Shown: positions 1 to 64,000 of the stretch, in pieces
Layout of the letters: each line of letters opens with the position of its first letter
Numbering within the stretch: the stretch's first letter is position 1
Source of the DNA: Mobula hypostoma
Lineage: Eukaryota
Assembly (NCBI RefSeq): GCF_963921235.1
Contig: NC_086108.1
Coordinates: forward strand, 32,986,001 to 33,050,000
Direction of reading: 5' to 3'
DNA: 64,000 bases
The notes under the pieces: model-generated
What the model was told of the DNA's origin: nothing
What the model saw: only the letters and a program-made list of their open reading frames with translations
Databases searched by the model: none
Program-made: the position numbers and the translations under genes

Positions 1-562
1 ACATGTCGAGGAACCAACTAGAGAGCAGGCTATTCTAGACTGAGTATTGAGCAATGAGGAAGGGTTAATTAGCAATCTTGTCGTGAGAGGCCCCTTGGGT
101 AAGAGTGACCATAATATGGTGGAATTCTTCATTAAGATGGAGAGTGACATAGTTAATTCAGAAACAAAGGTTCTGAACTTAAAGAGGGGTAACTTTGAAG
201 GTATGAGACGTGAATTAGCTAAGATAGACTGGCAAATGACACTTAAAGGGTTGACGGTGGATATGCAATGGCAAGCATTTAAAGATCGCATGGATGAACT
301 ACAACAATTGTTCATCCCAGTTTGGCAAAAGAATAAATCAAGGAAGGTAGTGCACCTGTGACTGACAAGGGAAATTAGGGATAGTATCAATTCCAAAGAA
401 GAAGCATACAAATTAGCCAGAAAAAGTGGCTCACCTGAGGACTGGGAGAAATTCAGAGTCCAACAGAGGAGGACAAAGGGCTGAATTAGGAAAGGGAAAA
501 AAGATTATGAGAGAAAGCTGGCAGGGAACATAAAAACTGACTGTAAAAGCTTTTATAGATAT

Positions 563-1980
563 GTGAAAAGAAAAAGATTGCTTAAGACAAATGTAGGTCC
601 CCTACAGACAGAAACAGGTGAATTGATTATGGGGAGCAAGGACATGGCAGACCAATTGAATAATTACTTTGGTTCTGTCTTCACTAAGGAGGACATAAAT
701 AATCTTCCGGAAATAGTAGGGGACAGAGGGTCCAGTGAGATGGAGGAACTGAGCGAAATACATGTTAGTAGGGAAGTGGTGTTAGGTAAGTTGAAGGGAT
801 TAAAGGCGGATAAATCCCCAGGGCCAGATGGTCTGCAGACCAGAGTGCTTAAGGAAGTAGCCCAAGAAATAGTGGATGCATTAGTGATAATTTTTCAGAA
901 CTCTTTAGATTCTGGACTGGTTCCTGAGGATTGGAGGGTGGCTAATGTAACCCCGCTTTTTAAAAAAGGAGGGAGAGAGAAACCAGGGAATTATAGACCG
1001 GTTAGCCTAACATTGGTGGTGGGGAAACTGCTAGAGTCAGTTATCAAAAATGTGATAATAGCACATTTGGAAAGCAGTGAAATCATCGGACAAAGTCAGC
1101 ATGGATTTGTGAAAGGAAAATCATGTCTGACGAATCTCATAGAATTTTTTGAGGATGTAACTAGTAGAGTGGATAGGGGAGAACCAGTGGATGTGGTATA
1201 TTTGGATTTTCAAAAGGCTTTTGACAAGGTCCCACACAGGAGATTAGTGTGCAAACTTAAAGCACACGGTATTGGGGGTAAGGTATTGATGTGGATAGAG
1301 AATTGGTTGGCAGACAGGAAGCAAAGAGTGGGAATAAACGGGACCTTTTCAGAATGGCAGGCAGTGACTAGTGGGGTACCGCAAGGCTCAGTGCTGGGAC
1401 CCCAGTTGTTTACAATATATATTAATGACTTGGATGAGGGAATTAAATGCAGCATCTCCAAGTTTGCGGATGACACGAAGCTGGGCGGCAGTGTTAGCTG
1501 TGAGGAGGATGCTAAGAGGATGCAGGGTGACTTGGATAGGTTAGGTGCGTGGGCAAATTCATGGCAGATGCAATTTAATGTAGATAAATGTGAAGTTATC
1601 CACTTTGGTGGCAAAAACAGGAAAACAGATTATTATCTGAATGGTGACCGATTAGGAAAAGGGGAGGTGCAACGAGACCTGGGTGTCATTATACACCAGT
1701 CATTGAAAGTGGGCATGCAGGTACAGATGGCGGTGAAAAAGGCAAATGGTATGCTGGCATTTATAGCAAGAGGATTCGATTACAGGAGCAGTGAGGTACT
1801 ACTGCAGTTGTACAAGGCCTTGGTGAGACCACACCTGGAGTATTGTGTGCAGTTTTGGTCCCCTAATCTGAGGAAAGACATCCTTGCCATAGAGGGAGTA
1901 CAAAGAAGGTTCACCAGATTGATTCCTGGGATGGCAGGACTTTCATATGATGAAAGACTGGATGAACTAGGCTTATACTC
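563..1980 (+). pseudogene. CR1 ORF2 reverse transcriptase domain, interrupted by stops and an insertion
   Basis: RT motifs are intact in ORF 563-2062. The last ~26 aa are read-through into the insert at 1981-2076, and there is an upstream stop at 359-361. Confidence 0.92.
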
Positions 1981-2076
1981 ACAACACACATCAAAGTTGC
2001 TGGTGAATGCAGCAGGCCAGGCAGCATCTGTAGGAAGAGGTGCAGTCGACGTTTCAGGCTGAGACCCTTCGTCATT
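1981..2076 (-). mobile_element. 96-bp Penelope-like terminal repeat fragment with 5'-truncated hammerhead motif
   Basis: Perfect 13-bp TSD TAGGCTTATACTC at 1968-1980 and 2077-2089. Absent from the paralogous CR1 near 15690. Minus strand reads UGACGA-AGGGUCUCAGCCU-GAAA-CGUC-GACUG. Confidence 0.9.
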
Positions 2077-2512
2077 TAGGCTTATACTCGTTGGAATTTA
2101 GAAGATTGAGGGGGGATCTGATGGAAACGTATAAAATCCTAAAGGGATTGGACAGGCTAGATGCAGGAAGATTGTTCCCGATGTTGGGGAAGTCCAGAAT
2201 GAGGGGTCACAGTTTGAGGATAAAGGGGAAGTCTTTTAGGACCAAGATTAGGAAAAACTTCTTCACACAAAGAGTGGTAAATCTGTGGAATTCTCTGCCA
2301 CAGGAAACAGTTGAGGCCAGTTCATTGGCTATATTTAAGAGGAAGTTAGATATGGCCCTTGTGGCTAAAGGGATCAGGGGGTATGGAGGGAAGGCTGGTA
2401 CAGGGTTCTGAGTTGGATGATCAGCCATGATCATACTGAATGGCGGTGCAGGCTCGAAGGGCCGAATGGCCTACTCCTGCACCTATTTTCTATGTTTCTA
2501 TGTTTCTATGTT

Positions 2513-2663
2513 TAAGGGGAACATGAGAGGGAGTTTCTCCACTCAGCGGGTCAGAGGATGGTGAGAGTGTGGAACGAGCTTCCAGTGCAAGTGGTGGATG
2601 TGGGCTTGGTTTCAAGATTTAAGAGAAATTTGGACAGGTAGATGGATGGAAGGCGTATGGAGG
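2513..2663 (+). mobile_element. Older CR1 3' fragment
   Basis: Degenerate ORF2 C-terminal coding sequence (VRVWNELP...FKRNLDR). Confidence 0.7.
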
Positions 2664-3612
2664 CACGACAAGTAGCAAGAGAGCAAAATATTGAATTTTT
2701 CCTCTAAATTAAGCATAAGGACTGGGTGTGTCATGTGATGTGATTTGATATATTGTTGCCCTGGACACTGCTGTTGGCTGAGAGAGAACTGCTTTCAAAA
2801 AAGGGTAGTCCTGTTGTCAGCTGCACCTCCGTAATTTGCTTTTGCCCCATCAGCACTATGCAGCCTACCGACACTACAGTCTGTAGACTCTATCAATCAG
2901 TTAATCGGACTGAAATCATTCCGATTCACGGACTGAAACTAGAGTTCCGCTCAGATAGTGGAATGGAACACTTTGCATACGACTAGAAAGGCAGGGTGAG
3001 CCTCGATTCAACATCAGACCCAAAAGGAAGAGGCTCTGATGCTATTGCACTGAAGTGAGCATGTCAGTTACATCCTCAGACCCCAGCAATGGGATGTAGG
3101 TGCAAGAACATACACAAAATCAAAACTTCCACTCGGACCAATGCTTCACCTCTGACCATACAAGACCCTTCCCAAAACTAAAATGGTTCAGTTCTACATT
3201 AAATTAAGTATTGTATCTTCTGAGACCATGTGATATGACAATGATTTTCAAAAGCTGATATGTAAACTGATAACAATGAAATTTCTGCTGAGTACAGTAA
3301 TGTTTTGGAGACTGGCTCACTGACCATTTAGCACAACTGACATACGAACTTGATGACTAGAGTGTTATGCAGTATCTGCTCCTGATCTAATCTTAATGTG
3401 AAGCTCATGCACATGCAGCAGACAGCTGAAATGTAGTATTCATATCTTTATATTTGTTTTTGATATCGGAGACCAGTTGGCTCATTGTATCCATGCTGAC
3501 TCTCAGAGCAAACTCAATAATCCCATCTCTCTACATATCACTGTGCCTTATGATCTCAAATATGTCTATTAACACCTCACTGATTAGTTACATTTGGGGA
3601 AATTTATAATTA

Positions 3613-4731
3613 GAAACATAGAAAACCTACAGCACAATACAGGCCTTTCAGTTCACAAAGCTGTGCTGAACATGTCCTTATCTTAGAAATTTCCTAGGGT
3701 TACCCATAACCCTCTATTCTTCTAAACTCCATGTACCTATCCAGGAGTCTCTTAAAAGACCCTATTGTATCTGCCTCCACCACCGCCGCCGGCAGCCAAT
3801 TCCACACACTCACCACTCTCTGCATAACGAACTTACCCCTGACATCTCCTCTGTACCAACTTCCAAGCACCTTAAAACTGTGCCCTCTCATGCTAGCCAT
3901 TTCAGCCCTGGGAAAAAGCCTCTGACTATCCACATGAGCAATGCTTCTCATTACCTTGTACACCTCTATCAGGTCACCTCTCATCCTCCATCACTCCAAG
4001 GAGAAAAGGCCGAGTTCACTTAACCTATTCTCATAAGGCATGCTCCCCAATCCAGGCAACATCCTTGTAAGTCTCCTCTGCACCTTTTCTATGGTTTCCA
4101 CATCCTTCCTGTAGTGAGGTGACTAGAACTGAGCACAGTACCCCAAGTGGGGTCTGACCAGGGTCCCATATAGCTGTAATGTTACCTCTTGACTCCTAAA
4201 CTCAATTCCACAATTGATGAAGGCCAATGCACCGTATGCTTTCTTAACCACAGAGTCAACCTGCGTAGCAGCTTTGAGTGTCCTGTGGACTCAGCCCCCA
4301 AGATCCCTCTGATCCTCCACACTGCCAAGAGTCTTGCCATTAATGCTATATTCTGCTATCATATTTGCCCTACCAAAATGAACCACATCACACTTATCTG
4401 GGTTGGATGCCATCTGCCACTTTCAGCCCAGTTTTGCATCCTATCAATGTCCCTCTGTAACCTCTGGCAGCCCTCCACACTATCCACTACACCCCCAACC
4501 TTTGTGTCGTCAGCAAATTTACTAACCCATCCCTCTACTTCTTCATCCAGGTCATTTATAAAAATCACAAAGAGTAGGGATCCCAGAATAGATCCCTGAG
4601 GCACACCACTGGTGACTGACCACCATGCAGAATATGACCCGTCTACAACCACTCTTTGCCTTCTGTGGGCAAGCCAATTCTGGATCCACAAAGCAATGTC
4701 CCCTTGGATCCCATGCCTCCTTACTTTCTCA
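3613..4731 (-). mobile_element. CR1 LINE subfamily B, 5'-truncated
   Basis: ORFs 4359-4790 and 3700-3984 ([22 protein letters not shown]). TTTCTA-type tail at left. ATAATTA duplicated at 3606-3612 and 4732-4738. Appears inserted into a SINE. Confidence 0.92.
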
Positions 4732-5354
4732 ATAATTAACAGGAATCTTTGGTATGTGGGAGGAAATCTGAATATCCAAAGGAAACACACAAGTTACAGA
4801 GAGAATTTGCAAACGCCACACAGACAGCACTATGGTCCAGAGAGAAGTGAGACAAATACACAACAAATACCAAGCACAGCAATGATGTAGTCCTAACCTT
4901 GAGTGGATGTAGGTTGTAATATGGTAGGAGATCTCTCTGGTCTAAATTTGGTCATTTGCCTAAGTGAACTCAGGTGGAGTGCCACAAATAGATTCAATGA
5001 CAATAGGATAAGAAGAAATAAAACAAGCAAGATTTGCAGTTTTAACCAGGTAGCGAGGACGAGAGAAATTTTAGTTGTAATAGAATGCCCAAGCTACAAA
5101 GGCTGTTTCATGGGTGAGATGCAAGAGATGATGAACTGACCCCAGCATAAGTCAATTCTCTCAGGAAATGAAGGGAAAAAAATTTTTCTTGCTAAGACAA
5201 AGGGGGAGTGGGGTGAAGGGGAATGTTTTCTGATTGAAATTTTTAATATTAAATACATTGTGTACAAAGCAAGTTTCCAAGTGGATTGAAATGTGCTCTT
5301 TCATTTATGCAAAAATTCAGCTTCAAAAACTGATACATAATAATAAATAATAAA

Positions 5355-5580
5355 TAAACATAGAGCAATAGTATAACGCAATACAGGCTCCTCGGCCACA
5401 ATATTGTGCTGACTTCTTAACCTACTCCAAGATAAACCTAATGCTTCCCTCCCTCGTAAACTTCTATTTTTCTTTCATCCATGTACCTATCTAAAAGTCT
5501 CTTAAATCTTCCTAATGTAAGCACCTCTATCAGCAAGCCTGGCAGTACGTTCCACATACTTATCACTCTCTGTGTAAAAT
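5355..5580 (-). mobile_element. CR1 3' end fragment
   Basis: Similar to the 3' UTR and ORF2 end of the element at 3613-3830. Confidence 0.7.
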
Positions 5581-6819
5581 CCTCTGACTGTTTTGCATCC
5601 ATTTTTCGGTTACTGTACCTTACAAACAGAAATTCAATTGACCATGTCTATCCCATAAAAGGATTATGGGTTTACTGCAGCCTGCTGTATGATTTGCACA
5701 ACAGAGAGTCTATCAATTTTTCCTTTTAAGTCTCTACTGGTCCAAGTTCATCCTTGTAGAAGCATCCATTCTGCTGAGCTCAAAATATTTTTTTATGCAG
5801 CGGGATCACCGGAGAATAATGATTTATTTGTTTATTGCCTGGCACCCCTGCACTCCTAAGCCAGCATTCATTGGTAGTCCGTAACCACCCTTGAGAAGGT
5901 GGTGATAAGCCACCATCTTCACCATTGCAGTTCTACTAGTGTAAGTTTTCCTATAATCTGGTGGATAGGGAGTTCCAGGACTTCCAGTGAGGAAGAAGCA
6001 CTGTTGACATATTTCCGAGGAAGGATGATGGCGAAGAATCTGCTTAAGCGCAGAGATTTTCCATTTCAAATCATTTGATGGTAAGTATTTTTCCATTTAA
6101 ATCTGACAACTTATGAATTGTTCATTTTAAACAGAATAAGGGAACTCTTGTACCCAAGCATTTAAAAAGGCGTTTTGGAGAATGGCATGTCATTTTCAAT
6201 ATTAAATCAGACAGCCAATTCTGCAGCGCTATCGTCCTCATCCAGTAAGTAAGGAATGCCCTTTTACAAACATGCATTCAAAGACACTGGTGATATATGG
6301 AGCCACTTGACCATTATAATAGATCTTAGGAACAAATCAAGGTTACCAGCTCTTTGCTGTGATTGCACAGTCTAAGAATTTACACACAGCATGAGTTGTG
6401 CTCAACAAATCAATAAACAATAAAATGAAAAGGATTGAGAAAGCTAAGGTCATTTCATTTTTTCTTGCTGAACTCCCTCTCTCATTTTGTCAGGTTAACC
6501 TACTGGCCAAGATATTTACTTGGCGCTAGAAACCAGGCATCACTCCTGGGGTACTCCTGAAGAGGTTAGCCAAAGAGCAGCTGCCAAAAGAGCTGTGTTG
6601 CCTCAGCTCCTGAAAATCAGCGAGCTGTGCAGTGGCCATTTGGGCTTTGTACACCTTCTCCTTCTCGATTCACTTCCATGCTTCAACAAAGATACCCTGC
6701 CATTGTCATTCCGCAGTGGCTCTTTTAAGGCCACGGATTAGGCCCATAACACATAAGTGTACCACACAAGGCCAATGCTTTATCTAGCTTTGGCTTAATT
6801 GGGAATGGTATCCTGAATG

Positions 6820-7148
6820 GGGCAGCATGGTGATGTACGGAATGGCGTAGTGGTATAGCAGTTAGCACAACCAGCGCTTGGATTCAATTCCCACTGCTGT
6901 CTGTGAAGAGCTTGTTCATTCTCCCCGTGATTGCATGAATTTCCTCCAGGTGGTCCAGCTTCCTAACACTTTCCAAAGACAGACAGTTCGGGTTAGTAAA
7001 TTGTATATTGTGAGCATGCTAATGTTGGTGCTGAAAGTGCGGTGACACTTGTGGGCTGCACCCAGTACAGTCCTCGCTGATCTAATTTGATGTAAATAAT
7101 GCATTTCTCTGTATGTTTTGATGTACAGGTGATAAATAAAGCTAGTCT
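6820..7148 (+). mobile_element. tRNA-derived SINE
   Basis: A-box-like TGGCGTAGTGG (~6843), B-box-like GGATTCAATTCC (~6880), core TTTCCTCCAGGTGGTCCAGCTTCCT, and a tail with AATAAA. Confidence 0.75.
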
Positions 7149-7169
7149 TCAAACTTTTTCTCTTTAGAA

Positions 7170-7292
7170 ACCCTCATCAGGGATGGACAGGCAAAAGTTT
7201 TGAGGAGCTTATTAGAACCTCTCAGGTTAAAGACAGATGGAAGACCATGATCGCCCACGTCTTATGACACGGCATGTGATAATGACGATGAT
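7170..7292 (+). mobile_element. RTE-like LINE 3' end fragment
   Basis: DRWKTMIAHV-like terminal coding sequence followed by a (GAT)-type tail. Family assignment is from recall. Confidence 0.45.
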
Positions 7293-7384
7293 ATATCTTC
7301 ATATGTTAAAAAAAAAGGTGGAGACTAAGTTGTGTCCTTTTTAGTAAGTTTACTTTGGTCGGTGCATATGTCATTCAGAGAGGA

Positions 7385-7850
7385 CACACAGGGGACTGCA
7401 GATGCTGGAATCTGGAGCAAGAACCTGCTGGGGGAACTCAGTGGGTTGAGCAGCATCTATGGGGAGAAAGGAATTATTGACATATATTTCCCCCAGCAGC
7501 TGTATCCAGTCTCCCAATCTTCACACTCCTTCCCGCACCTTGCTTCATCTGCCTCTCAATATTTCTCTTGCTCTCTCTTTATCTGCCTCCATCTGTCATT
7601 CACCTGTTTCCCGACACTATCCCTCTATCCCTGCTCCCTTCCCCTACCTGGGTCAACCTGTCCATCATCTCATACGCCTCCTCAGCCCACCGATCATCTC
7701 AGGATCCTGTCTCACCACATCCCTTCCTCTCTATACTAGCCATCTCCCCTCCCCATTCTCATTCCTTTTGTAGTGTTTTGACCTGAACATCAAGAATTCC
7801 TTTCCTCCCACTGATGCAGCTTGACTCACTGAGTTTCTCCGGCAGATTGT
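7385..7850. mobile_element. Degenerate inverted pair of PLE terminal repeats
   Basis: The left arm (GGAACTCAGTGGGTTGAGCAGCATC...AAAGGAATT) is the reverse complement of the right arm (AATTCCTTT...GATGCAGCTTGACTCACTGAGTTTC), separated by a pyrimidine-rich pLTR body. Confidence 0.7.
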
Positions 7851-8144
7851 TAATTTAGCCCTGATAAACATCAGCCAAAATAGCACCTGCCAATGATCTA
7901 CAGAGTGACAGAAGAGAAGCCCACCAAAGTGTTGTGATCCTTCCTGGATTGGAGGAAAGGAACAGTTACCAACTATAAATATTGACTACATTAACTAGAT
8001 GCTTTGGGACAAGTTACCCAAGCAGCATACTCAAGGAGCCTTCTGTCTGCAGTGGACATCCATCTCGGGCACCTGGAGACCAATTCTGTTCACATTCCAT
8101 CTCCTTTCCAACTCAGAAATTAGTTGCCTCTCTCCGCCAACCCA

Positions 8145-8366
8145 TCTGTAATGCTGATCCGGCTGTCAAAAACGAATCTGCTGTGGGAACTCAGCAGGTC
8201 GAACAGCATCTGTGGGGAGAAAGGAATTGCTGACACTTTGGTTCGAAGCCCTGCATATCTCCCCCTGGCAACTGTCTCCAGTCTTCTAATCTTCACACTC
8301 CTTTCCCCACCTTGCTTCATTTTGCTCTCAAACCTGCTCGAACTGCAAAGTTCCTCCAGCAGTTGA
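8145..8366. mobile_element. Degenerate inverted PLE terminal repeat pair
   Basis: CTGCTGTGGGAACTCAGCAGGTCGAACAGCA ... CTGCTCGAACTGCAAAGTTCCTCCAGCAG, with a decayed hammerhead remnant at ~8225-8258 on the minus strand. Confidence 0.6.
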
Positions 8367-8784
8367 TAAACCATCATATCTCTCTCTGGCTCTGAGCTTC
8401 TCAAAACACTTTGTTATTTTTATTTTTAATTCCTTACCAACTGTTTGTAACAATATGTTAAAAATGTTCAATTTGGATTGTAATTTGCAGGCTGAAAATA
8501 ATTGTTAAGTGCCTTTGCACAGATCTAGATACCAGTTTGTTATTCAGGCACTCTCCCAGTAGCTCCCACACTGTGATTTAGTTGTCATTTTGTTAGTGTC
8601 TGTTTACTTCCTCAACAATATCAGGAACAGATTTGATTATTCACAGATTAAGCCGAGATAAGCCATTTTGCTGTTGCTCATTATGAGCATGACTTTTTCT
8701 ACGATTCCAACTTCCTTATGTGAATTCTCACATGTGTGGTAACACCTTGCTGTGCTGCCTGCCCAGAAATCCTGTGTGTCTCAG

Positions 8785-9205
8785 GAATGCAGCATCCATC
8801 ATTGCGGACCCCCGTCACCCAGGCCCTGCTTTCTTCTTGTTCCTGCCATCAGGAAGGTGCTACAGGAGCCTTAGGGTTCACACTATCGGGTTCAGGAACA
8901 GCGCTACCCCTTAATCATTAGACTCTTGAACCAGAGCGGGTAACTTCACTCAACTTCACTTGCTCTATCACAGGACTATCCCACAAACTACGGGCTCACT
9001 TTCAAGGACACTTCATTTCATGTTCTCTATATTTATTGCTTATTTATTTATTTAGTTTTAATCTTTCTTTTTGCATTTGTACAGTTTGTTGTCTTTTGCA
9101 CCCTGGTTGTCCGCTCTGTTGCTGCAGTCTTTTATTGATTCTAATATGTTTATTTGGTTTATGGAGTATGCCTGCAAGAAAGTGAATCTTATGGTGGCAT
9201 ATATA
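8785..9205 (+). mobile_element. Rex1/Babar-type LINE 3' fragment (tail resumes at 10073-10105)
   Basis: AASIIADPRHPG..FLPSGRCYRSL..TIGFRNS motif. The same 3' UTR family occurs at 26570-27350 and 54310-54930. Confidence 0.8.
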
Positions 9206-10072
9206 TTTTCTTTAGATACCTCAAGGAGATCTTGTGACTTTTTTTGTGAGAATGATGTAATGGTCTTTTGGAGGTCACCTGATGTACTTTTCCCGCCGAT
9301 GTGAGGTCACGTGAGGGCATGTTCCCCACGGGTATATAAGGGAAGACCTCAGATGACGCAGTTAGTTTTTAGTTTTTAGTTCTCCAGCTAGAACGTGCGA
9401 CTGTGTCTCCATTTCTGTTGCGTATTTATTTTATGATGCAGTTTCATTTTTAGAAAGGGGTATTACGTTCTGTTGCAATAGTGCTGGACTGGCAATTTTT
9501 TCTAGATTTGTTGATGTACCTTTTCAGTAGTATTGGAGAGTGAAGACTTCATTGAAGTACAGGATATGAAGGATTAAAATAAGTTGGGAATGTTCGGCAG
9601 TTTAATAAGGGATCGACCTTATTGAGTCTTTGTTGAGGAAGTAGCCACCTGCATCGAGATAACTCCTGCTGAAAGAGCAAGGTAGTTCATGCAAGGTTTG
9701 CTCTCTAGAAATTAAGGTCAGTTGTTTTAAGCCGTTTATTTCCTGCATCGTGAATCCTTTGGACAGAACCAGCAGGAAAGTCGCGTCTATGAAGAAATTC
9801 TCTCCAGAGAAGTCTCTCCAAATTGAATGTATAAATCTGTTGAACTTTCGAATTTACCCTTTTAAGAACTATATCTGATTTTACCGCTTTCGAAAAGAAC
9901 TGTTTTCGCATTTAACCAGTGCCAAGTGACGATTTGTTGAACGGCCGCATAGCGGTTAACTTCCGGTTCAGGTTTTCGTTTGTTTTTTACTGTTTATCCG
10001 TGTTTAATAAATGTTTGGTTGTTTTTATATAACCTGTCTCGATTGATATTCATTGTTGCCAGTTACGTAACA
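9206..10072 (+). mobile_element. Solo LTR-like insertion
   Basis: Splits the Rex1 tail. Has a TATA box GGTATATAAG (~9331), AATAAA at 10006-10011 and terminal GTTACGTAACA. The 5' TG end is not clearly seen. Confidence 0.6.
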
Positions 10073-10851
10073 ATTATACTTTGATAATAGAGTTACTTTG
10101 AACTTCATTGGGAGAAATGAAATTCATTGGGCATCCTATTCCTGGCACAGAAATTTCTCTCCAGCTGCCCATTTTTCACCCACATACTCCTAAAGGACAT
10201 TGCATTCATCTCTTTAAAGCCACAAGTCCTGCAGCTATTGGTTGGGGATGTCTCCTAACATCTCCCATATTTTTCTGAGTAACTTCCTCTTGATGTCCCA
10301 ATGGATGAGTTTTATTGATTGAGCGTGAAAGATGAAGCATGCCTGCATTGGTCAGAAAATGACTGGAGAGGAGGTACAAAGAGCAATAATCATATTTGAA
10401 TCAGTTGTCGAAATTATGCTTCTCAATTGAAGAGTGAGAACTGGATGCTAATTCTTGAATTACCATCTCCCTTGGGAGAGTACTGGTGGACCAACACAGC
10501 TGAATAAATGGCATTACCAACCTTATCTGTCGGCAATGGTACAACTACCCGATACTGGTGTACGGTCTGAAATCATGAGCTTGTGGAAGGGAATGGTCCC
10601 TGTGGCTTGTAGCACCAATGAATACATAAGATAAAACAACTCTTTATGCAATCGCTTCATCATTATCTCTCTAAATATAGATGAGGTGGTGGACTAATCC
10701 TACTCCTTCAGACTTGCACAGTCACAGAGTCACAGACTTTTTGTTCAGCTTGGCCTATGCCAACCAACTATTCCCATCCAGGATAGTCCCATTTGCCCAT
10801 GTTTGCCCCATATGCCACGAAGCCTTTCCTAACCAGGTGCCTGTCCAAGTA

Positions 10852-11100
10852 ACACACACAAGCTGCTGGAGGAACTCAGCAGATCAGGCAGCACGTATGG
10901 AAATGAATAAACAGTCGATGTTTCGGGCAGAGACCCTGCTTCAGGACTGGGAAGGAAGGAGGAAGAGGCCAGAATAAAAAATAGTGGAGAGAGGGGAAGG
11001 AGGATAGCTATAAGGTGATAGGTGAAGCCATGTGGGTAGGAAAGATAAAGGGATGGACAGGAAGGAATCTGATAGGAGAGGAGAGTGGACCATGGGAGAA
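10852..11100 (-). mobile_element. PLE terminal repeat with hammerhead motif, inserted in an old CR1 3' fragment
   Basis: Imperfect TSD TGTCCAAGTA (10842-10851) / TGTTCAAGTA (11106-11115). Same family as the copies at 39155, 44097 and 62461. Confidence 0.85.
10912..10949 (-). ncRNA. Minimal type I hammerhead ribozyme motif (core mutated)
   Basis: CAGUC-CUGAAGC-AGGGUCUCUGCCC-GAAA-CAUC-GACUG. Stem I is perfect; A9 is changed to C. Confidence 0.7.
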
Positions 11101-11130
11101 ATATTTGTTCAAGTACCTTTTAAACATTAT

Positions 11131-11909
11131 ATTAGATTAGATTCAACTTTATTGTCATTGTGCTGAGTACAGATACAAAGCCAATGAAATGCAGTTAGCG
11201 TCTAACCAGGAATGCAAAAAATAGTCTTATTTACAGAATAACTGTGAATAAAAAGTAGTGCTACAGCACACAAATATAGAAGTACTAAGACAATACAATA
11301 TAGATGCAATACTGCTTAGTGCTGTGATGAGAGTTTCAGCAGGGTCACAGCCTCAGGGAAGAAGCTCTTCCTGTGCCTGCTGGTGCAGGAGCGGAGGCTC
11401 CTGTAGTGCCTACTGGATGGGAGGAGAGTAAAAAGTCCATGGTTAGGGTGAGATGCATCCTTGATAATGCTTTTCACCCTGCCCAGGCAGCGTTTATGGT
11501 CGATGTTCTCAATGGTGGGCAATTGGGTGCCGATAATCCACTGGGCAGTTTTCACCACCCACTGGAGTGCTTTGCGGTCCGATACGGGACAATTGCCATA
11601 CCACACTGAGATACAGTTGGTGAGTATGCTCTCAATGGTACAGCAGTAAAAGTCCATCAGTATCCTGCAACAGAGGTGAGCTCTCTTGATGCTCCACAGG
11701 AAATAAAGGCACTGTTGCACCTTTTTGATCAGGATGGAGGAGTTCAGGGACCAGGTGAGATCCTTGGAAGTGTGGACACCAAGGAATTTGAAGCTTGATA
11801 CACGCGCCACTACAGCTCCGTTAAAGTAGATGGGGACGTGAGTGTGGCTCCTAGTATGCCTGAAGTCCACAATGATCCCCTTGGTCTTCTGGGTGTTAAG
11901 GACCAGGTT
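11131..11909 (-). mobile_element. Rex1/Babar LINE, 5'-truncated
   Basis: ORF 11316-11870 (FKFLGVH, IESILTNCISVWYG, HPNHGLFTLLPS). (ATTAG)n tail. TSD AACATTAT at 11123-11130 and 11910-11917. Confidence 0.92.
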
Positions 11910-12115
11910 AACATTATCGTGCCTGCCTCAACCACTTCCTCTGGCAATTCCTTTCATAAATGGACCACCCACTGGGAAGAAAAAGTTGCCCCTCAGGATC
12001 CTATTAAAACTCTCCCTTCTCATCTTAAACCAGTGCTCTCTAATTCTTGACTTCCCAACCCTGGGGGAAAATAAAGATGGCGCACATCCACCCGATAGGA
12101 AGGGTGAAAGATTTT

Positions 12116-12224
12116 AACGACTGTACTGTGACTACACATTGGCTTATCTGTCCATGGTGCTCTTGCTCCATTTGAAACAACTGTACTGTGACTACACATT
12201 GGCTTATCTGTCCTATGGTGCTCT
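12116..12224. repeat. ~60-bp tandem duplication at the CR1 5' junction
   Basis: CTGTACTGTGACTACACATTGGCTTATCTGTCC occurs at 12121 and 12181. Confidence 0.9.
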
Positions 12225-12371
12225 CCCCATAGAGAGGAGTTGCAGGCAGGTGGTCACACCAGGGCCACGGGAGGCAGACAAGTGGTTAGGAGGGGAAGGG
12301 GAAGAGTCAGGTAATAGAGAGTACCCCAGTGGCTGTGCCCCTTAACAATAGGTACTCCTGTTTGAGTACTG

Positions 12372-12977
12372 TTGGGGGGGACAGCTTACCCGGGGGGAAG
12401 CGACGGTGGCCGTGCCTCCGGCACAGAGTCTGGCCCTGTAGCTCAGAAGGGTAGGGCAAGGAAGAGGAGGGCAGTTGTGATAGGGGACTCGATAGTAAGG
12501 GGGTCAGATAGGCGATTCTGTGGACGCAGTTCAGAGACCTGGATGGTAGTTTGCCTCCCTGGTGCCAGGGTCCGGGATATTTCTGATCGTGTCCAAGATA
12601 TCCTGAAGTGGGAAGGTGAGGAGCCAGAGGTCATGGTACATATAGGTACCAATGACATAGGTAGGAAAAGGGATGAGGTCCTGAAAGGAGAATATAGGGA
12701 GCTAGGAAGGGAGTTGAGAAAAAGGACCGCAAAGGTAGTAATCTCGGGATTACTGCCTGTGCCACGCGACAGTGAGAGTAGGAATGCGATGAGGTGGAGG
12801 ATAAATGCGTGGCTGAGGGATTGGAGCAGGGGGCAGGGATTCAAGTTTTTGGATCATTGGGACCTCTTTTGGCGCAGGCGTGACCTGTACAAAAAGGACG
12901 GGTTACACTTGAATCCTAGGGGGACCAATATCCTAGCAGGGAGATTAGCGAGGGCTACTGAGGTGACTTTAAACTAG
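12372..12977 (+). pseudogene. CR1 ORF1 C-terminal SGNH/GDSL esterase domain
   Basis: Blocks VIGDSIVRG, LPGARV, HIGTNDI and DGLHLN. The N-terminus is truncated or frameshifted. Confidence 0.9.
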
Positions 12978-15900
12978 AATGGTTGGGGGGTGGGAATCAA
13001 ATTAAAGAGGCTAGGCGTGAGGAGGTTAGTTCACAAAAGGGGGATGGGAACCAGTGCAGAGAGACAGAGGGGTGTAAAGTGAGGGTAGAAGCAAAAAGTA
13101 CTAAGGAGAAAAGTGAAAGTGGCAGGCCAACAAATCCAGGGCAAGCATTAAAAAGGGCCACTTTTCAACATAATTGTACAAGGGCTAAGAGAGTTGTAAA
13201 AGAGCGCCTGAAGGCTTTGTGTGTCAATGCAAGGAGCATTCGTAATAAGGTGGATGAATTGAAAGTGCAGATTGTTATTAATGATTATGATATAGTTGGG
13301 ATCACAGAGACATGGCTCCAGGGTGACCAAGGATGGGAGCTCAACGTTCAGGGATATTCAATATTCAGGAGGGATAGACATGAAGGAAGGGGAGGTGGGG
13401 TGGCGTTGCTGGATAAAGAAGAGATTAACGCAATAGAAAGGAAGGACATAAGCCGGGAAGATATGGAATCGATATGGGTAGAGCTGCGTAACACTAAGGG
13501 GCAGAAGACGCTGGTGGGAGTTGTGTACAGGCCACCTAACAGTAGTAGTGAGGTCGGAGATGGTATTAAACAGGAAATTAGAAATGTGTGCAATAAAGGA
13601 ACAGCAGTTATAATGGGTGACTTCAATCTACATGTAGATTGGGTGAACCAAATTGGTAAAGGTGCTGAGGAAGAGGATTTCTTGGAATGTATGCGGGATG
13701 GTTTTTTGAACCAACATGTCGAGGAACCAACTAGAGAGCAGGCTTTTCTGGACTGGGTTTTGAGCAATGAGGAAGGGTTAATTAGCAATCTTGTCGTGAG
13801 AGGCCCCTTGGGTAAGAGTGACCATAATATGGTGGAATTCTTCATTAAGATGGAGAGTGACATAGTTAATTCAGAAACAAAGGTTCTGAACTTAAAGAAG
13901 GGTAACTTTGAAGATATGAGACGTGAATTAGCTTAGATAAACTGGCAAATGACACTTAAAGGATTGACGGTGGATATGCAATGGCAAGCATTTAAAGGTT
14001 GCATGGATGAACTACAACAATTGTTCATCCCAGTTTGGCAAAAGAATAAATCAAGGAAGGTAGTGCACCCATGGCTGACAAGAGAAATTAAGGATAGTAT
14101 CAATTCCAAAGAAGAAGCATACAAATTAGCCAGAGAAAGTGGCTCACCTGAGGACTGGGAGAAATTCAGAGTTCAGCAGAGGAGGACAAAGGGCTTAATT
14201 AGGAAGGGGAAAAAAGATTATGAGAGAAAACTGGCAGGGAACGTAAAAACTGACTGTAAAAGCTTTTATAGATATGTAAAAAGGAAAATACTGGTAAAGA
14301 CAAATGTAGGTCCCCTACAGACAGAAACAGGTGAATTGATTATGGGGAGCAAGGACATGGCAGACCAATTGAATAATTACTTTGGTTCTGTCTTCACTAA
14401 GGAGGACATAAATAATCTTCCAGAAATAGTAGGGGACAGAGGGTCCAGTGAGATGGAGGAACTGAGCGAAATACATGTTAGTAGGGAAGTGGTGTTAGGT
14501 AAATTGAAGGGATTGAAGGCAGATAAATCCCCAGGGCCAGATGGTCTGCATCCTAGAGTGCTTAAGGAAGTAGCCCAAGAAATAGTGGATGCATTAGTGA
14601 TAATTTTTCCAAACTCGTTAGATTCTGGACTAGTTCCTGAGGATTGGAGGGTGGCCGAATGTAACCCCACTTTTTAAAAAAGGAGGGAGAGAGAAACTGG
14701 GGAATTATAGACCGGTTAGCCTAACATCGGTGGTGGGGAAACTGCTGGAGTCAGTTATCAAAGATGTGTTAACAGCACATTTGGAAAGCAGTGAAATCAT
14801 CGGACAAAGTCAGCATGGATTTGTGAAAGGAAAATCATGTCTGACGAATCTCATAGAATTTTTTGAGGATGTAACTAGTAGAGTGGATAGGGGAGAACCA
14901 GTAGATGTGGTATATTTGGACTTTCAAAAGACTTTTGACAAGGTCCCACACAGGAGATTAGTGTGCAAACTTAAAGCACACGGTATTGGGGGTAAGGTAT
15001 TGATGTGGCTGGAGAATTGGTTAGCAGACAGGAAGCAAAGAGTGGAAATAAACGGGACCTTTTCAGAATGGCAGGCAGTGACTAGTGGGGTACCGCAAGG
15101 CTCAGTACTCGGACCCCAGTTGTTTACAATATATATTAATGACTTGGATGAGGGAATTAAATGCAGCATCTCCAAGTTTGCGGATGACACGAAGCTGGGT
15201 GGCAGTGTTAGCTGTGAGGAGGATGCTAAGAGGATGCAGAGTGACTTGGATAGGTTGGGTGAGTGGGCAAATACATGGCAGATGCAATTTAATGTGGATA
15301 AATGTGAAGTTATCCACTTTGGTGGCAAAAATAGGAAAACAGATTATTATCTGAATGGTGGCCGATTAGGAGAAGGGGAGGTGCAACGAGATCTGGGTGT
15401 CATTATACACCAGTCATTGAAAGTGGGCATGCAGGTACAGCAGGCGGTGAAAAAGGCGAATGGTATGCTGGCATTTATAGTGAGAGGATTCGAGTACAGG
15501 AGCAGGGAGGTACTACTGCAGTTGTACAAGGCCTTGGTGAGACCACATCTGGAGTATTGTGCGCAGTTTTGGTCCCCTAATCTGAGGAAAGACATTCTTG
15601 CCATAGAGGGAGTACAAAGAAGGTTCACCAGATTGATTCCTGGGATGGCAGGACTTTCATATGAAAAAAGACTGGATGAACTGGGCTTGTACTCATTGGA
15701 ATTTAGAAGATAGAGGGGGGATCTGATTGAAACGTATAAAATCCTAAAGAGATTGGACAGGCTAGATGCAGGAAGATTGTTCCCGATGTTGGGGAAGTCC
15801 AGAACAAGGAGCCACAGTTTGAGGATAAAGGGGAAGCCTTTTAGGACCGAGATTAGGAAAAACTTCTTCACACAGAGAGTGGTGAATCTGTGGAATTCTC

Positions 15901-16016
15901 TGCCACAGGAAACAGTTGAGGCCAGTTCATTGGCTATATTTAAGAGGGAGTTAGATATGGCCCTTGTGGCTATGGGGATCAGGGGGTATGGAGGGAAGGC
16001 TGGGGCGGGGTTCTGA
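12968..16016 (+). pseudogene. CR1 ORF2 (AP endonuclease + RT) with few lesions
   Basis: APE motifs NARSIRNK, GITETW, YRPP, MGDFN and SDHN, followed by RT motifs. Stops at 13934-13936 and 15711-15713 and a frameshift near 14655. Confidence 0.93.
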
Positions 16017-16316
16017 GTTGGATGATCAGCCATGATCATAATAAATGGCGGTGCAGGCTCGAAGGGCCGAATGGCCTACTCCTGCACCTATTTTCTATGT
16101 TTCTATGTTTCTATGAAACCTGGAATTCCTTGGAGCCTTGAAAATCCTCCTCTAGTGACGTGACAAATCTGTGATCCTTTTCCCAGAGATGATTGTTCCG
16201 TATTCACCAATGACCTCTAAATATTCACACAGCTGATCTGTGCTCAAACTCCAGTCTGTTCTTTTGGCACCTATTTCATTTGTGCTTGTGAATGAATTAA
16301 CTTGATACTGTCTCAC

Positions 16317-17255
16317 TGTTGGGTTTCGGTGAGGGCTACATGAAGCCGTGGACTGTAAAAATCAGGTAGCAGTCCGCAATAGCACATTCAGTGCGGAGGT
16401 GTTTATTGTGTGCCAGAGGTGGAGAACTTATAGAAAATTACAAAAGAGAAAATGCAGTTATATACCATCAGACCTTTAGGACCTCAGATCCAAACCATCA
16501 GTCTGAAGAAATATACCTCACCTTACCACACTCTCTCCCCTCCCCACTGGCACCAAAATGAGCCTTTAAGGAAGGATCTCCTTACTCTCGGAGAAATTTG
16601 ATAGTCTATTCTTTGCAAATGTCGGGGGAGTTGTTATCATGAGCCTGAACAATTACACGAAAAACCAAACACAGGAATCCACATCCTTCTTCACAATCAC
16701 AAATGTCCAGTAGAGCTACTAGGACTTGATGTTTCAATCCCTATGGTAAGTTGGCACTCTTGATGTTGGCAGTGGGTTTGGAGTGGTGACAAGGAGGGAG
16801 GGTAGGTACGTCATTGGAGTCATCAGGTGGGCACCCTCCTTCCTTGACGTTTCGTTGATAAGCTCACGACGTCTCCAGAGGGCTCAACGGTGCTACCTGG
16901 TGTCCCAGATACACCCCCCTCAGTTCCATACCCTCCTGTCTTCATCTTGCAGCCCAGTTGTTGTCTTTCCTTTTAATCCAAATCCAATTGCTGCTTTCTT
17001 CTGCCACATTTGACAAGAAATACATTCATCACAAATGAGATCACAATGACCTTGCACAACAAAATCGATCAACAACTAACGATTTTCCAGGAGCCAGCAC
17101 TCCTCCCCATCCCCCAAATCGAATTCTTCCACTGAGAGAGCACAGAGCAGGTGCCACCACAAACAGGCACCTTTTGAAGACACCCCACCCATCAGTCAGG
17201 TCCCCTCCCTGAAACTGGAAGTAACAAAAACCAGGACGTATCAAAGGATGCCACT
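16317..17255 (-). mobile_element. Possible LTR retroelement remnant (LTR 16317-16530, PPT 16531-16546, internal remnant)
   Basis: TG...CA-bounded 214-bp segment. On the minus strand it has TATATAA (~16458-16464) and AATAAA (~16402-16407), preceded by the purine tract GGGGGAGGGGAGAGAG. No second LTR is seen. Confidence 0.4.
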
Positions 17256-17594
17256 GTCTTTGTGTTCAAGTACAAAAATAAGTGTCCATGTTGCACGTGT
17301 TAGCCCAGCATGTGCACCCGATAAGCACAGTGTCAGCACTGCCAAGACAGGGACAATGAAAATTACAGGACTACTGGGGGAGGGAAGAAATGACCTGTGG
17401 CAGACCTTCTCTGTCACAGACACCCACGTGTCTGACTTCACGCAAGGTGTAGTGATGTGCGTTGTGCAAGCTCTTAGCCATTTTAGATTTAGTAACAAAC
17501 AGCTGTAAGTCTCCTTTCATACATTGTTCCAAAAACAGCTCACACAAAGAAACATGCGGGGAAACACATTAAAAACTAAATGAAGTTCAAATAA

Positions 17595-17772
17595 TTGCAG
17601 AAGTCAGAAATCTATTTAAATTAGAAACCGCAGGTCTTATAGCATCTGTGGAAAGAAAAATAGGTAATGTTTCAGGTTGGAGTCACTTCTTTGTACTGAA
17701 AGATTAACTCTGTTTTCTCTTTCCTCAATGCTGCCTGGCCTGCTGAGTGCTTTCAGTGTTTTATGCTTTAAT
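17595..17772. mobile_element. Highly decayed inverted PLE terminal repeat pair
   Basis: AGCATCTGTGGAAAGAAAA ... TTTTCTCTTTCCTCAATGCTGCCTGGCCTGCTGAG. Confidence 0.5.
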
Positions 17773-18220
17773 TATACTAGAAGCCAATCTAAAATAGAAA
17801 TCTGTTGCAGAGCATTTTGTCAACAGGCCAAATTGTCCATGAGTATTATTGTCAGTGTTGCAGGTGGCAGTTATTTCTTCACAATGAGCACTATTGCTAC
17901 CACTCTATCCTCACTGGGTGTAAATCCTGGAACAGTGGCAACCCTGCAAACTGCCTTTTCCAAAAGCTCCATTTCTGAAAGTGTCATTAAAACAAAAACC
18001 TTCATGACATCTTACAAGTTTCTTCTCCCAGGCAGTTAATCTGATCAACCATTTTAGTTAGAGACCCACCCCCTCTATCTATTACCTCAGTCACTGCATT
18101 GTAAACATTTTAAACGGCTTTTTATAATGCTGTTTACTTTGTAAATACATGCTGGTAATTATGTATTTACGCATAGCTTATATGCATTTGTGGGGTTGTG
18201 CACCGAGCCTGGAGGTTAGG

Positions 18221-18264
18221 TGGCAAATGTTTCATCACCAGTCGAGATGACATCATCAGTGGGC
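18221..18264 (-). ncRNA. Minimal type I hammerhead motif, second family
   Basis: CCA-CUGAUGA-U-GUCAUC-UCGACU-GGUGAU-GAAA-CAUU-UGC. Core boxes are intact and stem II has 6 bp; stem I is weak. Confidence 0.7.
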
Positions 18265-18404
18265 AATTGAGTATTGTTTGAACCGGGTGTTCGCGTTTAT
18301 ATTGGATTCACTCGTGGTTCTGATTGGCTGGCTATCACATTGTCTGCTAGTATCTGCTGGCTCCCAGCCAACCATATAGCTGAGTGATCTCCGCTGGCCC
18401 ATAT

Positions 18405-18441
18405 CCCTGGATCCCCGGTTATTCCTGGATCCCCGGTTATT
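18405..18441. repeat. 18-bp tandem duplication
   Basis: CCTGGATCCCCGGTTATT occurs twice in tandem. Confidence 0.85.
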
Positions 18442-18663
18442 GGTTGTTGTGAGCGTGTGTTCTTTGGGTGTCCGTGATTCACCGCTCGGCCCTGATCCTG
18501 CAGATACACAGGTTCATAAATTGCATCCAGTTTAATATGCTTGTTAATAGAGTTTTCTGTTGAGAACCAAACTCCTAAAAATTCTCATGATTTCTTGTTT
18601 TATGCTTCTGCCTGGATTTTTGTAGTTTCCAGACGAGTTTGTGTCCTTCTTGGTGTTTATGTA

Positions 18664-20301
18664 CAGGTTTCCCTCACCATCTGAAGGTAGAGTGTTCTTA
18701 TGAAATGGTTTGTAAGCCGGAATGTCGTAAAGTGAGGAAGCAATTACCATTTACTTTTACGGGAAAATTCTGTGAGCGTTCGCAGACTCAAAAATAACCT
18801 ACCAAATAATGCCAAATAACACATAAAACCTAAAATAACAGTAACATACAGTAAAAGCAGGAATGATATGATAAGTACACAGCCTATATAAAGTAGAAAT
18901 ACTTTTCCACAATCATTGCCGGCACTGTTCTCCGTAGCGAAAATCTCATGCAAGCGCTCTTGGCAGAAAATCTCACATAAGCGCTGTTGGCAAAAACATG
19001 GCACAAGTTCTCTCCAGTAACCTTTAAGCTATGAAGCAGCCAAATCATACCAAATAACACGTAAAAATACACAGCCTATATAAAGTAGAAATAGTGTAGT
19101 ATCACTTACGGGAATCAGGAAGACAGTGTCAAGCACACTGATGATGGTGTGTTAGACTGAGTTGTCGGAGTTTGGGTGGTGCAGTGGCCCCCACCCTCTG
19201 AGCAGCGACCCGATACCGATCCACGAAGTATGCAGGGGTACAGTGGTGGCCAGGATGCACACAGCACACCTTTAAGAAAAAAGCCGAAATAAACAAGCTA
19301 AGTAATTAGGTGCCGCCCGGCACATAAATGTCAGCCCAGATCAGAAACGACACAATCGGCAATCGCCTCTGATCTGGGCCGACATTTAAGTGCCGGGCAG
19401 CACCTAATTAATTAGCTTGTTTATTTCAGCTTTCTTCTTAAAGATGTGCTGTGTGCCTCCTGGCTGCCGTTGCATTCTCCGCGAATCGGTATCTGTCCGC
19501 AGCCTGGGGGCTGGTGTGGTGGGACACTGGGGTGTCATCTCATCGTCGTCTGTTTCCATTAGGGCAGGCAGCTGATCTTCTCCGATGACTGCCCACCTCG
19601 ATGTCGAAGTTCGAGATTCGTTGTCTGCTGTGGCTGATGCGGAAGGCTTGTTTGACTGCTGAGCCTCGCGCATTTTTCTATCATACCGTTCTTTGTAAGC
19701 ACTCAAACCATCTTTCAAATACTGTATGCCCTAAACCGACATACCCTTTCATAATTAAAGTCGTACTTTATTATTGCAGCGAAAATCTCACGCAGTTGCT
19801 TCACGTTCAGTTCCTGGATGACTTCACTTTTGCTACTGAATGCAGTTTTGATTGTTATCTTTTCCTCTTTCAATTGCATCAGCTCTTCATCTATCAGTTC
19901 TTGGTCATGGGATGCCAAAACCTCTTCAACATCATCTTCATCAGCTTCGACAAGCCAAACTCACTTTGTCCTTACTTCGTTCACCACGATCGAAACGCTT
20001 AATTATGTCTAGTTTTACGCTAAGTGTAACACCCTTATGAGCTCTTTTAGGCTTTTCCAATACCTTAGAACTCATCTTGAAAATGGCTGCTCACAGGCAC
20101 GTGTTTAAGCAATGCCAGTGAGAATGCCGTTCCGAATCCGGGGGAGAGCGGCTGCTCAAGGCGCACGCTACCTTTTATCACACGCTGCCTTTCCTTGTAA
20201 CAGTGAAAACACCTTCTGTTAGCAAAAACAGGGAACTAATGTAGGTCTTTCGTAACAGTGAGGTTTCGTAAAGCGAACGTTCGAAAAGCGGGGGACACCT
20301 G
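18664..20301 (-). mobile_element. Tigger/pogo DNA transposon, internally deleted
   Basis: TIRs CAGGTTTCCC / GGGACACCTG with TA TSDs at 18662-63 and 20302-03. Transposase C-terminal remnants in ORFs 19715-19918 and 19404-19718 (LASHDQELIDEELMQL, YKERYDRK). Confidence 0.88.
19205..19500. repeat. ~300-bp imperfect palindrome inside the Tigger element
   Basis: Arms at ~19205-19350 and ~19363-19500 are reverse complements (e.g. GAAATAAACAAGCTAA / TTAGCTTGTTTATTTC and GCCCAGATCAGA / TCTGATCTGGGC). Confidence 0.9.
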
Positions 20302-20624
20302 TACTGAGGTGAGAGACAGAGGAGTTTGGTTTATAATTTTATAAATCCTCCACCTAATAAAGTGGGATTGAATGTATGTTCATGGTCTTCTACTGCTATA
20401 GCCTATCCAATTCGAGGTTCGATATGTTGTGCATTAAGAGATGCTCTTCTGCACACAAGTGGTATAAAAGGGTTATTAGAGTTGCTGTCGCTTTCCCATC
20501 AGCTTGAACCAGCCTGGACATTCTCCTCTGACCTTTCTCATTAGCATGGTGTTTTTGCCCGCAGAACATCCACTCACTGATTTTGTTTTGTTTTTCACAC
20601 CATTCGCTGTAAACTCTAGAGACT

Positions 20625-20695
20625 AGCAACACACATCAAAGTTGCTGGTGAACGCAGCAGGCCAGGCAGCATCTCTAGGAAGAGGTACAGTCGAC
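20625..20695 (-). mobile_element. 71-bp PLE terminal fragment ending at the hammerhead cleavage triplet
   Basis: Near-identical to the insert at 1981. GACT is duplicated at 20621-20624 and 20696-20699. Confidence 0.85.
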
Positions 20696-20939
20696 GACTG
20701 TTGTGCATGAAAATGCCAGGAGATCAACAGATTCTGAGATACTCAAACCACTCAGTCTGGCACCAACAATCTTTCCACAGTCAAAGTCAATTGGATCACA
20801 TTTCTTCCCTATTCGGATGTTTGGTCTGAAAAACAACTGAAATTCTGGACCATGTCTGCATGCTTTAATGCATTGAGTTGCTGCCACATGATTGGCTGAT
20901 TAGATGTTTGCTTCAATTATTTTATTTAGCAATAAATTA

Positions 20940-21205
20940 AGGAGGAAGAAATTCCGACCCTTTGAACCATACCATCTCGGCAACCCCAGTAAACCCAATT
21001 AACCCTAACCTAATCCAGAACCAATTTACATTGGCCTATTAACCTACTCGGTATGTCTTTGGACTGTGGGAGGAAACCAGAGCACCCAGGGAAAACCTTC
21101 GCATTCCACGGGGAGGATGACCAGAGACTCCATACTAAACAGTGGCGGAATTAAACTCCAGACGCTGGAACGCCTGAGATGTAATAGCATCATGCTGACT
21201 GCATC
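20940..21205 (-). mobile_element. tRNA-derived SINE
   Basis: Reverse-complemented core TGTGGGAGGAAACCAGAGCACCCAGGGAAAACC; same class as 46870-47130. Confidence 0.75.
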
Positions 21206-21272
21206 CAACCAACAGGAGTACAGTGCAGGTAACAAAGTGGCCATTGAGTGTATTTGGTGAATAAAGACCACA

Positions 21273-22490
21273 TGACCATAAGACATAGGAGCAAAATTAG
21301 GCCATTCAGCCCATCGCATCTGCTCTGCCATTCAATCATGGCTGATCCCAGATCCCACTCAACCCCATACACCTGCCTTCTCGCCATATCTTTTGATGCC
21401 CTGATCAATCAGGAAATTATCAATTTCCGCCTTAAATATATCTATGGACTTGACCTCCACCACAGTCTGTGGCAGCGCATTCCAAAGATTTACTACTCGC
21501 TGGCTAAAAAAATTTCCTCCTTACCTCTGATCTAAAGGGTCATCCCTCAATTTTGAGGCTGTACCCTCTAGTTTTAGATACACCCACCACAGGAAACATC
21601 CTCTCCACATCCACCTTATCTAGTCCTTTCAACATTCAGTAGGTTTCAATGAGATCCCAATGCATTCTTCTAAATTCCAGTGAGTACGGGCCCAAAGCTG
21701 CCAAAAGCTCCTCATATGTTAACCCCTTCAATCCTGGAATCATCCTCATGAACCTCCTCTGGACTCTTTCCAATGACAACACATCCTTCCTGAGATATGG
21801 AGCCGAAAACTGTTGACAATACTCAAATTGCAGCCTGACTAGTGTCTTATAAAGAATCAGCATTAGCTCCTTGCCTTTATATTTGCCTTCTTTATCACAG
21901 ACTCAACCTGTAAATTAACCAGTAAATAGAGTATTTATTGCTGAGGGGGACAGCCACAGGGGTGCTCTCCACTATCTGACATTCCCCCTTCCCTCTCCTG
22001 ACAGCCACCCATTTATCTGTCTCCTGGAGCCTTGGGGTGACTATCTCCCTGTAGCTCCTGTCTGTAAGTGCTTCACTTTCCTTAACAAGCCAAAGATCAT
22101 CGAGCTGCAGCTCTCCGGTTCCCTGACACGGTCTCCAAGGAGCTGGATTTCAATGTACTTAGGAGGCTGGGAGTCTCCTGGAAATCCCACATCTGACATT
22201 CAGAACAGAAAACTGGCTCTGTAGACATACCCCCTATTCTCTCAAGATTTAAATAAGAAATAAGGAATGGACTTACCTACTTACCTTGCCTCTGCCTGTT
22301 CTCACCAAAGCCCCATTGAGCTAAAGGCTTACCTCACTGCCTCAGACTACTCCAATGATGACTGCTCTGCTAGGTGGTACCTCTCTTTTATAGAGAATGG
22401 GTTTCCCATTGAAAATCTTTGTCGGACCTGCGCGGGAACGCTCCTGTTGCACCTGCGCAGTACTCCAATCAATGACTCCCGTTGAAACAC
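21273..22490 (-). mobile_element. CR1 with large internal deletion (3' end 21273-21922 joined to ORF1 N-terminal/5' region)
   Basis: ORF 21636-21863 (LYKTLVRLQFEYCQQF) and a (TCTTATGG)-type tail. The segment 21925-22160 resembles the ORF1 N-terminal part at 33340-33540. Confidence 0.75.
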
Positions 22491-25380
22491 TTGCTGCTTT
22501 TTCAAGCTCTTTCTCGGACTAAAAGTTGATGCTTGATCCTAGAGATGAAAATGCTGGCCTTGCCAGTAACACTAACATTCAGAAAAAAAATCATCAGTAA
22601 AATAGAAAACGGTGGCTGTTAATGAAGAAACGATTTTAGCACATGTATTTAATTATTTAATTATATTTTGGCTGGATCCTCATGGCACAGCTTGCAGTCT
22701 CTACTCCTTTTTTCAACCCCTTCCTGCCTGTGTTCCAGAAGTTATCCACTCAATGGTTGCAAGTCCACAGTATATAGTTACTCAAGCCTTTAAAGCTACT
22801 TTAATAAGATTAAAAAAAAATTGTTGCTCGGAGTGTGTTGTCCTCAGCTTTGTAAGCTGCTCTCCATAAGAAAGGCAGTACAGCTTTCATTATGATTCAC
22901 ATGATGTCTGAAATCTAACAATGCTTCAGTCCTGAGGACATCAGATACAGTATACAAAGAGCATTCAACTGTGGAAAATAATCCCACATGATTGGCTCTC
23001 AAATATGAAAAAGCACCAGTTTAAATATTGCTCTTCACTTATGCATTGCAATAAATAAGCAAAGGTTGCATCAGGCGTGATTATCTTTCATCAGTCCTTT
23101 GCGGAACTGAACCATAACAATAATCATTACTAAGTAAGATACCACAAATTGCTTAAAGGCATAATGAAATCCCTATCTAAAAGCTGTAGGAAACAATTAG
23201 GTAGGCTTGAGATGAAGAGGGGAATAATGTTTATATGTGCAGCAAACCATTCTATCAGAATTATTTGAGTGGTGTTAACCAGCTTGTCCTGAATAAATTT
23301 ATTTGGTTCATTTCCTAAAATCAATTTAATTTTTAAAAACCATTTATAAAATATGATGTAACTATTGGATTAACTTTGAATAGTTTTATCTAAACCTCAT
23401 CAGAATCGGTGAAAGCTGCAATGTTGGATTTCAGACATCTTTTGTAGGAGTTCTGAAAAATGGGGATTGTTCTAACATGATGCATCTACGCAACAGACTG
23501 GCAGGACTGTTATGAAAACACAACCGTTCTTCTTAATTTCCACCCACTTTTTTTTCAAATAATGTGCAGTCTTTCAATATTGACATTTTTTCTTTGTTTA
23601 ATCCTTCATCAAAACCCTGACCTGGTCATTATCACATTGTTGTTTGTGGGAGTTTGTTTTGTACATATCAGCTGCTTCGTAACATTGTGCTTATATGTCA
23701 ACAGTTCTTTGTTAACTATAAAGTGCTGCAGGACATGCAGAAATGGAGGAAAAGTTGCTACATGAAAAAAGTAAAAAACATTTCTGTCAATTTGTCTTCA
23801 TTGGTAGCTTGGATTAAGCTGTCCAATTCAACATTGGTTACAAACTGATCTGGGGCATCCCACTCTGAAAAATCTCTTTCATGTGCTGTTCACTTTCTTA
23901 ATCCAATGGGCTCCTCGAATTCTGCTCTGGTTATTACATGTGGCACAGTCATGTTCACAAAAATACCTTGCAACATTACAAAGGCACTCCCATTACATGA
24001 AAGCAAAAGATGAGGTACAGAAAGGTTATTTTTCATCCCCATGCAAGGTAAATCTTTTAATTTGGGGTTTCCAAAAGCATTCCTATGATTGGTCCAGCTT
24101 TGTCATAATTCTACTGGCGATAAGGTCACAAGAATGCCACTTCTGTCAACTGTTAACAGTTGTCTTGCTATTTTAGGCATAGTACATTTGGTGTTCAGCA
24201 TAAATGAAGGGCTGGCTTAAACCAGAGATCGTAAATCAATATTGTGCAGTGTTGAGAATGTGCTGATAATGAGAAGGTGCAATTTTGAATTCCACAGAAG
24301 AGTCTCTTGAGAAGATGGTCAGCAGAAAGCTGAGATCTCAATTAAAACCTCAGCATTTTATCCTTTTCTATTTCATTGATGCAATCCCTTCCTCATAGGC
24401 AGCTTTAGTTGGAATTAGATTTTAGATCTCTAGGAGTCATTCATTTCAATGCATTTTTGCCGCAGATAAAATAGCCAATGGTAGTACAAATTTTTATTTA
24501 ACAAGTGGCAGCAGGTAACTACAAAAACTTGCGTTCAAGACTGGCCTCAGATTTAATTAAAAAAAACACGCTGGAAGTCCTGCTGTCACAAGCGTGTCTG
24601 TTGCAATTGCATGTTCTGCCCCTTGTGGTTTGCTGTCTCCAGTCTTTGTTAGGAGACTCTGAATGGGAGTAGAAAGCTGAAGATGACTCTAGCCCAGGCA
24701 ATGCTCCCCTATGCTTCTGCTGTCAATGCTCATTTCCCTGTGCCATTCAATTTAATTACACTTTCTAAGCACCTTTAAGAAACAATCATTTCTGAATATC
24801 ATTTGTACTCCAATCACATGTGGGTTTTATCTGAAAAAAAATGTTCCACCAAAGATGCAATCTGACCTCCCTCCCAGAATCATACCTAGTGCCTTGATCC
24901 CACTTGACTACTTTGAATGCCAGCAGCAGTAAATTATGATTCTTTTAACTAGTTTTGTAACGAAACAGTGGGTAGCATGTTAAAACCTTTCAGTGGCCCA
25001 TAATTTATGATAAGTTTATACTTCTTCAATGTTTTTAATATGCAAGTTTTCAATCAAAAATTAAGTTATGCAAAATTGCAATATAAAACCTTCGTGCATA
25101 TATTACAGATTATATGTATCTTCAGTCTCACTAACACTGAGTATAGTTAGCACAGAAATACAATTAATAGACCTGGAAAGGTTAATTGGGACCAAATGGG
25201 TTAGAACTAGGTTTGCATCCAAAGGATTCCCTTGCCTGTATCCTAGTACTGTTATTAAACTTGAGATGGCCATGGTTTATTATGCGTTGGGAATTTCAGT
25301 TAATGCTCAGGGTTGCCTTCTGATAGTGTGTTATGTTGCCTTCTTCTAGACAGAGTAGCTCTGTACACTGTGCTGCTTTC

Positions 25381-25945
25381 CACTACTACCTCTACCGCCA
25401 TGGTGAGACCGCTCTCAGGCTGCAGGAGCTACACCTCATATTCCATCTGGGTAGCTTCCAACCTGAACATCAATTCACTAACTACTAGTGATTTCTCCCC
25501 ATCCCCCCTTCTCGATCTTTCCATTCTCCATTCTGGCCCCACTCTTACCCCACTCTTACCCCTCTCTTACCCCACTCTTACCCCACTCTTACCCCTCTCT
25601 TGCCCATCACCTCCATCTGGCGTCCTCTTTCTTCCCTGTCCTCTTATCAGATTCCTTCTTCCTCAGCCCGTTTCCTCCTGTCACCTACCAGCTTCTCACT
25701 TCATTCCCCCCCTTCACACCCACCTTCTCCCTTGCCTTGTTTCTCCTATTACCTGCCAGCTTGAACTCATTTCCCTCCCGCCCCACCTCCTTCTTATTTT
25801 GACTTCTTTCCCCTTCTTTTTCAGTCCTGATAAAGGGTCTCGACCTCAATCATCAATTGTTTATTCCCCTCCATAGATGCTGGAAATCCAGAGTTTTTTT
25901 GTGTGAGTTTCTCTGGGTTTCCAGCATCTGCAGATGGCTTGAGTT
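25381..25945 (+). mobile_element. Penelope-like element (Neptune-type) 3' end: GIY-YIG C-terminus + terminal repeat with decayed hammerhead
   Basis: Reads LYRHGETALRLQELHLIFHLGSFQP. Decayed motif CAGTCCTGATAAAGGGTCTCGACC at ~25822-25859. Confidence 0.8.
25537..25601. repeat. 11-bp minisatellite (CCCCWCTCTTA) x ~6
   Basis: Tandem units are directly visible. Confidence 0.85.
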
Positions 25946-26099
25946 TATAATTTCCAGCTCTCCATTCTATCTCTCAGCCTTCCAAGGCTAATACAATAGC
26001 AGCCAAGTTTCTTTCTACTTCTTCTTATCCTTATATCCACCTACTGAGTCACAGATACTTCTATTAGTGGATCCAATGGTGTTTCGCATCAAATATTTC

Positions 26100-26288
26100 A
26101 CCTTTCACCCCAAACCTATGACCCCTCGTTCTAGTCTCACCCAACCTGAGGGGAAAAGCCTGCTTGTATTCACTCTTCCAGTGCCTCTCATAATTTTATG
26201 TACTTCTATAAGATCTCATTTCATTCTTCTGGGCCCTAGGGAATAAAATCTTAATTTATTCAACCTTTCCCCATAACTCAGGCCCTCA
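26100..26288 (-). mobile_element. CR1 ORF2 C-terminal fragment
   Basis: Reverse complement of DLIEVHKIMRG...ETRTRGH-like coding sequence. Confidence 0.6.
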
Positions 26289-26569
26289 AGAGGCTACAGA
26301 GTTGTGGACACAATGTATTAGCATCACGTGTACAGCTCTCTCCACCACAGAAGACACTTAGAAGAGGAGCTGTTTCAGGAAGGCAGCACCCCTGCTCCCG
26401 GGCCATGCCCTCTCTCAATTGTGCCATCAGGTGATGGTGCAGGAGCCTGAAGACCCACACCTCAAGGTTCAACAACAGCTGCTACCCCACAGCTATCAGG
26501 CTCTTCAAATGACCTGAAAAGCCTTGACACTACTGTATCTTGGAATGTCTTTTTTCCTCTTTTGATCAG

Positions 26570-27352
26570 CAACTTTAGATTCCTTGGTGTTATCATTCCA
26601 GAGGACCTGCACATAGATACAATTACAAAGAAAGCTTCTTCCTTAGGTGTTTGCGAAGATTCAGCATGACACATAAAACTTTGACAAACTTCCGTAGATG
26701 TGTAGTGGGCAGTATAATTGACTGGCTGCATCACAGCCTGGTATAGAAACACCAATGGCTCTGAATGGAAAATCCTACAAAAGTACTGGATACGGCCCAG
26801 TCCCTCAGGGGTAAAGCCCTCCCAACCATTGAGCACATTTTTATGGAGCACTGTCACAGGAAAGCAGCATACATCATCAGGGGCTTCCACTACCCAGGAC
26901 ATGCTCTCTTCTCACTGCTGCCATCAGGAAGAAGGTGCAGGAGCTTCAGGACTCACACCACCGGGTTCAGGAACAGTTATTACCCCTCAACCATCAAGCT
27001 CTTGAATTAGAGTAGATATCTTCATTCAACTTCACTTTCCTCATCACTAAGCTGTTCCTCCAACCTGTGGTCTAATTTTCAAGGACTCTTCATCTCGTGT
27101 TCTTGATATCTGTCTATCTATCTATTCATTTATTTAGTTTTTTTTTATTGTCTATTTGTTTATTTATTATTTCTATTTTTTTCTTTCTGTTTGTATTTGC
27201 ACTGTTTGTTGTTTTTGCACATTGGTTGTCACCCTGCTGCGGCAGTCTATTACGGTTATTAGACTTATTAAGTATTGCTCACAAGAAAATCAACCTCAGA
27301 GTTGTATAAGGTGACATAGATGTACTTTGATAATAAATTTGGACTTTGAACT
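26570..27352 (+). mobile_element. Rex1/Babar LINE 3' fragment
   Basis: TGCITAWYRN and HPGHALFSLLPSGRRCRSFRTHTTGFRNSYYP-type motifs, with a TTTGAAC tail. A second fragment lies at ~26290-26520. Confidence 0.85.
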
Positions 27353-28044
27353 AGTGTTTATTTTGATCTTTATTTGGTATGAGTGAAAGTTATCCATAAT
27401 TTATGATAATTAACAATTATCTTATCTTACATTTGTCCTTGTCCTGTAATGAATTCTGCTACTGCTGCAAAAAGCTAATTTTGGTGGCATTTATACCCTG
27501 CCTATGACAACATAAACTTGAACTTGGTTTTTTAAGATCCTTTCTACGCATGCAACTTCCTACAAGCCTCTCGACTTTGGAAGTCTGTGCCCCCATTCAG
27601 AAGAGTTTGTTGCCTGTTTAATAAAATGAGTTGCAGTTTGACAGACCTGAACCTGTTCCTTTGTTATTCCTTGTGGGATTTTGATCTGGATGAAATTCCT
27701 ATACCAAGTTAAGTTCAGCTGTTAGAGATGGAATGAAGGAATGGCATTCCTAGAATGTCTTTCATGACCACAGGACATCTTAAAATGCTCTACATCCAAT
27801 GGATGACATTGTTGGACCATGGCCACAGTGGGAAAGTCAGAAATATGCCAACCAATAATAGATGCAAGAAGCTCCTGCAAAGCACCAAGATAATGTCCAT
27901 TTAATCTGTTTCAGTAATATTCGTAGAGAGAGAAGTTCCTGTATAATCTTTGAAAAAGCACAGTACCTTAAGATGTAACCCTAAAATTGTTCTTCTGATA
28001 GTGCAGAGCTCCCTTCATTTTGTATTCCATATTTTCATATAACA

Positions 28045-28335
28045 GAGGAAGAAGCCATTCAGCCTGTCAAGTCTATGCTGATGTACAGAGCAATCTCACG
28101 GCACGCAGTTTTTCCTGCAAACTATTCTCCTTGCACTCCTGTCAAATCCCCAATAATCCTACCTCTCTTAGCGTGGCCAGTTAACCCACCAACCTGCCTA
28201 TCTTTGGTACATGGGAAACCGGGCTGCCTGGGGCAAGCACACAGTGAAGATGTGTAAACATTACACCGACAGCATTGAAGGGGGATGGGATTGAACCCAG
28301 CTTGTTGGAGCTTTGAGGCAGCAGATCTACCAGCT
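28045..28335 (-). mobile_element. Decayed SINE
   Basis: Reverse-complemented core (TCTTTGGTACATGGGAAACCGGG) and a B-box-like GGGATTGAACCC. Confidence 0.6.
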
Positions 28336-29230
28336 GTGCCTCTGCTCAATACTCTGGAGAGGGACTGGAGTACGCAGTGTTCTGAACAAAGGGCGAGAGA
28401 GTACGTGCAACAGCTGAAGAGACTAATTAATTGCAAGGGATCATTGCTTTCCCTGTCAATGCATGTCCACAGTGAACCAGAAGCTTCACAGCAGGCTCTG
28501 AAGCAGAGAGGCAGCAGCTGAAAGACTGTCAGTGTCACCTGTGCATCTGCATGCAGTGCCTTAATCTCTGACGGACATGACTACCTGCTCACTTCTCAAT
28601 CCTCAGCCAGAAGCACAGAGGTGCAAACATGGCAGTCTTCATTGTTCGTGCTGTCAGTTTCCAGGTGGGATGTTACTTATCATGGGGTTATTTCATCATA
28701 ACGTAACATTTAGAAGCGAGGGTAGACCGTCTAGGCCAGCGGTTTGCAACCTGGGCCCACAGACCCCTCGGTTAAGGTAGGGGTTCATGGCTGTTCAGTC
28801 TACTCTGTGCTCATTAATATCCTGGCTGATCCATCTGTGTGACTTTTCTGCATGATCCCTTGACTAGGATTCCCTAAGTGATTACTGTTGTGCTGGTCAA
28901 TGGCTCAAAAATGTCCCATAGTGAATGGGAACACCTAGCTCTCTCATCTGTGTAACCGATCTCAGCATCAAGGGTACTCCAGCTGGGGATTTGCAAGGAA
29001 TTGAGCCAGCAGGTGAGGGAATGTTGTTCAAAGTACTTCAGTCTCCTAAAATCTAACAGGGTACAAAACTGCATGGTAACACTTCCTGCAGCAGTGCACA
29101 AGGAACATTTGACTTCGATGTTCCTTTTGCGAGCGCGAGACCCTGTTGGACACTGATTGCCACAGGCCTGTGCTCCTTGTTTGGTGGCGAGACAAGCGGC
29201 GGGCTAGCAGCATTGCCACAGTTGTAGTGA

Positions 29231-29827
29231 GTCATAGTCACAGTCATAGTCATACTTTATTGATCCCAGGGGGAAATTGGTTTTTGTTAGAGTTGCACCA
29301 TAAATAATAAATAGTAATAGAACCATAAATAGTTAAATAGTAATATGTAAATTATGCCAGTAAATTATGAAATAAATTCAGGACCAGTCTATTGGCTCAG
29401 GGTGTCTGACCCTCCAAGGGAGGAGTTGTAAAGTTTGAGGGAATGACTTCCTATGACGCTCTGTGCTGCATCTCGGAGGAATGAGTCACTGGCTGAATGT
29501 ACTCCTGTGCCCACCCAGTACATTATGTAGTGGCTGGGAGACATTGTCCAAGATGGCATGCAACTTGGACGGCATCCTCTTTTCAGACACCACCGCCAGA
29601 GAGTCCAGTTCCATCCCCACAACATTACTGGCCTTACGAACGAGTTTGTTGATTCTGTTGGTGTCTGCTACCCTCAGCCTGCTCACAGCAAACGTGATAG
29701 CACTGGCCACCACAGACTCGTAGAACATCCTCAGCATCATCCGGCAGATGTTAAAGGACCTCAGTCTCCTCAGGAAATAGAGACGGCTCTGACCCTTCTT
29801 GTAGACAGCCTCAGTGCTCTTTGACCT
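29231..29827 (-). mobile_element. Rex1/Babar LINE, 5'-truncated, (GACTAT)n tail
   Basis: ORF 29486-29830 (KKGQSRLYFLRRLRSF, FYESVVAS). Same family as 58012-58504. Confidence 0.9.
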
Positions 29828-29902
29828 CAACTTGCTGGCTTGCCTGTTGCTGCAGTCCAGGTGAGGAGACGCTGGAGGTGGTGCAGCGTGGCCTCTGTGC
29901 TT

Positions 29903-32900
29903 AGAAACACAGAAAACCTACAGCACAAAACAGGTCCTTCGGCCCACGAAGCTGTGCTGAACATCTCCTTACCTAAGGTTACCCATAGCCCTCTGTTTTT
30001 CTAAGCTCCATGTACCTGTCCAGGAGTCTTTTTAAAGACCCTATCGTAATTGCCTCCAGCACCGAGGCCGACAGCCTATTCCACGCACTCACCACTCTCT
30101 GCATAAAAAACTTACCCCGACACCGCCTCTGTACCTACTTCCAAGCACCTTAAAACTGTGCTCCCTCGTGCTAGCCATTTCAGCCCTGGGAAAAAGCCTC
30201 TGACTATCCACATGATCAATGCTTCTCATCATCTTATAGGCCTTTATCAGGTCACCTCTCATTCTCCGTCGCTCCAAGGAGAAAGGGCTGACTTTACTCA
30301 ACCTGTTCTCATGAGGCATGCTCCCCAATCCAGGCAACATCCTTGTAAATCACCTCTGCACCCTTTCTATGGCTTCCATATCCTTCCTGTAGTGAGGTGA
30401 CCAGAACTAAGCACAGTACTCCAAGTGGGGTCTGACCAGGGTCCTATACATCTGCAACATTACCTCTCGGCCCCTAAACTCAATCCCATGATTGCTGAAG
30501 ACCAACACACCATATGCTTTCTTAGCCACAGAGTCAACCTCCGCAGCAGCTTTGAGTGTCCTATGTATTTGGACCCCAAGATCCCTCTGATCCTCCACAC
30601 TGCCAAGAGTCTTAACATTAATATTATATTCTGCCATCATATTTGACCCACCAAAATGAACCACCTCACACTATCCACAACACCTCCAACTTTTGTGTCA
30701 TCAGAAAATTTATTAACTCATCCTTCCATTTCCTCATTCAGGTCATTTATAAAAATCACAAAGAGGAGGGATCCCAGAACAGATCCCTAAGGCACTCCAC
30801 CATGCAGAATATGACCCCTCTACAACCACTCTTTGCCTTCTGTGGGCAAACCAGTTCTGGATCCACAAAGCAATGTCCCCTTTAATCCCATTCCTCCTTA
30901 CCTCCTCAATAAGCCTTGCATGGGGTACCTTGTCAAATGCCTTGTTGAAATCCATATACACTACATCTACTGCTCTGTCTTCATCAATGTGTTTAGTCAC
31001 ATCCTCAAACAATTCAATCAGGCTCATAAGGCACGACCTGCCTTTGACAAAGCCATGCTGACTATTCCCAATCATATTATGCATCTCAAAACGTTCATGA
31101 ATCCTGCCTCTCAGGATCTTCTCCGTCAACTTACCAACCACTGAAGTAAGACTCACTGGTCTATAATTTTCTGGGCTATCTCTACTCCCTTTCTTGAATA
31201 ATGGAACAACATCCGCAACCCTCCAATCCTCTGGAACCTCTCTCGTCCCCATTGATGATGCAAAGACCATCGCCAGGGGCTCAGCAATCTCCTCCCTCAC
31301 CTCCCACAGTAGCCTGGGGTACATCTTGACTGGTCCCGGTGACTTATCCAACTTGATGCTTTCCAAAAGCTCCTGTACATCCTCTTCCTTAACTTCTACA
31401 TGCTCAAGCTTTTCAGTCTGCTGTAAGTCATCCCTACAATCATCAACATCCTTTTCTGTAGTGAATACTGAAGCAAAGTATTCATTAAGTACCTCTGCTA
31501 TCTCCTCCGGTTCCAAACACACTTTCCCACTGTCACACATGATTTGTCCTATTCTCTCACGTCTTATCCTCTTGCTCTTCACCTACTTGTAGAATGCCTT
31601 GGGATTTTCCTCAATCCTTCTGGCTCTCCTAATTTCTTTGCCAAGCTCTTTCCTGCTAACCTTATAATCTTCAAGATTTCTATCATTACCTAGTTTTTTG
31701 AACCTTTCGTAAGCTCTTCTTTTCTTCGTGACTAGATTTACAACAGCATTTGTACACCACGTTTCCTGTACCCTACCATCTTTTCCCTGTCTCATTGGAA
31801 CGTACCTATTCAGAACTCCACGCAAATATCCCCTGAACATTTGTCACATTTCTTTTGTACGTTTCCCTGAGAACATCTGTTCCCAATTTATGCTTCAAAT
31901 TCCTGCCTGATAGCCTCATATTTCCCCTTACTACAATTAAAGATTTCCCTAATTTGTCTGTTCCTATCCCTTTCGAATGCTATGGTAAAGGGGATAGAAT
32001 TGTGATCACTATGCCAAAATGCTCTCCCACTGAGAGATCTGACACCTGACCAGGTTCATTTCCCAATACCAGTTCAAGTACAGCTTCTCCACTTGTATGC
32101 TTATCTACATATTGTGTCAAGAAACCTTCCTGAACACACCTAACAAACTCCACCCCATCTAAACAATTCGCTCTAGGGAGATACCAATTGAAATTTGGGA
32201 AATTAAAATCTTGCCACCATGACAACTCTGTTATTATTACTCCTTTCCAGAATCTGTCTCCCTATCTGCTCCTTGGTGTCCTGTTACTATTGGGTGGTCT
32301 ATAAAAAACACCCAGTAGAGTTATTTACCCCTTCCTGTTCCTAACTTCCACCCACAGAAACTCCATAGACAACCTCTCCATGACTTCCTCCTTTTCTGCA
32401 GCCGTGATACTATCTCTGATCAACAGTGCCATGCTCCCACCTCTTTTGCCTTCTTCCCTGTCCTTTCTGAAACATCTAAAGCCTGGCACTTGAAGTAACC
32501 ATTCCTGCCCCTGAGCCATACAAATCTCTGTAATGGCCACAACATCATAGCTCCAAGTACTGATCCACGCTCTAAGCTCATCTGTTTGCATTAAAATAGG
32601 CACATCTCAAATCATCGGTCTGAACACGTCCCTTCTCTATCACCTGCCTATCCTCCCTCTCGCATTGTCTCCAAGTTTTCTCTATTTTTGAGTCAATCAC
32701 CTCTTCCTCCATCTCTTCAGTTTGGTTCCCACCCTCCAGCAATTCCAGTGTAAACTCTCCTCAAAAGCCTTAGCAAACTTCACCACCAGGATATTTGCCC
32801 CCTGGGATTCAAGTGCAACCTATCCTTTTTGTACAGGTCACTCCTGCCCCAAAGAGGTCTAGAAATCTGAATCCCTGCCCCCTGTTCCAATCCCTCAGCC

Positions 32901-33541
32901 ACGCATTTATCCTCCACATCACTCTATTCCTATACTCACGGTCACGTGGCTCAGGCAGTAACCCCAAGATCACTACCTTTGCGATTCTGCTTCTCAACTT
33001 CCTTCCTAACTCCCTGCAGTCTGCTTTCATGAACTCCTCCCTTTTCCTACCTATATCGTTGGTACCAAAATGTACCACGACCTCTGGCTGTTCTCCCTCC
33101 CACTGCAGGATATCGTGGACGTGATCAGAAACATCCTGGACCCTGGCACTTGGGAGGCAAACTACCATCCGAATTTCTTTCCTGTGTCTACAGAATCGCC
33201 TATCTGACCCCCTAACTGTAGAGTCCCCTATCACTGCTGCCATCCCCTTCCTTTCCCTACCCTTCTGAGCCAAAAGGCCAGACTCTGTGCCAGAGGCGCA
33301 CCCACTGTTGCTTCCCCATGTAGGCCGTCCCCCCCAACAGTACTCAAACAGGAGTACTTATTGCTACCAGCTACAGGGGTACTCTCAAGCATCTGACTCC
33401 TGCCCTTCCCTCTCTGGACTGTTACCCACTTATCTGTCTCCTGAGGCCCCGGTGTGACTACCTGCCTGTAACTCCTATCTGTCACCTCCTCACTTTCCTG
33501 GATCAGACAAAGGTCACTGGGCTGCAGCGCCAGTTCCCTAA
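29903..33541 (-). mobile_element. Long CR1 LINE subfamily B (ORF1 esterase, APE, RT), decayed
   Basis: ORFs 32809-33273 (VIGDS, HFGTNDI), 32325-32603, 31980-32225, 30743-31582 and 30089-30340. Candidate TSD TGCTT at 29898-29902 and 33542-33546. Confidence 0.94.
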
Positions 33542-34738
33542 TGCTTGCTCGGGAGTGGCCTCCCATGTTGGTGCTGCCCCGCAGTGTTGGATCAGTGGAA
33601 TTACAGGCTGGTCTGCTGGGAACCATCAATCTGCGGGACTTGCTGCACAGGGTCTTGGACTAAAAATGCATATTTTGCATGACTATGTTCTTTTTTTCTA
33701 TTATGAATGCACGTGAGTGTTTTTGCAACTTGGCCCCGGGGGAGCACTGTCTTGATCAGCTGTATCCAAGTATGGTTTGAATGATAATTAAACTTGATTT
33801 GATTTGATTTTATTTGAATTTCTCTCTCCATAAATTAAACGCTGCCTGACCTGCTGCGTGTTTCCAGCATTTTCTGATTTCCAACATTTGCAATTTTTCA
33901 GTGGCAATATCACTTTGGAATGACCGGTCAAGAATTATTTTTCTGAATTAGGAAGCTGGAAATTCTCTGTCTTTGCAAATTGTTCGCCCCTGTATCTATG
34001 ATCAATCACATAGATTTCTTATTGAGCATAATGTAAAGAATGAATACTTTCCGATTGCCACTCCCAAGATACTGGGCATGCTCAGAAATAAGTTAACGGT
34101 ACGACGGCTTTAAATGCATGACACTGCAGGGGCTGTTTGTTCTGGTCCCATCTGAGTGTCACTTTCTACTAGACTCCACTTGGATGAGCTGGTTGCAAAG
34201 AAAAAGTGCATTACGCTTGCTGCTTTTTACTATGCATTAATCACTTGTCATCCGATCGATTCTTTGCCATCGTCATGCTGAACTAGCACCAATTTAACAA
34301 AAGGACTTCAGCTCCTAATGGAAATCTGGCTAAACACTGGCATCCTTAAGGGACATTACATTTCGGCTCAGTTTACAGCTTCAAGGGTTTGACACTCAAG
34401 GGCAAAGGTGGTAAATGCCAGGAATGTGTCAGCACAAGTCAGTGACCTCACTCCTCTGTTCCAAATCACCTACAAGTACCATTAGCAAATAGTAGCAATA
34501 CAAATCTTGTTAATGGTTCCCCCACCATCCATATCCTGAGAGTCATTATTGAACAGAAATTCAGCTGGGCCAGTCATATAAATATAATGGTTACAAGAGC
34601 CGGTCAGGGGCTGGTTATCCTACAATGAATGACTTACCTCTTGAGTCAAATATTTTTCACAATTACCTATGCACATGATGGAACACTCTCTTATTGCCTG
34701 GATGAGGGCAATGTCAATAACACTCAGGAATAATAATA

Positions 34739-35371
34739 CAGGTTGAGTACCCCTTGTCTGAAATGCTTGGGGCCTGAAGTGTTTCGGATTTAGGATTTTG
34801 GAATATGTAATGAGATAGCTTGGGACTGCTATTGCTTCCGACTCTGAACTTAAATGATACAGGTAAGTAGTCTTCGTCTTACACTTGTTACACATATGTA
34901 CTGAGATAGTCATTCAGCATGATAGACTTTCATCAGCAATGCTCTTGGCAAACTCATTAACAAATTTCTCTGCTGCTTCGTGATCAGCAGAGGCTTCATC
35001 ACAACAGATCTTTAAAATTTAATACTCTTTCTTTTCTTAAATTTCTGCAACCTACATGTTGAATATTCACAATTGCCTTCAATTTTCAGTCTTTGCTTGT
35101 TTCATAATCAGCATACTGTTAAGTGGCATATGTTCACTCTGACGCTGATGAATTCACTCTTTCAATACACAATCAAGATCTTCGATTGTCACTTTATGCA
35201 GTGTTTTCCTATTTTTTTTATTAACTTCTGTTCATTACTTATTGTATGTGAGGTCACTTCTCAGAACTATCTGTTGTGCACAGAGACCTTGTGGAATTTT
35301 TCATTAATGACGTCATGTCAGTGCTGAAAAAGATCCGGATTTTGGAATTATGGATAAGGGGTATTCAACCT

Positions 35372-35372
<1 letters not shown>
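34739..35372 (-). mobile_element. Tigger-like non-autonomous DNA transposon
   Basis: TIRs CAGGTTGAGTACCCCTT / AAGGGGTATTCAACCTG with TA flanks. Minus-strand remnant EGNCEYST..LQKFKKR...ASADHEAAEKF. Confidence 0.88.

Positions 35373-35403
<31 letters not shown>
35373..35403. repeat. (TAA)n microsatellite
   Basis: About 10 perfect TAA units; also TAATAATA at 34731-34738. Confidence 0.95.
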
Positions 35404-35417
35404 CAGATCTACCGCAA

Positions 35418-37665
35418 TATAAGGGGTAAAAGAGATTTGAGGGTAGATATAGGACCAACAGAAAATGACACTGGAAATATTGTAATGAGACACAGAGATG
35501 GCAGAGGAACTGAATGCATATTTTGCATCAGTCTTCACAGTGGAAGACATCTGCAGTATACCAGACATTCAAGAGTGTCAGGGAAGCGAAGTAGGTGCAG
35601 TGAAAATTACGACTGAGAAGGTGCTCAGGAAGCTTAATGGTCTGAAGGTGGATAAATCTCCTGGACCTGATGGAATGCACCCTTGGGTTCTGAACAAAGT
35701 AGCTGGAGAGATTGCAGAGGCATTAACAATGATCTTTCAAGAATCGATAGATTCTGGCATTATACTGGATGACTGGAAAGTTGCAAATGTTACTCTGCTA
35801 TTTAAGAAGGGTGGGAGGCAGCAGAAAGGAAACTATAGACCTGTTAGCCTGACATCAGTGGCTGGAAAGTTGTTGGTTTGATAGTTAGGAATGAGATAAC
35901 GGAGTACCTGGAGGCACCTGACAAGATAGGCCAAAACCAGCATGGTTTCCTGCCTGACTAACCTACTGTAATTTTTTGAGGAAATTACAAGCAGGGTAGA
36001 CAAAGGAGATGCAGTAGATGTGGTGTACTTGGATTTTAAGAAGGCCTTTGACAAGGTGCTGCACATGAGGCTGCTTAGCAAGATAAGAGCCCATGGAATT
36101 ACAGGGAAGTTACTAGAATGGGTGGAGCATTGGTTGATTGGCAGAAAGCAGAGGATGGGAATAAAGGGCTCCTATTCTGGCTGTGGGTAGTGTTGAGGAA
36201 ACAGAGAGCCTGCAGAGAGACTTAAATAGTTTAGGGGAATGGGCAAAGAAGTGGTAAGTGAAATACAATGTTGGAAAGTGTATGGTCATGCACTTTGGTG
36301 GAAGAAATAAACGGGCAGACTATTATGTAGACGGCGAGAGAATTCAAAATGCAGAGATGCAAAGGGACTTGGGAGTCCTTGTGCACGATACCTAAAAGTT
36401 AACCTCCAGGTTGAGTTGGTGGTGAAGAAGTCAATGCAATGTTGGCATTCATTTCTAAAGGTATAGACTATAAGAACAAGGATGTGATATTGAAGCTCTA
36501 TAAGGCACTTGTGAAACCACACTTGGAGGATTGTGTGCAGTTTTGAGCTCCTTATTTTAGAAAGGATATACTGACATTGGAGAAGGTTCAGGGAAGATTT
36601 ACGAGAATGATTCCAGGAATGAAAGGGTAACCGTATGAGGAACGTCTGGCAGCTCTTGGGCTGTATTCCCCGGAGTTCAGGAGAAAGAGGGGGGTATCTC
36701 ATAGAAATGTTAAAAGGCCTGAACAGATTAGATATGGCAAAGTTATTTCCCATGGTATGGGAGTCTAGGACAAGAGGGCGCGACTTCAGGATTGAAGGAC
36801 GTCCATTTAGAACAGAGATGTGGAGAGATAATGTTGCAGCTTTATAGGACCCTGGTCAGACCCCACTTGGAGTACCGTGTTCCATTCTGGTCGCCTCACT
36901 ACGGGAAGGATGTGGAAACCATAGAAAGGGTGCAGAGGAGATTTACAATGATGTTGCCTGGGTTGGGGAGCATGCCTTATGAAAGCAGATTGAGTGAACT
37001 CGGCCTTTTCTCCTTGGAGCGGCAGAGGATGAGAGGTGACCTCATAGAGGTGTATAAGATGATGAGAGGCATTGATCGTGTGGATAGTCAGAGGCTTTTT
37101 CCCAGGGCTGAAATGGTTGCCACAAGAGGACACAGATTTAAGGTGCTGGGGCGTAGGTACAGAGGAGATGCCGGGGGAAGCTTTTTATGCAGAGAGTGGT
37201 GAGTGTGTGGAATGGGCTGCCGGCAACGGTGGTGGAAGCGGAACAATAGGGTCTTTTAAGAGACTTTTGGATAGGTACATGGAGCTTAGAAAAATAGAGG
37301 GCTATGGGTAGGCCTAGTAATTTCTAAGGTAGGGACATGTTCGGCACAACTTTGTGGCCGAAGGTCCTGTATTGTGCTGTAGGTTTTCTATGTTTCTATG
37401 ATTCTATGTTTCTAATTATTTTAGTCAGAGGATGATAAATCTGTGGAATTTGTTGCCATGAGCGGCTGTGGAGGCCAAGTCATTGGGTGCATTTAAGGCA
37501 GAGATAGATAGGTTCTTGATTAGCCAGGGCATCAATGGGTATGGGGAGAAGGCAGGGGAGTTGGGATGACTGGAAGAATTGGAACAGCCCATGATTGAAT
37601 GGCAGAGCAGACTTGTTGGGCCGAATGGCCTACTTTTGCTCCTATATCTTATGGTCTTATGGTCT
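35418..37665 (+). mobile_element. CR1 ORF2/3' UTR fragment with nested CR1-B
   Basis: ORF 35498-35881 has RT N-terminal motifs. Tail TCTTATGGTCTTATGGTCTT at ~37647-37666. Confidence 0.9.
36826..37414 (+). mobile_element. CR1 subfamily B 3' fragment nested in CR1
   Basis: ORF 36792-37202 switches to B-type sequence (LYRTLVRPHLEY) and ends in a (TTTCTATG)n tail. The host resumes at 37415. Confidence 0.88.
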
Positions 37666-37666
37666 T

Positions 37667-38175
37667 AAATGGTGAACGTCATTCACCAAAATACAAACTG
37701 ATAAAAGAATTCATGCCTTACTATAAATACAAGCTTGATCCAATTTTAGAGTCAGAGCACCACAAATTATATAATGACCGATCCGTTATTACAGACAGAA
37801 CAACCCATATAAACATCCGGATATAATAATATAGGGTAAACAAGCAACAATAACTTACTTAATGGATAATCCATTCCAAACACACATAACATACGGAAAT
37901 TAATAGGTGATAAACACCAGAAATATGCTGAATTATAAGAGGAAATTGAAAGACTATGGATTATGAACAGGGTATACATTGTCCCAATAGTAATATCTAC
38001 AACTGGCTTCATCCCAATGTCACTACACAAGTTAAACAATTAGGGCTACACGGCAATGTTTAGGAAAGTCACAATACTAAACACTACTAGAATAATCCAA
38101 AAGTTTCTAGCAATTGAGAAAAAGTGATCTTGACTATGCCCGTACCTCAGGTCTTACCAGTTTGAGCTGAGAAAA
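37667..38175 (+). mobile_element. R4/Dong-clade LINE 3' fragment (restriction-like endonuclease region)
   Basis: Frameshifted YYKYKLDPILESEHHKLY.DRSVITDRT..HPDIII...KHQKYAEL..IERLW...VYIVPIVISTTG motif series, typical of an RLE C-terminus. Confidence 0.75.
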
Positions 38176-38192
38176 AATATTAAAAAATTTTT

Positions 38193-38870
38193 ATAATGGT
38201 AATACCTTTATTTATAGAGCACTTTTCATGTACACAGTATGATGTAGTTCGAAGTGTTTTACAGTGGGATAAAAGTACAACATGAAAAAAAAACTCAAAT
38301 AAAAGACAAAAAGATGTTAGTTAAAAACAAGGTTAAATAAATAAGTTTTGAGCTGGCATTTAAAAGTCTCAATACCTTAAGGGTTTAGCTATTGAGTTTC
38401 ACAGTCTAGGAGCGTAGTTCAAAACCTGACCTGCTAATTATCTTTTGAAGGTGATTTTTTAAATTTAAGAAACCGGCAGAAGAAGACCTGAAAGCCCAAG
38501 CAAAAATGATTCTGTGATGTACTCATTAAGGGCTTTAAAAACAAATAAGAGAACTTTAAAATCAATTCTACAAGATACAGGAAGCTAGTGCAGAGTAGCT
38601 GGGATGGGAGTGGTATGCTCCTTCACCCTGGTTTTGGTTAAAAGTCAAGCAGCAGAGTTCTGAATTAGTTTGTCAATAGATTGCTCTGGAAGGCTAGTAA
38701 AAAGTGCATTGCAATAATCCAGTCTATTCGACATAAAGGCGTGAATTAGTTTTTCAGCATTATTATGTGATAGAAGTATTATGTGATTGCAGTATTTCTT
38801 AAGTGTAAGGTTGCTGCTCTGGTTACTTTCATTACGTGGGATTTAAAATTCAAATCTGAATTGAGATGTA
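38193..38870 (-). mobile_element. L2 LINE 3' fragment
   Basis: Minus strand reads AEKLIHAFMSNRLDYCNALF...IQNSAA...RIDFKVLLFVFKAL. Confidence 0.88.
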
Positions 38871-39202
38871 GTTGAGAACAATATTCTTGAATGTCGGTAA
38901 TAATCTTGGAAAAACGGGCTCTTCTTGCAGAGCATTAAAGGAAGCTGTTTTTCCTTGGAAATATTATGGTGGACATTTGGTCCAGTTTTCTTCCATTTTC
39001 TCTCAGCTACTCTGCATGATCACTTGAGTTTGTGGACAGATTTGTTTAACCATGACGATGTTTTACTGTGACTTTTTTTTTACTCTAAGTGGGGCCACTG
39101 TGTATAATATATTTGTCAAGTTATAGTTGAAAGAATCAACCATTTAATTCACTGCAACACACACAAAATGCTGGAGGAACTCAGCATCTATGGAAAAGAG
39201 TA

Positions 39203-39240
39203 CAGTCGACGTTTTGGGCTGAGAGCCCTCAGCGGGACTG
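39203..39240 (-). ncRNA. Hammerhead motif, degenerate
   Basis: CAGUC-CCGCUGA-GGGCUCUCAGCCC-AAAA-CGUC-GACUG. Confidence 0.55.
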
Positions 39241-39699
39241 GAGAGAAAAAGATGAGGGGTAGAGTTAAAAAGCTGGGGGCGGGGGAGTGGAGAAACGTAA
39301 GGTGATCGGTGAAACTGGGCAGGGGAGGGGTGAAGTAAAGAGCTGGGAAGTTGATGGGTGAAAGAGAAAAGGGGGGAAGGAGTGTCACAGGGAGGCGATG
39401 GGCAGGTGAAGAGATAAGGTGAGAGAGGGAGAAGGGGGTGGGGAATAGTGAAGGAGGGAGTGGCATTACAGGAAATTCGAGAACATCACCACCCTCCTGT
39501 GTTCCTGTCCCCTTTTCTTTCTTCCATGCCCTCCTGGCTTCTCCTATCAGAATCCCACTTCTCCAGCACTGTCTCTCTTTCACCAATCAGATTCCCAGCT
39601 CTTTACTTCATCCCTCCCCTCCCTGTTTCACCGATCATCTCGTGTTTCTCCCTCCCCTCCTCTCCCTACCTTTTAACTCTACCCTCATCTCTTTCACTC

Positions 39700-39737
39700 C
39701 AGTCCTGCCGAAGAGTCTCGGTCCGAAACGACGACTG
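39700..39737 (+). ncRNA. Hammerhead motif, variant core
   Basis: CAGUC-CUGCCGA-AGAGUCUCGGUCC-GAAA-CGAC-GACUG. Confidence 0.6.
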
Positions 39738-40139
39738 TACTCTTTCCCATAGATACTGCCTGGCCTGCTGAGTTCCTCCAGCATTTTGTGTGAGTTACTT
39801 GGATTTCCAGCATCTTCAGTTTTCTCTTGTTCGTCAGTTAATTTACTGAGCAGTTTAAGTCACATGGGCTAGATAAGCTAGCCAGCTCAGAGAATTTAAG
39901 CCGCGTGCAGCAACAAGAAACTGTTTTTTAACTGCAATTTTTTTCTTAGTCTTGGTTCCAGGCAGGGGGGCATCAAAAAGTACGCAAAAATAATCAGTGA
40001 TAGTAGTATCAGACAGAGAGACACAGGAAGGTTGACACCATTGGAAACCTCTCAGATAAAGGCTCTTCCCTGAAATGCTCTTCTTGTCTACAGATACAGC
40101 CAACCTGCTGATTGTTTCCAGCATTTTGTGATTTAGCCA

Positions 40140-40655
40140 CAGAAGAGGTGTGGCTGGCTAATATCATTCCTTTGTAACAGGGATAATTTGGGCATCTATA
40201 GGCCGGTGAGCATTGTGTCAATGGTAGGGAAATTATTGGAGAAACTCCCAAGATATAGAATTTATATACATTTGGAAAAGCAGGGTTGACCAGGCATATT
40301 CAGTATGGGTTTATGTGGGGAAAGTCCTGACTCGTTAGCATGATTGAGTGCTTTGAGGGGGTAACTCAGATGAAGGCAAGGCAGTAACATTGTCCGTATT
40401 AACTTAAGTGAGGCACTTGACAAGGTCTTGATGGTTAAGGCATGTGGGATCCAAAGCGTGCTGGCTAATTGATCCAAAGTTGGTTTGACAATAGAAGGCA
40501 GAGGGTGGTGGCAGAAGAATACTTTTCTGATTGGAAGTCTGTGACCAGTTGTATGCTGTAGGGATCAGTACAGAGCCCTTTGTTGTCTGTAATGTATATT
40601 AACCATTTGGATGTCAATGCAGGAGATATGATTAGAAAGCTTGTGGATGACATGA
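40140..40655 (+). mobile_element. Old CR1 RT fragment
   Basis: Decayed RQRVV..WKSVTS..GSV..PLL..MYIN.LD..IRKLVDD. Confidence 0.7.
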
Positions 40656-40679
40656 CAAGTCAAAAGTGAAGATCAAAAC

Positions 40680-43273
40680 AAAAACTGTAGATGCTGGAAA
40701 TAGTGAAATAAAAACAGAAAATATTAGAAATGTTCAGGTCAGGCTGTTTATATATGTGAGGAGAAAATAGAGCTAATACCTTAGGTCAAACATCGTTCAT
40801 CAGAACTGGAAAAAAGTGAAATAAAAAATTATTAAGCAGCAGGAGAGTGGGGAATGGGGGGTGGGGTAGTCATGTCTCTTAACTGGGATGTCCACGAGGA
40901 TAAGCTTATGCGAGGCTAGCTGGTCAATGAGTGAACGGGAGAGTTAGAGAGTGAGAACAAGAGACAAAGGGATATGCTTACAAAATGCAGAGCACAACGG
41001 CTTACCCAACAGCTCCGGCTTGTCCTTCACTCCCAGAGGACAAAAAGGAAAAAGTCAGTAAACAATATCAAAGACTGGTACAGATAGAAATCAAGTTACC
41101 TGAAATTGTGGTGCTCAATACGAAGACCGAAAGGCATCTATGTGCCCAGGGGGAAGAAGTAGAGGGTCCTCAAGTTCGTATTGCACACCATTGTAACAGT
41201 GCAGGGGGCTGAGATTGGTAGGTCAGAGTGGAAGTGGGATGGGGGACTGGGCTCGCAGTGTTGTCCCTGCGGACTGAATGGAGATGCCCTGCAGACCTAC
41301 TTTTGGTTTCTCTGATATAGGGTAGACCACAGAGTGATGACATGAACATAGTACACTTGATGCGAGGAGTGCAAATGACTTGCAGTGCACCTGGAAAAGC
41401 TGTTTAGGCCCCTGGGTTGTGGGAAGAGGAAACCATAAGACACAGGAGCAGAAGTAGGCCATTCGCGCTACTGACCTTGCTCTGCCATTCCATCATGGCT
41501 GATTTATTATCCCCCTCAACTCCATTCTCCTGCCTTTTCCCCATAGCCTTTGATACCTTACTGATCAAGAACCTGCTTTAAATACACCCAATGACCTGGC
41601 CTCCACAGTCATAAGTAGCAATGAATTCCACAGATACACCACCCTCTGGCTAAAACGAAAATCCTCCTTATCTCTGTTCCAAAGGGATGCCCTTCTATTC
41701 TGAGTCTATGCTCTCTGGTCCTGGACTCAACCACCATAGGAAGCATCCTCTCCATATCCACTATATGTAGGCCTTTCAGTATTCAATAGGTCTCAGTGAG
41801 ATCCTCTTCGTTCTGCTAAACTGCAGTGAGTGCAGGCCCAGAGTCATCAAATGCTCCTCACATATTAACCCTTTCATTCCCAGGATCATTCTCGTGCACC
41901 TCCTCCGGACCCGCTCCAATCCAAGCACATCCCTTCTTAGATAAGGGGCCCAAAACTGCTGACAATATTCTGTGTGGTCTGACAAATGCCTTATAAAACC
42001 AAATCATTTTATCTTTCCTTTGTATTCTAGTCTTCTCAAAATGAATGCTAACATTGCATTTGTCTTCCTTACCACTGACTCAGTACGCAAGTTAACCTTT
42101 AAGGAATCCTTTATGAGGAGCCTCAAGTCCATTTGCGTCTCTGATTTCTGAATTTGCTCCTTGTTTAGAATATAGTTCACACCTTTATTCCTTCTGTTAA
42201 AGTGCATGACCATGCACTTCTCTCTACTGTATTGCATCTGCCACTTCTTTGTCCATTCCTCTAATCCGTCTAAGTCCTTCTGTAGACTCCCTGCTTCCTC
42301 AACACTACCTGCCCCTCCACCTACCATTGTATCCATCAATCCCATCATCCAAATCATTGACATAACATGAAAAGAAGCTGTCCCAACACTGACCTCTCTA
42401 GGACACTACTAGACACTGGCAGCCAACCAGAAAAGGCCACCTTCATTCCAACTTTGCCTTCTGCCAATCTTCTATCCGTGCTAGCCTGGAATACCAGGGC
42501 TCTCTTCTTGTTTAGCAGCCTCATTTGTGGCACCTTGTCAAAGACCTTCTGAAAATCCACGTAAACAACATCCACCGATTTCTTCTGTCTAACCTGTCTG
42601 TTGTTTCCTCAAAGAATTCCAACAGATTTATCAAGCAAAATTTCCTATTAAGGAAAGCATGCTTACTTTGGCCCTTTTTATTATGTGCCTCCAAGTAGGC
42701 CTAAGTAATGGACTCCAACATCTTTCAAAACACTGAAGTCAGGCTAACTGGCCTATAATTTCCTGACTTTTGCCTTCCTCCCTTTTTAAACAGCGGAGTG
42801 ACATTTGCATGCAGTAGTAAGTATAAGTTCCATAAGAAGGTAGGATGATCGGTGGGAACAGAAAAATGGACAAGGGAGTCATGACGAGAATGGTCCTGCA
42901 AAAATGCTGCGGGGGAGGAGAGAGAAAGATGTGTTTGGTGGTTGAATTTCTTCAAAAAGGGCAGAAACTGCAGAGAACGGTCTGTTGAATGCTGATGTTG
43001 GTTGGTAGGAAGGTGAGGAGCAGAGGAATTCTATCTTCGCTCAATTCCAGAAGAACAGAGGTGAGATGCAGTCAAGGGTTTTATTACGAAGGTAGAATGG
43101 AAGCCATGGATCAATAAGAAGAAAATCATTTCAGAGGCACCTGTACAGAAAGTTTCATCATTGCAGCAATAATGTTGGAGACAGAAGAACTTGGAGAATG
43201 GAATAAAGTCCTTATAGAGGCAGCGTGAGATGAAGAATAGGTGAGATAGAGTGGGAGTCAGTAAGCTTCTCAC
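40680..43273 (-). mobile_element. Penelope-like element (Neptune-type): RT C-terminus, GIY-YIG and terminal repeat, split by a CR1
   Basis: 43031-43273 IPFSKFFCLQHYCCNDETF; 42725-42955 AFLQDHSRHDSLVH; ~41250-41430 GPKQLFQV...CGLPYIRETK. Terminal repeat at 40680-40815 with a CUGAUGA remnant near 40800. Confidence 0.78.
41433..42808 (-). mobile_element. CR1 LINE 5'-truncated, inserted in PLE
   Basis: ORFs 42354-42575, 42004-42363 and 41776-41985, with a TCTTATGG tail. Confidence 0.9.
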
Positions 43274-43509
43274 AACACTGTGGAAGCACTTTCAACAGAG
43301 CAACTACTATTGTTCAAGAAGGTACAATAGCTCACCATCTCCTTCTCAATTAAGATCAGGCAGTAAATTCTGATCCAGCCAGTGACAGCAAGTCCCTGAT
43401 AATGAATTTTAAAAAGCACTCATACAGCTGCAACACATGTATTTTCAGAGTGGCAGAAATCCTTACGTGTGCCTATGTAAGCATTACAAAATGCTGTAAT
43501 GTTTGCATT

Positions 43510-43755
43510 ACTGGACTAATAGCCAGGGTTTGGAACCATTTATCCAGAGACATGAGTTCAAATCCCACCCTGGCAGCTGTGGAATTTAAAGTCAAGTAAT
43601 TAACTTAACCTGGAATTAAAGCTGGACTCAGCAACTGCGGAAAAGCTGAGTCATTGAACACAAAACCTATCTACTGCTTCAGCAAGGAAGTTCACTATCC
43701 TTCCCTGCTCTGGCCTATGTGAGACTCCAGACCTAGTAATATTGTGGCTAACCTC
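43510..43755 (+). mobile_element. Old SINE
   Basis: B-box-like GAGTTCAAATCCC at ~43554 and a SINE-like body. Family not identified. Confidence 0.5.
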
Positions 43756-44096
43756 CTCCGGAACAACATACTGCTGGTGGTGGAGGCAGACGCAATAGAG
43801 ACATTTAAGAGGCCCTCATATAGACATGAATATGCATATGCAGACAACAAAGGGATATGGTTCATGTGCAGCCAGAAGGGATTTGGTGTCATTAGTTCAG
43901 CACAATATAATGGGCCAAAGAACCTGTTCCTGTGCTGTCCGTGTTCTATGTTCGATTGACATCCAAACTGAGAATCAATAAATAATGTAAACACCTACAC
44001 GTCCCTGATTCTACCATGACACCTGAACAAGGGTGAGGAGAAAAGAAAGTAAGGGATTGCCCTTGCCCCTAGTCACCCAGTATAGCAATTACTTGA

Positions 44097-44305
44097 ACAA
44101 CACACACAAAATGGTAGAGGAACCCAGAGGATCAGGCAACGTCATGGTGGGAGTTGAGTAGTCGACATTTCAGGCCAAGACCCTTCATCAGGACTGGAAA
44201 GAAATAGGGCAGAAGCCAGAATTAAAAGGTGGAATTAGAGGGAGGAGCTCAGGGTGGCAGGTGATAGGAGAGTCCAGGTGTGGGAGAAGGTAAGTTGGTG
44301 GAAGG
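44097..44305 (-). mobile_element. PLE terminal repeat fragment
   Basis: Same family as the copy at 10852. Weak possible TSD TTACTTGA / TTATTTGA. Confidence 0.8.
44160..44196 (-). ncRNA. Minimal type I hammerhead ribozyme motif, best-preserved copy
   Basis: CAGUC-CUGAUGA-AGGGUCUUGGCCU-GAAA-UGUC^GACU. All core residues are present; predicted cleavage between 44164 and 44163. Confidence 0.82.
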
Positions 44306-44509
44306 TTATTTGAGTGTGTCTACGTCATACAGTTTCCTGCGGTACAGGAAAAATTTGTCAAGGGTGAAGAGAAACTCCTTTATTTATCTTGTGATTCAGA
44401 TGGACTCCAGGTTCCTTCAGGGGGCCCAAAGCAACAGGAAGCTAAAGCCGGAAGAACTTCACAAATCTGCATACCCCCAATGTTACTGCTCTTTGTTGTC
44501 CCCTCCACT

Positions 44510-45130
44510 TAAATAGTTAGCATCTGCAACACCCTGCATACCATTGTGGGATGCACACTTGGAAATAATGATAATAAATTAGCCACTGCTGCTGGGAACA
44601 TTTTTGACACCAGATCAAGGATATCATGACCTTTGTTTCCATAGACTGAGCAGATCAGACATGGGTATGTAGGGTCACAGTTGGATCTGTCTCCGATCTG
44701 TTGGTTCTGTTGAATTGCTCCCTGCATATTCTTGAGAGGTGGGGTCAATGATAGGAAGTCTTCTCTCCTCTTGTGGAGTTCTGTGCACTTTTTCCTCTTG
44801 CTCCTGGTCATGTTGGACACCATCCAGGACCTGCTCAGAAGCACTCTGCAATGAGGTGCACACTTTGTGCTCATCTTCACACCCCACAACAATTGCTACC
44901 AGACACCTTTGTCACTTGGAAACATCCATGGTAATCTGCCACCAAATCCTCAACAGACCTGGCAGGTGACTGATCACACCCCTCCCCCTTAACCTGTATT
45001 CTGAGAGTGGCCCATCTGACTTCCCATTCAGAAAATCCTGGACATCTTCACAGAAAAGTTTCAAGTGAGCCCTGCAGTGCGACTTCTGTCGTCTGCTGAT
45101 TTTCCATGACTTCTGCATACTAGCCTGTTA
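44510..45130 (-). mobile_element. Decayed Tx1/L1-like LINE remnant
   Basis: Weak resemblance (KNVP motif region) to Tx1-like ORF2; heavily frameshifted. Confidence 0.35.
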
Positions 45131-45611
45131 AGTGCATGGGAGTGTCAGGCAGAGTTAAGGATGCTGCACAACTCACAGTACTTCACCTGAAAGGCATGAT
45201 GCAAACACTTCAACTCTGTTTTTTAATCACATGATCCTGGCAAAGGTTACACGCTTTAATAGAATGTCTAAGCCATGAACCACCTTCAGAAATTGCAAGT
45301 AAAGATTAAATGGTGGAGTAAACAATGTATTAATGTAGTGTCATGTCACCACTTGATATTTCAAAGTAGTTCATAATCAATTACGCCTTTGTACAACTTA
45401 GATATGATTGTAATAGGAAGTGCAGCAGTCAAAAAGCTGTACAGATGTTTATCTCAGGAAGGGAATTAATTAAAGAACTTTTCCATCAACTCCCTCACAA
45501 TGACAAATCTAATGGGTAAACTTTCCCACTTTCATTAATCATGTTTAAGGACAGGACAGTAAGTTTTCCAGCAGGATCCCGTGCAAAGAAATTTCTACCA
45601 GAGCGTTATCC

Positions 45612-46365
45612 ATACTCATCCTTCTAAACTCTGATGAGTATAGGCCTTGAGCCATCAAATGCTCCTCATACGTCAACCTGGAATCATCCTCATGAACCTC
45701 CTCCGGACCATCTCCAATGCTAGCACATCTTTTCTTAGATGAGGGGCCCAAAGCTGCTCACAATAAAAGTGAGGTCTGACCAATACCTTATAAATCCTCA
45801 GCATTACATCCTTGCTTTTATATTCTTGTCCTCTTGAAATGAATGCTATTTGTATTTCTTACGACCGGATCAAACTGCAAGTTGACCTTTATAGAATCCT
45901 GTATGAGGACTCTCAAGTCCCTTGCACCTCAGGTTTCTGAATTTTCTCTCTGTTTAGAATTTAACTCTGCCTTTCTTTCTTCTACCAAAATGCCTAACCA
46001 TACACTTCCCTGCACTGCCAGCTGCCACTTCTTTGCCCAATCTCCCAATCTGTCTAAGTCTCCCTGGAGTGCTTTCTCAACTCTGCCTGCCTATCCATCT
46101 ATCTGTGTATCATCCAAAACATGGTCACAAAACCATCAATTCCATCATCCAAATCATTGACATATAATGTGACAGGAAGCAGTCCCAACACCAACTCCTG
46201 TGAACACCACTGGTCACCGACAGCCAACCGGAAAAGACTCCTTTATTCTCCGCCAGTCAGCCAATTTTCTATCCATACTAGTGTCTTTCCTGTAGTATCG
46301 TAGGCTCTTATCTTGTTTATCAGCCTAATACGTGGCACCTTATCAAAGGTCTTCTGAAATTCATC
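45612..46365 (-). mobile_element. CR1 RT fragment
   Basis: Reverse complement of FQKTFDKVPR ... LYKVLVRPH ... EFRRM. Confidence 0.85.
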
Positions 46366-46869
46366 TTGGATGATTAAAAAAGTGATTACAATCCCTTGGG
46401 TGTGATTGGAAGTCAGTAAGGGTGTCTTTCATTGATGTTATTTGAAAACTTGCTGGAAATGAAGAAGCAATCTATGTCAAATATCATTTAATGCAGAAGT
46501 GTTTCCCTTCATACATATTGCTGCCGTTGCAAACTCACTTAGTGACTAGAAAAAGTTCTGTAAAATTTGAGATGATTTTCTCCAAACAGCAAAACCATAT
46601 ACTTCTATCACACATGAAAATTTTCAGCGATGGCTCCCACTGCTGCTGTTATAAGAATGCAATTCTGTCTTTTTATTAATCTTTGGGGTTGATTTTAATT
46701 TCCATTATTAGGTGTCGAATGAATAATAGCAAATTAGCGTCCCGTTTTATATCCCAGTTCTAATTTTCATTTCTGTTGATGAGCAGAAAGAAACATGGGA
46801 GAGATAAGAGGCAGCCAGCTAGCTTACTGACGAGAGTCACCTACCTGGCAATGAGTGTTAATGGTTTTA

Positions 46870-47130
46870 TTTAATTATTTTGTAGATACAGTATGGCAAC
46901 AGGCTTATCGAGCCTAATGAGACCATGCCACCCAATTACACCTTTGCAACCAATTAATGTAACTAAACTGTACGCCTTTGGAATCTGGGAGGAATCCAGA
47001 ACACCCAGAGGAACCCCACATGGACATGGGGAAAACCTACAAACTCCTTACAGACAAGAGTGGAATTGAGCTTGGGTCTGGGTCTCTGGCCTTGTAATAG
47101 GGTTATGCTAGCCACTACACTACCATGTTC
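46870..47130 (-). mobile_element. tRNA-derived SINE
   Basis: Reverse-complemented core GGGAGGAATCCAGAACACCCAGAGGAACCCCAC. Confidence 0.75.
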
Positions 47131-48659
47131 AATGATGGGCCATGAAGCCCACCATCCCGTTACAGCCTGCTTGGAAAGAAGTAGTAATCTTTCAGTTCCA
47201 CAGTATTATTTGTCCATTTAAGTCTTTCTTGATTAATTGATCTAATGTGTTGGAAATGTTCCCTTTATCCAGTGTTTATTGCATACAAAGATCCCAACTC
47301 AGTTACCTCCTGTTAAGATGGAAATGTTTAAGCTTTCCCACTTTTTGCCCCTTGCCCAGTCTCCAGCTCTAATCAGTCATGGCATTGCCACAAGAGGTAA
47401 AAGGAAACCAATAAGTTATGGTATTGAATATGGGTAAGAAAATAGCGGGCACAATCAGTGCATGTTAGTTCAACGAATAATCAATGGAATTTCTCCATGG
47501 GCTAGAATAGGCTCAAGGGCTGAAAGGTCTCCTTCTTTGTCATAAGAAGACACGGATGTAAAATAGGGAATTAAAATGTGGCAGCATTATTGACATGACC
47601 ATACCAATAAAAAAATTAAGTTGTTTTGACCCTTGTGCTGTCTTCAGACCTTGAAAGGTCACTTTGGTTTGAAGTGTTGGTAGATTAGATTGAATGCATG
47701 GTGAATAGGATGATGACAGAAATGCATTGATTCAGCAATATGTTTCACTTTTGTTGCCAGTGATGGCTGCTAATTTGGAATGATAGGTCTCGTCTGGCAC
47801 CAGGTCTCCTAATGCTTGTTGATTGTTTTCAGTATAATCCTTCGGCACCCTCCATTTGAACTCAATTCAAAAATGCAAACGCTGCAAGTGGCAGTAATGG
47901 CAACGTTGACAGACTTGACATCAACGACTCTTTGCAGGTAGGCACCAAACTAGTTCTTGAAGCACTGTTTTCACAACATTAAGCTGCTAGCTGACAAAAA
48001 ATGTATCACACTCGCACTTCTCCTTGGCATTGCTTAGGTGATTCTGAGAGGGAGAAGCAGAGAGGATGATGAAAAATTATTTGTTTCTTGGCACATAGTC
48101 TCGGCAGATAGCCACTCAGGAAGGATGTTTCTTTAGGCAGAGAGCCGTAGATTTCTGGAATCCTCTACATCGAGAGGGCAGTGCATATTTAGTTGCTGAG
48201 TGAGTGCAAGGCTGAGATTGACAGATGCTTGGATACCAAGGTGATATGGTGATCAGGTGGGAAAAGGAACTTTTGGGGTTATCTTGAACAGACTGTTGCA
48301 CACCTGCCTGATCTGCAGAGACAGGTTCATACCCCAACAGTAAATTCTACTCCAGTGATTGTCCAGTTGGCGGTCCTATTGTCCAGGAGATTGCTCCAGT
48401 CTTCCACCTGAGTTTGGGATTTTGCTGTACTTGCAGGTATCCTGTCCTTAGGATAACACTGGGATTTGGAATATCTGCTCTATAGGGCTTCCTGCATTGC
48501 TTGGATTGATAGGGGAGCATCTGAATGAAACGTCAGTGGACACATTGCAACAGGACTATTGCATGACGTGATGTGGAGATTGTGCTGCCAACAGATCTGG
48601 GTAACTTTCATTATGCGCTCATGAGGGAACAGTATGATGGTGGTTAAGTTGGTCACAGA

Positions 48660-49530
48660 CTTCTTCTTCTTAGGCAGTCCCCCATTTTGGAGGATGACTC
48701 ACTTCCACTGGAGTTCTGTGGGTTCTGAGGCAGCTGATGAAGGAAGTGCAGACTGGGCAGGAAGTGCCTGATTGAGCACTTCCTGCCTCTAATTAATTGG
48801 AGGGGTTTGTGTGTTACTGAGCTCCTTACACCACCTGAGCTGCCACGTGCTCCTAGGTCATAGCCTCAAGGTCGTTGGTACCGTTAGAATGTCCCTTCTC
48901 TTCTTTAAGTATTCATGGGCCGGGGATTTCCAGGAGTTACTTACTTCTCTTCAATGAAGGTTTTGAGCATCAGCTTGAATAGTGTTCTGTCTTCCGGGTA
49001 ACTCCCTCCCATATCAGAGTTCAAATTAAGTTTCAGGAGACTGGTGTTGGGCATGTGACCGATACTGCCGCCAGAGAGTGACAAGAGCCTCCATGTTGCA
49101 CTGTTGGACCAGGAAGTGACACTGAGATTGATTCACTTTTTCCCAGGGTTCAGAGCATCAAGAATCAGTAGGTTTAGGATTAGAGAGGAAAGACAGAAAC
49201 CTGAGGGACTTTCTTTTCACTCAGAGGGTATGGAACAAGCTGTTAGAGGAAACTGATTGAGGTAGCTACGTTTACAATGTTGCATAGGTTCATGCTAGGA
49301 AAGGTCCAGAGGGATATGGAACAGGCACACGAGCTTAGATGGGAATGCTTAGTATGGGCCAGTCCAGCTAAAGGGTCTGTTCCATGCTGTATGACTCTGT
49401 GCAGCATCTTTCCAGTGAACTTGGAGGGTTTTGTGGAGATAGTATTGATGACAGTTTTCCAGTGCCTTGAAATGCCTTCCATAGCTCGGCCAGGTCTCAG
49501 AAGCATTCAGAAGGGCTGTGATCACTTGAA
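48660..49530 (-). mobile_element. Decayed RTE-clade LINE fragment with nested CR1 piece (~49150-49400)
   Basis: ORF 49349-49558 contains ALLNASETW..YGRHFKALE.CHQ..L.KTLQVHWKD. (GAA)n tail at ~48660-48670. Confidence 0.65.
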
Positions 49531-50299
49531 TAAATCCCGTTGAAGGGCTTGTTTCCATACTGTATGTCTGTGAATTATGCTACACAGGAGCAGGCTGTTC
49601 AGCCCATTATGTTTATGATCCAACTATCAAGTATGTGTCTGTACTATTCCCATTTACCAGCACTTGGCCTGCAACCTAGTCGACATTAGCAATTCATGTG
49701 ACTCTTAAACATTGGAGAGTTCCTGATTCCACCACCTTCTCAGGAAGTGTATTCTGGATCACAGCCCCACTTGTAATATCCTGTGATCTATTGATGAGTC
49801 ATGGCATAGGATGGCCTTTAGCTGCATCAAGCTCGCAAACTTGGCCACACACTTTGACCTCAAAAAGTCCTGATGCTTACAATTGTTATATCTTCTCCAA
49901 GTCACTGTGTAATGACCAGTCATGAATCCATCTTAGAAACTCTGTACAGGAAATGATTTGCTTTTAACCCTTGGCTGTCATACATTGTGGTGTAGATTAA
50001 TAGAGCATAGAACTATGGCATAGTGTATGGCTTTTGGCCCACAATATTGTGCTGTCCATTTAGCCTACTCTAACCTCAAACTATCCCCTCCCTCCTCTAT
50101 CAATATGATCTTTGAAATCATTGTGTCAGGCAGTAAACTATACAAACCCCAATCGCTGAATGGAGACAAGCAATCTGCTTTTCTAGAAGTAGGCTATCTA
50201 AACTGACCACTGCAGCAAGTTGTCTGAAGAAACTACTTCAATAGGACTTCTTACGAACTTCAACAAACAACTTTCAACAGGGCCACCATGTTGACGTGA

Positions 50300-50672
50300 T
50301 TTGGAGGCTTATGTGCCTCAGTGACCTGGAGAGCTGTACTGGCTGGGCCTTGTGCTTCGGCTCTTGGTAGGTCAAAGGGTAGAGGTCAGACTTAGAGTGG
50401 TCTGCTGGTCCTCCAGGCTTGGAGGTTCAGCTCAGGGTTAACAACTCTGACTGTTCAAACAAGACTGTTACAGAAAGAGCAATGAAGGATCCTATATCTG
50501 AGTGCAATGGTATTCCTGAGACTCCACCCAGGACTTGCATGGCTGGCAGTAGTGAAAACTGAAACTAGGGGCATGATGAAGGAAGCCCCGAGCACTGCCA
50601 CCAAGGGCAGACAGAGATGGTGGACCTTAATTGCTGCCCTAAATGCCAGTGGCATAATGGGCAGTAAGTATT
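50300..50672 (+). mobile_element. RTE-related non-autonomous element
   Basis: Ends RQRWWTLIAALNASG with a TAAGTA tail; has an RTE-like 5' region. Family assignment is from recall. Confidence 0.55.
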
Positions 50673-51479
50673 ACCACCATCAAAATGATAACCAAACCCA
50701 CAGCCAGCAGCACCTAATACCTGCAGACTAATTTCACACTAAAACAGAGTAACTTCTTCTCCAGCAAAGTGGGACAATGGATAAAAGTTATATAATATTC
50801 AAGTGGTCAAAACCAATTGTAGTCAAATGCAACTGTGTTGTCTTCAGATGGAATTGGCTCATAATTAAACAATCAGCTCCAATCCATTCAGGATTAGTGA
50901 CATACAGCTGGAACAGACACACAATAGCAATCTCCAGCTAGAGACAAGCAGATAAGACCATAAGACCATAATTAGGCCATTCGGCCCATCGAGTCTGTGA
51001 TCATGGCTGATTTATTTTCCCTCCCATTCTGTTACCTTCTCCCCATAACTTCTGATGCTTTAGATAATCAAGAATCTATCAACCTCCACTTTAAATATAC
51101 TCACTACAGCCTGAGGTAGTGACTTCCAGTACTGGGTACAGCGAACACTCACTAACAATCAACACCCTGAGCCTGTTACGGGAGACGTGCGCTCAAGAAC
51201 CACTGGGTCTCTAGGCCAGCTGTTGTGAGGGGGCTGATGTAGGAGACAGGCAGGAGATGGAAGGTCTGGGGTTACTGAAACTTCTGTGTCATGGAGCAAT
51301 ACAGCACCGATAAAGGCTCTTCGGCCCATCTAGTCCATGCAGAGAACAGTGCCACCCAGTTTCCTGTCTCATAGAACTGTGACTGCAGACTGCACTGCAG
51401 ATCATATGTAATGTGCACCTTGCTTTTGGATGCATCAGGCTGTGCATAGAGCTGAATTACGTGGGCAATAAGTGTCACT

Positions 51480-52720
51480 CTGTGCTGAGAATCTATCTGT
51501 CTCTGTTGTTGTGAGGGATGGGCCTGATCCCATTGCAACATTCAAGCCAGCTGGACTTTACCAGTCTTTCGTGAAACAGTTCTTCCAGGTGAACACCTTG
51601 GACCACAAACCCACCAGGCACGGAATACCCTGCAGACGCTGCCGGATAAAGACTTGGTGCATACTGTGGGGTGGTTCCCAAGCAAACTGTCCAAGCTATC
51701 TGCGAGAATGCCTCATGACCAGAACCTGCCAACAAGCACCAAAATCTCACTTTGCTGGCATTGAGAGAAACCCTGCCAGTTACATCCTTCCTGTAAGGTC
51801 AGAATCTCACTTCCACCTCACAATGCCTTCTAGTTAGGTGTGGTCAAGAGGAAACAGTTACCCATCTCTTTGCAGACTGTGGAATTGCTAAGCCAGTGAG
51901 GAGAAGGATGCAATAGACTTGTCTGGTTCCTTCTGCAAAATTGTGTAACAGAAGACATTCTGGTCTATCTGGACAATTCTGATTTGATGGAGAATGGACG
52001 TGAAAGCACAGAGGAACATCTGGAGAAATTTCTGAAACGCCCCTTCGCTGCTGTCATTACTGTGTGGTCGGGAATTTTTTGGAGGGTAGGCCTCAAAATC
52101 CCTAGCTTTGCCTGCTTTTGGCAACCAAGGTTGAGGTTGAATCGTTCGGACAGAGATGGCGCTCAGGATTCGGTGTCGGAGAGCTGATCAGAGCTCGAAG
52201 TTTTCAGTTGACTCAGAGTCGGACTATGGTCGGCATGGCAGGGAGAGTTTTTCTTCCTTCTCCCGTCTACGTGAGATGTGGGACATTTGAGAAACTTTGA
52301 ACTTTACTATGCTCACGGACTTCTTCATCAAGTTATGGTATTGTTACACTGTTTGTAACTATATGTTATAATTATGTGGTTTTGTCAGTTTTTTCAGTCT
52401 TGGTTTGTCCTGTGTTTTGTGATATCACACTGGAGGGAATAATGTATCATTTCTTAATGCATGCATTACTAAATGACAATAAAAGAGGACTACTTGTCTT
52501 CATAATCATATCATCTGCTCCTAGGGGTGCATAGAAAGCCGGACAGCAAGTGCTGCTGGAAGATTATCGATATGGTGAAAGATTCACCCTGGTCTGCCCA
52601 AGACTATTTGGTCTTCCAGCATGCTGATGTGTCTATAAGGATATGCTGTGGCCTGGCACATTCCAGACTAATAGAGTACATGCACTGAGGCTTGGCACGG
52701 GCAGTGCAAATTTCTGTGAG
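51480..52720 (+). mobile_element. Decayed Tx1-like LINE ORF2 C-terminal remnant, interrupted at ~52125-52510
   Basis: SFVKQFFQVNTLDHK and VKDSPWSAQDYLVFQH..CCGLAHSRLIEY motifs. Confidence 0.6.
52125..52512 (+). mobile_element. Non-autonomous retroposon with Rex1-like tail
   Basis: CpG-rich body ending AATGACAATAAA; the same motif ends the Rex1 element at 11131-11165. Confidence 0.55.
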
Positions 52721-52959
52721 GAAAAGCCATACTCCGAGTTCCTCCTACTGCTGTGCTGATTCTGGCAAGGAATCCACTCACACACCATTGGGGTGGATCA
52801 CATGAGTGGCAATAGTTCTATATAAAAAGAAATGGTGCTAAGTTTATTTTCAAAATTGAATGTCGTGTTATGTTATTCTTTATTGCCCTGTTGTCTGCAG
52901 AACTTCACTGTCTGCAAAGTGGCCACTGTACCGTCATTGCAATGATGGAGTGGCAGACT

Positions 52960-53520
52960 CGAGGCTACAGTAGCAGTAGGCCCTCAATTGATCGGAGTTG
53001 ACCTCGGATGCTGTGCCTTAGCTGTCTATGCAAGCCAGGGCAGTACAATATGAAGAGCAGCAGGCTCCCCCTCTCCATACAGCTGCTGAGTCCAAGGGAA
53101 GGACAGAAACCAAATCAGTTTGGCCACCAGCAGCATTGCAGGAGTTGTCAGCCAGCATTGAACTCAACGTAGGACTGACTGCCTGGATTTTTTCTCTGGG
53201 ACTTACTCTCAAAGTCTTCCCCATGACTGGGTTGAGCTGCAAGGCAGCGGAGGTTTGAGATTAGAGTTTTCCTTCTACTTGATGAGATGGCAACCATGAC
53301 TGACCAGCCCCGTCTGTCCGAAATGATCAGTTTTAAGGCAGTAGTAACTTGCATTTGCCCCTTCCCCAGTCAGTAGAAATGGTTCTGCCAGGCTTAGTCG
53401 CTAGGCCACATGTGGAGACCAGGAGCTGGACTTGTAAGATGCACGCCATTGGGAGTATTTAATAGGTAGTGGAAGCTTATCCCACACCCCCTCCATCAGC
53501 TATGACAACCTTAAGGAACT
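52960..53520 (-). mobile_element. RTE-related 5' region / non-autonomous element
   Basis: Minus-strand AGAAGGAAAACTCTAATCTCAAACC motif, recalled from RTE 5' UTRs. Confidence 0.45.
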
Positions 53521-54309
53521 GCTGAGGCTATGAAAGGTTCAATATAATGCAAGTTATTTCATTCTTTACTGAAAAAAAAGGAGGGTAGTTGTAATCTTTA
53601 CAGTTTACTCAAAGATGAAAAAATGCTTTCCTAATCTTATGATCCCACCTTAAGTCTATGAGGAATATGAAATAAAATCCTCTTGTGGGATGATGACACT
53701 GACTGAAAAAAATATAGGATCTGTTCTGATTCTTTTTCAGATTTATGTGATTCATGTTCATTTCATTTGTTCCTTCAGCTTATTGCAAAAAAAAAAAATT
53801 GCCTGCATTTCCAATTGAAGACAAGTATTGAAATTGTTGTTATTCATTTGCTGAATGTGGAAATTGAGAGAAAAGGTTTAAAGTGGTGGTGAGCAGCTGT
53901 TGTCTGTGTTCTGAAAGACTTCCCACAGAGCTGGGAGAGAAAAAAAAACTGCAGATACTGGAAACTGAAAATGCAGGAAGAACCCAGGCATGTTCTTGAA
54001 GGGGGAACTGGGAGATGGTGATGTCTACCAACAACCATTGCCATCACAGATGTCGTAGACTGGGAGATGATCAAAAGAAAATTTGCAATGAATCTTGAAA
54101 ATGCTGTTTGAAATTCTGAGGATGAAGTGTCAGTCAAGCAAATGGTTTTATGTATCCTGGGTTTGTGCTATATATGTATTTTAGGGGACCTTAGGGTTTT
54201 GGCTTGAGAGTCATTCATTTAACCTAACCTTGGAGCCAGAGCCTATGATCAAGATTATATGCACATGAAGAAATATTAGGTTACAAAGAAGGATGATAGT
54301 GGCTATACT

Positions 54310-54930
54310 TCATTAGGAGTCTGTGGAAATTTGGCATGTCACCAAAGACACCCACAAATTTCTGCAGGTGTACAGTGGGAGTATTCTAACTGGTTGTATC
54401 ACCGTCCATTATGGGTGTAAGGTGTTGGGGGCAATGCATAGGATCAAAAGAAGCTGCATAAATTTGTGAACTCAGCCAATTCCATCATGGACATTAGCTT
54501 CCCAGCGCCCAGGACATCTTCAAGAAGTGATTCCTCAAAAAAGTAGCTTCTATCATTAAGGACCCCCATCACCAAGGACGTGCTCTCTTCTCATTACCAT
54601 CAGGGGAGGAGCTACAGGAGCCTGAAGGCACACACTCAACAATTCAGGAATGGCTTCTTTCCCTCTGCCATCCGATTTCTCAGTGGATGTTGAACCTCAC
54701 TTTGTTTTCCTCGTTTTGACCTAAAGGGGATAGGACACTCATTTAAGGATTCTGTTTTACTGTTATTTCATGTCCTCGTTATTTATTGCTATTTACTTAT
54801 ATCTGTATTTGCATAGCTTTCAGTTTACAGTTACTGTTCTATAGACTTGCTAAGTTTGCCTGCAGAAAAAGAATCTCAAGGTTGTATGTGGTGACATGTA
54901 TGTATTCTAATAATACATTTTACTTTGAAC
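54310..54930 (+). mobile_element. Rex1/Babar LINE 3' fragment
   Basis: ASIIKDPHHQGRALFSLPSG..YRSLKAHTQQFRN motif with a TACTTTGAAC tail. Confidence 0.82.
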
Positions 54931-57294
54931 ATATATATTTAAAAAGTTAAATTATATATACTAACTGTAATTTACAGTTTTTGTTATTATGTATCACAAT
55001 GTACGCCGCTGCATAACAACAAATTTCATAACATATGCCAATGATATTACACTGATTCTGATTCCAAAGTAGCCCTTCTCGTTCTAAAACATTTGCTACA
55101 AATGTCTTTTTATCACAGGAAATTCTTTGCTTGCTAATAATAAATTTAAGCCTCAGGGCACGCATGCCATTTGGTTACATTGTCCCTGTGCTGGTGCCAT
55201 TACTCTACTGGAACCCTGCACGGTCGCAGCCTGAGCTACTGACTGCAAAGGCAGTATGCTAGTCAAATAATCCTCTGCTATGAGTCTGGTACAACATAAC
55301 CCAACTTAACGCTCACAAATTGCAGCAAGTCAACATCAGTGTAAAGAGGACAATTTGCTCAGTGGAATATTAGAAAAATAAATCAATGAGAGATTTAAAT
55401 CCAGCCAAATTTAAACCTGGAAATCCAAGTGTTAGCAGCAGTGAATTGCTTCTTGGCCTAGTATTAGCAGGAGTAGCAATACTCCGATTAATTGAATATT
55501 TTTAAGTAAAGCGGAAAATGTATTGGAAATTCGAGTCAATTAAAAAAACTTTTGGAGTGGTAGAGCAACTTCATGATAGTAAATGTTAACGCAAACTAGC
55601 AGCTAGAAATACCCAAAACTAGATGCAAAAAATGTAACTAAACAAAGCTAAAGCTGTTGAAATTAATGAATATCTAAAACCAGTACATTGCAGAGGCTGG
55701 TAATAACATTTAATCAGGAAACAAATGTAAGACCATTATAGATACTTTGTAAGCCATTCAGGATAAAATGTTTTCAAGATCAAAAAGAATAGACTAATCA
55801 AGCACAACCTTAAAGAATCCTGCACACAAATTAAAAGTGAAATAAAATGAAAAAGCTTATAGAAATCCTTGCAAGAAGAAAGGAAATGGCCCAACGGGGA
55901 TCAACAGAAGAAATTGCAGAAACACACATAAAGTTGATCAAAAAGCCAAAGGGAGATCTAGGGAAATAAAAGGATGAAGCACAGCATAAGAATCAGCAAT
56001 ACTATAATGAGCAGATGGAAATATGAAAAATGCTAAAAGCACAAAATAATAATGCTCTTTATGATTATCTCCTTTTAGGCCTCATTACAAAGATCTGAGA
56101 AATGTTCTTTCCAAAGTAATATATCGAATGTAAAAACAGAGGCATCTCCGACACAGGACCAAAAAATCCAAAGTAAATTAAATGTTATTTTAATATCGTA
56201 ACATGCAGTCGTGGTGCATGACTGTTCTTGGGTCTGAAGGCCAGCCCCATTCCAAGTACAGGTAGAAGTCAGCACAGTGATGAGCAGGAAATTGAGTGCA
56301 ATCAGGAAAATGAACTGGACATCAGTTCCCGTTGTAGAAAACTTCTTCCTTTTTTAATGTGTGACAACTTGAGTGTGAGGCAAAATCCCAAGGAGCAGGG
56401 AGATCACACTGGATATTTGCAATAAAAGCCACAGGAAAACAAATGAAATAGAATCATTGCATCCTCAGGGGATACTTGTCCAAAAGGCAATTCTCCTAAG
56501 AATTCCCCATAATTTTGAAAGTTATTTTTTCTTAAGAGCTGATCCAGTCAGCATCTGAAAGCCCTGATAGTTGTGTGTCCACCATCCTTGCAGACACCAA
56601 ATTCAGATTATGATCAACCTGTGGAAATAAAATCTTTTCCCTGTATTTCCTTGTATCCTCTGTCAATTACTTTGAACCTTTGAACCTAATTCCCTTGATG
56701 TTTAACACATCTGCTAATGGAAACAGCTTTTCTCTCTCTATCGGATCTCCTCACAATTTTTTTGCTTAAATGTGAACAATCTCAGCTTCTTCAGCCTAAT
56801 TCCTTACCCTGAAACAGATTATGTAAACTCTTCTGCAGATGCTCTAGTCTAGGGATTCACATCCTTCATAAAATGTGCTGATTGGAAATGGATGTAATAT
56901 TATCTCAATAAATAATAGATAAAAAAAATACTAGTTAAGGCCTATCTGTTATTTATAATGGTCCTATACTCTCCCTGTTCTAGTATTACATATATGAAAT
57001 TCTAGATCCTATATGCTTTAGAAAAGTTTGTAGTTTCCAGGTGAGATTAAGGAACAAGCATGTTCTCTCTTTCTTGATGTTCAGCCAATGATGTTCAGCG
57101 CGCTCTGATCAAGCACTTTCAAATAATGTTTTATATTTTTTATAACATCACAAGTATGGCTGGTACTCACAACTCTAGTTTTAACTGGTCTCAGGTACCT
57201 GAGTTAGGATTTGATGATATGAGTTATAGGGAAAGATTGACTAGATTAAGACTTTATTCTCTGGAGTGCAGAGAATGAGGGGAGATCTTCTAGA

Positions 57295-57370
57295 TTGGGG
57301 ATTCCCAACCTTTTCATGCTATGGGTGCTTACCATTAACTGAGGGGTTGGTGGACCCTAGGTTGGGAAAG
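57295..57370. mobile_element. Small hAT-like MITE inside a CR1 fragment
   Basis: TTCCCAACC ... GGTTGGGAA inverted ends. A related partial copy lies at ~28736-28790. Confidence 0.5.
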
Positions 57371-58011
57371 TTGTAGAGGTATACAAAATTGTGAGGGGTA
57401 TCTTTCCAGCTTCCTTATAATTCTCACAAGCTCTGCTGATATTTGCTTCCTAAATAGAGATTGGCTGGTACGACATTATGGGCGTCACTGAGTCATGCCT
57501 GAAAGAGGATCATAGATGGGAGCTTAACATCCAATGATACACCTTGTATTGAGAGGACAGTCAGGTAGGCAGAAGGGTGAGGTGGCTCTGTTGGTAAAAA
57601 ACAAAATCAAACACTTTGAAAGACGTGATGTAGGATTGGAAGACGTAGGATCCTTATGGGTAGAGTTAAGAAGGTGAAAGGTTAAAAAGACCCTGATGGG
57701 AGTTATATACAGGCCTCTGAACAGTAACCAGGATGTGGGATGCAAGTTGCAGCAGGAGATAGAAATGGCATGTATAAAGGGCAATGTTACAATACTGAAG
57801 GAGGATTTCAGTATGCAGATAGATTGGGAAAACCAGGTTAGTGGTGAATCCCAAGAGATGGAATCTGTTGAATGCCTACGAGAGCAGCTTGTGTCTGAGC
57901 CCACTAGGGAAAAGGCAATTCTGGTTTGGGTATTGTGTAATAAACCAGCTTTGATTAGGGAGCTTATGGTAAAGGAACCCTTAGGAGGCAGTAATCATAA
58001 TATAATAGAAT

Positions 58012-58504
58012 TATATGTGCTATCATGTTTGCCGTTCTGTGCTGGGGCAGCAGGCTGAGGGTGGCAGACACCAACAGAATCAACAAACTCATTCGTAAGG
58101 CCAATGATGTTGTGGGGATGGAACTGGACTCTCTCACGGTGGTGTCTGAAAAGAGGATGCTGTCTAAGTTGCATGCCATCTTGGTCAATGTCTCCCATCC
58201 ACTACATAATGGGCACAGGAGTACATTCAGCCAGAGACTCATTCCACTGAGATGCAGCACAGAGCGTCATAGGAAGTCATTCCTACCTGTGGCCATCAAA
58301 CTTGACAACTCCTCCCTTGGAGGGTCAGACATCCTGAGCCAATAGGCTGGTCCTGAACTTATTCCATAATTTACTGGCATAATTTACATATTACTATTTA
58401 ACTATTTATGGTTCTATTACTATTTATTATTTATGGAGCAACCGTAACGAAAACCAATTTCCCCTGGGATCAATAAAGTATGACTATGACTATGACTATG
58501 ACTA
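58012..58504 (+). mobile_element. Rex1/Babar LINE 3' fragment, (GACTAT)n tail
   Basis: ORF 58025-58345. The host CR1 is contiguous across it, with an AATT duplication. Confidence 0.9.
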
Positions 58505-59790
58505 ATTCACCCTGTAGTTTGAGAGGGAGGAGATAGAGTCAGATGTATCAGTATTACAGTGGAATAAAGGGAATTACAGAGGCATGAGAAAGGAGATGGC
58601 CAAAGCTGATTGGAAGGCACACTAGTAGAGATGGCAGCAGAACCACAATGGTTGGAAATTTTGGGAGCAATTGGTAAGGTGCAGGACATATACATCCGAA
58701 AAGTGAAGTAGTATTTTAAAGGGGGGGATGAGGTTACTATGGCTGACAAAGGGAAGTCAAAGAAAATATAAAAGAAAAAGAGAGAGAATATTATACAGCA
58801 AAAATTAGTGGGAAGTTAGAGAATTGAGAAGCTTTTAAAACCCACAGAAAGCAATTAAAAATGTCATAAGAAGAGTGAAGATGAAATATGAAGGTAAACG
58901 AGCCAATAATATAAAAGGGGATGCTAAATGTTTTTTCGGATACATAAAGAGTAAACGAGAAGTGAGAGTATACATTGGACCACTGGGAAATGATGTTGGA
59001 GACCTGGCAATGGGAGACAAAGAAGTGGCAGACGAACTTAATAAATGCTTTGCATCAGTCTTCACTGTGGAAGACACTAGCTGTGTGCCAGGAATGTGAG
59101 CTTGTCATGCGGCAGATATGAGTGTTGCTGCTCTTACTGAAGAGACAGTACTTCAGGAGCTGAAAGGTCTGAAGGTCGATAAGTTACCTGCACCAACATG
59201 GACTATACCCCAAAGGTCTGAAAGAAGATTATAGGAGGGATTATGGAGGCATTATTAATGATCTTTAAAGAGTCGCTAGATTCTGGCATTGTTCCAGAGG
59301 TCATAAAAATTGGAAATATCACTCCACTCTTTAAGAAGGGAGGGAAACAAGAGAAAGGAAATTATAAGCCGGTTAGCCTGACTTAAGTAGTTGGGAAGAT
59401 GTTGGAATCCATTATTAAGAATGACATTTCAGGGTACTTGGAGGCATATGATAAAATAGCCCACAGTCAGCATGGTTTCCTTAAGAGGAAGTCTTGCCTG
59501 ACATATTAGTTGGAATTCTTTAAAGAAATAACAAGCAGGATAGGCAAAGGAGAATTGGTGTATGTTGCTTTCCCTGATTCTCAGAAGGTCTTAGACAAGG
59601 TACCACTCATAAGGATGCTAAGCAACATAAGGGACCATGGTATTACAGGAAAGATACTAGCATGGATAGAAGATTGGCTGACTTGCAGGAGGCAAAGAGT
59701 GGGAATAAAGGGGGCCTTTCCTGGTTAGCTGCTGGTGACTAGTGATGTTCCACAGGAGTTGATGTTGGCACCGCTTATTTTCATGTTATA

Positions 59791-60258
59791 CACGAGGATA
59801 TACCCAATCAAAATTTTTCCATGGACAGCTCCCAGACCATTCGGGCTGACCGGAAGTGCACTGAGAGCAGTAAGCATAAAGGAGTTGGGCGCTTACTGTT
59901 CTGCTTAACAACAGATGGTGCAATCCGGGTCATATTACAATCAAGGAACGTGTTTGTAGACCGGATAGTGAACGTTTTACTGTTGGACTTCGGCCATATT
60001 CCACCGAGATACAACACTGGGCGGCACGGGAGGTCGTTCCTGCCTGTGGCCATCGAACTTGCAGCTCCTCCCGTGGAAGGTCAGACCCCCTGAGCCAATA
60101 GACTGGTCCTGGACTTATTTTCCATCTGGCATAGTTTGCATTTTGTTGTTTGATTGTTTGTGGTTTTTGTATTGCTATATTTATGCTCTATTCTTGGTTG
60201 GTGCGGCTGTAACAAAACCCAATTTCCCTTGGGATCAATAAAGTATATCTATCTATCT
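59791..60258 (+). mobile_element. Internally deleted Rex1-type element (APE N-terminus fused to 3' end), (CTAT)n tail
   Basis: HEDIPNQ..QTIRADR..ES.K.KG..NNRWCNPGHITIKERVC.PD..VGLRPY, then a direct jump near 59997 into 3' terminal sequence homologous to 58240-58345. Confidence 0.75.
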
Positions 60259-60859
60259 ATGTCAACAATTTGGTTGATGGAATTGATGGTTTTGTGGGCA
60301 GGTTTGCAGACAATACGAAAATGGGGGGAGGGGCTGGTAGTGTTGAAGAAACTGGGAGTCAGCAGACAGACTTAGACAGATTGGGAAATAGGCAGCAAGG
60401 TGGCAGTTGGAATGGAGTGTAGGGAAGTGCATGGGCATGTACTTTTGTATAGGAATTAAGGTGTGGATTGTTTTCTAAATGGGGAGAAAGTTAATAAATC
60501 AGAGGTGCAAAGAGGCTTGGAATCCTCATGCAAGATTCCCAGTGGGCACAGCCTGAGGATACAAGGACTTCCATTTACAACAGAAACTGAGGAATCTCTT
60601 TAGCCTGGGGAGTGAACCTGTGAAATTCATTGCCACAAACAGCTGTGGAGGCCGTCATTGAGAATATTAAAACTTAAGCTGATAGGTTCTTGTTGGTCAG
60701 GGCATCAAAGGTTAGGGAGAAGTCAGGAGAAGGGGATTGAGAGGGATAATTAAACAGCCATAATGGAATGGTGGAGCAAACTCAATGTGCCAAATGGCCT
60801 AAATCCACTCCTATGTTTTATGGTCTAAACCTTCTAGACCATAAAAAAGAAATAAGAAA

Positions 60860-61345
60860 TCCTTCTTCATCTTGTTTCTCTACTCTTCTCAACCTTGATT
60901 CTTTCATTCTACTATCCTCTCCCTGTCTCAATGGGATAAAACTATCCAGAACCCATTCCCTAAACAACCTCCATATTTGCATTATACATTTCCCTCAGTT
61001 CATCTGTTCCTAATTTACGCTTCCAAGTTCCTGCTTAATAGCATCATAATTAGCCCTCACTCAAATAAATACTTTCCTATGCTGTCTGCTCTAACCTTTG
61101 TTCAAGGCTGTGCCAAAGGATAGCATTGTGGCCAGTCTCTGAAATTCCCACCCATTGAGATACCTGTCATCTGACTAGATTTTTTTTTACCTACAGTATG
61201 GTCTCTCATCGAGCCAGCTGCTTATATTTTGTGAACACACTTAACAAATTCTGTTCCATCTAAACCTCTTGCACTAATAAGGTGCCGATCAATATTAGGG
61301 AAGTTGAAGTCACCCACGACAACAACCCTGTTACTTTTGCACCTT
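60860..61345 (-). mobile_element. Old CR1 APE-region fragments
   Basis: Reverse complement of RVVVVGDFNFPNID and GQMTGISMG-like segments. Confidence 0.6.
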
Positions 61346-62460
61346 CTGATCTGCTTCTAGCTGTCTTTGCTGACTTACTTTTGTCTTCACAGATACTGCC
61401 TGACTTGCTGAGTGTTTCCAGTATTTTCTGCTTTTATTTAAAATTTAAATGTTTCATCTACTGACTTAAAGTGTTTTGGCAAGATAAACTCTTGATGATT
61501 AATGTGACAGCTAAGTGTTAGGACCTATTGCCTCTTGCCCTTACAGTGACTTGAAAAGCATTGTAAGCCTCCTCGAAGTGCTTCCACAACCCTTGGGCTT
61601 GATCCATATCCTGTCTGAAAGTGGACCAAAAAAAAAGAATCACAATCAAGCCCACTGCAGTTTCCAAAGATGCATCAACAGCACTGGGAACAAATGCTAT
61701 AGCCTATCCTTTGTTGTGCTGCAGTCTGTTACAAAGAAGGGAAAAGAATAGAGCAAATACAGCTTTAAATTGGAGCTCGTCCATCAGACAGTGAAATCAA
61801 GAGTGACTTCTTTCAAGAAACAGAAATAATAGATAGAGATGTAGCCCATCCTGCTTTTAAGCAGGGACACTTACAATTTATTAGGTGATGTGCTTTGGGA
61901 CAGGATCTGCATTCCTCACCAAAGTTCCACATGCTGACAAATTCGGCTGATACTGACAATATTGTGGGCAGCTTTCAGTCCCCTGATCTCTCATTTTGGG
62001 AAGAGTCTTCAGGTGATTGCCAGGATGGGTACGAGCTACTCTGATTATGCTACATTATTGCTGAGCATTTCCACACTCTGACCTCTCTCCAGCAGTCAAT
62101 CTGTTCTTTGTTGATCATTTACTTGAACTGAGGGATGCGGAAGGAAGAGAATTGAATGAACTGTCTGCAAAGTGGAGGCTGGGGATTTGTAAAATATGAG
62201 ACTATTTTGTTGCACCATCTGCTTCGATTCCAAAGATGGAATTGTGACAATATGCTGATGTTGGCACCATAGAGCAACTTATTCCATTTGACAATGGACT
62301 ATCGTGGGATTAGATTTACCCTGCTCCCTCTGTCAACTGTCCACACTTTACTGATCAGGACAATGGTAACAAGAAGGATTAACCTGACATTATGGACTTC
62401 TTAACCCAGGGCTATATCAACAGGGTTCCATTGATATTTTAACAGAACTACCTCAGAGTT

Positions 62461-62712
62461 ATAAACAGAGGAGATTCTGCAAATGTTGGGAATCCAGAGC
62501 AACACACACAAAAGGCTGGATGAACTCAGCAGGTCACCTATGTAAATAAGTAAACAGTCGATGTTTCAGGACAAGACCCTTCAGAAGGACAGGAAAGGAA
62601 GGGGGAAGTTGCCAGAACAAGAAGGTGGGGGAGGGGAAGGAAGACAAGCTAGAATGTGACAGGTGAAGCCAGGTGGGTGGGGGAAGGGGGTGAAGTAAGA
62701 AGCTGGGACTAC
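62461..62712 (-). mobile_element. PLE terminal repeat with decayed hammerhead (62555-62592)
   Basis: CUGUC-CUUCUGA-AGGGUCUUGUCCU-GAAA-CAUC-GACUG. Confidence 0.8.
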
Positions 62713-63041
62713 AATCCCTGTGCAACGAGGTATAGGTATGTATCTCAAGAAATCATAATGTGAAGGGGAATCACAGAGGAACACCAAAGATGCACCAACA
62801 GACTTTACAAACACATTGTCCAGGAATGGTGCGCCTTCCCCAAACATTAATAGTTGGCATAACAGGCATTGCAATGATATCTACCTTCATGAACAGGCTC
62901 CAAGAAACATCAGAGCTGGCAGTGAGAATCAGAATCAGGTTTTATATCACTGCCATATGTGATGAAATGTGTTGCCTTTGTGGCAGCAGTACAAAGCAAT
63001 ACAGTACATAATAGAAGAGAAAAAAAACATGAATTACAGTA

Positions 63042-64000
63042 AGACCATAAGGCATAAGAGCAGAATTAGGCCATTTGGCCCATCAAGTCTGCTCTGTCAT
63101 TCAATCATGACTGATCCTTTTTATTTCCCTCCTCAGCCCCACTCCCCGACCTTCTCCTTGTAACCTTTGATGCTGTTCCCAATCAAGAACCTATCAAACT
63201 CTGCTTTAAATACACCCAACAACCTGGCCTCCACAGCTGCCTGTGGTAACATATTCCACAAATTCACCACCCTCTGCCAAAAAAAATTCTCCGCATCTCT
63301 GACTTAAATGGACGCTCCTCTATCCTGAGGCTGTGCCCTCTTGTCCTATCACATCCTTTCCACATCTATTCTGTCTCGGCCTTCCAACATTCTAAAGGTT
63401 TTGATGAGATCCCCCTCATCCTTCTAAATTACAGCAAGTACAGACCCAGAGCCATTAATCGTTCCTCGTATGATAATTCTTTCATTCCCGGAATCATTCT
63501 TGTGAACCTCCTCTGAACCCTCTCCAATACCAGCACATCTTTTCTTACATGACGAGACCAAAACTGTTCACAATACTTAAGGTGAAGCCTCACCAGTGCT
63601 TTATAAAGCCTCAGCATCACATCCTGCTCTTGCATTCTAGACCTCCTGAAATGAAAACTAACAGTGCATTTGCCTTCCTTACCACTGACACAACCTGCAA
63701 GTTAACCTTTAGGGTGTTCTGCACAAGAACTCCCAAGTCCTTTTGCATCTCTGATTTTTGGATTTTTTCCCCATTTAGAAAATAGTTTGCACATTTATTT
63801 CTTCTACCAAAGTGCAAGACCATGCATTTTCCAATATAGTATTTCATTTACCACTTTTTTGCCCATTCTCCTTATCTGTCTAAGTCCTTCTACAGCCTTC
63901 CTTTTTCCTTAATGCTACCTGTCCCTCCACCAATCTTTGTATCATCTGCAAACTTGGCAACAAAGTCATCTATTCCATCATCTAAATAATTGATATACAG
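63042..64000 (-). mobile_element. CR1 LINE 3' part, runs off window end
   Basis: ORFs 63617-63847 and 63429-63635, with a TCTTATGG-type tail. Confidence 0.92.

Follow-up and report, generated by a model that had tools for sequence, protein, structure and literature searches.

The stretch of DNA that was analysed (64,000 nucleotides; the window) contains, on its forward strand, a 5′-truncated and dead copy of a CR1 LINE (A family, positions 12229–16114), which is 97.3% identical to an open-frame sibling, L256. The 3′ part of ORF1 (12366–12977) encodes an SGNH/GDSL esterase (PF13472, E 1.4e-17) that ends in Thr-Leu-Asn-stop; the upstream part of this ORF is lost or frameshifted in the window copy. 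ORF2 encodes an APE endonuclease and then a reverse transcriptase, or RT (PF03372, PF14529 and PF00078). It begins with a charged, AUG-less linker of 86 codons (12968–13225), for which only the −1 frame is open. The APE domain spans 13205–13933, with the NARS motif at 13226 and a premature stop at 13934, and the remainder of ORF2 with the RT domain spans 13937–16016, with a 1-nt insertion near 14655 and a premature stop at 15711 in this copy. The element has no LTRs, and its 3′ end is made of TTTCTATG short tandem repeats, an ending which we take to be typical of CR1. Assignment to the CR1 group is based on this architecture and on likeness to bird and shark esterases; the SGNH esterase is given as the ORF1 type of vertebrate CR1/L2 elements in the available text of PMC13343379. 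The CR1 esterases of the source genome (G000, 3.5 Gb) are most similar to ray and shark esterases. Elsewhere in the window, the 3′ part of a second A-family copy (1–2510, forward strand) is 95–96% identical to the copy at 12229–16114 and has a gap of about 100 nt near 1981–2079. A direct duplication of 48–49 nt (12116–12163 and 12176–12224, 96% identical) lies just outside the truncated 5′ end of the CR1 copy (12229). On the reverse strand, a C-terminal piece of the ORF2 of another LINE (11316–11927) matches the Pfam domain ALKBH8_N (E 2.3e-9), which suggests that this domain model overlaps retroelement-derived sequence.

ORF1 ends ACT TTA AAC TAG at 12966–12977. Re-reading the sequence confirmed this end and the observation in the initial annotation that it holds the slippery heptamer T TTA AAC (12968–12974) in X XXY YYZ phase, directly followed by the ORF1 stop (TAG, 12975–12977). 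The −1 frame, which is closed upstream by a TGA at 12959–12961, had also been described correctly as leading into APE (PF03372 and PF14529) and is open to 13936. After the stop, a spacer of seven nucleotides, variable in sequence and fixed in length in the alignment of 22 lineage examples described below (12978–12984), leads to a run of G residues (12985–12990), a candidate frameshift stimulator with a putative function. A G-rich tract had been placed 6 nt past the heptamer; it does start there, at 12981, and its conserved core is the run at 12985–12990, 10 nt past the heptamer. The ATG within the spacer (12979), right after the ORF1 stop, is out of frame with ORF2 and gives a reading frame of 8 codons. 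The first in-frame ATG of the −1 frame is at 13463, past NARS and ETW and inside APE as had been stated, but it does not extend to the family: it is private to the window copy and is found in none of the 26 siblings whose full-length junction is unshifted (three others carry indels). In L256, ORF1 runs for 311 residues counted from the first Met, and the frame that starts at the heptamer is open for 1,015 codons. The first Met of its ORF2 is codon 216, directly before the GDFN motif, so that a protein initiated at an AUG would be without most of APE.

The heptamer as such is frequent (8 occurrences of TTTAAAC in the window and 117 in 600 kb of random genome), so a single site proves nothing by itself, and because the window copy is dead, the frameshift claim concerns its family. 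The young members of this family, of which the genome gave 2,687 first-look candidates with the best 40 at 98–99% identity, have the exact heptamer in 29 of 30 copies that are 98–99% identical; copies this similar cannot reveal selection and were not taken as proof. A decayed B-family copy on the reverse strand (32713–33480, 80% identical) indeed has TTTACAC at the homologous site (32748–32754), as reported initially. Its ORF1 stop is also lost (TGG), and TTTAAAC is found in 17 of 19 of its closest relatives.

Diverged relatives were found by protein search and not by the heptamer motif. Two foreign esterases and the B copy were used as queries in the source genome, and GTDB and metagenome contigs were searched with an esterase alignment. 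This gave 214 loci, the young set included, of which the 138 with a downstream APE match were counted; the other 76 were left out because of a contig end, a resemblance to bacterial hydrolases or the lack of an APE match at E 1e-3. Several of the loci left out carry the heptamer, and others, such as L144, L155, L171 and L179, do not. Among the 138 loci with esterase and APE, the heptamer is exact in 118 and one base off in 17, single-base changes that fit neutral decay of dead copies. The remaining three are unalignable: L108 and L187 look bacterial, and L159 is another element, with APE and without the heptamer. The full pattern, heptamer-TRR-N7-G5, has 22,790 matches in the source genome, a count inflated by repeat copies, versus 16 for a reversed control, and 25 of the first 30 genome matches have an esterase upstream and APE downstream. 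By these sequence counts, the full motif is not due to chance. A random 600 kb of the genome holds just three junctions (two exact, one with one change), too few to carry weight. At the protein level, 146 of 240 database homologues, which are related to one another, end in Leu-Asn, among them named proteins from birds, rays, sharks and frogs. Within these related sequences, a residue whose codon is unable to end in T precedes the terminal Leu-Asn in 0 of 146 cases, versus 133 of 730 at the five preceding positions.

Several side observations were made during these searches. A search of viral_contigs returned no relatives of the element. Animal CR1 sequences in bacterial-assembly contigs or bacterial-labelled entries (L091–L102; P0009 and P0035) are host contamination, and pieces of CR1 esterase are merged into ray host gene models in public annotation (P0121, P0025, P0026 and P0129). 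Database proteins in which esterase and APE are in frame (P0121, P0124, P0130 and P0132) resemble indels of single copies or artefacts of gene modelling, and no support was drawn from them.

At the level of lineages, 22 examples were compared, each a single little-decayed natural copy picked by hand after viewing. Nine are from the source genome, eight are bird-like (five at 58–68% and three at 38–43% to named bird proteins), one is amphibian-like (50%) and four are tubeworm-like (60–68% over ~70 residues). The ORF1 stop was located from the D-G-x-H motif, which lies 26, 31 or 32 codons upstream; near this catalytic motif, the median nucleotide identity is 44%. The heptamer is invariant in all 22 examples. 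A stop follows directly (TAG in 16, TAA in 5 and TGA in 1), then seven variable bases, at which the top base is found in 8–17 of the 22, and then five G residues (G5), exactly 10 nt downstream of the heptamer in 22/22. The Leu codon is always TTA, which makes up 40 of 319 Leu codons across these ORF1s, and the Asn codon is always AAC, versus 51 of 124. The codon before this Leu encodes nine residues with ten codons, all of which end in T (background 0.23). As controls, the invariant Leu of block V uses six codons, the Asp of the catalytic motif is split 11/9, and its Gly uses four codons. Past the stop, the Gly codon within the G run is GGG in 22/22, whereas in APE 49 of 168 Gly codons are GGG; the preceding codon ends in G across four residues, and the following one starts with G across four. 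These codon comparisons indicate that conservation of the heptamer and of G5 acts on the bases, beyond coding need. All 18 examples that reach APE have it in the −1 frame, through linkers of 35–86 codons that contain one stop in all in this frame, versus 0–6 and 2–9 for each example in the two remaining frames. Because of the common descent of the lineages, 22/22 does not represent 22 independent events and, given also the selection after viewing, is an upper view; the unselected locus tally and the protein ends agree with it. Alignment of junctions across relatives, the check put forward in the initial annotation, thus finds the heptamer and the −1 register kept in deeply diverged lineages. 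The contrary findings that it had named at the sequence level were not encountered; no in-frame AUG precedes APE in the family.

An ORF1 that ends in T TTA AAC-stop, together with an AUG-less APE-RT frame one base back, makes −1 frameshifting the likely route to ORF2. We infer that the CR1 family very probably uses a programmed −1 ribosomal frameshift to produce an esterase-APE-RT fusion. The possibility of such a fusion, raised initially for the window copy, is thereby supported by the conserved heptamer and register of its family, and the product itself is predicted. In the proposed mechanism, the tRNA-Leu and tRNA-Asn would re-pair from UUA and AAC to UUU and AAA. Most ribosomes would terminate at once, and a minority would continue, with Thr-Leu-Asn followed by Leu-Glu-Trp in the window family. 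The frameshift would set a ratio like that of Gag to Gag-Pol, and the product would be a fusion of ~1,320 residues in which ORF1 (zinc finger, coiled coil and esterase) is joined to APE and RT, made beside free ORF1 protein. In the available part of PMC5009743, U_UUA_AAC is counted among the heptamers on which mammalian ribosomes shift most readily. With less confidence, the G5 run, perhaps together with slow termination at the adjacent stop, may be the stimulator, and it may act as a single-stranded sequence and not as a fold.

ORF2 could instead be made by termination–reinitiation, either dependent on an AUG in the lineages that have one or, as has been proposed for mammalian L1, independent of it, with the heptamer and G5 kept as a reinitiation signal or for another RNA-level function. 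In line with this alternative, the stop always adjoins the heptamer, downstream structure is absent, and L1 ORF2 tolerates loss of its AUG (available parts of PMC1965478 and PMC5009743). In addition, an in-frame AUG is present at ORF2 codon 3 or 4 in 6 of the 22 examples, and in two of these six (L063 and L153) it forms a UAAUG overlap, the arrangement of SART1 (PMC3708506, available part). All six, however, keep the heptamer intact, and the AUG at codon 3 or 4 needs four changes on the esterase tree, so that it is not ancestral and has arisen repeatedly. The remaining 16 examples have no shared AUG or near-cognate start; the UAAUG-type feature, an AUG overlapping or adjoining the stop, is absent from them and from the window family. 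Five examples (L040, L091, L115, L127 and L134) are without a near-cognate codon in the first 15 codons of ORF2. Reinitiation is thus not the shared route unless it is AUG-independent. It also leaves unexplained why a perfect X XXY YYZ site lies in phase and why the −1 register is constant, when any frame would serve. As the general explanation it is considered unlikely, while it may be a second route in some lineages. In the L061–L090 family and in L153, the heptamer is followed by TAATG in the ORF2 frame, so that the slippery site and a reinitiation-type signal coexist; within the main cluster, this applies to 15 of 16 copies that are in frame. A distant esterase ORF (L179/L182) with a weak APE match (E 0.004) lacks the heptamer, and its stop and start overlap as ATGA; this lineage probably uses another route and, like L159 with its APE and no heptamer, counts against the frameshift reading.

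Two further alternatives were weighed. The bases could be fixed by overlapping protein constraint alone, from the Leu-Asn end of ORF1 and from Phe-Lys-Leu in an ORF2 begun at an upstream start. The −1 frame does read Phe-Lys-Leu in 22/22, and dual coding can fix bases. In 16 of the 22 examples, however, a stop closes this frame one to six codons ahead of the heptamer, and in 21 of the 22 the interval from the upstream −1-frame stop to the heptamer holds no ATG, so that Phe-Lys-Leu is unreachable from upstream. Moreover, G5 lies past the ORF1 stop, and yet its synonymous positions are fixed. The closed upstream frame in these examples largely refutes a protein-only constraint, and this explanation is held to be highly improbable. 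Still less credence is given to joining of ORF1 and ORF2 at the RNA level, by splicing to the AG of the stop or by polymerase slippage. The CTAG of 16 of the 22 examples could pass for a 3′ splice site, and a run of 5–6 G residues could slip. On the other hand, the stop is TAA or TGA in the other six, so the AG is not conserved; slippage in a G run that lies past the stop cannot join the frames; and the heptamer has no run of more than three.

For the favoured reading, a −1 frameshift at the heptamer, the nature of a stimulator was considered. Efficient −1 sites usually have downstream structure, and the lack of a conserved one in CR1 weighs against the frameshift reading. In the 22 examples, pseudoknot-free folding found no canonical 3′ RNA structure 5–9 nt downstream: shuffled controls folded as well as the 80 nt that follow the stop (mean z 0.01, with no example under −2). 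A local hairpin was likewise rejected as the stimulator, with no signal in these examples. A G-quadruplex as a general stimulator was also rejected, as it is predicted in only 7 of the 22, including the window copy and not the worm-like ones. The G tract, which had initially been noted at the position expected of a stimulator, is thus conserved as a G5 run at fixed spacing, and in these folds no stem-loop, pseudoknot-like local fold or G-quadruplex is conserved with it. In ray-like families, C-L-P-G codons ~420 nt upstream were tried as a partner for the G run; the codons vary, and the pairing collapses elsewhere (−4.3 kcal/mol in L098, in an unshuffled search). No long-range partner conserved across lineages was found by pseudoknot-free folding of full-length copies from the source genome, and an Rfam search returned no frameshift family and nothing else of relevance. 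A CCCC run 650 nt upstream of the ORF1 stop, in an S-T-P-V motif, is present in 10 of 14 longer copies (L255–L270) and may be coding only. By analogy with known sites, we infer a stimulatory role for the G5 run and the adjacent stop; in pea enation mosaic virus, a stop close to the place of the shift is of importance (PMC5009743, available part).

The proposed CR1 junction can be compared with several known systems, each as described in the available parts of the papers cited. In the Dictyostelium non-LTR elements TRE5-A and TRE3-A, the APE-RT ORF2 is stated to need a −1 frameshift from ORF1 (PMC5911963), as is proposed here for CR1; these elements belong to another LINE clade, and their ORF1 is without an esterase. 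Viral U_UUA_AAC sites such as that of IBV (PMC5009743) are identical to CR1 in heptamer and phase, and at viral sites, including retroviral gag-pol, a structural-type ORF1 is fused to a polymerase ORF, as it would be in CR1. In contrast to the viral sites, CR1 has no detected downstream pseudoknot or stem-loop, its stop is directly adjacent, and it is a non-LTR element. The −2/−1 frameshift of PRRSV nsp2 is stimulated by nsp1beta and PCBP on a C-rich motif (PMC4937337). It resembles CR1 in the lack of obvious structure and in a short homopolymer-rich motif, at a 10-nt spacer in CR1 that is as long as the wild-type spacer of PRRSV, for which 9–11 nt is the optimum. The CR1 motif is G-rich and not C-rich, the heptamers differ, and a protein-stimulated mode would be a candidate for CR1 by analogy. 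SART1, with its UAAUG, and mammalian L1 (PMC3708506, PMC1965478 and PMC5009743) share a bicistronic LINE mRNA with CR1, in which UAAUG is found in 2 of the 22 examples; unlike them, most CR1 lineages have no AUG and have a conserved slippery site with a −1 overlap. In Penelope-like elements, a frameshift that comes with a pseudoknot can set ORF1 apart (PMC8557442), likewise between ORF1 and RT in a non-LTR retroelement. Those elements differ in having a GIY-YIG domain and a telomerase-like class of RT, and in their pseudoknot, of which none was found in CR1.

In the literature covered, mammalian LINE ORF2 expression is ascribed to unusual initiation (PMC5009743, available part), and the translation of ORF2 in two-ORF LINEs is described as unclear (PMC3708506, available part). 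A term search of the main text of a 2026 survey of the CR1 group (PMC13343379) found no frameshifting, the first 300,000 of the 449,034 characters of PMC5009743 do not contain 'CR1', and no CR1 frameshift is reported in the available parts of PMC3905857, PMC11835228, PMC1965478, PMC5006619 and PMC5408684. The literature search as a whole found no report of a CR1 frameshift, with the classic CR1 papers (turtle, esterase/PHD and amphioxus) and the SART1 paper outside its reach. The 1997 turtle CR1 paper reportedly described overlapping ORFs. The −1 frameshift proposed here is a known mechanism, found unreported in CR1, a major LINE group, and the G5 element is atypical and unstructured.

CR1 is very common in animals and is the dominant LINE of many vertebrates. 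In a more far-reaching proposal, held to be less likely than not, the CR1 RT would be produced in a fusion of the Gag-Pol kind by way of a frameshift cassette (U UUA AAC, stop, 7 nt, GGGGG) whose conservation extends to lineages as far apart as worms and birds. In this cassette, G5 would be a structure-free stimulator read by a protein, either a host G-run binder or ORF1p, or by the ribosome entry channel, and would represent a new kind of stimulator in cellular genomes. An unstructured G5 stimulator would interest the recoding field, and a cassette of 22 nt makes the question directly testable. If the frameshift is real, the greater part of the endonuclease is missing from annotations that begin ORF2 at its first Met, and the junction would have to be among the criteria by which CR1 copies are screened for intactness. 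CR1 would then use the retroviral solution, and its ORF2 protein would be an esterase-APE-RT fusion.

Follow-up and report, generated by a model that had tools for sequence, protein, structure and literature searches.

The 64-kb window examined here (64,000 nucleotides of Mobula hypostoma contig NC_086108.1, within which all positions are counted) contains a short motif at 44160–44196 that retains what looks like a complete hammerhead ribozyme core. An earlier note, made from the letters of the sequence, had assigned this motif to a dispersed family of minimal type I hammerheads (min-HHRs) in the terminal repeats (pLTRs) of Penelope-like elements (PLEs), and had suggested that this copy could still cleave. 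The questions raised by the locus are whether such a family exists, and whether its one intact-looking member is a ribozyme at work or an insertion in decay.

A hammerhead motif recurs across the window

The motif is present at all seven sites at which the earlier note had placed it, lying on the forward strand at 25822 and 39700 and on the reverse strand at the other five (Table 1; copies are named by the first position of the motif, and hammerhead numbering follows the usage in the papers cited below). The consensus proposed for it equals the majority of the seven copies everywhere except at position 11.1, where four copies read T and three read C. The 12-base core is intact in one copy of the seven; at least one core base is gone from each of the other six, and the 2043 copy has neither the 5′ arm of stem I nor C3. 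An unpaired extra base between A9 and position 10.1 is A in six of the seven copies, and the palindrome at 15.2–16.2 is ACGU in the majority of the copies and in the loose-end consensus rows, with no helix III. With the short helix I (4–5 bp) and helix II in register, 89.7% of the 58 cells are paired, compared with 15–50% when the helices are slid. A check of the stems for covariation among the seven copies, as the earlier note had advised, found no pair changed on both sides and no compensatory change.

Both strands of the window were scanned with a type I hammerhead descriptor, and 44160–44196 on the reverse strand was the only match. Markov-1 shuffles gave a mean of 0.025 matches, with at least one match in 5 of 200. 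A DNA profile was then built from eight pLTR motif copies and run on the window and on the reversed window. It produced 14 matches at E<0.01 in the 64 kb, eight by construction and six independent, together covering 2,438 bp, and zero matches at E≤5 in the reversed sequence. Two remnants had also been suggested, near 8240 and 40800; the first is upheld by the profile (E 6.5e-6), while the second is recognised by eye and context, its tail alone having scored (E 0.72). Rfam covariance models returned no hammerhead among 11 matches at E≤5 in the whole window, and none among three matches at E≤10 in 44120–44240. The seven-site observation is confirmed, and the reading of the motifs as minimal type I hammerhead patterns within PLE terminal repeats is supported.

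Table 1. Positions of PLE-derived features in the window
Feature	Position	Strand	Basis or remark
Young 93-bp 5′-truncated copy	1982–2074	−	Starts inside the core, at U4
Older remnants, 7387–7481(−), 7632–7850(+) and 8178–8256(−)	7387–8331	.	
pLTR fragment with motif 10912–10949 (A9 and 16.2 mutated)	10845–11083	−	
Young copy of about 70 bp, absent from the earlier note	20625–20696	−	5′ end 3 nt before the scissile bond
GIY-YIG C-terminus remnant (E..LI..LG..P), directly upstream of pLTR	25340–25490	+	Profile of 20 PLE C-termini
pLTR with motif 25822–25859 (G8, G12 and A15.1 mutated), tail and hairpin-forming inverted duplication	25490–25959	+	
Single insertion of two head-to-head pLTRs	39146–39838	.	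11-bp duplication around it, one mismatch
First half of inverted pair, motif 39203–39240	39146–39482	−	Starts at apparent last ORF codons
Second half of inverted pair, motif 39700–39737 and tail	39516–39838	+	
Heavily decayed hammerhead remnant (40770–40830) and tail of old PLE	40683–40830	−	
GIY-YIG remnant of old PLE	41095–41393	−	Score 45; 0/100 shuffles as high
Part of old PLE body, C-terminal to the RT core	42830–43268	−	Frameshift-aware score 103; shuffle maximum 58
Solo 5′-truncated pLTR fragment with flagged motif	44098–44304	−	207 bp
Flagged minimal type I hammerhead motif	44159–44196	−	Sequence, descriptor
pLTR fragment with motif 62555–62592 (G5, A6 and 16.2 mutated) and tail	62458–62710	−	

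Anatomy of the repeat

pLTR fragments occur at a density of about one per 4.5 kb of the window. They measure 70–470 bp, their longer members are 69–78% identical to one another, and their 5′ ends are ragged. The motif lies some 60 nt upstream of a 3′ end common to the copies. An optional tail of about 35 nt is present in the 39700, 62555 and 25822 copies and absent from those at 44160, 39203, 2043 and 20625; the 10912 copy extends a few bases beyond the first 3′ end. Two 3′ ends are seen both in the window and in the sequencing contigs described below. All motif-bearing copies span the scissile bond, so that their template RNA must have been uncut there, or re-joined. The young short insert at 1982–2074 begins 27 nt upstream of this bond. 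For the insert at 20625–20696 an origin by cleavage was entertained but dropped, since it starts 3 nt upstream of the bond.

The 1982–2074 copy was inserted into a LINE and is bordered by a 13-bp target-site duplication; the empty site is preserved at 13714–16115, in a 95–96% identical LINE that lacks the insert. These two young LINE copies occupy 1–2510 and 12231–16115, the latter with an esterase (GDSL) ORF1, an endonuclease and an RT. The neighbouring repeats, which have Pfam RT, endonuclease and esterase matches, are presumably of the CR1/L2 type. The 70-bp insert at 20625 lies in a remnant (20450–20900, reverse strand) whose translation appears to resemble a Tc1 transposase.

Inverted arrangements recur among the copies. 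The core is broken in both members of the head-to-head pair at 39203 and 39700. At 25857–25945 on the forward strand, the place of the 3′ part of the pLTR copy is taken by the copy's tail sequence in inverted orientation, and the result is an almost perfect hairpin of about 25 bp (z −5.2; none of 200 shuffles as stable). The arrangement looks like the product of a template switch. Two old pLTR remnants, 7421–7559 and 8174–8331, are 75% identical and have an inverted junction in common, which would reflect either duplication at this locus or a non-autonomous element of composite structure.

Other features lie among these repeats. A long, near-perfect inverted repeat at 19270–19450, centred near 19355 with arms of about 80 bp, is possibly a palindromic non-autonomous DNA transposon; matches to miRNA families in it fall below the gathering score. 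ORFs at 11316–11927 and 29486–29917, both on the reverse strand, match Pfam ALKBH8_N and are likely C-terminal pieces of a further non-LTR retrotransposon family. No tRNA genes were found in the window.

PLE coding remnants

The GIY-YIG coding remnants that the earlier note had seen upstream of two copies are indeed there, preceding the 25822 and 40800 copies. On the reverse strand an old PLE can be followed from an RT-side region through the GIY-YIG remnant to the decayed motif, in the same orientation as its pLTR. It is split by a nested LINE at 41432–42809, which interrupts the RT–endonuclease linker, the stretch that is Zn-finger-like in the Neptune clade, and leaves the body on one side and the GIY-YIG remnant on the other, the latter's scored match covering 41191–41393. 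In tblastn searches the body remnant at 42830–43268 matched PLE proteins with E values down to 8e-9, the reversed window giving none at E≤0.01. The best match to 42901–43041 among 81 proteins was a Chiloscyllium punctatum protein, at 45% identity, in keeping with a host among the cartilaginous fishes.

The remnant upstream of the 25822 copy is fainter. It is the best match in the window to the C-terminus profile, with E values of 0.017–0.024 against 1.5 for the best control; compared with the intact PLE protein of metagenome locus L018, described below, its score was equalled in 18 of 100 shuffles. A 53-residue fragment from this region (25327–25485) gave no match by word search, in the ESM Atlas or Pfam, in a full HMMER search or in a viral-contig search. 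Neither a full-length element nor a tandem unit of the form pLTR–ORF–pLTR was found in the 64-kb window.

Abundance and the contig consensus

Contigs from four of the 24 listed sequencing runs were aligned to 39540–39870 at ≥80% likeness. Run X2 is possibly the source of the window, X20 represents another organism, and the two further runs are guessed to be RNA. The very high copy number claimed for the family is borne out by the 95,872 contigs of X2 that align to this one copy, a figure that counts contigs rather than copies, as do the 97,636 of X20 and the 11,101 and 7,483 of the RNA-guess runs. At three positions where the 39700 copy is mutated, the letter most frequent among the contigs of X2 and of X20 is the canonical one: 39714 (92% and 91%), 39722 (69% and 78%) and 39731 (95% and 95%). 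At position 11.1, where the window copies are divided, C is the family majority with about 81–82% of depth, T accounting for only 18–19% (18.2% in X2 and 19.0% in X20).

Loose ends of the contigs cluster behind 39791–39796, where the continuation is heterogeneous, and behind 39815, fitting two 3′ ends. Alignments also break at subfamily differences (39738 and 39747). In a single contig of the RNA-guess run X21, with a depth of 2,139, a joint at 39724/39762 connects the region of the motif with the 3′ part read from the other strand; this is possibly a highly expressed transcript with an inverted copy, or an artefact. For 43400–45400, around the flagged copy, no RNA run was listed, which says nothing about expression there.

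Core bases decay like the flanking sequence

Conservation of the core and stems above the flanking repeat, on which the earlier reading depended, was not found at the level of the copies. In the five older copies, divergence from the majority affects 8 of 60 sites (13.3%) when the 12 core bases are scored and 23 of 211 sites (10.9%) in the 3′ flank (Fisher p=0.65). The contigs give a similar picture, their letters being weighted by depth rather than counted by copy and drawn from contigs pre-selected at ≥80% likeness. G12, the proposed general base (PMC6155905), has changed to A in 17.3% of depth in X2 and 18.6% in X20, compared with 16.8% and 14.8% for the G>A change at a CpG base in loop II. 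The RNA-guess runs are noisier, with G12>A at 35% and 25% against 22% and 31% in the loop. Among the variants listed, two inside the motif are not of the CpG kind, one at N7 and the other in loop II; this would fit selection that acts on master elements alone.

A loss of 13.3% per site leaves 18% of copies with an intact core, or 1.08 expected among six full copies, and one is seen. Because core bases decay like the DNA around them, chance alone would leave the core intact in about one of six full copies. The decay of core bases in the dispersed copies is neutral-like, and the view of these copies as a functioning ribozyme repeat is not supported.

The copy at 44160

All 12 core bases are present in the 44160 copy, as the earlier note had stated. 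Stem I pairs 44196–44192 with 44163–44159 over 4 bp; the core boxes are CUGAUGA (44191–44185) and GAAA (44171–44168), the extra A is at 44184, and the GUC triplet is present, with a predicted scissile bond at 44164/44163. Stem II (44183–44172) has 4 bp, two of them G·U, and a 4-nt loop. Four positions depart from the family majority, three of them through CpG>TpG changes (44177, 44172 and 44167). One of these CpG transitions replaces the G10.1–C11.1 pair by G·U (44183/44172), and the palindrome that was proposed to serve as stem III reads AUGU here rather than ACGU. The G·U substitutions leave all pairs of stems II and III formally possible.

In folding models the monomer adopts stems I and II in hammerhead topology at −6.8 to −7.5 kcal/mol, a predicted energy that is not better than that of shuffles (z 0.67). 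The modelled strand-swapped homodimer reaches −6.8 kcal/mol for the 44160 copy and −19.9 kcal/mol for the consensus, and a heterodimer of 44160 with a consensus partner is predicted at −13.7 kcal/mol; these dimer figures are nearest-neighbour energies only. On the same strand, the nearest copies lie at distances of 3.3 and 5 kb, and the core is broken in both.

The fragment in which the motif lies stops at the first 3′ end and is flanked by a candidate degenerate target-site duplication of 9 bp (7/9 match). No significant match to PLE coding sequence was found upstream of it (score 29; 50 of 100 shuffles as high). A CxxC-like stretch at 44590–44657 on the reverse strand, upstream of the copy, had E values of 0.04–0.08 with one profile; it was dropped when a closer profile gave E 2.6 and 50 of 100 shuffles scored as high.

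The suggestion that this copy could still cleave is thus not sustained: the palindrome and the G10.1–C11.1 pair are lost, the modelled dimer is weak, there is no intact same-strand partner nearby, and chance alone predicts an intact core. From its sequence and the folding models, we consider the 44160 copy likely to be a lone, neutrally decaying and inactive insertion. Given the neutral decay of the core in dispersed copies, its intact appearance is no sign of function.

Related motifs in other animals

A loose core pattern run on metagenomes returned 119 loci, of an estimated 620 in the collection. Among 94 distinct motifs from these loci, stem I, which lies outside the pattern, can form at least 3 bp in 55; when the partners were permuted the mean was 16.8 and the maximum 31. 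Several pair types occur at I.2–I.4. An ORF recognised by PLE profiles is present at 26 of the 119 loci. One of them, L018, contains an intact ORF of 1,049 residues with RT and GIY-YIG regions (260–3406, forward strand), from which 81 relatives were retrieved. The min-HHR of L018, at 323–351, is overlapped by the 5′ region of this PLE ORF. Inverted or tandem PLE arrangements are seen at L044, L057/L058 and L061–L063. DNA patterns specific to the family had no match in viral contigs and none in metagenomes. With a looser pattern, viral contigs gave one match, which had no stem I and was judged to be due to chance.

Discussion

At the level of the family, the motif has every sequence feature reported for the min-HHRs of metazoan PLE pLTRs by Cervera & De la Pena (2014, PMC4209133). 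As described there, it is of type I without helix III, has a palindromic 15.2–16.2 and a G10.1–C11.1 pair, and possesses an extra base between positions 9 and 10.1 together with a helix I of 4–5 bp; the 44160 copy itself lacks two of these features, the palindrome and G10.1–C11.1. The genomic setting is also alike: most of the published motifs are single and dispersed, from truncated PLEs, and some occur in opposite-strand pairs 100–700 bp apart, the pair in the window being separated by about 460 bp. Helix II is shorter, with 4 bp against the 7–8 bp given for Schistosoma (PMC4209133). The family seems to be far more numerous than the 4,000–9,000 copies reported for coelacanth and Xenopus (PMC4209133), with the caution that 95,872 is a number of contigs and not of copies.

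Two accounts of PLEs allow the surrounding repeat to be placed. EN+ elements of the Neptune and Penelope-Poseidon types (Craig et al. 2021, PMC8557442) are described as having an RT followed by a C-terminal GIY-YIG, as in the remnants here, and as being subject to heavy 5′ truncation, with inverted 5′ copies (compare 39146–39838, within one target-site duplication) and a 30–40 bp tail at one end; the window differs in holding remnants only, with no full-length or tandem element. The PAc (Poseidon) element of Anolis carolinensis (Frangieh et al. 2024, PMC11167929) likewise has its hammerhead upstream of two alternative 3′ ends with a 30–40 nt tail between them, and its inserted copies, too, span the uncut site. 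The PAc ORF starts at stem II (PMC11167929), whereas no such ORF start is established for the family in the window.

Overall, we conclude with considerable confidence that the motifs are minimal type I hammerheads in 5′-truncated pLTR fragments of a very abundant PLE, and that the 44160 copy is an isolated insertion undergoing neutral decay, probably inactive. By analogy with PAc, for which the tail is explained by two internal start sites of reverse transcription (PMC11167929), the RT–endonuclease would nick genomic DNA and reverse transcription would begin within the RNA, downstream of the hammerhead, at either of two sites, giving rise to the two 3′ ends; copying would mostly stop early or invert. 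In an active master element, cleavage by the hammerhead may be weak at best and depend on a strand-swapped dimer joined by the ACGU palindrome, on the help of the element's protein, or on both, if the published systems (PMC4209133, PMC11167929) are a guide. After insertion, core bases would be lost at the neutral rate, and in the 44160 copy these losses would have missed the 12 core bases and struck stems I, II and III. The three other explanations considered below together account, in our estimate, for roughly one part in seven of the probability.

The family might instead be a non-autonomous, SINE-like retrozyme of the non-LTR type, spread through small circular RNAs produced by its own hammerhead. 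Most copies consist of pLTR alone, a few contigs contain short tandem joints of the 3′ part, and a 2026 preprint (bioRxiv 10.64898/2026.07.22.740005) describes retrozymes from one chondrichthyan genome and traces the origin of retrozymes to PLE pLTRs. Animal non-LTR retrozymes are, like the repeat here, short, non-coding, type I hammerhead sequences related to pLTRs (PMC7229834; bioRxiv 10.64898/2026.07.22.740005). The same two sources nevertheless describe tandem units of fixed length, expressed as circles and mostly with canonical hammerheads (PMC7229834 for the last point), whereas the motif in the window is minimal and its copies are dispersed or inverted, 5′-ragged and free of tandem fixed-length units, the tandem joints in the contigs being rare and short. 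The 5′ ends are heterogeneous, no copy starts exactly at the scissile bond, and upstream of two copies the sequence runs on into PLE coding remnants. We therefore regard a retrozyme origin as improbable.

The preferred reading, of dead PLE ends, has also to be set against the case for the 44160 copy as a ribozyme that works or has been exapted, cutting a host read-through transcript by itself, together with a partner copy in trans or aided by a PLE protein. The complete core, the predicted folding of the monomer into stems I and II and the modelled energy of the heterodimer with a consensus partner are in keeping with this, as are the presence of the family in the two RNA-guess runs and the report that the PAc hammerhead cleaves only with the element's protein (PMC11167929). 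An intact core is, however, what chance predicts, the palindrome and G10.1–C11.1 are gone from this copy, and its nearest same-strand neighbours have broken cores. Even min-HHRs of consensus type are reported to cleave poorly, with no detectable cleavage by single motifs and little by dimers (PMC4209133), and in the anole the hammerhead is described as dispensable for insertion, with no RNA-seq reads ending at its site (PMC11167929). A functional 44160 copy thus seems to us a long shot. We attach a similarly small likelihood to a broader version, in which solo copies such as 44160 form a passively transcribed pool of half-ribozymes that, paired in trans or activated by PLE protein, cut host read-through RNAs.

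Chance resemblance in an ordinary repeat of no ribozyme ancestry would agree with the absence of Rfam hammerhead matches, of covariation among the window copies and of a folding energy better than shuffles for 44160, but it is very nearly dismissed by a family majority with every published min-HHR feature and by the recurrence of the same core with a covarying stem I beside PLE ORFs in other animals, the Rfam models presumably needing a stem III.

A search of the main texts of the literature found no paper on the min-HHRs of cartilaginous-fish PLEs. As PLE min-HHRs have been known since 2014, the present family adds a host lineage and an extreme of copy number rather than a new mechanism. It also implies that genome-wide counts of ribozymes in such genomes are mostly counts of dead transposon ends. 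The in vivo role of PLE hammerheads is still described as open (PMC8557442, PMC11167929), and a family of this size would give the power to test that role from DNA alone, by comparing 5′ junctions with the scissile bond. Were the half-ribozyme pool real, a related trace would be expected in 5′ insertion junctions piled up inside the hammerhead, and both of the young short inserts in the window begin within it.
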